A stretch of 63,961 nucleotides of DNA, the filler included, from Craspedostauros australis (lineage: Eukaryota), in assembly GCA_030167865.1 (NCBI GenBank). It is 17 parts of 17 records of this genome, joined end to end, with 100 filler letters (N's around TTAATTAATTAA, not from the genome) between each part and the next. Parts side by side here need not be neighbours in the genome. Positions count along the whole stretch, not along the records: positions 18,448 to 21,502 come from JALAGF010004711.1; 16 more parts are not named here. One strand, 5' to 3'. How positions within the stretch are numbered: the first letter of the stretch is position 1; each line of letters starts with the position of its first letter. Under the pieces are notes generated by a model. The model was given only the letters and a program-made list of their open reading frames with translations, had not been told where the DNA came from and did no database searches. The position numbers and the translations under genes are program-made. Shown one piece after another: positions 1 through 63,961 of the stretch.

Positions 1-2931
1 TGGGAGCCTCCCGCTCAATGAGCATTCGCTGATGCTCAGCACTTCCATCATTGTTAGGTTCTTCATCTCTGATGGGATTGTCCCGCGCAGCCTTCTATTA
101 TCATGCAACTGCATATTTTGCATCTTCGTCAATTTGCCCATCTCTGTCGGGAGAGTGCCCGTCAACCCTGCACTGTATGCGAAGAGAATGGATAGCTTGT
201 TCAAATTGCCCAATTCGGAAGGGATGGACCCTGTGAACAGGTTTGTGCGAATGGAAATCCGATCTAAGTCAGTCAACTTGCCGATTTCGGTTGGGAGGGG
301 CCCAGTCAACTTGTTCTCATACAGCCAAAGCCGCGTCATTGCTGTCAGCCGGCCGATCTGCGTTGGGACCCGGCCTTTCAGCTGGTTTGAATGCACCCAC
401 AGCCCATTCAACTTGGTTAGCTTGCCAAGCTCACTCGGGATCTGCCCTGTTAGCTGGCATCTACTCATCTCCAGATCAGATAGAAGCGTGCACTGGCCGA
501 TTTCGGTTGGGATCTTACCAGACACCATTGACGCCAGTGATCGAAAGATCTCCAGCTTGGTCAGCGCACCAAGGGTTGTCGGCAGCTCGCCCGAAAGGCC
601 GCTTTCATGCAGTTGCAAGGCCCTGAGATTCGTAAGATCGCCAACATGCGATGACAGTGACCCCGTGATGGGATTGGCCTGCAACTGCACATCCTCCAAG
701 CTCCGTAGATTATACAGAGCTGGATCGATGTCGCCTTGGACGTTGGTATCGGGAAGGAGCAAGCTCACGATGTATCCATCCTCTTGACACCCGATGCCCC
801 GACTGCCATCGTTCCAACCGCAGATATCCCCATCGGAAGGAAGATCGAAGTCCACGGTCCAACCCTCTCCATTCATGGAGTAGTACAAGCTGATGAAGCC
901 GTAGTGCTCCAGGAGTCTTCTCACTGTGTTGGCGTGATTGGTATGGTTGGCACCAGAGATCATTTGTGTCACATGTTCATTCTGCGGACGTGCCATCCAG
1001 TCCAGCACTTTGTGCGGAATACTGCCAGGATCTGCGAATGCTGATTCGTTGATGGATGTCGGTGGTGTCAGAAGCGATGGTGCGAGGAGGTCCAAGATCG
1101 CGAAGAATTGATCGGACTGTGGGAAGCTGTTGGTGGGGGAAGTGGAGGGAGAGGCAGAGGGATCTGTTGATGGCGCGGTTGACGGTGCGGTGGTTGGTAT
1201 GGCTGACGGTGTGAACGAAGGCTCTGTTGTCATGGACGGTGCATGAGATGGCTCCACCATCAATGTGGGATGAGTAGGCGACATCGTTGAAAACTGCTCT
1301 GGGTCAGGTGTGGGCATTGACGATTGGCCTTCGCTTGTGGCGGGCATGGATGTTGGTGCGCCCGTCGCGACGTTGGAGTCCAAGCCAACTACATTGGAAT
1401 TCTTGTCTGTTGCATCATCCGTGCCACTGTTTTGTTGCAGCAGCACAGCGGTGACAACCCCAGCAACAAGAGCGATGCAGACCAAGGCGAGCAATATTTT
1501 CGATTTCCGATGCCGTTTGTTGGATGTTGTCCCAGCTTTCCTCGTTCCGTCGCCGTCGCCGTCGGAATCATCTTGAATCGATCCATCATCGCCACGGGTA
1601 CCACCCGGATTACCAGGTCGAGCTGATGCCCCATCCCGGTGGAGCGGTTCTGCCACCACCAAGTCGATACCGCGGTTTATCCTGCTGCCATATTCGATCT
1701 CCATCTCCTCCCGTATTACCTGCCGTAGTTCGTCCTGAGTCATCGCTTCGTGAGCCACAACGGCAGGGTACGTCACGGTGGAAAGCGACATTGGATCTGT
1801 GACTGCTACCGTTGGCATTGGCATGTTTGGCTCCATGGATACGCGAGCATAGCTTTCATCACCGTTGCTGCGGGGATCATCGTTGTTTGGATCACGAAGT
1901 CGTGGCAACTGATCCTGCGACTCGCGTATCGTCCGACTCGTGCTGCGGGTCGTTGCTGTATCACTCGCGGCAGTGACCGTGTCGCGGTTGCCACTGTGGC
2001 CGACGTGGGCACTGCCAACGTTCTCCGGATCAAGCAATTCATATTCCGGCTGCTCAGTTGTCGTCGGATCGGTGTCGACGTTGCTTTTGTTGACGTCACT
2101 ATCCCAATTTCCGTGCACGATATTCCCGAGCTTGTGAAGAGGTTGGACTTTCACGGTATCAACGTTTCTTTCACAATCCACCTTCTGAACATCGCTGTCG
2201 TTTGCGCTGCCTGGTCTGTCGACTGACAAGGATTTGCGGATCTGATCGTACCGGTGATGCGGCGAAGCGACGGAAGGCCTCGGCGTGCGTTCCAGCAAAC
2301 CCTTTTGGAAAGGCCGCGCTTCGCCATCTGTACCATCTCTGATGGCTTGCGCAAAAGAGGAAGGGCGGTGATCAGATTTGGACAACGATGCATTGACCGA
2401 TGTCAGCCGACGAGGTCTGGACGACGCCTGCGCTTCGTTCTTCTTGTCGCCGCGTGGCAATATCTGCGTGTTCCTACGAATCCGCCTGCTTCGGCGCAGC
2501 GACGTTGGGTTATCACTGGTGGCGCATTGGTGACCGTTTGGACTTCTTTGCAGCGTCGGTGCTGCAGACATGGCTCTTCGTGGCGCAGCGGAAGGCGTCT
2601 GCATTGACGTTGGCGTTGGCATTGGCGTGGATGGAGGGTTATTCTGAGTTGTGCTGGGAGGTTGAGAAGCATTGCGAGCTTCGGCATCATCGTAAAAGCT
2701 ATCGTCGACGGAGTTGCGGTTGTCGGCGTTGCCTGGTTGGTCTGTTTGTGCTGCTGGAACGGGGAGTTGGCTTCTGTCTCGGTCTCCGTTCCCCCCTCCC
2801 ACTGGGACGGCGTCTGATCCGCCTGCGTCACCCGCAGCTGCAACTACTTGCGCGGCACTCTGAGAAGCGCTGCGATTGGAGGTGCCTTCGCCTGTTTCTT
2901 CATCTGCAATTCTCTCACCGGCGACGCTCAT
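1..2931 (-). CDS. Type II membrane leucine-rich-repeat receptor-like protein (3' end runs off the window)
   Basis: Manual translation of the minus frame from ATG 2931 (MSVAGERIADEE...) stays open to base 1. It has a long disordered N-terminus, a TM helix KILLALVCIALVAGVVTAVLL (~1435-1500), a Pro/Ser/Thr stalk, an LRR N-cap (RLLEHYGFISLYYSMNGEGW...DICGW...GIGC) and plant-type LRRs (LRGTIPSEMKNLTMMEVLSISECSLSGRLP). It is absent from the ORF track because it has no stop in the window. Confidence 0.88.
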   Translation of the reverse strand, partial: MSVAGERIADEETGEGTSNRSASQSAAQVVAAAGDAGGSDAVPVGGGNGDRDRSQLPVPAAQTDQPGNADNRNSVDDSFYDDAEARNASQPPSTTQNNPPSTPMPTPTSMQTPSAAPRRAMSAAPTLQRSPNGHQCATSDNPTSLRRSRRIRRNTQILPRGDKKNEAQASSRPRRLTSVNASLSKSDHRPSSFAQAIRDGTDGEARPFQKGLLERTPRPSVASPHHRYDQIRKSLSVDRPGSANDSDVQKVDCERNVDTVKVQPLHKLGNIVHGNWDSDVNKSNVDTDPTTTEQPEYELLDPENVGSAHVGHSGNRDTVTAASDTATTRSTSRTIRESQDQLPRLRDPNNDDPRSNGDESYARVSMEPNMPMPTVAVTDPMSLSTVTYPAVVAHEAMTQDELRQVIREEMEIEYGSRINRGIDLVVAEPLHRDGASARPGNPGGTRGDDGSIQDDSDGDGDGTRKAGTTSNKRHRKSKILLALVCIALVAGVVTAVLLQQNSGTDDATDKNSNVVGLDSNVATGAPTSMPATSEGQSSMPTPDPEQFSTMSPTHPTLMVEPSHAPSMTTEPSFTPSAIPTTAPSTAPSTDPSASPSTSPTNSFPQSDQFFAILDLLAPSLLTPPTSINESAFADPGSIPHKVLDWMARPQNEHVTQMISGANHTNHANTVRRLLEHYGFISLYYSMNGEGWTVDFDLPSDGDICGWNDGSRGIGCQEDGYIVSLLLPDTNVQGDIDPALYNLRSLEDVQLQANPITGSLSSHVGDLTNLRALQLHESGLSGELPTTLGALTKLEIFRSLASMVSGKIPTEIGQCTLLSDLEMSRCQLTGQIPSELGKLTKLNGLWVHSNQLKGRVPTQIGRLTAMTRLWLYENKLTGPLPTEIGKLTDLDRISIRTNLFTGSIPSELGNLNKLSILFAYSAGLTGTLPTEMGKLTKMQNMQLHDNRRLRGTIPSEMKNLTMMEVLSISECSLSGRLP

Positions 2932-3710
2932 GGTGCGTGTGCGTTCTTGGGTACTCCTATGTCGCAGAGTCGACTTGGGTACGAGTGGGGTACACGACGA
3001 GCTATTGGTGCTCTGTGGGAGCTCTTTTGTGTTGTGAGGTTGACGAGATCCGTCGCTGTCTCAGTGCAGGAAATGGCAGCGCATGCGTCGCTGAGTGCTT
3101 CAGTGACGTTTGTGCTGCGGTCGCGACTCTTGGTTGTTGCGAGGAACTCTGCACGAGTACTGGTGCGCAATCGTTGATTGCATGGTCGTTTGTGTTGGCA
3201 TTGGCGAGAGGCATTTTGTGGAAGGGGTGGGTGACCTTTCCGGCGATTTTCTCCCTCAATCGCGTTCGTGAATTGATGCAATGACTGTGTGAAGGCAAAC
3301 GGATTGCGAGTTGGGCCAATTTCTGCCGATAATTGATTTTGTCGTTGGTGTGCTCATTGCGACATCAACAGACATCGATTCGTGACGTCATCGTTCTCTA
3401 TTGTATTCGTAAAGACCCCAATTCGGCGCGAGAAAGAGACACCAACAACCAAATCCTTTCCAGCCACACCAAAGGCATCAGCACATCATCGCACCAGGAC
3501 ATCAAGGGCAATGGAGAAGCAAAACAAGAGAGATGTGTACGAGTATGAGTAGCTCGTATTTCTTTACGACCCAACGCCCAATAATTGGGAGATAAACAAT
3601 TTGAAATCAGATATTCGGACTATCGACCCCAACGCCTATGAGTGGGGACCTCTTTTCTTTATATATTCTGAATCCTCTCGAACTCCTCTTTCCAACCATG
3701 CTATTACATC

Positions 3711-4519
3711 TGTTGGCAAGTTCCGCTCATGGAAGCCTATGATCATGGAAGACGGTGTTGGTTGATAGTCATTCTGTTTGCTATTTCATTACGTTGGCAC
3801 TCTGATCCTCTCAGTGTCTCCGTTCTCTTGCCTGATGCTCTTGGTGCATCTCTATGTTTTGTAGATTGGTCTCTGACTACAAGTCAGTACACGAGATGCT
3901 CTCTTGCTGCTCTTCACATTCTCTCTCTCTTTCTCAATATTGCGTGTTCATGATACACGACACTCCATGTTCAATGCGTACTCTGCATTTGACACTCCAT
4001 TCGTTCACTACTGGTTCCTACTCCATGAGTGCTCACCACTTGAACTCCTCCTCATGTATCCATGATCTCGATGCCCTTCAGTCATCGGATCTTCACCTAC
4101 TGCTTCTGACATGGAGACAGATGTCAACATGGTGACACAATGACATCCTGTCAACATCAGCTGTCATCTTCCTTGTTCCTCCAGATGTCACGTTCCATCG
4201 ATGATGCGATGGTCTGTCAGATGATATCATCATCTGGGGTTTAGTTGGGAAGTACTTCAAGCTTTGCTTGATACCATACGTTTCCATTGATGGATGGACG
4301 GACGATGTTCCTGATTCTCTCAGAAATCGTTGATTGCAAACTTCCTCCAGAGATTCTGCTCATTTTCGTGCATTCCATTTGTGCTGTGATTTTGACAAAT
4401 CACATCATACTATTGGCACGAATGTAGTTATACCGTCCAAGTATGTATAAGAGAATAGAGGGTGAACGATGCACATATACATGTACATCTTGACATATAC
4501 ATGCATGTACATCTCGACA
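3711..4519 (-). mobile_element. Solo LTR, family A (Copia)
   Basis: Reads TGTCGAGATGTAC...GAACTTGCCAACA on the minus strand. Homologous to the 3' LTR that follows the PPT of the Copia pol at 47410. No clean TSD. Confidence 0.85.
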
Positions 4520-5067
4520 TTCCAACATGTCATACAATCATCAAGGAACACTTGCCCTTTCATTCCATTTGGTTTGAGCCCACCATTGTCACTGTTTGTG
4601 CTTCCCCAAACACTCTGATGCTTGTGTGCGAGATGATCTTGTTTTGTGAAAGGCGTAGGCACCCGTTTGTTGAATGGTATTGAAATGAGAGAGTCTTCTA
4701 CAGGTATGGTACACACATGAATGGAAACGAAGAAAGCTGTGGCGAGTTGCGATTCTTCGTGTGATTGCATTGCTTTGAGAATGTCGTCGTCGTAGTTGTT
4801 GACATTGACGTTGGTTTGGTTGTATCTGTTTTTTGTGGGCCGCCATCGTTTTCTCTACTTCGTGTATTAGCAGCCGGTGCAACAGGTACAGATAATTTCT
4901 GGGTCTTCACCATTCCGACCGCTTGCGCAGCCGCTTGGGCGATGCCTGAGAGAGAATGAAGATGTGCAGAAGAGGGGGTCAAGTTCGCTGATGATATTGT
5001 TATTTTTGAGGCGAATATAGTCAACATGTGTAAGCTTAGCCAGTTGTGTTGGGACAATGGCGCTGAA

Positions 5068-7902
5068 CTAGATTCCGGGGATCCTGACTAATTCCAATGA
5101 TGCGAGGAGACCAACCTGAGTTGGAAGCGGTCTAGTGAATTTGGTCCGTTCTAGATCAAGAAAGGTGAGTGCTGTGAGTTGACCAATCTCGGATGGAAGC
5201 TGCCCAGTGAAGTCGGTAGATCCCAAATCAAGAAAGGCGAGAGCTGTCAGCTGACCAATCTCGGATGGTAGCCGCCCAGTGAAGTCAGTTGGCCCCAAAT
5301 CAAGAAAAGTGAGAGCTGTCAGCTGACCAATCTCCGATGGAAGCCGCCCTGTGAATTTGGTCCATTCTAGATCAAGAAAGGTGAGTGCCGTCAGAATACC
5401 AATCTCAGATGGTAGCCGCCCAGTGAAGCCAGCAGGTCCCAAATCAAGAAAGGCGAGAGCTGTCAGCTGACCAATCTCGGATGGAAGACGCCCAGTGAAG
5501 TCCGTTGGCCCCAAATCAAGAAAGGTGAGAGCTGTCAGCTGACCAATCTCGGATGGAATCTGTCCAGTGAGATCGGTGAAATCTAGGTCAAGAAAGGCGA
5601 GAGCCGTCAGCTGACCAATCTCGGATGGAAGACGCCCAGTGAAACGCGCCTGTTCCAGATCAAGATGTCCCAATGCTGTCAGCCGACCAATCTCAGATGG
5701 AATCTGTTCAGCGAAGTCAGTAGGTCCCATATCAAGAGAGGTAAGCGCTGTCAGTTGACCAATCTCGGATGGAAGCCGTCCAGTGAATTTGGTCGATTCT
5801 AGATCAAGAAAGGTGAGCGCTGTCAGCTGACCAATCTCGGATGGAAGCTGTCCAGTGAAGCCAGCAGGCCCCAAATCAAGAAAGGCAAGAGCTGTCAGCT
5901 GACCAATCTCAGATGGAATCTGTTCAGCGAAGTCAGTAGGTCCCAAATCAAGATAGGTGAGTGCTGTCAGCTGACCAATCTCTGATGGAAGCCGCCCTGT
6001 GAATTTGGTCGATTCCAGATCAAGAAAGGTGAGTGCTGTCAGATTACCAACCTCAGATGGTAGCCGCCCAGTGAAGCCAGCAGGTCCCAAATCAAGAAAG
6101 GCGAGAGCTGTCAGCTGACCAATCTCGGATGGAAGACGCCCAGTGAAGTCCGTTGGCCCCAAATCAAGAAAGGTGAGTGCTGTCAGCTGACCAATCTCTG
6201 ATGGAAGCCGCCCTGTGAATTTGGTCCATTCTAGATCAAGAAAGGTGAGTGCTGTCAGATTACCAACCTCAGATGGTAGCTGCCCAGTGAAGCCAGCAGG
6301 TCCCAAATCAAGAAAGGCGAGAGCTGTCAGCTGACCAATCTCGGATGGAAGACGCCCAGTGAAGTCCGTTGGCCCCAAATCAAGAAAGGTGAGAGCTGTC
6401 AGCTGACCAATCTCGGATGGAATCTGTCCAGTGAGATCGGTGAAATCTAGGTCAAGAAAGGCGAGAGCCGTCAGCTGACCAATCTCGGATGGAAGACGCC
6501 CAGTGAAACGCGCCTGTTCCAGATCAAGATGTCCCAATGCTGTCAGCCGACCAATCTCAGATGGAATCTGTTCAGCGAAGTCAGTAGGTCCCATATCAAG
6601 AGAGGTAAGCGCTGTCAGTTGACCAATCTCGGATGGAAGCCGTCCAGTGAATTTGGTCGATTCTAGATCAAGAAAGGTGAGCGCTGTCAGCTGACCAATC
6701 TCGGATGGAAGCTGTCCAGTGAAGCCGTTGGTGTCCAGATCAAGATATCGTAATGCTGTCAATCGACCAATCTGAGAAGGAAGTGGTCCAGCGAAGTTGT
6801 TGGACTCCAGGTCAAGACGTGTCAATTGTGTAAGTTGATGTATTTCTGACGGAAACGCGCCTCGCAGTTCCATGTACACTAGAGTTAGCTCTGATAGCAT
6901 ACTCAACATGCCAATGTGACTGAAGATAATACCATCGATCTGTCCGCGAGTGCTGGAAGTCATTTCCATTGACCATTTCTCAAGGTGTGAGAGATGATAC
7001 AGGGCTGGATCGAGCGTGCCCCGCATGCCTTCGTCACCCAAAGCTACTTGTACCACATGGCCATTATCGCATGTCACGCCACCAGAGGAAGAGTGCCAGT
7101 CGCACACGTCAGCATCTGATAGAAAGCCCATCTTGTCGTTCCACTTGGCTCCATGCAGTGAAAAGAATATGCTCACCACTGCATAGTACTCCAATAGGCG
7201 CGTGACATTGGCTTGTGCATCTTCCGCGATCATTGATGTGAGGTATTGGTGGTTGCTGTTTGCCATCCAGTTCAATGTCCGGTGTGCAGTACTGGTTGGG
7301 CTGGCGAGTATGGTTGTATCGATGAAGGTAGGCTCTTCTTGGAGTGTGGGCAGGAGCACCTCCCAAATGGCGAAGAAAGCTTCCGATTGATCGAAGCTGT
7401 ACGTTGGGTTCGACGAGGGTAAATCACTCGGTATATCCGTGGGTCTATGAGTTGGGCTCGACGAGGGTAGATCACTCGGTATATCTGTGGGTCTATGAGT
7501 TGGGTTCGACGAGGGTAGATCACTCGGTGTATCTGTGGGTCTGTGAGTTGGGTTCGACGAGGGTAGATCACTTGGTGTATCTGTGGGTCTGTAGGTCGGA
7601 TTTTGTGACGGTCGATCACTAGGGCCATTTGCGGTGGGCTGATACCTACTGCTGCCATCAATGTTGTTGTTGCCGTTGCTGCTGCTGTTCTCGCCACTGG
7701 GGGAGAACACTACGCCTACTGCAATGGCAACAGCTACACCGACGACCAGGAACATCACCGTAACAATACCTTTCCAGCTCCATCCTGCCCGCCGAGAAAA
7801 TGATTCAGGATTCTCATCATCTCTACCGAAGACCCCTGCAACTGCATCTGGAAGATAGATTGCATTCTCTGTGTTATCATCACATGCTGTCTCTTCATCC
7901 AT
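5068..7902 (-). CDS. Type II membrane LRR receptor-like protein with ~24 near-identical 24-aa LRRs
   Basis: ORF 5068..7992, likely start MDEETAC at 7902. TM helix GIVTVMFLVVGVAVAIAVGVVF, 16-aa stalk repeats, N-cap paralogous to the gene at 1..2931, and LRR consensus FTGRLPSEIGQLTALTFLDL. Confidence 0.92.
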   Translation of the reverse strand: MDEETACDDNTENAIYLPDAVAGVFGRDDENPESFSRRAGWSWKGIVTVMFLVVGVAVAIAVGVVFSPSGENSSSNGNNNIDGSSRYQPTANGPSDRPSQNPTYRPTDTPSDLPSSNPTHRPTDTPSDLPSSNPTHRPTDIPSDLPSSSPTHRPTDIPSDLPSSNPTYSFDQSEAFFAIWEVLLPTLQEEPTFIDTTILASPTSTAHRTLNWMANSNHQYLTSMIAEDAQANVTRLLEYYAVVSIFFSLHGAKWNDKMGFLSDADVCDWHSSSGGVTCDNGHVVQVALGDEGMRGTLDPALYHLSHLEKWSMEMTSSTRGQIDGIIFSHIGMLSMLSELTLVYMELRGAFPSEIHQLTQLTRLDLESNNFAGPLPSQIGRLTALRYLDLDTNGFTGQLPSEIGQLTALTFLDLESTKFTGRLPSEIGQLTALTSLDMGPTDFAEQIPSEIGRLTALGHLDLEQARFTGRLPSEIGQLTALAFLDLDFTDLTGQIPSEIGQLTALTFLDLGPTDFTGRLPSEIGQLTALAFLDLGPAGFTGQLPSEVGNLTALTFLDLEWTKFTGRLPSEIGQLTALTFLDLGPTDFTGRLPSEIGQLTALAFLDLGPAGFTGRLPSEVGNLTALTFLDLESTKFTGRLPSEIGQLTALTYLDLGPTDFAEQIPSEIGQLTALAFLDLGPAGFTGQLPSEIGQLTALTFLDLESTKFTGRLPSEIGQLTALTSLDMGPTDFAEQIPSEIGRLTALGHLDLEQARFTGRLPSEIGQLTALAFLDLDFTDLTGQIPSEIGQLTALTFLDLGPTDFTGRLPSEIGQLTALAFLDLGPAGFTGRLPSEIGILTALTFLDLEWTKFTGRLPSEIGQLTALTFLDLGPTDFTGRLPSEIGQLTALAFLDLGSTDFTGQLPSEIGQLTALTFLDLERTKFTRPLPTQVGLLASLELVRIPGI
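5110..6840 (-). repeat. Coding tandem array of 72-bp LRR units with an 864-bp higher-order duplication
   Basis: 72-bp period. Sequence from 5461 matches sequence from 6325 (offset 864 = 12 units). Confidence 0.9.
7404..7612 (-). repeat. 48-bp coding tandem repeat (stalk PTHRPTDTPSDLPSSN, ~4 copies)
   Basis: Repeated gagttgggttcgacgagggtagatcactcggt unit. Confidence 0.9.
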
Positions 7903-8457
7903 TGTTGGGTATGAATGTGGCTGCGGCTGCGGCTGCGGCTGTGTAGGTGGATTGTGCGTCAGTCGCACCAGCGACGAAGATGTGAATGTCACCTGCGCAA
8001 CTTGGACTCTCTCTCTCTCTCTCTCTGTCTCTCTCGAGATCGTGAGTGGTGGTGGTCACTGGATGATGTTGTTGATGGATTGTGAGGGTGAGGAAATAAG
8101 ATGCTCCAAACGATTTCAGGCATGCCAACAAGATCGATATTGGGCGAGGCAGAGAGAGCAACTTCGCTTCTCTGCAGCAACAATCCCTTGATCGCACTCA
8201 TCAGTGAGGTCGTGGTGGCATTTGCACCACGTTTGTCATTTGCATTCGTGACGATGATAGTGGGCAGCTGAGGTGTCAACCATTGGTAGTGGTGCCCTTT
8301 CGTACCGTTTCGTACGCATTGGTGCTGTATCGTCCCCCATCGCACACGCTGTCCTCGTACCACGCACTCTGGCACTCATCCTTCGACTTCCACAGATGTT
8401 CTTTACTTTCACGCACACGGACCGAACAGCCAAAGCGGCAATACTCGTCCGCTTCTT

Positions 8458-8561
8458 TGATCGCATGCTATGATCGCATGCTATGATCGCATGCTATGAT
8501 CGCATGCTATGATCGCATGCTATGATCGCACGCTATGATCGCATGCTATGATCGCGTGCTA
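8458..8561. repeat. 13-bp minisatellite (TGATCGCATGCTA)x8
   Basis: Eight head-to-tail units, two with single substitutions. The last unit plus its flank recurs at ~8672-8715. Confidence 0.95.
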
Positions 8562-9299
8562 GGTCGTACCCTCGGAAGGCGATGGGCAGAGTGCGAACTA
8601 CCAACAATACACCGAGGCATGAGTCTTCAATGCAAACAGAGAAACAGAAGCCAACGCAGACACATCCGCTCCTATGATCGCATGCTAGGTCGCACGCTTG
8701 GAAGGCGATGGGGCAAGTACTAGCAGCAGAAGAGGTAGGTCGGAGGGCAATGACATCCATGCGAGCCTACGCTTCTCTACTGTGCGCTCTCATCGTGTCC
8801 ACCAGCAATCTCCAAAGGCTCCTTTTGAGCGTTGCGTCGATGATCCCTTCAACATGTACTCTACGACGATGACGATGAGAACGATTTTCGAAGCAAGTGG
8901 CGTGGCGTACTTATTTACCGTGTATCTCTAATGATATGACCCACGCGGTGGGTACGGAGAAAAAGTGGCTCTGTGCGTCCTGGGGGCATGGACCCCTCCT
9001 CCCCCAACACTCCCCTTTCGTTGTGACGCACCTGTGCGGGCCAAACCACAGCAGCGCATGCAAACCCCTCCGAGATTTGGCATTAGAGAGTTATCGCTTG
9101 TAACTGGAGGTTTTTGCGTGGCTCATAATTTCATAACTGGCGAGGCTGGCGCGCCCCTATCCCGAGTCACGATATTAGTCCCGTTAAGGACATCGACTCG
9201 ATGGATCGTTTTGAGTCGTGTATCTTATCCACGTTTCGTTCTAGATTTACCGGTTGGCGCCATCGTGCTCTTCATGGCTTTCTTGCCTCCGATTGTTGA

Positions 9300-9720
9300 G
9301 GTGTTTCCCTAACTACTTCAGATGTTCTTCATGTGCTTCCAACTTGCTGGCGTTCCATACGCGCCAGGGTGTCTTCCGATTGTCTATGTATTGCATCTTT
9401 CATGCATTGTTGGTATTCATCCTGAATATGCTTAGCGCGGAGGCGTTGGATTTGAAATGCGGTTCTGTTGACCCGATTGTCGACAACCGTCCTGTGTTGC
9501 CTCCATGAAGTCCACATCCATGCTTTTCGCGGAATCAGTCTTGCCCTTTCTTCCTCTGTCCATCGCCGTCCCCTTCATGTGGTGGTTAATTCGCATCGTC
9601 GTTGCATGTCTGCTTTCCTTCATCCTCCAATTTGCTTTCCCTGTATCTGCTCCACCATCCACGGAGCACNGCACTGCATCAATCGGTCCATACATCCGGA
9701 AAATTGACACATACTTCGCG
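9300..9720 (-). mobile_element. Possible degenerate 3' end of an Ambal-like non-LTR retrotransposon
   Basis: One minus frame reads QIGG*...MQQR...GRRW...RLIPRKAWMWTSWRQHR, loosely matching the C-terminal QEAGW...LQEQY...RWAARIVRKLWKVAWKHW at 34720-34900. Confidence 0.3.
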
Positions 9721-9791
9721 TTCACCTTCGATTGATCCATCCATCCACCCATTCCTACAATCCATCCACCTGCCGTCTCATTGTCATCACC

Positions 9792-10295
9792 ATGACACCC
9801 ACACCATACTCCTGTGAAGATCTCGTCCGTCCTTCCTCCGAAGGCCGATCCTACCATGACGATATCGCTTGGTTTTACCGAGTCTTCATCACTGGCATCG
9901 CTCCACCAAAGGAGGTACCACCACTTGAGCGAGTCATCGCTGGTATCAATCACTGCGAAGGCGTGGAAGACGAACGTGGCAGCAACATCCTCGCCTCCCT
10001 TCGCATGACACCACAGAAGAAGCTCTGGCCTGGATGCTCTCCACTACCATTGACCCTTGCGGCCCAACTCTGGCGAGGGGCCAACCAAACAGGATCCATC
10101 ACATCCGAATCTTCTTGGTGCTCCGCTCCCAGTGAGTCCGACAATACGGATGTGCCAGTCGTCGTCACAGCGCCTGTGGCCAGCGCAGATCTCTCCAGAC
10201 CCAAAGGTCGTAAGATCGGATCCACCAAGTGGACCGACAAAGAAATCCACCTCTTGCTCGCGACGGTGGGCCGCATCCTCCCTGTGGGACGCGAC
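9792..10295 (+). CDS. Myb/SANT-like DNA-binding ORF fragment (Harbinger ORF2 / DUF6818-like), truncated by contig end
   Basis: C-terminal RPKGRKIGSTKWTDKEIHLLLATVGRILPVGRD matches the GRxxGxxxW/YxxxExxxLLxxVxxxLPxG pattern of Myb-like transposon accessory proteins. Confidence 0.5.
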
Positions 10296-10339
10296 NNNNN
10301 NNNNNNNNNNNNNNNNNNNNNNNNNNNNNNNNNNNNNNN

Positions 10340-10351
10340 TTAATTAATTAA
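10340..10351. other. Artificial contig spacer (first of 16; others at 14522, 18392, 21547, 23325, 24860, 27704, 30740, 32663, 39898, 41981, 44178, 50533, 54385, 56912, 62615)
   Basis: TTAATTAATTAA (stop codons in all six frames) centred in N44 flanks, identical each time. Confidence 0.98.
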
Positions 10352-11501
10352 NNNNNNNNNNNNNNNNNNNNNNNNNNNNNNNNNNNNNNNNNNNNGAGGT
10401 CCCAAAGCAACGTCATGACGGCGAGCGACTCCACCATCCGTTCCGTGACGCCGATGAAGTCATAGTGACGCAGAATCTCCGTTTGAATGATGTTGGCAAC
10501 GCGTTCTGGATGGTTGCGGACGACGGATGGTGCGACCTTCCGTTCCAAGGCCCGCTTTGGCAAGAGACATCGTGTCTGCCTCCCACGCAGACGATGTTGC
10601 CTCAGAATCGAGATGACATTGTCATCCGTCGGTTTCTACTTCATGCGTGAGACGCGCAGATGATATACCTGTGACAAATCACGGTTGTTGGGCTGTCGCA
10701 CCATTGTCCACAGCAAGGATTCAGGTGCGGGCTTTCGGTCGGCTCCGTGCCATTTGTCATTTGCAAACTCATGACGATTCTGATGCGGGCACACCAAGTT
10801 GCGACTGAACGGATAAGAGTCTGCTGATTCACCGGCAGCATGAGTTGGATTGGAAGGGTGCGGTGCCAATGTGTGATTTGCCGTGGATGCCATCATATGT
10901 GCGAACTGCCGTTTTGCAACTTGATGTGCAATGTGCTCATTCACGCCTTCGCATGTGCTGGATGAAGCCTTGTGCGACTTTACATAGAGGATCCCAATCA
11001 TGGGAAGCTTGGGTTGATTGTATATGAATGAATAGCCTGGCTGGGCTGAATAGTCTGGCTGGGCTGCCGTTGTGGTCGCTTTCTTGTAATGATCATCCGT
11101 TCCCAGGGTTGAGCACCATGCATGGTGCCGTGCTGGTGCCTGGATGTGGTTGAAAGGGACGCCGTGGATGCCTTTCTCACTTGACATGGATGCTGGATGC
11201 GCATGAAATACACGCGCCGTGGAATTGACAAACGGTTCCCACCATTTCGTTCTGACCACATCTGCGGTGTTGTCGTCTGTATTGTTCGTGGAAGGTGCTA
11301 TGGATTGTCGAGTGTCGAGTGTCACGCTGGGTGCCCGATTCTTGATCCTTCGCTTGGGATGTGCGTTTATCATGAACAGCACTCTCCTGCCTCGACTTTG
11401 GTGTCGACGTTGCTTGTGGTGAAGCACCCTTCTCCATGATGGTAGTTGCTTGAGATGGACTACCAGCAGCAGCATCTGTTGACATTCGTTGCGGTGGCAC
11501 G

Positions 11502-13056
11502 TGTCGAGATGTACATGTGAGTATATGTTAAGACGTACGTGTATATGTGCATCGTTCACCCGTTATTCTCTTATACATGTACGGACGGTGTAACTACATT
11601 CGCGTCAATAGTATGCTGCGATTTGTCAGAATCACAACACAAATGGAACACACGAAAATTAGCAGAATTTCTGGAGGAAATTTGCAATAGTTGAAGTTCA
11701 TCTAAAGAACGGACTACTTTTCACTCAGTGTGTTCCTTGTCGCACCATGAAATTATTTTGGCACGAAATTTTGGCGCGAAACCTCCCACCAACAAATACG
11801 GAACAATTACGCTTTTCCCTCCTTCTCCCACTTTCACTCATGAATCACCACTGACTCAAATACTACTCGAGTCAATGGGATCAAGGCACCCTGGGAACTA
11901 TATGCTCTTCTGAACTCTTGCGATGCAGTCAATCTGGATTCCATTGTCAGCTATACCAGCTGGCAACCCTGCACGACAATAGCCAAGAGATCCTCCCTGC
12001 TTCAATACATGCAGGGAATCCTACAACAATTCCCTTGGCTTGACAACCTGTGTTCTTGATCTCAACTTCAATCAAGGTGTCAAGGCTTTGTACTCAACCG
12101 TAGAACGACTACGATGAGATAGTGGAGAAAGAGAGAAAGAGAGGACCTGTCCGCTCGCAGCACTGAACCTCTGAAGGTCAGTGCAGAGCCGCACTACTCA
12201 ATTGATTACCGTTTCTTCATCCTACATCTCAAACTGATCAACTCACAATGCAGACTATTCAAATAACAAATAGCACAACTCAAGGTCAGCACAACAACAC
12301 TAATCTATTCATTGTCATTCACTACTATTCCCCAGACGGTCGCCCCAAGTTGACTTCACCATCAGATTCCTAAAATCTGGCAGTCAACTAGGCCATCCTT
12401 TTCGGATCGTGTCACAATAGTACACAAAAATCCAACTGTAATCAACAATTTCTGAGAGATTCAGGGATATCGTCCGTTCATCCATCAATGAAAACGTATG
12501 GTACCAAGCGAATCTCAAGGTACCTCCCAACTAAACCTCAGATGATGATATCATCTGACAGACTACTGCATCACCAATGGAACGTGACATCTGGAGAGCA
12601 GAAGGACGCTTACTGAAGTTGACAGGATGTCATCATGTCACCATGTCGACATCTGTCTCCATGTCAGAAGCAGAAGGTGAAGATTCAATGACTGAAGGGG
12701 ATGGAGATCATGGATACACAAAGAGGAGTTCAAGTGGTAAGTACTCATGGAGTAGGAACCCGTAGTGAATGAACAGAGTGTCGAATGCGGAGTACACATC
12801 GAACACGGAGTATCGTGCAACACGAACATGGAATATTGAGAGAGAGAGAATACGATAGCAGCGAGAGAGCATCTCGCGTGCCAACTCATAGTCGGACGAC
12901 CCAATCTACAAGATAGACAAACGTGCCAAGAGCATCAGGCAAGAGAATGGACACCAAGAGGATCGGAGTGCTCAACTAATGAAATAGCAAACAGAGCGAC
13001 TATCAACAACACCATCTTCCACAACTGTCGGCATCCAATCACGGAACTTGCCAACA
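11502..13056 (+). mobile_element. Solo LTR, family A, split by a family C element
   Basis: TGTCGAG start at 11502, ...TTGCCAACA end at 13056. LTR sequence resumes at 12438 after the insert. Degenerate 6-bp TSD GGCACG/GACACA. Confidence 0.85.
11689..12437 (+). mobile_element. 749-bp solo-LTR-like element, family C (AGTTG...CAACT)
   Basis: Precise insertion in LTR-A with inverted termini AGTTG/CAACT and 5-bp TSD GCAAT/GTAAT. Homologues at 21139 and 50935. Confidence 0.8.
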
Positions 13057-13182
13057 GACACATCAATATCGGTATCTCGTTGTGCGTTCATCGACATGCC
13101 AGACAGAGCCCCATAGTTGAAGGCAAAGGATGCGATTGCCAGACACAGCATCCCCAGTCTGTATTTCTGGATGACCGACATC

Positions 13183-13827
13183 TGTTGGAAATCCGGGGTT
13201 AGTGTTAGTAAGACCTAATTCGTTGTTAGACCGTACTATTCAGAACTGTGAGCTCATTCTCTTCAGCTCCTTTGCCTTTCGTTTCTCATATAGCATCTCC
13301 TACAGCAGCATCGTGTTATACTGTTGCGTTCATGCATCTCATCATCATGAATCATCGCTTGCATACATGAGATCGCATCCGCAGGCATCCTTTGTCATGC
13401 ACCTTGTCGTGCATATCCTTATTCTACATTCCCTGCGGTACGATTCCACAGTCTTGCGTTTCGCTCTTGATCTCCTGACACCNNNNNNNNNGATTGGTGT
13501 CATGATTGGTGTCATGGATGATGCCCTTTCTGAGTTGTTCTAGTCCGTGGGTGACACGTGCCATGATCTCCAGATGGGTTGATCATCAATGTGTCGGTCA
13601 TCATCTTCCTTCACATGATTTAGATATCGTGGCCTTTTCTTGATTCACAGAGGACAGGCTTGTTTNNNNNNNNNNNNNNNGGTCATTCCCGTGTGATTCG
13701 TGTCGTGGGTGGAATGGATAATATTCAATGGTGTGACGAATAATATCCAAAGGTGTGACAAATAATGTTGGGAGTTGCGGCAATCATGGGTATCTTTCTG
13801 ACATAGTCGTACCCTCGATTCCTGACA
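13183..13827. mobile_element. Solo LTR, family B, with 6-bp TSD GACATC
   Basis: TGTTGGAAATCCGGGG...GATTCCTGACA, with GACATC at 13177-13182 and 13828-13833. Confidence 0.9.
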
Positions 13828-14577
13828 GACATCGTTGATTGAGGGTTGGAAGTCGTTGCGTTGGTCTCACAGTCCTGCTGGCACGGGCCTTGCCTTGCTT
13901 CTTCTCCTTGCCTTGCCAATACCCAGCAGCTTCTCAATCGCAACCGTCGGCAATTGGGTCAGCTCTTGTTTTGTGGAATATTGTATTTGTAGGAGTTAGT
14001 CAGAGGGCGTACAACCGGGGCATGCAAGCCTTCGGTGACCTCCAGTACTCGGCCAGGCCATGACAGCTTTCAATGTACTTCTTCCCTCTTTACTAATCGT
14101 TTTCATCGAAAATACTGGTCGGAAATAGTCCTCGGACAACTCACAATAGGACCCCATTCAGGGTTCGCCATCTCCACGTTCCACGAAAACAGGTCCGATG
14201 ACTGTTTTCACAATGTCTCGTGTTGAGGCAGTCATCCGTCGTCACTCAACACTCGCCGGCTTGTCATGTGGGGCTCGCACGCGTGCCATTTAGCACTTCG
14301 TGACCCTGGTCCTTTTCGAAACCTCTTTTCTTGTTTGCTGCGACATGGGGCAATTATCACGTTATGGTGAAGTTGGTCGCGAGTCGTTCATCTCCGCCCC
14401 TTGCACATTTGTTACGCGGTGTTGGCTCCTTCGCCATGCGCCTCATATTTCAGAGTCTCACGAGGAGCCACATTGGGNNNNNNNNNNNNNNNNNNNNNNN
14501 NNNNNNNNNNNNNNNNNNNNNTTAATTAATTAANNNNNNNNNNNNNNNNNNNNNNNNNNNNNNNNNNNNNNNNNNNN

Positions 14578-16563
14578 GTGAGAAGTGGACCCTCTGCGAG
14601 CTGAGCGGTCAAGACCGTATTTGTCTCGGATATCCACCTCTGTGTTGGAAATCCGGGGTTAATGTTAGTAGGAACTAATTGGTTGTTAGATCGTACTGAT
14701 TTAGAACTGTGAGCTCATTCTCTTCAGCTCCTTTGCCTTTCATTTCACATATAGCATCTTCTGCAGCAGCATCATGTTATACTGTTGCATTCATGCATCT
14801 CATCATCATGGATCTTCGCTTGCATTCATGAGATCATATCTGCAGGCATCCTTGTCATGCATCTCGTCATGCATATCATCATTCTACATTCCCTGTGGTA
14901 CGATTCCACAGTCATGTGTTTCTCTCTTGGTCTCCTGACACCAAACTTTACGATTGGTGTCATGATTGATGTCATGGCTGATGCTCTTTCTGAATTGTTC
15001 TAGCCCGTGGATGACACGTGCCTTGATCTTCAGATGGGGTGATCACCAATCCGTCAGTCATCATCTTCCTTCACATGATTTCGATGTCGTGGCTTTTCTT
15101 GATTCATGGAGGACAGGCTGATTTGCTTGGTAAGACTGAGGTCATTCACGTGTGATTTGTGTCATGGGTGGAATGGATGATATTCAATGGTGTGATGAAT
15201 AATATCCAAGGGTGTGACGAATAATATCCAAGGGTGTGATGAATAGTGTTGGGAGTTGCGGCAATCATGGGTATCTTCGACAGAGTCGTACCCTCGATTC
15301 CTGACACCTCTGTATCGATTATGCCTTGGGCCTGCAAGGCCTCCAGCGCCACGTATACATCATCCCGGAACTCCAGGAGCCTTGGCGGATTCAGTTTCCT
15401 CGTCAAAAGCTTGCCATTACGAAGTCCCGCACCTTCGACTTGTCGCACCATTCGCTTGATCCATTTGCCGGGTTGTAATCCGGTGCCTGAAGTTGTCTTC
15501 ACGCATGGAACGCCGAATCGTGCTCCGTCATGCCTGTTGCTTTTGGTGCGACCGATGATGGCAAGCCGTGCGTGCGGAAGCTTCACATCTTGAAGATGCT
15601 TGAGACTCGAAGAGGTAGCAAGAAGGTCAATTTGTAGCATCTCCTCTTCCCTCAGCCCAGTGCAGAAGGCCACAATTGTAAGCATAGCCACTTCTGCGGT
15701 TCTCTTGCGCCGGGAGTGATCGTTGTCCATTCTCCACTCTTGCTCCAACAGAGCTTCCAGCCCATGGATCTTGTCAATGGTGTAGGCACGAGCTGGCTTG
15801 CGGATCTGACCCACTCTCCTGTGGGTGCCTTCCATGAATTGAGTGAACCAGAATTGATGCGACGGCACACTTGACATCCACATGCGGGACCTCTTGTATG
15901 CCATGACAGACTCCCCAAGTCCAGCAACACCCGCTTGGTGAATATTGGTGATGACCGACCTGGTGCGTCGAAAGGTCTCCCATTGAACATTGGTCGCATA
16001 GCAACCTGTATCCAAGGACCTGTTAAGTACTGCCATTGCTCCAGCCATGCCACACAAATCTTGAAGCGGGAAGGGCCCCATTGGAGCGCTGATGGATGGG
16101 ATGTTCAACCGATCCGCAAAAGCTTCCATGCGTCGGGCTTCGCGAAGATTTGCCGCGACAGTGGATGGTTCTCTGCTCCAAAAGGCGTCAAGGTTGGCTC
16201 GTCAAATGTAGACAAGCATCTCTCGATCCTGTTGTCTGTGGTTGAGTGGCTTGTGGAGCATGATATTGTGGAAGTGACAGCGATCGCACTGAAACGGCAC
16301 CATGAGATGGTCACCGTTTCGGGCTATTCGGAAGCGAGTCTTGTCGGTATCCGGAGTGAGATCGATACCGTCATCGTCGTTGGCAGTTTGGACAGGAAAG
16401 TTCTTGTCTCCAATCTTGCCATAGCACGAGCCGCACCAAGCTGACCTACAGGGAGCAAAGGGCCCGCGCGGACTGGAGAAGTTCGCGCAGAACACGCCTG
16501 CACCTGATTGGATCAGCTTCCCACACACCTCGCTGCAGCAGAACCTCATTTGGTTCTTCCAAT
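14578..16563 (-). mobile_element. Tyrosine recombinase ORF of a DIRS/Ngaro-like retrotransposon (degenerate, split by LTR-B)
   Basis: Cys-rich N-terminus (CRSAWCGSCY...GDHLMVPFQCDRCHF), stop at 16202, FCTGLREEE (catalytic R) and GRTK. After the LTR the frame continues EVDIRDKYGLDRSARRGSTSH (14642-14578; RSxRRG box). Confidence 0.82.
14643..15306. mobile_element. Solo LTR, family B, with 6-bp TSD CCTCTG
   Basis: Same termini as the 13183 copy, with CCTCTG at 14637-14642 and 15307-15312. Carries one extra 22-bp internal unit (gaataatatccaagggtgtgac). Confidence 0.9.
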
Positions 16564-18347
16564 ANNNNNNNNNNNNNNNNNNNNNNNNNNNNNNNNNNNN
16601 NNNNNNNNNNNNNNNNNNNNNNNNNNNNNNNNNNNNNNNGGTGAGCAGGCCATTCATGACACCGTTCAACCTTGAAGTAGAAGTCACTCAACCGCAACAG
16701 CTTCCTCCGCCACCGACCAGTCATCAATCTGGGTATGCAGACCACGTGCAAGTTCTGGGGTTGCTTGTGCCGAGTTTTGCCAATCTGATCGATCATCGCA
16801 TCCGCAGCTGCAGGAGCAGATTCCCATACAAAATTGCCTCGCCGTTGGCCCGTACTGTACCATCCTTCAGGGGTGAGCCATTCGTATTCGATTCCCTCCA
16901 AACATGTTCTCATGGTGTCCTTGAGATGATTGCCTCTTCGATCTGATGGCTGCAAGTGGAGAGGAATGTGTTGCAGCATGCTCTGTCCAGCCATAACGCC
17001 GGTGCTGTGATCAGCCCGAGACAATCTGTCCGTGCCTTGAAGTATCATCCGATCTCCACTGACATGTATGACATGCAAGATCATGTTTGACTTCATTTCG
17101 AGCAGTCTCATCTCGAGCACCAGGTCCGTCAAGCATTTGGAGGTTGAATTTCCCTTCCAAAACGCACTCTCAGCAGTGGAGTTATCCGTGAAGAGGAACA
17201 CCTCGCTCCCTTCCAGCTTGAACTTGGCAGTCCATTCTTTCAAGGCTTCGACCAAGTTCTTGAGCTCACGCCAGTTTGATGTGCTGGNTTCATTTTCTTC
17301 TGANGTCCATTCGCCGTACTGGAAGGCAATGTCATTGCCGACCTGAAGGGAAGCGCCAAATCCGGCTTGTGATGCATCTGCAAAACCGTGCCAGGCTCGA
17401 ATGGAATGACCAGGCCACATAAGATGTAGTAGTGGCTCTGGTGGTGCAAAGAACTGATGAAGATCCTCAAGGTCGGAAGCAAGACGCAGAGCAGGCTTGA
17501 TGTACTCAGGTGGAGGAGTGGCATCACCTGTTGCCACATGTGTTGATGTTGTCTGGTTGATGTAGCTGAGGATTCTCCAGCCGTCTGCATCCCTTCCTTC
17601 TCTCCATCCATCTATGGTGAGATGGAATTCGATCAGGTAGGGTGTCATTGGCTTGTAGGTCTGACAAAGGTAGTTCAAGAATCCTCGTATGCGTTCCAGC
17701 TTCTTTCGCTCGATGGTGTCACTCTTCACAAGATCTGCCAGGACAGAGGCCACCTGATCGCGGCCCTTGTCCCATTTTTCTTGTGTTGCTGTGGTGTACA
17801 CACCTGAGTCATGGGCCACCACCACTGCCCCAGTCCAAGGACCAGGGGTCCTGGTAGCAGCTCGACGCTTTCTTGCCGCGTCCTGAATACCAAGGTAGGC
17901 CAGCATGTGTCCCACTCGCTTGGTAGCTCGCCAGCAGATGTCTTGTGAGCCTCCAGTAAGACGGACATCGTCCACGTAGATGAAGGCATCTGCTGCAATG
18001 TTGCCGTTGCTGTCCAGTTTCGAAACCCAAGGAAGAGACGGATTGAAATTCACCGATCCAGGGAGGTTCAGCCGGACTTGGCTTCATTGGAACACGTTGA
18101 GCGGATCAGTGTGGGACCCCAGGATAGCTTCTTCAGCGAAGAGCATGGCTTGGACAGCTTGATAAGGCGATGACTTTAAGCCCATTGCTGCCCGATCCCA
18201 TCGCTCCCAAACAAGCTTGTTACCAGCCTTGGGGTCCTCTTCAGTCAGATAGTGTGTGATGTTGACACCGCAGACCCGCTTCAGGCATGGATGAAGCATG
18301 AAATTCAGGAACATCTCTCCAATGTCGTTGTCAGCCATGAAGGTGTT
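16446..18347 (-). mobile_element. RT-RNase H ORF of the same DIRS/Ngaro-like element
   Basis: DIGEMFLNF, MGLKSSPY and YVDD (RT); FADAS, STSNWREL, FTDNSTAE and HVSG...QGTDRLSR (RNase H). Premature stop at 18084. 3' end overlaps the YR ORF in another frame. Confidence 0.88.
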
Positions 18348-18447
18348 NNNNNNNNNNNNNNNNNNNNNNNNNNNNNNNNNNNNNNNNNNNNTTAATTAAT
18401 TAANNNNNNNNNNNNNNNNNNNNNNNNNNNNNNNNNNNNNNNNNNNN

Positions 18448-18826
18448 GACGCGACATGGAATGAACATGACCGGTGAGTATGTGATGATGGCGCAGGAGG
18501 AATACTGAGGAACCGAAGGTCAAGTGGGATCAATCAGACTGAGACCCATGCTGAAGGTACCTGTGCGTCTATGAGAGATGCTGCTCGAATGTAGAAGATG
18601 CAANNNNNNNNNNNNNNNNNNNNNNNNNNNNNNNNNNNNNNNNNNNNNNNNNNNNNNNNNNNNNNNNNNNNNNNNNNNNNNNNNNNNNNNNNNNNNNNNN
18701 NNNNNNNNNNNGATTACACTTGCTGCTGAATTGGAATTGGAGAGTCAAGGAGTTTGTTCTCACAGTTCTAAATTGGTACAGATTGATAACAGATTAATCT
18801 ACTACCCTAACCCCGGATTTCCAACA
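18448..18826 (-). mobile_element. Diverged family-B-related LTR (partial) inserted in Copia RT
   Basis: ccccggatttccaaca (18811-18826) is the reverse complement of the family B terminus. It abuts Copia RT codons HDMTY. Confidence 0.7.
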
Positions 18827-18883
18827 TATGTCATGTCATGAATCACTGGTGAGTAGTGTTCCTGGAAGTCTACGCCTGTAACT

Positions 18884-19089
18884 TATCAGCACAAATACGT
18901 ATAGTGCAAATTACGTTACTCCCATAGCCCCCACTATCTATAAATTTCACTTGTGTTTGGATCAGCAATCGCAATGCCTGTAGCTCAATGGTAGAGCACC
19001 AGTAATTCTCACTGAGGTTCCAGGTTCNAATCCTGGCATGGTACTTTGCTTTTGCTCTCCCCTTGTGATTTTTCGATAGTGCTCTTTCA
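18884..19089 (+). mobile_element. 206-bp tRNA-containing mobile element (family D), copy 1
   Basis: Interrupts Copia RT codons AQV|TGVDF. TSD TAACT (18879-18883) / TGACT (19090-19094). Termini TATCAG...TTTCA. Confidence 0.88.
18974..19044 (+). ncRNA. tRNA-like Pol III cassette (pseudo-tRNA, TTC at anticodon position)
   Basis: A box TAGCTCAATGG, D stem GCTC/GAGC, anticodon stem CAGT/ACTG, T arm CCAGG-TTCNAAT-CCTGG. Acceptor stem is imperfect and position 33 is A instead of U. Confidence 0.75.
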
Positions 19090-21138
19090 TGACTTGTGCA
19101 TATCCACATGCAACGAGCCGTGCTCGATGTGTGCCATTGCGTTTCAACTTGAAGACCCATTTGCATTTGCAGCATCTGCGGCCTTGTGGGATGGCATCTC
19201 ATTTGATCTTGCTGTACACCTTGCGTGTATCCATGGAGCTGAAATCCTTCTTGATGGCTGCTCGGTATCCCTTTCGATGGATGGGATCCGGATGGTTGAA
19301 CACCCCATCGAACGTCGTCAGTTTGATGTGCTTCTTGGATTCTTCGTTCTGGTCCTGAATCGACAGTCCGATGTCGATCGCTGGTATCTCGGCGACGATT
19401 GCATTCATCCCGTATAGTCTGTTGGTGCTGTGATGGATAACCTCTGTCTCTTCTATTTCGTCTACGATTTCATCATCATCTGTGTTCTCGTTGTCATCAC
19501 TCAGCTTGTCAGCTAACTCGTCGCTGAGTTCGTCGCTCTCCTCGTTCGATGATGATTCGTTCTCATCACCTCGTTCCTTCTGACCTGGTTTGTTGTTGTC
19601 TGTGAGCGCGCACAGTACTCTGGGAATCTTCTTCCCTGCAGTTGCCTTGGGATTGTTCTGTCCCTTCCTGCCTCTTGCTTTGTGACATTGGAGTCTCTCC
19701 TTTCTGTCTATATCACGCTTGCTTGGTTTGGTTGGTGGAGGTCTTGATGGTGTACCACGCGCAGGCATTGCTGGTGTGTTCAGAGGAGTGATGCCCTTGT
19801 CATCGTCGGCTTCGTCGCCGGATGGTAGGATCTCGTCATCCTCAGGGTCGGACTCACTCCGATCTTCCTCGTTCTCAAGCAGTTGGGTCGCTGCTTCCTT
19901 GTCCTCATCATTGCTGTCCGATAGGATGTGATACTTGTTCGTGTTGGCAAAGGATACTCTCCTTCGTTCTGTCGTTTGACGCATTGCCGTCCTTGGCGTT
20001 GCTCCCTTCCGTCCAATGGTTGTGAAGCTATCTGCGTTCGTCATTTCTGAATCGTTGAGTGTGTTTGGTGCTTGNNNNNNNNNNNNNNNNNNNNNNNNNN
20101 NNNNNNNNNNNNNNNNNNNNNNNNNNNNNNNNNNNNNNNNNNNNNNNNATGGTCTGTACATGTTGTACACTCCTGATGCATGTTGGTGTGCATATCCAAT
20201 GAACACCATCTCTTCTCCTCTATTCTTGAGCTTGGCGGAGATCCTGCCATAGGTGGTCTTCACAACAACAACCTCTCTGAATGTTTGAAGTGAATCGGCA
20301 TATGGTGGATTGCTGTCAAAGAATTGGCGATGGCAGTGGCAGTGCTTGCAGCTGCTGCCCACAGGCCATGCCTCTATTTGTTGTTGAGTTGTGCTCCGTT
20401 GAGAATGGAACGGATCTTGGTGTAGAGATACGCAAACTTGCGTTCTACTCTACCATTCCGCTGTGGCGTGTTGGACGCCATGAACTCGAATTTCGCATTC
20501 AGTCCTGCATCGATGAGAGTATCCTGCGTGGATTTGTTCTCTCCGCTGTTATCGCCTTGGAAAATGATGTGTTGATCACCTGTGTGTGACTTGATCGTCT
20601 GCACGAATCGTTTGATACCCTGGTTGGTCCCTCTTGTTCTGCAGAAAGAAACTCCAGCAGTGGTCCGTGAAGTCGTCCACGATCAAGGTCCAGTAGCGTT
20701 TATCTCCAAAGCCTATGTGTTTAGTGTAACTGATATCGATGAAGAGGCGCTTGCCACGGCGAGTCGCTCTTGGGATTCTAGTCTTTGAGATGTTCTTCAC
20801 TCTCGCATTCGTGACAGCACAGTCGCGACACACCAGCATCTCGCTGATGATCTTCCATCCGTATTGAGCGGCTGTCCGCTTCATGGTCTCAAGTGGTGCG
20901 TGACGGAGCATTTGGTGTAAGCTCACCATGCTCACCTCCTTGGATGGGCTCTTGATGATGGCTGTGGAAGCCTTGTCATCCTCAGTTGGCATGATGGGAT
21001 GCATCTGCACTCCTGTGATGAATCCGTTGGATGGTGGGAAGATGCGATCGAAGATGATCTTCTTCCCAGCTCTGTTGACGATGTCCATCAGAATGCCGTC
21101 GTTACGATCTGGTAACTGTTGTACAGAGCCTTGTTCGT

Positions 21139-21502
21139 AGTTATGATTCGGGCGTAGTCGGCGCGAATCGGTGGAAGATGTCTCTTGGATCTGCCAGCTT
21201 CGGGATAGCCGTGTGATGCAGTTCAAGAGNNNNNNNNNNNNNNNNNNNNNNNNNNNNNNNNNNNNNNNNNNNNNNNNNNNNNNNNNNNNNNNNNNNNNNN
21301 NNNTATTATGAGTTAGCTTGTGGTGTTAATAGGGTGAAGAAACGATGTCACACAACTTGGCGAGACCCTGCACTGATGTACTTGGTTCAGTGCTCAGGGT
21401 AGATGATCATAGCAGTGCCTGTCGGAATGTGTGTACTCGGATGTGTATGCATCAGTCACACTTGCTTGCCATCATCTAGACTATTTGGTGGCGGAATCAC
21501 GA
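21139..21502 (-). mobile_element. Family C element, 3' half (diverged)
   Basis: Begins AGTTA where Copia homology stops. Shares tagg(a/g)tgaagaaacg and ctgcactga...ggttcagtgct with the reverse complement of 12150-12437. Confidence 0.65.
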
Positions 21503-21602
21503 NNNNNNNNNNNNNNNNNNNNNNNNNNNNNNNNNNNNNNNNNNNNTTAATTAATTAANNNNNNNNNNNNNNNNNNNNNNNNNNNNNNNNNNNNNNNNNN
21601 NN

Positions 21603-23280
21603 CGGTAACTTCAAGGGTACTTGCCACAACTGTGGTGTGTATGGCCATAGATCCGCCGATTGCCCAGAACGCAAGAAATCGAACAATAAGAAAAACAACA
21701 ACAACAACAACAACAAGATGAACGGAAAGCGCAACAAGGGAAGCGGCTTCAAGGGCAAGTGCAACTACTGCGGCATCTTNNNNNNNNNNNNNNNNNNNNN
21801 NNNNNNNNNNNNNNNNNNNNNNNNNNNNNNNNNNNNNNNNNNNNNNNNNNNNNNNNNNNNNNNNNNNNNNNNNNNNNNNNNNNNNNNNNNNNNNNNNNNN
21901 NNNNNNNNNNNNCTCTGCATGTTGGTGTCCGACGACTACATCGAAGACTCCTTCTTCGATAACTTCGAATACGTCGGGAGTGACGACGAAGTGCAGGGTG
22001 ATGAGATCATCCCGGAGTGGCTCAGCGAAGAGCCAATCATCCACGAGGTGGATCCAAGACGCGAAGCGAGCTACGAATGCTGCTTCAACGCGCACGACCT
22101 GATCGGTTCATACGGCGACGAAGCTGAGATGGACNNNNNNNNNNNNNNNNNNNNNNNNNNNNNNNNNNNNNNNNNNNNNNNNNNNNNNNNNNNNNNNNNN
22201 NNNNNNNNNNNNNNNNNNGAGGCGGACCGCGGCGCGGCGCCTCCTCCTCCAGCGGCGGGGAACAACAGATCGGGCATCTTCGACGAGGATGACAGCGACG
22301 AATCGGTGGACGGCAATCATCCAGACGACAGCTTCAATCCAAACGAGCGTGTCGTATACCCAGGGAATATCGACTTCCCACCAATCGAAGATCCCAACAG
22401 GTCCAACTACCTCCACCGTCATGACACCGTCCCATATGCAACAGCAACAGCATTGGTAATCCAGAAGCAACTTATCTTCGATGCCGTAATGGAAGCAGGA
22501 ACAAACCTCTTCCCAGGGCATGTACAAGGAGTGCTCAGACNNNNNNNNNNNNNNNNNNNNNNNNNNNNNNNNNNNNNNNNNNNNNNNNNNNNNNNNNNNN
22601 NNNNNNNNNNNNNNNNNNNNNNNNNNNNNNNNNNNNNNNNNNNNGAGACAGAGACGATCCCAGAGACGGATCTTCATTACATCCTTGGAGGATGTATGCG
22701 CGTACTCTTACGCGAACGACCACGCGTCCACCCGTACGATCCAGCCACAGGATCACATCGAAACAGCACCATTCCATCGGACTATGCGCAACTACCCGAC
22801 GACATGGATGACGGAGACCATCATCATCCATACAACGAAGATGGAGTCCACGAAGACGACGACNNNNNNNNNNNNNNNNNNNNNNNNNNNNNNNNNNNNN
22901 NNNNNNNNNNNNNNNNNNNNNNNNNNNNNNNNNNNNNNNNNNNNNNNNNNNNNNNNNNNNNNNNNNNNNNNGGAGCTTCGTGTCACATCGTCAATTCAGA
23001 CGCCGCTCTCTTCAACGTGCGGCACATCAAGTCATTCGTCCAAGTGGGAGACAGCACAAAGCTGGACTCTCCCAAGATGGGATCTATTCGCTTGAAGGTC
23101 AAGCAGCGAGACAACACTGGCCACATCATCCGGCTCGATGACGTGAAGTACACACCTAAAATGGCGGTGAACCTTTTCTCCACGAACAAGGCTCTATACA
23201 ACGGTTACCAACTTGGTAGCAACGGCATTCTGATGGACATCATCAACGGATCCGGAATGAAGATCGTGTTCGATCGAGTC
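21603..23280 (+). mobile_element. Copia gag (zinc knuckles) and protease fragment
   Basis: CHNCGVYGHRSADC and CNYCG knuckles; GASCHI...VQVGD...LDDVKYTPKMAVNLFS protease region. 3' end matches 21085-21138. Confidence 0.85.
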
Positions 23281-23380
23281 NNNNNNNNNNNNNNNNNNNN
23301 NNNNNNNNNNNNNNNNNNNNNNNNTTAATTAATTAANNNNNNNNNNNNNNNNNNNNNNNNNNNNNNNNNNNNNNNNNNNN

Positions 23381-23752
23381 CTTTCTCTTTTCGTTGAACT
23401 TTTTCTTCCTGCAGTCTGCCTCTCGATGCCCTGGGATGCCACAGTAATGGCACTTCCCGCTGAAACCGTTGCCTCGACCTCTTCCTCTGTTGCCGCGGTT
23501 GCCTTGATTGCCGCGCTGATCTCCTCTTCTGTTGCCTCTGTTGTTGTAGCCTCCTCGTCGGCCGTTGTTGGATTGATGGTTGTTGNNNNNNNNNNNNNNN
23601 NNNNNNNNNNNNNNNNNNNNNNNNNNNNNNNNNNNNNNNNNNNNNNNNNNNNNNNNNNNNNNNTTGAATCCGCCTGTCGCAGCCATCGCCGCGTCGTCGC
23701 GCTTGCTGCCCGTATCCGCGAAGTCGTCCACGTATGCCTTTCCGCCTTGGAG
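23381..23752 (-). mobile_element. Copia gag zinc-knuckle fragment
   Basis: RG-rich tract followed by FSGKCHYCGIPGHREADC. Confidence 0.75.
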
Positions 23753-24815
23753 CTTAATAGAGCTAAACTAGTAACCACCTTAGCGAGAGAGACTACGAAT
23801 CATCTGACTCGTCAGCATTCCAATAGATCGAACGGACACTTCGCCGAACCCCACGTTTGGAGACAGATCCAGAACCTTGAAGCGGATCTTCGGAATTCGT
23901 GTCANGNAACCAATGGGGTTCCGATAACCAAGNTTCTGACACCCNCCATCGCNAAAACGCCGACGCACGGAACCAAAGCCACAACAACGAGCATCATCGC
24001 CCATTGTCTCTCACAGAACCCAGACGACGGATCTCAACCCACGGTACTTGGGCTACACAACCCACACGCATTGTCATACAGGACATCACAGGAGATCCCC
24101 TCGAAGAGAAGAACCATAGCACTAATCTCATAATCCGCACGTTTCTTCACCATCTACCAGTATTCTAAATTGACTACTTGTGGAACAGAAGACTCNNNNN
24201 NNNNNNNNNNNNNNNNNNNNNNNNNNNNNNNNNNNNNNNNNNNNNNNNNNNNNNAGACAACAGCCATTACGTTTGGGCTCTATTAGATTAACAGTCGCAA
24301 AAGATTGTCAAGCTCTTAGACCTCTGCAAGATGACCGTCACCCAACGCCTTCAGGTCTCCAACCGGCCACCTCCCAAGAGGAACCCAGGAGACAGGACCG
24401 AAGCCTTCGAGACCCTTCCCACGGACCCGAAGGACCCAAGCCTCTCTGCCATCCTTGATGGCACGCCAGGCTACCCAACGGCCGGGCCATCTTCGCTCTC
24501 CTTCANNNNNNNNNNNNNNNNNNNNNNNNNNNNNNNNNNNNNNNNNNNNNNNNNNNNNNNNNNNNNNNNNNNNNNNNNNNNNNNNNNNNNNNNNNNNNNN
24601 NNNNNNNNNNNNNNNNNNNNNNNNNNNNACGCGTTCACGGAACTCAAACAGGAGTTCCGGATCAGCATCGAAACCGCCATGATCTTTGATCTCTTTCCAG
24701 CCAAGACCCTCGCAGAAGAGAAGACCATCTTCCAACTGCTGATCACCATCCATGAAGAAGCCACCGACATGAACCCGGCATTAATCATGTTCAACCTCAA
24801 GCACCCGGACGACGT
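23753..24815 (+). mobile_element. Unidentified insertion into gag; possibly 5' UTR and ORF1 of a non-LTR element
   Basis: Abrupt junction with the Copia gag fragment, a long leader, then ORF 24331 open to the contig end. No diagnostic motif recognised. Confidence 0.3.
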
Positions 24816-26706
24816 NNNNNNNNNNNNNNNNNNNNNNNNNNNNNNNNNNNNNNNNNNNNTTAATTAATTAANNNNNNNNNNNNNNNNNNNNNNNNNNNNN
24901 NNNNNNNNNNNNNNNGTGCTGTTGATCGCCGGACACTCGATGCTTGTTCCGGCAGGCAGCGGATGGAGTAGTAGACTCTTGCAATACGGGCTCTGGGAAT
25001 GGTGAGAAACAAATCGGTCTTTGACACACGCGTGTGGTGCAAACAAAGAAATTGAGTGACTTCGTGTCCTCGCCAGATCGCATCGGACACTGAGATGGAT
25101 CGCCAATTTTGCATCAAGAAGTGCCTCGCCACAAATTCTCGGACTCCACGAATTGGCCCCAATACAGTCATCACAGCCTCAACCACACACAGCAACTATT
25201 AGACTTCTACAAAATGAAGTCGAATAGAATACTCTCGAGTGGACAGCTACTGAGTCGAGTAGATCGTATAGTATACCCAAAGAGCTCCAACTGGTTGCAC
25301 CCTCACACGATTTCCATCATTCCAGTCGCTCCCATTCTGGAGAGGCCCAATCAGAAAGGTATTGGCTGAACAGAAGGAAAGCAAAGTTGATGCAAAAGTA
25401 CCATCTATTCGATGACGCAAACATCAATACCACAATGGAGAAACAGCAACACTGAGGCTCGCCTCGGATAGATCGTACACGTACGTCAACTTTGGCAGAG
25501 TACTATACTCGAAAGAGTATATTCATTCGCTTGAACCATGGTGGCGATCCCGAGGTATTGCCAATCGCTCTTCGAGAGCGACTGTGCTACATAGTATGAT
25601 GGCAAAGTGGTCGCCCATTCGTTCAGATTGCACCACAGGGCTACTGTCCCATACTATTGTCAACAGCTACTCCAATATTGACATCATACAAGTCCTCCTT
25701 TGTTACGTCACCCTCAGAAGAACACAGAAGGCCTTTGATTGCTTGTTATTGACGCAAAATTGAATGCGATCATAGGCATGTTTACTTTACATAATGGCGT
25801 GGCGAGATTGCAAGGATGTCAGATTATATGCAAGCTGCAAGACACGGTGGTCGGAATGGTGCAATAGGTATTCAAAAGTCGCGCGCTCCAAGTGCCGCTC
25901 GTTGCGTTAGTTGACACCGTTCCCGATGGCCTGATGGCAGGTACAGGAGATGGCAGCAAGGGAGCAGGCGAATACAACACAGTTCTAAACTCGCTGATGG
26001 TAGCTCGTGACGTGCCAGCATGTTGAGACTGCCACTCTACAAACAATGCAACGGCTTCCCTGTGGTTCCTGAACTCTGTGAGCCATAATCGCTGCAAAGC
26101 AACAACAGTTGGTACACGCAAACAGAGTCAGACTTTCCTTTCGGTCGTCGACTGCATCCGAACGGGGAAGCCGATTAACATTGGGGAGGATTTGTCACTT
26201 CTTGTGGCACATTCTGATTGCGTTCCTTCTGCAAGGAGTGCTTCTGGTGGCGTGTTTGCTCAGGGAGTCCATCGAATGGGGTGGAGCACAACACGTGTTT
26301 GCAAACGGAATGGGCACCAGATCAATTATCTCACATTTATTCAGTCTGTCGGCCGCTCCTTGTTCTGGATTTGTCATTTCTTGAACAGACAGACACAACC
26401 AATAGACACACAAACAGACTACTATTCAATGCTGTCAACAAGACAGACATGAACATAGTTGACTCATGCGAACAAATCAATACCACGACTGAATTTGTTC
26501 TTGGGTTAATAGAACCAATAATAACGGCTATTGATACTTGCTGGGAGGCAGGGGCTTAGATGNTGGTTGCGTCCACCTGTTGACCGGCCAATCGTCATGC
26601 CTAATTCAAGGAGACAAACGCCATCATCAACAGCACCATCGTCATCATGGTGATGGCAATCGCGGTGAACACCCACAGGACCACTTTGGTGATGTTCTGA
26701 TGTCAG

Positions 26707-27282
26707 GGACACCCAATAATTTGTCCAGAATTCCGAAAATTACATGTTCTGGAGTCTTGCGGGACTAAATCAAGAGAAAATCAGTGCAATGATCGAATTG
26801 TGTATTTATTATTCAAACACGACAATTCAGAGAGAAATTCCTTGAAATGCGCAATTTCCGTTAACGGACAATCAATTATCGGACATAGTCGAACATGAGG
26901 ACAAATCCGGACAGTCCCTGACAAATCCGGACAGATCCGGACAAATCCGGACAAATCCGGACAAGCCACGACACTAACCGGGTAAAACTACGATTCCATG
27001 TAGTCGGATTTGTCCGGATTTGTCCGGATCTGTCCGGATTTGTCCGGATTTGTCCGGATCTGTCCGGATTTGTCAGGGACTGTCCGGATTTGACCTCATG
27101 TTCAACTTTGTCCGATAGAGTCCGTTAAGCCATTGCTCGCCATTGCTGAATTTTTTCTCAAATGGTCGACTTAGAAGAAAATAATGACAAACTTGATCGA
27201 TACTCTGGTTCTGTCCTTTTTCAGTCCCGCAAGACTAGAAAAGATGTCAACACACAAATTCTGGACAAATTATTGGGTGTCC
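26707..27282. mobile_element. PIF/Harbinger-type MITE (576 bp)
   Basis: Perfect 26-bp TIRs GGACACCCAATAATTTGTCCAGAATT, 3-bp CAG TSD (26704-26706, 27283-27285) and an internal palindrome of 10-bp repeats. Confidence 0.88.
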
Positions 27283-27759
27283 CAGGAGCAGCCTTTGTGT
27301 TCATCTTCGTTCTTTCCGGCTGGTTCGTTGGCAACACAGGCACAAAGACACGTGCCCATCCAACGGGTCACCAAGGCGATTACATCACGGACAACAGCTC
27401 TGCGTGGAACGTGGAGCGGAAGAGTTGAGAAAGACACAGATCCTTCTTGAATGATCTTGATGCACGTCACGTCACAAAGGTTGGGTCAGAGCAGAGTGGA
27501 GCAGCTGCAGAGTAGAGGAGAAGCAATAATACAGACTCCAGAACGTCAGTAACTCAACGATGTCTTCCTTGATGGCCGGGACGATCCCCGACAGCTCCGC
27601 GACCGCACGCCAACAACAGAAGGCGCTGGCACAAGCGCAGCACCAGCATGGCCTACACGNNNNNNNNNNNNNNNNNNNNNNNNNNNNNNNNNNNNNNNNN
27701 NNNTTAATTAATTAANNNNNNNNNNNNNNNNNNNNNNNNNNNNNNNNNNNNNNNNNNNN

Positions 27760-30695
27760 ACCCTTGGTGGCTGTACTCGGTCATAGCTTCCGCAGGGTGT
27801 CGGTCCATGGTGTCCATGGGATTGTCCTTTCCCGGATCATCAACCCCAGCGGGGTTCTCGCCTTTGGTGTGCCCGTGGTATTCAGGTGCGTCTCGCGGGT
27901 CTCCCCGGAGGGCGTCAACACGTGTTGCCTTGGTCACGCCGATTTCGTTGGGGATACGAAAAGTCTCCCGATTTCTCTGGAACGCCGGTTCAGATCCTAC
28001 CGAGTGTAAGGATGAGATGACGCTGTCTGCCTCGTCATCAGGGTCTGATACCTTGGTCGATGGGACGTTGGTTGACTCGGTGTATCCCTTTTGGTCCGTT
28101 CCTATCGCGTTGGCTTCGCGATCGATGCCCAGCTCCCTGTATAGGTGGTCGATGTCTCCCGCGGAGAGATTGTCCACCATGTCGAAAAGGGTGCCTTGGA
28201 TCGAGATGGCCGTGTCGGCAGCCGATTTCGCGAACGTTACCGTGTCAATCGCATGTGTCATTCCGATGAGCTCCTCGAGACTCAGAGTATCAAGGAATGC
28301 GTCCACCTTGGGGTACTCCTCGTGTACACGGTTGGGCTCTCCTGTGGCGTGCTCATCTGGATGGTGGGCGTTGGGTTCCATGGGTTCCCGTCCTTCCATG
28401 GGAATATCCGGGATACCGTCCTTGGTCTGGCGTGTCCCGGGTTCCATAGGATCCTTCGATGCGTTGTGGGCGCTTGAATCCATTGCTCCAGCGTCATGCG
28501 GTGCATCAGGTTGGTCATTCCAGTTGACTACCTTGTCTCCTCCNATTGGGTCCCTGGTAAGGTAGCAACCCATGGGCACGTTGCATACGTGTCCTCCTTG
28601 GTGATCCGAAGGGTTCCATCCTTGCTTTGGGGTGATGTCATAGGTGGGTAGATCCTCATCGTCTTCCATGATGGGGAAGACGTCGAATGTCATCAACGCG
28701 TCTCGCATCTCCAAGTTGATCGTCGTGTCTTCGTCAGGCATTAGGCATTGTCGGCCTGTGCCTGGTGTCGCGAACGATGCCCGGTGTTCCGACGAGACCG
28801 TATCGAGGACGGCTCCACTGGCCCGAATTTGGTGGTCGGATAGCAGCGTCACCCGACTGTCGACGTTCAGAGCGGCTTCGTAGATCCGGAGGATCACCTC
28901 GTTGCCTTCTCTGGTCCTGGCCTTGATACTTGCGTGTACCACCGCGAGGTTGTTCTTCCTCATCGTGCTGGCCACGGCACCGACAATGTTGTACGTCCGA
29001 TGCGGGTAGATGTAGTCAATCTTCCAGACCCGGTCCTTGTTCCCGATAACGCAGCATTGTGCGCCTCCGTCACATACCGCGTATGTTTGCGGAGAGAAGG
29101 TCGCCAGGTTGATCAGCTGTTCGGGAACTGACTGGCGTTGGTTGGATTCTGGTGGATCGATGGGGCTTGTGGTGTCAGATGAATCACTCATCGTGATCAT
29201 CTTCACGAGTCGGTCGTTGCCGTTCTCCTCGTGTCCTCCATAATCGACTAGGAACTTGGCAAGCTCCGAAGCGTCAATCGAGGATAGGTCCGATCCATCC
29301 TCGCCCTGGGAATCAGATCCCTCGGTGGATCCTGCGGTGTACCTAGCCAGGTTCGCGTGGGTGACACCTCCATACTGCTTGTGTGGCTTGGTTTCCTCCC
29401 CTTTCTCTGGGGGCTTCACGCTGGCAGGTGGTTNNNNNNNNNNNNNNNNNNNNNNNNNNNNNNNNNNNNNNNNNNNNNNNNNNNNNNNNNNNNNNNNNNN
29501 NNNGGCCCAGCGGAGGGAGCTGCGGAGTTTCATGATCACTCGGCGGACCTTTTCGGGTAGTCCGTCGAATACTTCTTGTGAGATGAAGGTGGGGTCTTCA
29601 TGTAGTTTCTTCGAGATGGCATTGATGACCATCTCGGTGTTAGATTCAGCTTGATCTTGGTTGGCTTCGGCGGTTGCCTTGAAGATCCTGCGTTTGCCGG
29701 ACCTTGATCCCCGCTGGTTGTTGGCTACCGCATTGTCCCTGGCGGACTCGGAGATGAGGTACATGCAGGTGGCTCCCATCGACTGCATGTCCGCGCTTCA
29801 TTCGATGCTCCGGACCATGGTGCGGACATTGATGTCGTCGCATCCGATGAGGTGGTTCAGGAGCGTGCGGCGTTGTTGCGCGTCGGAGACTTGTTGATCC
29901 GGGTTGGTAGCCAGGAAATTCATGTTCGCAAATATGTCTTGGATTTCCTTCACGTAGGATCCCAGGTCCTGTCTGCTGGGGTTGAAGTCGTGTACTCTCT
30001 TCATCAGAGAGTCGACCTCCATTCCTCNNNNNNNNNNNNNNNNNNNNNNNNNNAGGAGTTCATTCCAGAATAGGATACCGTCCTCGGTGAGGAGTCCTCT
30101 GGTGGCGAGTCCATGTGCTGGGCCGCCGGCGAAGACGGAATATAGTCCCGCGAATAGGGTCCTGACGTCGCTCGCGACCTGTTCTGGTGATGTGGTTGTT
30201 GGCACTCCTGTCACCGGGTCGATGTGGTCCTTGATCGCGTGGATTCCTTGGGAATGGTAACGGTGCCGGAACTGGTCGTTGATCAGGTACGCCATGTCAT
30301 TTCCAAGGAGATGAGCATGGATTTGGTGTTTCACCACTTGGAAGGATGCCGCATCGCTCGTGAACTTGACGGAGTCAGAGATGGGGCGTCGTTTCGTTAG
30401 CTTGACCTGGGCGACTGGTGGTTCGCCGCGAGTGGGTCCACGATGGGGTGTATACCCGGGTTCGTGTCGCCCGTGTGGGGTGTTTGGGCCCATGTTGCGT
30501 GGGTCATGTCTTCCGAAACCTCCATTGGGATTGGTTGGGCGGTACCCATACGCGGGTGGTCGTGGTGGATACCCGGGGTGAGGGGGTCCAACAGGGGTGA
30601 AGGCTCCTTGCGGCATTGAAAAACCTCCGGCTCCATGGGGAAAATGGCCCATGGGGATAGGGATTCCAATGGGCGGGAATCCTCCTGGGTGGGTT
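27760..30695 (-). mobile_element. CoDi-like (diatom Copia) gag-protease fragment
   Basis: Pro/Gly-rich N-terminus, gag core, in-frame TGA at 29798, protease AVCDGGAQCCVIG and TLLSDHQIR. Homologous to 59422..62570. Confidence 0.8.
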
Positions 30696-31291
30696 NNNNN
30701 NNNNNNNNNNNNNNNNNNNNNNNNNNNNNNNNNNNNNNNTTAATTAATTAANNNNNNNNNNNNNNNNNNNNNNNNNNNNNNNNNNNNNNNNNNNNACGAA
30801 TATGTGCTTGGTTAGTTTGTAGGAGAGAAAATTTCTGGAGGTCCATTTCAAAGTGCAGGTCGACTCACTGATCGGGCTCTTAATTAGTCCTATTTTTTTC
30901 CTCCATTTTCGCCAACAGTCTCGTTCTCATCCTCGTCCGAATCGCATCCCTCACTTCTTCTGGGACCATCTCTTCGTTCTCTGCATGTGCCTTGGTGGTG
31001 TTGGCCTCACACCACATTCTGTGCTCTCGTTCCTCTTCTTCCATCTCTTCCTCTTCTTCCCTGTGCTGCTGTTCTGTTTGCGTCGTATCTGTTGCTTCCG
31101 CCACAATTGCGGTTGTTGCTGTTGCAGGCGGCGATGGTGATGGTGGTGACGATGGTGATGTCGATGCCATTTTGGTGTTGTTGTTGGTCGCATTTGGTGC
31201 CACGGTTGTTTTCTTCGCTGCGCGCTGTGCGTTGTTGTATGCTGCAGTCAAGTACGACTTTACGCGCATTGGACTTGCGTGCAACTGGATA

Positions 31292-31440
31292 TCCGTAAGG
31301 AATTTTTTGTGTGGGCGTTTTCGTAAGTGGACTGGTGAGTCCACTTACGACCCCCTTGCATTTTTGGGCTTCGTAAGTGGACTCCTCAGTCCAGTTACCG
31401 TAAGTGGACTGAGGAGTCCACTTACGACCACAAAAAAAGT
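31292..31440 (+). mobile_element. Probable DNA-transposon terminus with three subterminal hairpins
   Basis: TA|TCCGTAAGGA resembles the TIR TA|TCCATAATGA at 47986. Hairpins TCGTAAGTGGACT-N4-AGTCCACTTACGA at 31321, 31371 and ~31399. Confidence 0.55.
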
Positions 31441-32718
31441 AGTCAAATTTCGCTCATCTGAGAAAAGACTACTTTGACCACTCCACCTCCTCCAAATTCC
31501 CTGTTTCTCTCGGTTGCGTTCTGGTTGTGATGCTGGCTTCGTATTTTGTCGCGTTGATTTACGTGTTGTCAACCGCATCCTTGGACTTCAATAGACTTGT
31601 AGACGGTAACACAACAACTTTGTGTGCAACCACAAGCTTTTTATCGTAATTGCCGTTCCCTTCAGTACCATCAACGTCTTTCATCATCAAATGTTCCTCT
31701 ACTATAACACTGTTTAGGTTCCCACCAGCTTCAAGAAGCTTGTTTCATCGTAAGTACTTTGCCTGACATCGCATCCCTCATCGAGCACATAGCAGACGCC
31801 ACCAACCACAGCGACAATGACACCGACAGTTCATACGAAGACTGGGTTGTTGATACCCCAATCCATCTTGACAGTGACAACAATGATGACATCCTTGGTG
31901 TCCACAACGAAAGCAATGTTGACGCCAACAACGTTGATACTGGAGTCTACCTTGTTGGCAATGCTCATGTGGCCAACGATGCACCAGCAGCCATGCTGAT
32001 TGCTGCCATTGTTGCTGCCGCCAACATCATCATCCCCAATGATGTTCACACTAACACAACTACAACCAGCACATCTGCAACCGGCACATCCGGAACTGTT
32101 GAACAACCAGCTCTGACAGAACCAGAACGAGTGGCTTCTATGGGCCTGCAATGGAAGATGCTGGATCCCAATGCAGCAGAGTTTGTGTTGCTGTGGGAAA
32201 GGCCTTGCTTGATGCAAAGGTGCACTACAAGGGGCTCACAAATGAACAAGACAACTCATCGAAATTGGAGGCCAACCTGCGAGCCTCTGTTGCGCAATGG
32301 TCAAAGGATGACTGCTCAGCAGAAAGTCTGCACCTGTCTGCGCTCGCGCAATGAAACAAGCGTCCAGCCAAGACGTTGCAAAAAAGCTCAGCCTCACCCT
32401 GAGCACCCATGGGAAGGCAAATCGCAAGCACTGCACAATGCCGCCAAACTGTTTTCAACGGCTGTGCATGAAGCAGCTTTCAAAGGACATGGACATCCTC
32501 TACAAGACTGCAATGATGGCTGCTTCGACCAATCCAAACCATTCCATCCCATCTCCTAGCCAGACAACAAACAACTGCAGGACCCGCACGGCATCGCCCG
32601 TGAGAAGGGAGTCAGTGTNNNNNNNNNNNNNNNNNNNNNNNNNNNNNNNNNNNNNNNNNNNNTTAATTAATTAANNNNNNNNNNNNNNNNNNNNNNNNNN
32701 NNNNNNNNNNNNNNNNNN

Positions 32719-35200
32719 TGGGAAGTGGGAGCCACCAGCGCGAACTGGTTCACTCTGACTGAGCAAGCCAAGGTGCATCAGGTGCAGTATGACAAGGAGA
32801 CTGGGGAGTACGTGGTGCTCCAGATCGAATCGATGTTGATGGTGGCAGACGAATTTCCGGATGTCGAGATCAAAGGACTCGAAGTGGTGGAAGGATCGTC
32901 ATTTTGACTGCTGACGCTTGACGACAAAAATGCATACTCGTTCACAACGCACACCAGTCAAAAAGGGACGGCGCTCGGCAAGCCTATCAAGTTGCTCATG
33001 AAGCGATGCATGGTGGAGGCTCCTGTGAGCATCCTACCAGGCCATGGCGACAAGTGCAGGTATGATGCGAATCTTCCAGGTGGTAGGAAGCAAGTGGTCA
33101 ATGGTGGTTCCACAGTCGTGGTGGGCAAGTGTGGCCAAATAAGCATCTGCAGCACAGCTGGAAGTGCGAATGGTGGAGGATCTGATACAACCGAGGAGGC
33201 AGGGTGATTTCCTGAGAATGGAAGCCATTGCGGAGCTGTGCAACAGGGAGGAAAGGTAAAAATTGAATCTGTGTGGAAGGTCAATGAAGTAGTTCTGGAT
33301 GTCTGAGATTGTTATGGCGGACGGAACAGGCATTCTGAAGGCAGTCCTTGAAGATGATGGAGCGATGGTGGAAGCCAGTGAAGTGAACGTGCCTAGAGTT
33401 GGGCGGCTCAAGCAAGCGTATTGGGCAACATGGAGGTCCAAGCTCAAGGAGATGCTGGGTTGGAATAGCGTGCTTCAGGATCGTTTACGGCTGGGCAAGT
33501 GGAGCAGTGCAGGCAGTGCGACCTCCATGAGGTAGAATGAGCAAACTGGGAGGCTTCAGGTCCACGGCGATGGATGGATGGAATGGAGGGAGGTTCCAAT
33601 GAAGTCAAGAAGGAAGCTGTTTTGGCAAGTGCCAGGAGTGGTGGGAAATGGAGAAGGGTCCCCGTGGATGGCTACAAGCAAGGAGATGGCATACTGATGC
33701 TGACAGTTGGTGAATGGGATGATACCATGGTGGCAGATACCCAGGGGATGGAGAATGTCTGGGGAGATCTTGGCAAGGCCAAGTCATGGGCTGGGAAACA
33801 CATCAGATGTGAAGTCGACTGGAGAGATATGGCCCAGAGTGTACGAGAAGAGACGGCGGTTGGCAGAAGTGACGGGTCTGCCAGAAATGGCAAGGGAATG
33901 GCGGCATGGGCGATGGCCACTGATGAGACTCTGGAGGTGATGGTGTTTGGAACCTTTGAGGCTCCGCGGAGGGAGGGCCTGACATCGTCCCAGCGAGCGG
34001 AGTTGGCGGGAATCTACGGTGCGCCAATGAAGGTTTGGGAAATGAAGGAGAGGTTTGGAATACAAGACGGACGGGGGCGCTGAAGCTGTGACAACCTGTA
34101 AGCCCTGAAGGTGCTGGAGTGGGTACATGAACCGGATCTGGCGAGTCCTGGTCANNNNNNNNNNNNNNNNNNNNNNNNNNNCCGAAGCCAGCTGAGTACA
34201 ACGTTTGTGGGATGACACGTGCGTGGGCATCAGGACGAGCACAAGAAGCCTGACGAACTTGATGTGTGGGAGCATATGAATGTCATTACGGACCGGATCG
34301 TAGTACAGCGATGACGAATGCTCGAAGAGAACGATGCGTGAAGCTCTCACCAGAACACAGGGACGTGATCATGGCACATTGCAAGACAAGGCGTTCGCAG
34401 GTCGAGCATCATGTATGCCAGTGTCATTGGAGATGTGGTGGCTGTGGGAATGCAGATGGTTTGGTAGAAGGCAAGGACGAGTGACAGCTGCCCCAGGTGC
34501 GGCAAGATGGAAACTCATGGCCGCCTCTGGGTCTGCTGCTCACTGGAATCGATGGCATTTTGGAAAGTGCAGCGGAAACGGCTGAGGATCACGATGTGGA
34601 AGATGCCGACTCATCCTGCCATTGCAAAAATACGGTTGAGCAATGTCAAGCAAGTGTTGAGAGAGCTGGGACCTGTTGGACGCATATGCGCAAACTGGGC
34701 TGAGGCAAAGCTGATGGACAATCAACAGGAGGCAGGATGGGATTGGCTGGTCATGGGCGTGATCGTGGGGTCATGGACCGAGTTACAGGAGCAGTACTAC
34801 GTGCAAATCGGTTGCAGGCTGTCCACAGCAAGGTGGGCGGCACGGATCGTGCGCAAGCTCTGGAAGGTGGCATGGAAGCATTGGCACCAATGCAATCAGG
34901 CAATGCATCGCACTGATGAGGGGCCAGAGGCTCACATGAGGCAGGTGTTGCGAGACTACAGCTCAACCCTGCAAGACGCAGCGCAACTATGAGGGGCAAG
35001 TATGGCTATGTGGGCCCGACTACAGCTGTCAGGCAAAGGAGCCACAGATATGGGAACGGTCGCAATATGGTTTGGACAAGTGCACCGAGTGCTGCAGATA
35101 CCAGGCAATAAAGTTCCTGTTGAAGTCCGAACTTGGCTCCGCCGATGGCAGTAGCTGGCCATCGTGAATGAGGCTGTCCCTGGATTTCCCTGTGTGAGTA
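32719..35200 (+). mobile_element. Degenerate 3' part of an Ambal-like non-LTR retrotransposon (RNase H, zinc finger, Trp-rich C-terminus)
   Basis: RSDGS...SSQRAELAGI...CDN...HVRGHQD (RNase H), CPRCGKMETH..C, and QQEAGW...RKLWKVAWKHWHQCN. Many stops and frameshifts. Confidence 0.8.
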
Positions 35201-35936
35201 CACAAATACATACACCTTACATATTACCAGAGAGCCACGAAGAGTGGAGAGCAGGATAGGTGGAGGCCGTCGTGATCCTCTGAGCGTGCATACATATTGA
35301 CTTGATAGCCGTTCTGCCTCGTGCCCTACACGAGATAAAAGCGGGTGGCATAAAAAAGTTTACGGCGCAGGCTGGGCACACACTAATCAGCTTAATCCAT
35401 GAGCTATATGTATAGTGCAATGGAGCACAGTGACTAATCCTTTGGTATGTAAAATATATGTTATTGAACACTTAGGTTTGTTTGTAAATACAAAGTCCTG
35501 CTGAACCTGCTTTGCTCTCATGCAGATGGGACGCCATGGCCATCTACTGAGCCGTTGGCATGGTGTGGAAAGAGACTGGTGGCAGCAGTGGTTTTAATTG
35601 TTGTTTCTGGTGTTGTGATGTGAGTGCTTGCAGGTTCACTGGCACTGAAACAAGAAATTGAGAGGAGAGCAGATGAACAACAGCCAGAAGCCAACAATGA
35701 CTGTTTGCGACAACCAGCAGAGAGGAGGTCCAAGCACACAGGCAGGGAATAGACCTGAAGCAAGGACGAGGCTGTACAATTGAGTGGGTACATGGAGGGA
35801 AGGCAATGTGTGCTGAATGGGACATGGACGAAGCTCAACCTGTTGGGCCATGAACGGTGGCAGAACCGAGAACAAAGCAGTGTGACAGTCTTGGTGGAGG
35901 TCAGGCTTTGGATTACACACCAACCCACAACTCTGG

Positions 35937-36143
35937 TATTAGAGCACTATCGAAAAATCACAAAGGGGTGAGCAAAAGCAAAGTACCATGCCGGGATTCG
36001 AACCCGGAACCTCAGTTAGAATTACTGGTGCTCTACCGTTGAGCTACAGGCGATGCGATTGCTGAACCGAACACCAGTGAAATTTATAGATAGTGGGGGC
36101 TACGGGAGTAACGTACATAGCACTATTCGATTTTGTGCTGATA
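35937..36143 (-). mobile_element. 207-bp tRNA-containing mobile element (family D), copy 2
   Basis: Perfect 5-bp TSD TCTGG (35932-35936, 36144-36148). Collinear end to end with 18884..19089. Termini TATCAG...CTAATA. Confidence 0.9.
35983..36053 (-). ncRNA. tRNA-like Pol III cassette (pseudo-tRNA)
   Basis: TCGCCTGTAGCTCAACGGTAGAGCACCAGTAATTCTAACTGAGGTTCCGGGTTCGAATCCCGGCATGGTAC. Intact A and B boxes. Confidence 0.78.
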
Positions 36144-36362
36144 TCTGGATCTCGACAACTGATCCATAGCCCAGATAAAGCAGCAACTTCAGCATGCCTA
36201 CTGCCACTGCCCAATCCTCGACATTGTTTCGCAACAACCCGCCTCACCCACGCGAAATGTGAGTGTGTCGATGAAGGACACGACTGGACATTGGTCGAAG
36301 CACGACTGAGAATTTCGAATCCAAGTTGCCCCTTTACGTTCGCATGCCTCACGTGTCTAGTA

Positions 36363-36489
36363 GTAAACTAATGCGAAAAATATAAACTTTTTAACTACAA
36401 GGCCCAGAAGCTTGTAACTTAACCCATACACTATCTACAACATAATAGGATGATTTAAGTAAAAATATTAAAAATCCGCATTTGTGTAC
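36363..36489. mobile_element. Small AT-rich MITE-like insertion
   Basis: Imperfect TIR GTAAACTAATGCG / CGCATTTGTGTAC flanked by TA on both sides. Markedly AT-rich relative to the flanks. Confidence 0.45.
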
Positions 36490-36666
36490 TATCGTATCCT
36501 GAATGGGGTCATAAAGATCGACGCGTCGTCAACAAGGAGGAAAGATCGACACGATGCAGATTGCGTTCTCAACGATGACAGCAGAGAGAGAGGCAGCGAA
36601 GGCAATGGCAATGGTGATGGTGATGACCATGACCATGACGCCCACAATCGAAAAGAGAAGCACATC

Positions 36667-38056
36667 GGCGCCAGTGGAAGCAGAAGTAGTTGTTGTCCAA
36701 GAGAAGAAGGATACGGACGATACGGACGAAGAGACCACACCAACAACCGAGTTTTCCGTGTCCGCATCGTGAGTGTCGCATCGCTATCTGTCTTTAGCAG
36801 ACCGCACCCACTCACAAGGAACTTCCTCTCTATGTGGAGAGAGTTGCATCCATCCACAAAAGTAGGCAATTGATGGAGCCGGGGATCACTTTGAGAGGAA
36901 TGGTCATGGACGAATAGCTTGTAGACGTCATCAGTATCACGAAAAGACACAGTTTCTCTGCCCCTCTCTGCACGGTCTACTCTAGTCGTCGACTCATCAT
37001 GCCGACATTCCGTCCGGACAGCCGATTCCATCTACTTTGTATGGTTTGGCACCTTCCTCCTTGTTGGTTGGATGGCTGCTTTGGGCCTTCCTACAACCTC
37101 AGAACCCACAACCTTCCTCCTTTGCGATGTTTTCTCCTACGCTTGCACATTCGTCATGTTTGTTGGCTCCTGTGGATTGGGCATCGATCTGCTGAAAACC
37201 GTGATCCATACCGGCAACTCTCTTTGTTGGCTGCGATGGCGCATGAATCAGCCTCCTGCAGATGCGACTGTGAACCAGAAAGTGTCAATCATCTCACAAT
37301 TCACTTGTTGGCGGAGGTGGCAATGCCTCTCCCTTCTTCCCTCTGTCTCCAAAGACCTGCATGTTGTGCTCCTTGGATGTGTGCATCTTTGTGTGGATGG
37401 TGATTCCAGAGCAGCTGATTTCCCCAACTTGTGGATCTGATGACATGGTGCCTCCATCTCATCGTTTGCAGTTGTGGCTGTGATGCATCGCTTCAGCATG
37501 AGCGGGCGTTGGTGGCAATGATGTGCGTAGTGGTGGCGTAATAGAAGGAGTATCTCCGAACAGCTGGTGCTCTAGGCCCCAAAGAAGTTGCTGCATCCGG
37601 TCTCATGAATGCACTCGTCCAGCAGGCATTGAATCTCAGCTGCCGACGGCACATCCAGAATGGGCATTGCTGCTGATCACTTGAATCCGGGGTTTATCAC
37701 AGAAGCATGGCGTTTCTCACCACTGTTGATGGCACCGTTGTTGGTGCTGCGATTGTTCATGTGATTGTTTACATACAATTGCCTTGATATCTTCCTTTCT
37801 GATGTCGCCGATCGATGCGATGCGTTTGCAGTCGCTCCTCATCACCACTTCCCATTCGTCATCATCATCAACATCATCTCCATCTCCGTCTCTTGCCATG
37901 GTCGCCTTCATCCATCCTTTTCGGCATGTGGCGTTGTGCGTGGCTGCTTGTTTCACCCATGCATTGCTTTACTGGTCATGTATGCGTACGACTATGACAC
38001 ATTGGCTGACGCCTCCATCAATGCACGTAATTCTACACAAGTACAACAATGATCTC
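36667..38056 (+). repeat. 1.4-kb duplicated segment (other copy 50936..52335, reverse strand)
   Basis: Collinear near-identical sequence, visible as matching ORF translations (e.g. 36489..37031 vs 51968..52390). Confidence 0.92.
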
Positions 38057-38867
38057 TTCCACAGAACGAGGACACGTATTGCCATAGTCGTTGAGTAGTT
38101 GTTCTGTGTGACATCAACATCAACAGTTAGTTGTTTTCGGTGATGTCAAGAATTGTTGGTACGCTTCAATCGTCTGCCTGTCATCCGTGGTTGATCGTGT
38201 TTGGGGCAATACGATGCCAGTAGGAATGGTTTGGACTTGGTGACAGGTCCAAATAGAATCAATGTAAATGGTTTGTGGTGTGCGGATCTGTTGATGTTGA
38301 TGTCGATGTTGATGTCAATGTTGGTGCTGTTTGTGTTTGTGTCGATGCCGATGCCCATGTCGATGTTGTGTTCTGCCAGAGATGTGCGTGTTTGTGATAG
38401 ATCTTCGTGTTGGCCATTTCCGTGTTTGGATTCCGATTTGTTCGCATACTTCTAGCTTGACTGTGACTAGTGTGTTGTCAACGAAGGATGGTTCTCATTC
38501 CTTGTTCTTCCACACCCATCACACCCACGTTGCGTCGACTTTGGTGGTCCCACCAGTCATGGATACCCTTGTCTCAACATGTCCAGATCAGTACCTCTTC
38601 CTCTATTCCACTTCGTCTCGTCTCGTTTTGTTCGTACCCAACACTCCGCACAACTCAGACCTGGACACGACGAGGATTTGCATTCCATGTTGACGGTCCT
38701 CCTCGATGAGCCGTGAATGGCATGAGTCCATGCTCATACCATGCCAAGAGGCACCATGTGATACCATACAACATACAACCATCCAACCATCCAACCATTC
38801 AAACAATCATCCAATCATCCAACACCCGTCCAGCAACCTCTCCACAGCTATCGACCACCATCTCAAC

Positions 38868-39853
38868 ATGCCAGATGTCTCAAACAAGCAACTCTTTGCT
38901 GCTTCCAGCACTGGTGATCTGACAGCAATGAAGAAATGAAAGAAGCAAAATGAAAGAGGTGATATCAACAAGGCAACAAGCAGCCAGGGCTGCACTCTGC
39001 TTCATTACACATGTGCACATGGCAAGTGCCAATGAGGATGGTCACTGAAGACACATATTCGTTGTTTACCCATGGAGATTTCAGCAAGTTGTTTTGGAAG
39101 CCTCAGCTGATGGGAGACATCCATGCCCTCTTTCATGGTGGAACAATGAACCGCAGATTTGATGATGAGTGCATTGCAATGCCCATGATGGAGTTGTACA
39201 AGGTTATGGATGAAGACAAGGGTACTGGGCAAGTCGATTCATTGGAGTGATGGTGACAGCTCACAGTGGAAATGGCGATCAGTCCACTGCTGTGTCGCAC
39301 ATTCCAAGTCACTCATTGTCTCAACACTTCCACACACATGCAGAGAAAAGACGATGGCAAGTGTGCATGCGGTATAGAAGGTGATGCAGGTGATTCACTT
39401 CATCATGCAATGGATAGCTTGCACTTCATGATTTGGTTTGGTTGTGGATAGTGAGACAGGATGGATGTGGCTGTGAGTGGGTGAGGAGCTTGGAATATCA
39501 ACAGCATTGAACCTCAGTCGGAGTCACTATTGACACTTTCATCATAATTGCATTGTTGGGTCCTTGCGGTACGCAACCATTCACCCGATTGTTCGGACCA
39601 GCCATGGGGCAGCTGGTGAGCCGACGAGCAAAGAAAAAGCCATGCACCTTGCCAATTGCGCTTTGGTCAAGCTTGATGCAACCAAAGCATATGTTTGCAA
39701 TACCCTGGAAGATTTCCAACACTTGTGCCCTCATCACTGTGTCGAACAATGCTCTGAATGATCACTTGATGAAGCTTGTGAATGTTGCGATGACATCTGA
39801 CTTGACTGTGTAGGTGGCTCTTGATCTGGATTTGGTGCACGATTGGGATCAAG
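38868..39853 (+). pseudogene. Ankyrin-repeat gene remnant
   Basis: MPDVSNKQLFAASSTGDLTAMKK*...DINKATSSQGCTLLHYTCAHG ankyrin-like repeats, with multiple stops and frameshifts. Confidence 0.5.
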
Positions 39854-39953
39854 NNNNNNNNNNNNNNNNNNNNNNNNNNNNNNNNNNNNNNNNNNNNTTA
39901 ATTAATTAANNNNNNNNNNNNNNNNNNNNNNNNNNNNNNNNNNNNNNNNNNNN

Positions 39954-41936
39954 ATGCTTGCTTCAAACTCCGAATTCCTCCGATGGTGCGCTATAGCTTT
40001 GAAATGGCCAAAATGCAGCCCCGATGGTCCTGCCGACGTGTCCTCCTTGGCTCTTTTCCATCCTTGTTGGAACTCCTTCGTTGTCATTCCTGCTGGTATG
40101 CTCCGGCTTGCCACCGATTTCAGCCCTTGTAGGAGCTTCGCGGCGCCTTCATCAACCCATGGTCGTGGTGCGTAGCTTCCGTTGAGCGTTTGCTCCGCCG
40201 CTTCGGTCACCCCGAGATACCCGAATTCTCTCGCCAGCTGGCCGTGCATGAACGGCGTGTTCTCGGTTTGCCGAAATCGTTTCTTGTTTTCTTCCATGCA
40301 TCCTTTCTCGATGTCTTCTTTGCTGGTCCGTTCCACCCACTGCCCATTCCCGTCCGGTGCTATCACCATGGATATACCTGCCGTTGCGTTTTCGCCTGTG
40401 GCCATCCGTATCCTCCGATATGTTGCTCGCACTCTCTCCTTCATCCTCAGCTGACGTAGTTGCTGCGATGTCGCTTTTCCAACCTCTCTTTCTTCTCTTC
40501 CTCTGTTGTTGCTTCGCTGCTGTTCCCCTCTTCGTCTCATTTCCTCCCCGCCTCTCGCTGCCGCTAGTCCTTCTAACCAGTTCTCTCTCGCTTTCGTCGC
40601 TCTTGTTCTGAACTGCTTGAGGTCCCCAAACGCCGATTCCTGTTCCTTTGCTACCTCCTCGTTGGAACATCTCATCAGTTCTTGTACCTTCCGCGTTTCC
40701 CCTGCTCTCTTCGCCAGTCTCACGATGGTCTTCGACGAGATGTTGGCTCCTCGTTGCTTTCTCACCACGTTGTTCCACAGCCCGATGTTGGCTTCAATCC
40801 GTTTGTACTCCTTCGAGTACGGTATGCCTCCCATCCTTAATCTGCGGCAAGCCTTGTCGGCTTTCCATATTCCTTCCACGCGAATTCTGTCAAGTTTCTC
40901 TGCCTCCTTTTCCATTTTTGTCGTCCATTCTTCTGATGCCGCTTGTTCCAGCCGAAACGCTCTTGCCCTTGCTTTGTGTTGTTTCAAGTGCGCTTCGTAG
41001 GCGTCGTTGAACTTCTGTACGATCCTTGGGTCTTCCGTCTTCACTCTCCTCGACACCGCCTTGCGCAAGTTGGGCATTGATTGCCCGAGCACCGCGATCA
41101 TGCTGACGTCGATCCACAGGCATCGGTGGTCGGCTTGCCTCATTTGTATCCCCTCGTCCCATTCGCTCGCTCCTGCCCCTTCGATCCGAACTCCTGCTGT
41201 AGCGAAGATTCCGTCGATAGGCACTTTTCCTAGTCGATGCGTTGGCAATCGACTGACTTCGTCACCTGCGCATTCCATCGTGTTGGTTAGCCCTGTGGCC
41301 TCTTGGAATTGCCGCATTGTGGCCGAATTCGTGTCTTCGTTGCAGTCCATTGCCACGATTACATGGTCGCCTTCCGCTCTCCACGCCTGAATCGCTTTCT
41401 GAAGGTCCTCTATCATCGCCGCTCGAGGCTCCTTGTCCATCTTCTTCTCATTGAAGTACCGCCGCTGTTGTGCGTGTGTGTTCAAGAATCCCTTGCTTCG
41501 TGGTCTGCACGGTCTATACGCTGTTACCACTCGGAGCGTTTGCTGATTTGCTCCGCGGTATCGTTGCCACACCCATCGCCCCAACTTGGTTGGGTCTTCG
41601 CCTTGTCCCATGATGCGGATTGCCGCTTGGAATCTGCTGATCATTGCCACTCCTCCCCACTGTTTGCTTTGCGTGGGTTCGTTGGTCGTGTTATTCGCCG
41701 TCTTCGCCACTGCCGTTCCTGTTGGCCACCATTCCTGTATTCGCCCTTTGAGTGTGTGCTCTGTTGATGCCGTCCTCCAGTCCACATTCACCTCCGTGAT
41801 CCCGAATACATCGAATTCGCCTTCGTTCATCCACCTCTTCAATCCTTCGTCGACTACTCCTGGTCTCCTTCCGAGTCCTCCGAAGTTCTGCAACCCTATC
41901 CTCAGTTGCCCCGTTCGCTTCCTCAGCATTCTCCTC
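39954..41936 (-). mobile_element. Ambal-like non-LTR ORF2: APE endonuclease and start of RT
   Basis: LQNFGG, GITEVN, VTAYRP, MDCNE, PIDGIF and DHRCLWID (APE motifs), then KEDTSAGPSGLHFGHFK (RT domain 0). Open across the whole contig. Confidence 0.9.
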
Positions 41937-42036
41937 NNNNNNNNNNNNNNNNNNNNNNNNNNNNNNNNNNNNNNNNNNNNTTAATTAATTAANNNNNNNN
42001 NNNNNNNNNNNNNNNNNNNNNNNNNNNNNNNNNNNN

Positions 42037-44069
42037 CCCCAGTATTCTTGTTGAGCTTCGCCTTGGCCAGTCGGAAGAATTTTCTGTTTGTGGTCCAGCA
42101 CCACATGTGCGCGATCCTCTTTGTTGTTGATATTTTTGAGGTACTGCTCAATTTGTCCGAATTGAACCTTGCTGCGCACTTTGTGTGCCATGTACCACAG
42201 TATTTCGTTGTTGAACCCNGGTGCGGCATTGAGCATCGACTCCAATTCTGTCGCGTGTTCCGCAAGGTGATCTTCCATAAGCGATGTCACGAAAGGGACA
42301 TATCGGTCGTCCACAAAACGCATCACCCCTGCACAACGGTTACATACTCCAGTGTGCTGTTTGTCTGTGGTGACACAAGGCTGTTCATCATTGTCAGTGG
42401 TGGTGTCATTGGCAGCAGCATGTGTCACATGAGTGATGTCAGGGATATCAATTGCGATGGATGGAATGTCATTGGTGACTGAAGGGATGTTGTTTGTTCC
42501 AGTGATCTTCTTCCTGAGCTTGTGCTTGTTAGTACGTGTTCTGGTTGTTGTCTTCTTCTTCTCGTTGGGCGTGAGCGCGAATTGAGCTGAGTGGAGTGGG
42601 TCATCACACTCCATCTGCATGTGTGATGCTGTGAATTCCCATTTGACGAAGACCACAAGAAGTTCCAATGAGTACAAAAGAGACTTGGCTGTGCGCAGAT
42701 GCTGGGAAATCACGTCATTCTCGTCCTCAGCGCCGTTTGTTGTGGGATACTTAGCCTTCAAAAGTGTGACGAGGCGCGAGATCGTGCGTTTGAGAGTGAG
42801 CATCGCCAACAAGAAGTGGCTCTCGAAGGACGACAGCCCTGTGTTGACTTTGCCACGTCGTGTTAGTAGCTGCATCATCTCTTTGAATGCTGGTTCGCCC
42901 ACTGGGTTGGTAGTCGTTGTCTTGTACATGTCGAATAGCGCCATGATGCTTTTGCCTCCACGATCGAAGACTGGAACGTTTTCGAATACGGCACCTTCCC
43001 ACTCCACTGCGTGGCACAAGCCAGCCTTGTACGTGGTTGTAGTGCAGAGAAACGACACCACACCAGACAAAGCACATGCAGTCACACGGTATTGAAGAAC
43101 TTTGGGAGGAATGGTTTCCCCATCGCTCAACATGTCATGGTAACAATGCAATGTGTTATGTTGGCTTTTAGTGACAGTTAATCGATTACCATGTACACGC
43201 ACGCGTTCTTCCTCCGGCAATCCATTGACATATCCAGTGAGAATGTCTGTGCATGTTGTTGGAGACGCAGACTGCGCGAGAACGGATCTCGCGCAGAGGT
43301 GCATGAGCTTGCTCCCTCCAACACATATGCGGTACAGATTTGGTGCAAGTGTCGTTGGTGGCAGTGGTTGACCAGCTCGGACAAATTGCACCACCTCATG
43401 CATCTGGCAAGTCGGTGTNNNNNNNNNNNNNNNNNNNNNNNNNNNNNNNNNNNNNNNNNNNNNNNNNNNNNNNNNNNNNNNNNNNNNNNNNACTTGCCGA
43501 TCGTGTTTTCCGCCGAGTACGAAGCCCGTCTTCGGCATAGAGTCGAACACTTTTGGAGATAGGCCCGACTTGACCAACCCCGCGACGCCGGCCAACGCAT
43601 CGCGACGCCATCCTCTCACCGTTTTCTTGATGATTCTGTTGCGGCCTGTTCGCTTCTTCCTGCGATCACAGCCATCCACGTAGTCGTCGTCGCTGTCAAC
43701 ATCAACTTGCTCGGAAGCGTCTCCAGCGACAGCGTTTGCGTGTCGTGCAGTGCTTGCGCGGGTAGTTGGTTTGGCAGGAGACTCAACGGGAGGTGGCACG
43801 TTCACACTGATGTCTACCACTGTGATAGCACCNNNNNNNNNNNNNNNNNNNNNNNNNNNNNNNNNNNNNNNNNNNNNNNNNNNNNNNNNNNNNNNNNNNN
43901 NNNNNNNNNNNNNNNNNNNNNNNNNNNNNNNGACATGCGCCAAAGTTGGAACAAGGTTGCTGTCCACCGGAAGCATCGGCTTCACCTCGATCGCGTGAGT
44001 GATGTCGGTGGGCTTCCGCAATCCAGTAGACAGCTTGTCAGGCAACAGTTGCTCATGAGTAGGTGCCAA
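42037..44069 (-). mobile_element. Putative Sola3-like DDE transposase (N-terminal part)
   Basis: Long ORF with HTGVCNRC and C-terminal VVLDHKQKILP...EAQQEYW(G), resembling my recollection of the D(W/F)AMKFLP..RE.Q..WFGKRG block. Truncated by contig end. Confidence 0.5.
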
Positions 44070-44233
44070 GTTGCCATCCGAATCAAAAGGAGAATCGAGA
44101 GGGGCAGCACAGGAACGAGGCTTCTTACGAGGANNNNNNNNNNNNNNNNNNNNNNNNNNNNNNNNNNNNNNNNNNNNTTAATTAATTAANNNNNNNNNNN
44201 NNNNNNNNNNNNNNNNNNNNNNNNNNNNNNNNN

Positions 44234-47200
44234 GAGATGCCGGTATGTCGCGACTGCGCGGTCGCGAACGCAAGAGTGAAGAACATCCCGAAGGCAACCA
44301 TTCCGAGAGCAACTCGCAGCGGTGAACATCTCTTCATTGACATTAGTTACACTAAACACATAAGCTTCGGAGATAAACGCTACTGGACCCTGATCGTGGA
44401 CGACTGCACGGATCANNNNNNNNNNNNNNNNNNNNNNNNNNNNNNNNNNNNNNNNNNNNNNNNNNNNNNNNNNNNNNNNNNNNNNNNNNNNNNNNNNNNN
44501 NNNNNNNNNNNNNNNNNNNNNNNNNNNNNNNNNNNNNNNNNNNNNNCCACGCAGGATATTCTCATCGATGCAGGACTCAACGTGAAATTCGAATTCACGG
44601 CATCGAACACGCCGCAACAGAACGGTAGAGTAGAGCGCAAGTTCGCATACCTCTACACCAAGATCCGCTCCATGCTCAACGGAGCACAACTTGACGAAGA
44701 GTATAGGCATGGCCTGTGGGCAGCAGCTGCTAGCACTGCCACCGCCATCACCAACATCACCGTAGCGAAGAATCAAAAGGAGTCACCACACCGACAATTC
44801 TTCGGCAACGATCCACCATACGCGGATGCACTCCGCACATTTGGAGAGGTGGGTGTTGTGAAAACTACCTACGACAGGATCACCGCCAAACTCAAGAATA
44901 GAGGAGAAGAGATGGTGTTCATCGGATATGCACACCAACATGCATCAGGGGTCTACAAAATGTACAGACCATCGACCAAGTCACTCGTCTGCTCACGCGA
45001 CATCAAGTGGCTCAACCAATCATACGGACAGTTCCGTGGCTGGGCACCAGCACCGAACATATCCAGCGAAGCAGGAACGACGGACGCAGACGGCTTCACA
45101 ACCATTGGACGGAAGGGAGCAATGCCAAGGACGGCAACGCGTCGAACATCAGAAGCAAAGAGAGTGTCTTTTGCCAACATGAACAAGTATCACATCCTAT
45201 CAGACAGCGATGATGAGGATGATGAGGACGATGGAGCAGTAACCCAACTAATCCATAACAACGACGAAGATCGGAGCGAATCCAATCAGGAGGATGACGA
45301 GATCACACCATCCGGCGACGAAGCCGACGATGATGGCAGAGATATCACTCCTCCGAACACACCAGCGAGGTCTACACATGACATACCATCAAGACCTCCA
45401 CCAAGCAAACCAAGCAAGCGTGACATAGCTAGAAAGGAGAGAATCCGACGTCACGAAGCACGAGGCAGGAAGGGAAAAGCTAATCCCAAGTCAACTACAG
45501 GGAAGAATATTCCTAGAGCTCTGTGTGAGCTCGCAGACTTCAACGAACGAGGTCGAAAGGAAGAGGGCTATGAGAGCGAGTCATCGTCCAATGAAGCCAG
45601 TGATGAACTTAGCGATGAGGTGATCGACGAATCCAACAACGAATCTACAGACGACGAAGAAATCGCAGATGAAGGAGAGATCGAGATCACTCATTATAGC
45701 ACAACAGGACTATACGGGATGAACGCAATCATCACCCAGGCACCAGCAATCAACATCGGACTGTCGATGCAGGACGAGAACAAAGAACCAGAGAAGCACA
45801 TCGAACCTACAACATTCGATGGAGCCTTCAATCATCCAGATCCCATCCATCGAAAGGGATATCGAGCAGCCATCAAGAAGGAGTTCGACTCCATGCATAC
45901 ACGCAAAGTGTACAGCAAGATCAAACGAGACGCCATCCCACGCGGCCGCAGATGCTGCAAATGTAAATGGGTCTTCAAGCTGAAGCGTGACGGCACACAT
46001 CGAGCGCGACTCGTTGCATGTGGCTACTCACAAGTCGCAGGAGTAGACTTCCAAGAGCATTACTCACCCATCATTCACGACGTGACCTATCGAGTCATGA
46101 TGGTGATCATGCTGATCAAGAAGATGGACTGCGCACTCGTCGATGTCGTAACGGCATTCCTACACGGAGACCTCGATGAAGAGATCTACATGAACTGTCC
46201 CAATGGGATGGATCATCAACCAGACGAAGCCCTGACCCTACACAAGCCAATCTGCGGACTTGTGCAGAGCGCCAGGCAATGGTTCAAGATGTTGGTATCG
46301 ACCCTCAAGAATATCAACTTCGAACAGAGTGCAGCAGACCCGTGCCTGTTCTACAGGAAGACAAACGAAGGAAACATGATCGTGGCCATCTACGTGGACG
46401 ATTGCTTCTGCTGTGGAGACTCCAAGGCATTGGAGACATTCCTGAAGGACATCCAAGGCAGCAAGTTCAAGGTGACAATCGAGCGTGGACTCGGAGACTA
46501 CCTCAGCTGCAACATNNNNNNNNNNNNNNNNNNNNNNNNNNNNNNNNNNNNNNNNNNNNNNNNNNNNNNNNNNNNNNNNNNNNNNNNNNNNNNNNNNNNN
46601 NNNNNNNNNNNNNNNNNNNNNNNNNNNNNNNNNNNNNNNCAAATCATCGTACGACCATCCGAAGACAACGGACTACAGAAGGTCGGACCGGAAGAACATG
46701 CCGAATACCGCCGAGGCGTCGGTATGCTACTCTTCCTCATCAAGCATTCGCGACCAGACATCGCGAACCCTGTGAGGGAGCTCTCCAAGGTATTGATCGG
46801 GCTCACCAAGGCCGCAATGAAGGAGATGTATCGGATCATCAAGTATGTGATCGATACGAAGGACTATGGATGGAAGATCCATCCAGCGCGTCCAGACGAC
46901 GACGGCTGGGACATGGAGCTCTTTTGCGATAGCGAATACGCAGGAGACAAGAACACGAGAATCAGCGTAGGGGGATTCATCCTATACCTGTGCAAGGCAC
47001 CAATCCTTTGGCGATCCAAGGCACAGAAGGCTGTCACACTCAGCTCATCCGAAGCAGAATACGTTGCCCTTTCTGAAGCGGCAAAGGAGATCTTCTTCGT
47101 CATGCAGCTACTCGAAAGTGTGGGCGTCCCAGTGAAGACACCGATCAAGGTCCGCATGGACAACATCAGAGCAATCTTCATCGCCAAGAACCCATCAACA

Positions 47201-47389
47201 TCCCAACGATCGCGGCACATCGATGTGTGCCATCACTACGTGAGGAACATGGTAATCAACAAAACCATCGAAATCATTTTCGTCAAATCCGAGCAGAACA
47301 CAAGCGACGGATTCACCAAGAACATCAAGGCGGACTTACAACGAGAGCATGAGAAGTCGTACCTTGACACATTGAGAACATTCGATTGA
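44234..47389 (+). mobile_element. Ty1/Copia pol: integrase, RT, RNase H
   Basis: LFIDIS, PQQNGRVER, KWVFKLK...RARLVACGY, DVVTAFLHG, YVDD, FCDSEYAGD, SSSEAEY and SDGFTK. Confidence 0.96.
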
Positions 47390-47401
47390 CCGAATGCACA
47401 C

Positions 47402-47409
47402 AGGAAGGG
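47402..47409 (+). promoter_or_regulatory. Polypurine tract
   Basis: AGGAAGGG immediately before the TG start of the 3' LTR. Confidence 0.8.
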
Positions 47410-59421: not shown

Positions 59422-62400
59422 ATGAGCCGAGCGTCGGATGATGTGTTGCTGAGCGGGTTGCTGGATTCCCCAATCCGCATCCCAGCCGAACCACCTCCAG
59501 CCACCGTCGCGGTACTGGATTACCTCACGAAAACACTCGGTTTCACAGAGGCGTTTGTGACACTCGTGCCACTGTTCGAGCAATGCGAACTCGAAGAAGG
59601 ACTCGACCAAAATTGCGTGATGGACACACTACTCTTCCACGCAGGACGATCCTTGACATCGGTCATTGCAGAACTGCACTACCCAGTTGCCACCACCGCA
59701 TTACGCATGGACTTCAAACGACTGTTTGCCCTCAACAAGGTCAACCACATGAGGAAATTCCTTACAACAGAAGACAACGTGACCACATTTGACTACGACA
59801 GACTTGACCCTGCAGAACTACACGCTACTGCTATGCAGTACAAATACCCGGCCAAGACAAACCCAAGCAAAGTGTTCCACGAGACAACCACCAACAACAT
59901 AGCATTGGCCAGACAGGCATACATGCGCCCACTACAATCAATATCTGAATGGGTTGAATACGTCATGCGCCGCACATCAGGAACACGTGGAACAGCATTT
60001 GCTGATGACACCTTGTCTGCAAGAGAGAATGCACCAGGCAAACAGCAACACGCGTCTGCAACCTCTGATGGCATACCAACGCCGTCTCCTACTGGTGCAT
60101 GCCCCACCTGGCAGTTCACCGTATCCAGCAAGGGTGACACTCAACAATCCGTCAGCAAGGTCATGTCCCCATGGCATGTTGCACCAAAAGTGGTCCAACA
60201 CCCAACTTGGGGGGAAACCATTGGGCTGGGATCGATTGAGATGGAACGGCAACAGCATGGAGCCACATTGGCACCAGGACCAGCATTGGATAAAGGAGGG
60301 GCTCGTTGGCCGGTGCACCCAACCATCCAGGTGATTGGAGCAAGCACCCTGAAAGGAACCGACAATATGAGAGCATGTGGCCCTGGTCATCCTGTGGGAA
60401 ATGAAGGACGCAAGATCCTCGAACCAGTCGTGTCTGTCTGCAACCTTTTCTTCCCTGGCAACATGGAGGATTCGGAAGGCAGCATCACATTATGTTGCGA
60501 TGACGACATGGTTGACGTGGGTGACACCATTGCATCTGATGGGTATCAGATGGTGCCATCATGGACCATCCAGGCTTTCGTTGTCACAAAGCCCATCGTA
60601 TGGGACCCTGGCGGGACAGATGATACAGACGTCGCGCCCTCTGCACCTGTATCCCACACAAAAGGCAGGTTTTTGGCGTACGTTTTGGACTCCAACAACC
60701 TGTATTTCGTTAACATCGCCACATTCGTCAGGCTGCAGCAACACAAGTGCACGGTGATCCAACAGCTTTGCGAGTGTGTTCGTGGACATCGGTGCAACCG
60801 AGGTGGTCAATGCGAACCGGCCAGCCATCAACCGGCGGCCACGGATCACAGGTGGGTTCATTTGTCTAAAACACAAGGCGCACCGGATGATGCAACGGCA
60901 ACAACCCCAGTGCGGTACAACAACAAGCAGTGCATGCTTATTGGCGGTGTTGTGAAACCATTCTGTGCCAGCATGGAGAACCAAGGACTGAAGTTCAGGC
61001 AGGGGCTTGCACAGGGTAATATCCGTGTTGAGCCAGCAATCCCACCAACGTTGGATTCATTGCCATTGCCCATGAACCAAAAGCTGCAGCGATTCCAACG
61101 GTCCAAACCGAAAACGCGACGCCGCATCCAGGGGCGCACCATAACATCTGCAGTTGCTTCTCAACATTGTTGTGCAGCCCACAATGGCCCCACCGCACCA
61201 GTCGAACATCACACCAGTGCCCTGGACGGCGACAACACTCCTGTCCCAACCACAAATGTGCATGTCCAGGACAGCAAGGGCGTCAACAAGGTATCTATCT
61301 GCCATGATTTACCCCATGCGATACACACTCTCTGTCAGCAACGTATCAATGACAGCCAGCGCGCCGCGCCTGCTCAAGGGTATGAAGAGGCCACCGATGA
61401 TGTCCGATACATCGCAGTGGAGTTCCAATGTGGGATTGCCAACGTGGAGGCCTTGGTCTTTTCCGCCCAGCCCCACGTCGAGGCCGCCCGAAGCGAACCG
61501 GACTTCATCGACAGTGCTACGTTCTCCAAGCTGCCGCAACAAGTGCGCAAGGTGATCCGACGGCTTCGCGACCGCGCTCGTGGGTACCGCTGCAACCACG
61601 GTGGCAGGCGTGACCAAACCCACGATCGAGCACCAGCCGCGGATCCCGGGGGGGGTTCGTTTGCCTGTTGCACAAGGAGCACAAGCGGATGCTGCTGCAA
61701 CAACTCCAGCTGCGACAATCCCAATGCAGTACAACGTCAATGAGGCACGTCAGTACCGAAGTCGCATGGACAGTGGCAGCACCACCAACAGGGGCAAAAC
61801 AGCCACTGAATACTCTGACGACAGCAGCAGCTCATGGTCCAATGACACTGACGACGATTATGACGTGATGGAGAGCGCCAACCGGATTCGTAACCTGCGC
61901 ATGTACATTGCGCAAATCCGACATGATGATGCCACACTCACGCCAGTGCAAGGCAGAGAACAGGATCCCACAGCTGCATTGGCATACATCGACGTGCAAG
62001 CCAACACCACTGACGTGAATGAGGAGGCCTACGCAATTTGCGACAGTGGAACGCAGTACTCGATCCTGGGCAGCCTGGGTGACGTATGGCAAGTGGAGAC
62101 TGTGTACGCCGGACGGTTCATCAACGTCATTGGGGCTATCCCATCCAGCATGCGAAAGAATGGGCTCCGAGTGGTATCAGCATGGACCAAGGCCACGCTG
62201 GATGATGGATGCAAAGTCATCCTCAAGGCACACGAATGTGCACTCAACCCCATGAGTCGAGTGACCTTGCTGTCCGAATACCAGCTGCAGTCTAATGGGT
62301 GCGTGGTTGACTCAGCGTCCAAACAGCACTACACATCAATGGACCCGCCCACAAAGGGAACACAGTCGTACGTACCGAGGAAGGGTTCACGCATTGAGCT

Positions 62401-62570
62401 CAAAGTGCGGGATGCACTGATGGCGTTCAGCATTGAGCTACCAACAGAAGATGACCTCGTTGAACTGCCGATCTACGAGATCACCAAGGACGAACCATGG
62501 TCACCTCATGCGGAGTCCAAGGACGACGACGTCGAACCTTTCCAGCTCAGGTCCGTATCCGTGCCCAGTC
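59422..62570 (+). mobile_element. CoDi-like gag-protease, frameshifted near 61650
   Basis: PDFIDSATFSKLPQQVRKVIRRLR corresponds to PTFISQEVFDGLPEKVRRVIMKLR in the 27760 element. Protease AICDSGTQYSILG, TLLSEYQLQ and LKVRDALMAF. Confidence 0.82.
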
Positions 62571-62670
62571 NNNNNNNNNNNNNNNNNNNNNNNNNNNNNN
62601 NNNNNNNNNNNNNNTTAATTAATTAANNNNNNNNNNNNNNNNNNNNNNNNNNNNNNNNNNNNNNNNNNNN

Positions 62671-63262
62671 GAAGAAACACAACAAATGACAAAAAGCACT
62701 TTGGAGTCGTACTAGTCGTAAACTGAAGTATTTGATGCACTTGCCGGGTGTCCCTGGACACAAGCATCTGCATGGAGTGAAGTTCCAAGGGATTGTTGGT
62801 GCAGATGGATTGATTCTTCATTACTATGGGCCCATCCTGGGTGCCCGTCATGACATGCACATGCTGCGTGAGAGTGAAGTTGAGGATCACTTGCGCCAAT
62901 TGATGCCGTTGCCTGGTCACGATCCGCTGTATTGTTTGTATGGCGATCCGGCGTACCAAACAACAGCATACATCCTTGGTGCATTTCGCAACACCACTCG
63001 GGGTTCTTCTGAAGCTCTGTGCAACAAGGACATGTCTAGTGCACGAATCTGTGTTGAGTGGGAGTTCATGGAGATCGGCAGGAACTTCCCATTGCTGGGG
63101 GTGAAGAATCAGCTCAAGATGTATTGGAATCCGCTCACCCACATGCAGTACATTGCGGCATTTTTCACCAACCTTCGTTGCACACTCTATGGCAATGAGC
63201 AATCATCGCGATACACATCTGAAAAGCTATCCATGGAGGAGTATATCAGCTTGATTCCATGA
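62671..63262 (+). mobile_element. PIF/Harbinger-type (DDE_Tnp_4) transposase, C-terminal part
   Basis: GHKHLHGVKFQGIV..DGLI...GP..GARHD, LYGDPAY and N..MSSARICVEWEF. Confidence 0.88.
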
Positions 63263-63363
63263 TCCAATTGGCTGTCGTTCATTTCAATAATGTGCACTTT
63301 CGATAGTGCCATACATAATCAACTGTTACTATGTCCTACTTACATCACGTTCGTGGCGCATGT

Positions 63364-63615
63364 GATGGCGTTGCTGATGGCGTTGCAATTGATGGCGTTG
63401 CTGATAATAACGTTGCTGATGATGGCGTCGCTGATGATGGCATCGCTGATGATGGCGTCACTGTTGATGGCGTTGCGGATGATGGAGTTGCTGATGATGG
63501 AGTCGCTGATGATGGAGTTGCTGATGATGGCGTTGCTGATGATGGCGTCGCTGATAACAACGTCGCAAATGATGGCGTTGCTGATGATGGCGTCGCTGAT
63601 AACAACGTTGATAAT
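63364..63615. repeat. 15-bp minisatellite (GATGGCGTTGCTGAT)n, ~17 units
   Basis: Direct reading of the sequence. Produces spurious repetitive ORFs in several frames. Confidence 0.9.
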
Positions 63616-63961
63616 CAGCAATTACACACAGGACAAGAGGGGAGCACCAAACACTGCACTTACGACGCCGCCTGGGTGATCAATCCAATAGGTGAAGTTG
63701 GAGATGTTTGGTGTTGTTGTTGTTGCTATTAGTTGGTGTGTCAATTGATGATTGAGTTTGATTATGAGATGATGATCTCCTATTTCTAATGATGGTGCCT
63801 AATGCACGGTTGCTAACGTGCTGCTCGATTACCTCGTGGTTTCTCTCGCAGTCTTTTCTAAAACATTGCCCAAGATAGCATGTTGATCTACACGATACTC
63901 CGTGTTATTCTCGCCTTTGGGTCTTTCTTCATCTCTCCTGGTCTTGCCTAATCTTGATCTC

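Follow-up and report, generated by a model that had tools for sequence, protein, structure and literature searches.

A 206-bp mobile unit with a tRNA-derived core resembles the LTRs of Helenus-type retrotransposons in a probable diatom-like stramenopile genome

Helenus elements are miniature LTR retrotransposons (TRIMs) with tRNA-like LTRs, collectively termed TRIMp3 (Kojima 2024, PMC10886601). They were reported from fungi, animals, and Selaginella, with target site duplications (TSDs) of 4–6 bp that are 5 bp long in fungal and plant families, and no stramenopile or diatom host is found in Table 1 of that paper. Their tRNA-like parts carry the motifs TRGCY...YGG (box A) and GGTTC (box B), and the primer binding site (PBS) of the published elements corresponds to tRNAs of the host and not to the tRNA-like part of the element itself (PMC10886601). 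Solo LTRs with TSDs are common for Helenus, Copia helpers were proposed for the fungal families, and Helenus itself is without experimental validation according to its author (PMC10886601). The same study noted that LTRs with tRNA-like parts are "not a few" in Repbase and that only some of them belong to TRIMs. Cassandra and Ajax are TRIMs in which parts of the LTR are derived from 5S rRNA, and they also have 5-bp TSDs (PMC10886601). LTRs bearing tRNA-like parts have thus been published for TRIMs, and the premise of novelty in the preliminary description of the locus studied here is outdated.

We analyzed a stretch of 63,961 nucleotides (the window), which contained two copies of a short unit. 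Copy 1 (206 bp) was located at positions 18884–19089 on the plus strand, antisense within a Copia reverse transcriptase (RT) gene, and copy 2 (207 bp) at 35937–36143 on the minus strand, in sequence that was not repeated elsewhere in the window. The two copies, both solo, in opposite orientations and 17 kb apart, shared 90.6% identity over 203 aligned columns (blastn, E = 1e-77). Their first bases were identical (TATCAGCACAAA), and similarity between them stopped at ...GTGCTCT, followed by four final nucleotides that read TTCA in copy 1 and AATA in copy 2 (3' ends ...CTCTTTCA and ...CTCTAATA), with the termini TA...CA and TA...TA, respectively. No third copy or fragment was present in the window in searches with blastn (word size 7), with nhmmer (--max) using a profile built from copies 1 and 2, or with Rfam at E ≤ 5.

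A 5-bp TSD flanked both copies. Copy 1 lay between TAACT (18879–18883) and TGACT (19090–19094) on the plus strand, and copy 2 between two pentamers at 36144–36148 (5') and 35932–35936 (3') that both read CCAGA in element orientation on the minus strand and TCTGG on the plus strand. At the same fixed spacing, all five bases matched at 62 of 56971 window positions (0.11%), and four or more matched at 1016 of them (1.8%).

The Copia gene that hosts copy 1 is a degenerate integrase/RT gene (18826–20449, minus strand) with an in-frame stop, and it is also broken by an unrelated LTR at 18826. The empty site was seen in two paralogues of the window that lack the interruption. One, a Copia RT in the open reading frame (ORF) at 44186–47386 (+), reads ...cctgCGACTtgtg... 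on the minus strand with the empty site CGACT at 46033–46037, and the other, a third Copia RT in the ORF at 54396–56915 (−), reads ...ccagCAATCtgcg... with the empty site CAATC at 55244–55248 on the plus strand. In tblastn searches, the alignments of both paralogues stopped at 19091 and picked up the same residue again at 18882, where the frame had changed from −1 to −2, so the insertion amounts to 206 + 5 nt. These results confirm that copy 1 splits RT codons and has moved, as had been claimed, and together with the alignment and the TSDs they establish two collinear mobile copies with a common 5' boundary. The precise insertion and the 5-bp TSDs also uphold the earlier argument for an integrase-type insertion.

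The unit sits in a nest of retrotransposons. Copia pol genes numbered at least three in the window, which also held a LINE encoding an AP-endonuclease domain (39905–44177) and a DDE transposase gene of the PIF/Harbinger type, and solo LTRs with clean TSDs were common (for example 13183–13827 and 14643–15306). The Copia LTR of the window reads TGTCGAG...CCAACA, and the ends of the unit showed no similarity to its ends. No Copia TSD was found in the window for comparison, and a different LTR family there gave duplications of 6 bp, not 5 bp. In a protein search, Nitzschia inconspicua (41% identity) was the sole eukaryote named among the 120 matches listed, with the best matches at 43–60%, values which imply that the species is absent from the protein collection. 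Of two Atlas searches, one gave a weak hint of Bacillariophyta and the other nothing. The window Copia elements and their host are probably those of a diatom-like stramenopile.

Both copies contained a tRNA-derived core. The Rfam tRNA model (RF00005, gathering score 29) matched copy 1 at 18979–19038 (+) with 35.0 bits and copy 2 at 35989–36048 (−) with 35.4 bits, in each case over model positions 6–65 of 71, and ARAGORN called no tRNA genes in the unit. The proposed check for a tRNA thus gave a partial model match and no gene call. Of the 71-nt tRNA-like fold with intact boxes that had been described, the A and B boxes were recovered and the fold was not, the match being local and only 60 nt long. 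The A-box region (18981–18991, plus strand; 36036–36046, minus strand) occupies element positions 98–108 in both copies and reads TAGCT...(C/T)GG, and the B box (19023–19033, plus strand, with a single N at 19028; 35994–36004, minus strand) occupies positions 140–150 and begins with GGTTC at 140–144. Of the seven acceptor pairs, we count only three or four that can form in copy 2, and copy 1 has fewer still. The anticodon loop is AATTCTA or AATTCTC. The core folded no more stably than shuffled sequence (z = −0.15), with a closing helix of 3 bp in the centroid fold. Judged from its sequence, the core is tRNA-derived yet without the capacity to encode a working tRNA, its acceptor stem having been lost, and the phrase "whole tRNA transcription unit" was an overstatement. 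No 5S rRNA match came up in the unit with Rfam, whether the gathering score or a limit of E ≤ 10 was applied.

The motifs around the core occupied the same element positions in both copies. TATAAAT was found at positions 56–62 (18939–18945, plus strand; 36082–36088, minus strand), 29–35 nt upstream of the putative first position of the tRNA-like part in copy 1, which bears out the spacing of ~30–35 nt given earlier. The T-tracts reported after the tRNA-like part were also present in both copies, as T4 and T5 runs at positions 166–169 and ~186–191 (19048–19075, plus strand; 35951–35979, minus strand), and they are candidate terminators for RNA polymerase III (Pol III). The order of parts is a leader of ~90 nt, the tRNA-like part from position 91, a T-run, and a short tail.

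This organization resembles that of Helenus. Both have a tRNA-derived core with TRGCY/YGG and GGTTC motifs that encodes no working tRNA, and both show the succession of leader, tRNA-like part, T-run, and short tail, as seen when the unit was compared by eye with the fungal consensi in the first of the ten parts of the Helenus supplement. The fungal LTR lengths in Table S1 include 187–274 bp with 5-bp TSDs, a range that contains the unit, and a run of four T soon after the tRNA-like part is visible by eye in all six P. graminis LTRs (PMC10886601); 5-bp TSDs are also those of the Selaginella family. The differences concern the ends, the upstream motif, the host, and the element as a whole. TG...CA ends are typical of Helenus and not universal, whereas the unit has TA...CA/TA; such ends have precedents in the same part of the supplement, where TA starts 1 of 27 LTRs and closes 3 of 26 complete ones (PMC10886601). 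The unit has a TATA motif ~30–35 nt upstream of its tRNA-like part, its host is apparently a diatom-like stramenopile, and it is known from solo copies, whereas Helenus is known as a two-LTR element with a PBS and a polypurine tract (PPT). Cassandra and Ajax share with the unit, if it is indeed an LTR, a Pol III small-RNA gene fragment inside the LTR, but the fragment in the unit is tRNA-derived.

Since its 206-bp length, 5-bp TSDs, and layout match published Helenus LTRs, we consider the unit to be a solo LTR of a small non-autonomous retrotransposon of the Helenus/TRIMp3 type, with a probability of roughly 55%. The candidate tRNA-bearing solo LTR of the preliminary description is the best-supported reading of the two solo copies. 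A full element, consisting of LTR, PBS, a short internal part, PPT, and LTR, would have been copied by reverse transcription and inserted with an integrase supplied by an autonomous LTR element, and such a helper integrase, perhaps from the Copia-type elements abundant in the window, would generate the 5-bp duplications. Recombination between the LTRs would then have left a single 206-bp LTR between the duplications. In this scheme, U3 would extend from position 1 to ~83, including TATAAAT and CAA at 83–85, R from ~84 to 170, covering the tRNA-like core, both boxes, and the sequence up to the T4 run, and U5 from 171 to 206. The tRNA-like part would serve as a Pol III promoter and structure module and not as a working tRNA. 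The T4 and T5 runs inside the unit and the 90-nt leader prevent any Pol III transcript from reaching across it, so the unit as a whole must be copied by way of cDNA or DNA with the flanks included. Neither copy in the window showed an internal domain, a PBS, or a PPT, and the TA...CA/TA termini with their differing last four nucleotides are odd for ends recognized by an integrase. The lack of similarity to the ends of the window's Copia LTR and the 6-bp duplications of another LTR family also count against this reading.

With the concept already published and no paired LTRs seen in the window, the present value of the finding is moderate; what is possibly new is the host lineage. If confirmed genome-wide, the unit would extend the TRIMp3/Helenus design to a stramenopile, probably a diatom, and such a member would support a repeated origin of the design across eukaryotes. 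Diatoms offer tractable genetics. Units of this kind inflate counts of tRNAs and pseudo-tRNAs and risk being mis-called as SINEs, and they would spread predicted binding sites for TFIIIC and Pol III across methylated transposon islands.

Alternatively, the 206 bp may be a whole MITE-like DNA transposon or integrase-mobilized element that carries a tRNA-derived Pol III gene incidentally, cut and pasted through short imperfect inverted ends by a DDE enzyme that makes 5-bp duplications. Each copy is indeed a single unit, the two share the same 5' end and have TSDs of 5 bp, and a PIF/Harbinger-type transposase gene lies in the window. In copy 2, five of the terminal six nucleotides are inverted, and a subterminal inverted repeat (positions 5–18 versus 190–201) pairs the ends in the predicted fold; the whole-unit fold had a z-score of −2.4, with 5 of 200 shuffles folding equally well. 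However, only three of the terminal six nucleotides are inverted in copy 1, where the subterminal repeat is degraded, so that the short inverted ends of the preliminary description exist but are weak and poorly kept. Conserved terminal inverted repeats of ~10 bp or more, as in MITEs and TIR DNA transposons, were not present in the two copies. Duplications of 5 bp are rare among DNA transposon superfamilies, and PIF/Harbinger elements give 3-bp duplications. The layout, moreover, agrees with published Helenus LTRs, and we regard the MITE-like origin as unlikely.

It is somewhat less likely still that the unit is an LTR of a larger retrotransposon, either an autonomous Copia or Gypsy element or a large non-autonomous one, instead of a TRIM. 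The evidence from insertion and TSDs fits a larger element equally well, 206 bp is a plausible length for a Copia LTR, and the Repbase LTRs with tRNA-like parts noted by Kojima (PMC10886601) lend it some support. The unit also resembles Copia-type solo LTRs, such as those of the diatom CoDi elements (Maumus 2009, PMC2806351), in being a short single repeat with a short TSD in a nest of retrotransposons; the terms TRIM, SINE, and tRNA are absent from the portion of that paper used here. Against this, no Copia or other LTR element in the 64-kb window carries the unit as its LTR, ordinary Copia solo LTRs differ in lacking a Pol III-type module, and the intact TATA motif, A and B boxes, and T-runs form the layout reported for TRIMp3 families.

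To a similarly small degree, we entertain that the unit is a complete, self-contained element, a Pol III minigene with short ends of its own that is inserted in an integrase-like manner with 5-bp duplications. The finding that both copies are solo suits a stand-alone 206-bp element at least as well as a solo LTR. We know of no described class of mobile element that matches such a minigene. In a weaker version, it is possible that the unit represents an independent Helenus-type lineage of stramenopiles, in which a genomic tRNA gene was captured with its upstream promoter, as opposed to a SINE inserted into an LTR.

More doubtful is an unusual SINE of tRNA origin, or another retroposon, that owes its insertion to a LINE enzyme and its two 5-bp TSDs to coincidence. 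Like tRNA-derived SINEs (SINE2), the unit is short and non-coding and has kept the A and B boxes while its acceptor stem has decayed, there is a LINE in the window, and the varying last four nucleotides could be those of a retroposon 3' end. Unlike in SINE2, the tRNA-like part begins at position 91 and not at the 5' end, after a leader that both copies share; the internal T-runs would halt Pol III short of the end, an A-rich or repeat tail is absent, and the unit showed no similarity to the region downstream of the LINE ORF. Both copies are also full-length with equal 5-bp TSDs. The earlier case against a SINE, which rested on such features, stands.

A sequencing run, X1, of guessed type, contained a quarter of the words of 34200–39800. 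A 226-nt contig of this run matched 35994–36143 with three differences, thus including the leader, and its 76 extra letters differed from the window sequence beyond 36143, which points to another locus with the same 5' boundary. The contigs covered the unit and not its immediate flanks (35696–35882 and 36257–36443 had no cover). At least three contigs covered element position ~181 and one was recorded at position 69, which could mean additional, SINE-like copies without a leader. The summed contig depth was higher over the tRNA-like and 3' parts than over the leader, but the parts of a sequence cannot be ranked by contig depth, and we draw from it no conclusion on expression or copy number. 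Searches of metagenome, viral, and genome contig collections with three stretches of the unit gave no matches.

An immobile unit, either a genomic tRNA pseudogene that was duplicated along with flanking sequence or an artefact of the assembly, is close to refuted by the empty-site comparison: although the scaffold consists of contigs joined by N44-linker-N44 and only two copies occur in the window, both copies lie within continuous sequence, copy 1 breaks an RT frame between duplicated pentamers opposite two empty paralogous sites, and run X1 holds more variant copies.

The differences between the two copies showed no visible structural selection. A 27-nt identical block around the TATA motif was considered as a sign of conservation and was not significant, given 12 differences in 95 nt (our own estimate). 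The sole apparent compensatory pair, a T-stem change from CCGGG/CCCGG to CCAGG/CCTGG, was rejected, as both of its changes are CpG decays in copy 1, which has lost 6 of the 11 CpGs of copy 2; the rough chance of such a T-stem change was 0.07 by our own estimate. Overall, copy 2 contained 11 CpGs and copy 1 contained 4, and six of the nine transitions between the copies were CpG in copy 2 and TpG or CpA in copy 1.

The repeated unit, which carries a tRNA-like core, occurred as two copies in the window, at 18884–19089 on the plus strand (copy 1, 206 bp) and at 35937–36143 on the minus strand (copy 2, 207 bp). Identity between the copies was 90.6% across 203 columns (blastn, E 1e-77), and no third copy or fragment was detected in the window by blastn with a word size of 7 or by nhmmer --max with a two-copy profile. 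Both copies began with TATCAGCACAAA, and their similarity extended to ...GATAGTGCTCT, the final four bases differing (copy 1, TTCA; copy 2, AATA). Copy 1 was flanked by the target-site duplication (TSD) TAACT/TGACT, whose single mismatch was a silent transition, and copy 2 by the perfect TSD CCAGA/CCAGA; an exact 5-mer match at the fixed spacing was found at 62 of 56971 window positions. The two-copy observation of the preliminary description was thus upheld by the identity, the common first base, and the 5-bp TSDs at both copies. Searches of metagenome, viral, and genome contig collections returned no match to the unit.

Copy 1 lay antisense in a minus-strand Copia pol gene that was degenerate. 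The insertion was absent from two further Copia pol genes of the window, at 44186–47386 (+) and 54396–56915 (-), each with an RVT_2 match (E 1e-39), and their DNA was continuous across the site (...cctgCGACTtgtg... and ...ccagCAATCtgcg...). Both uninterrupted proteins aligned with the split gene to 19091 and restarted at 18882 at the same residue, and the frame of the interrupted gene changed from -1 to -2 across copy 1. The copy 1 event was therefore an insert of 206 bp with a 5-bp duplication. With two empty paralogous sites and frame continuity at the same residue, the earlier claim that copy 1 splits a Copia reverse transcriptase (RT) was confirmed.

Copy 1 had 4 CpG dinucleotides and copy 2 had 11, and six of the nine transitions between them were CpG in copy 2 and TpG or CpA in copy 1, showing copy 1 to be decayed and probably methylated. 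The sole apparent compensatory change, in a T-stem pair, was accounted for by this decay.

Along the element, TATAAAT (positions 56–62) and CAA (83–85) were followed by a tRNA-derived core at 96–155, which matched model positions 6–65 of 71 of Rfam RF00005 with 35.0 and 35.4 bits for the two copies (gathering score 29); no other tRNA match appeared when the full window was scanned with Rfam at E ≤ 5. The box A region (TAGCTCAA(C/T)GG) lay at 98–108, box B (GGTTCGAATCC) at 140–150, and runs of four and five T at 166–169 and ~186–191, respectively. A reading of the core as a tRNA gene was rejected on its acceptor stem, anticodon loop, and fold: the outer five acceptor pairs were outside the Rfam match, the anticodon loop was AATTCT(A/C), and the 72-nt fold was no more stable than shuffled sequence (z -0.15). 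The tRNA-like element described earlier thus stood as a tRNA-derived core with A and B boxes, but not as a tRNA gene, and ARAGORN found none in the unit.

The fixed ends and fixed short TSD point to integrase-type insertion. Based on insertion type, layout, and context, we consider the unit to be a solo long terminal repeat (LTR) of the Helenus type, a group of miniature LTR retrotransposons with tRNA-like LTRs, with a probability of roughly 0.55. As to context, retroelements are nested throughout the window, which includes three or more Copia pol genes and clean solo LTRs of another family. Helenus is defined by two LTRs around a primer-binding site and a polypurine tract, and both window copies were solo. 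The foremost alternative, itself unlikely, is a stand-alone MITE-like element; the termini showed only weak inversion, and a subterminal inverted repeat allowed the ends of copy 2 to pair in the predicted fold (whole-unit z -2.4) and was degraded in copy 1. Less likely again, the unit could be the LTR of a larger element. An atypical SINE has a still lower probability. The A and B boxes of the unit would direct a Pol III transcript starting near position 84 and stopping at the T-runs, which would omit the 83-nt leader and the last 36 nt, so that LINE copying, the SINE route, would fail to produce whole-unit copies. The T-runs lie inside the unit, there is no tail, and both TSDs are 5 bp, in agreement with the earlier case against a SINE. 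A non-mobile sequence or artefact is scarcely credible.

A direct precedent for tRNA-bearing LTRs is given by Kojima 2024 (PMC10886601). The earlier tRNA-bearing LTR interpretation was largely reasonable, but its concept is already known and has been in print since 2024. That paper reports Helenus from Selaginella, from fungi, and from six animal phyla, the TSDs being 5 bp long in the plant and in fungi, and unites it with Cassandra and Ajax, whose LTRs bear 5S sequence, under the name TRIMp3. Solo LTRs bounded by 5-bp TSDs were common, Copia helpers were proposed for fungal families, and the tRNA-like parts were mostly incapable of encoding tRNA. Compared by eye, the order of parts in the unit was identical to that of the published fungal LTR consensi, namely a leader of ~30–190 nt, a tRNA-like part, a four-T run (soon after the tRNA-like part in all six P. 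graminis LTRs), and a short tail. Fungal LTR lengths in Table S1 included 187–274 bp. The published fungal LTRs started with TG (26 of 27) or TA (1 of 27), and complete ones ended with CA (23 of 26) or TA (3 of 26); the TA...CA/TA ends of the unit are therefore unusual yet have precedent in the Helenus set.

Among the 120 matches listed for the window Copia pol, most relatives were unnamed metagenome proteins (43–60% identity), and the sole named eukaryote was the diatom Nitzschia inconspicua (41%). Together with a Bacillariophyta hint from one Atlas cluster, this makes a diatom-like host probable. Full-text literature searches listed no diatom study of LTRs that bear a tRNA or of SINEs derived from one. 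Table 1 of Kojima 2024 includes no stramenopile, and the text of that paper lacks the words diatom and stramenopile (PMC10886601); likewise, the words SINE and tRNA, and TRIM as the name of an element, are absent from the passages covered of a 2009 diatom retrotransposon paper (PMC2806351) and a 2025 diatom TE preprint. If the LTR structure holds genome-wide, the unit would be a Helenus-type member, possibly from a new eukaryotic lineage.

Contigs from X1, a coded sequencing run whose kind is only guessed, were compared with the window. A 226-nt contig matched 35994–36143 with three differences and continued into 76 letters absent from the window, which indicates a further locus sharing the 5' boundary of the unit. 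At least three contigs carried one-base length variants at 35962/35963, and the family is therefore larger than the two copies in the window.

Other elements were also observed. Gaps of the form 44 N, TTAATTAATTAA, 44 N occurred at 10296–10395, 39854–39953, and ~20 similar places; TTAATTAATTAA is a six-frame stop linker, and thus the window consists of artificially joined contigs whose adjacent blocks may not be true neighbours. Solo LTRs at 13183–13827 and 14643–15306 belonged to one family (TGTTGGAAATCC...CCTGACA, 84% identical), with 6-bp TSDs of GACATC and CCTCTG, and an LTR of this family cut the Copia RT 57 nt past copy 1 (18826 downwards, minus strand). The Copia element at 44186–47386 had its 3' LTR at 47410–48955 (+); this LTR started with TGTCGAG directly after a purine-rich tract, ended with CCAACA, and contained a nested insertion of ~880 bp. 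Other copies or pieces lay at 3709–4519, 11503–13058, and 58380–59047.

LINE-like ORFs at 39905–44177 (-) included one with an AP-endonuclease domain (Exo_endo_phos, E 2.4e-5) and, next to it, one of 730 aa with no Pfam match. A 545-aa ORF at 16449–18083 (-), with a YVDD motif, an RNase H-like DAS...GFGA stretch, and no Pfam match, may encode a divergent polymerase of a DIRS-like element or of another retroelement. The 578-nt palindrome at 26706–27283 (75% self-complementary) had sub-threshold plant miRNA-precursor matches at its centre (MIR6440, 55 bits vs 95), and probably represents a hairpin of the foldback or MITE-like kind, not a miRNA gene. Two large leucine-rich-repeat ORFs occupied 1–8055 (-), the second built on a 72-bp tandem array (5026–6920, ~23 units). 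A PIF/Harbinger-type DDE transposase fragment at 62690–63259 (+) (DDE_Tnp_4, E 6e-14) preceded a tandem array of 15-bp repeats at 63327–63641. An inverted 1.4-kb repeat pair at 36662–38056 and 50936–52340 was 94% identical, with no Pfam match in its ORFs; one arm began ~500 bp from copy 2, and a 1002-nt X1 contig equalled 36476–37476 with zero differences.
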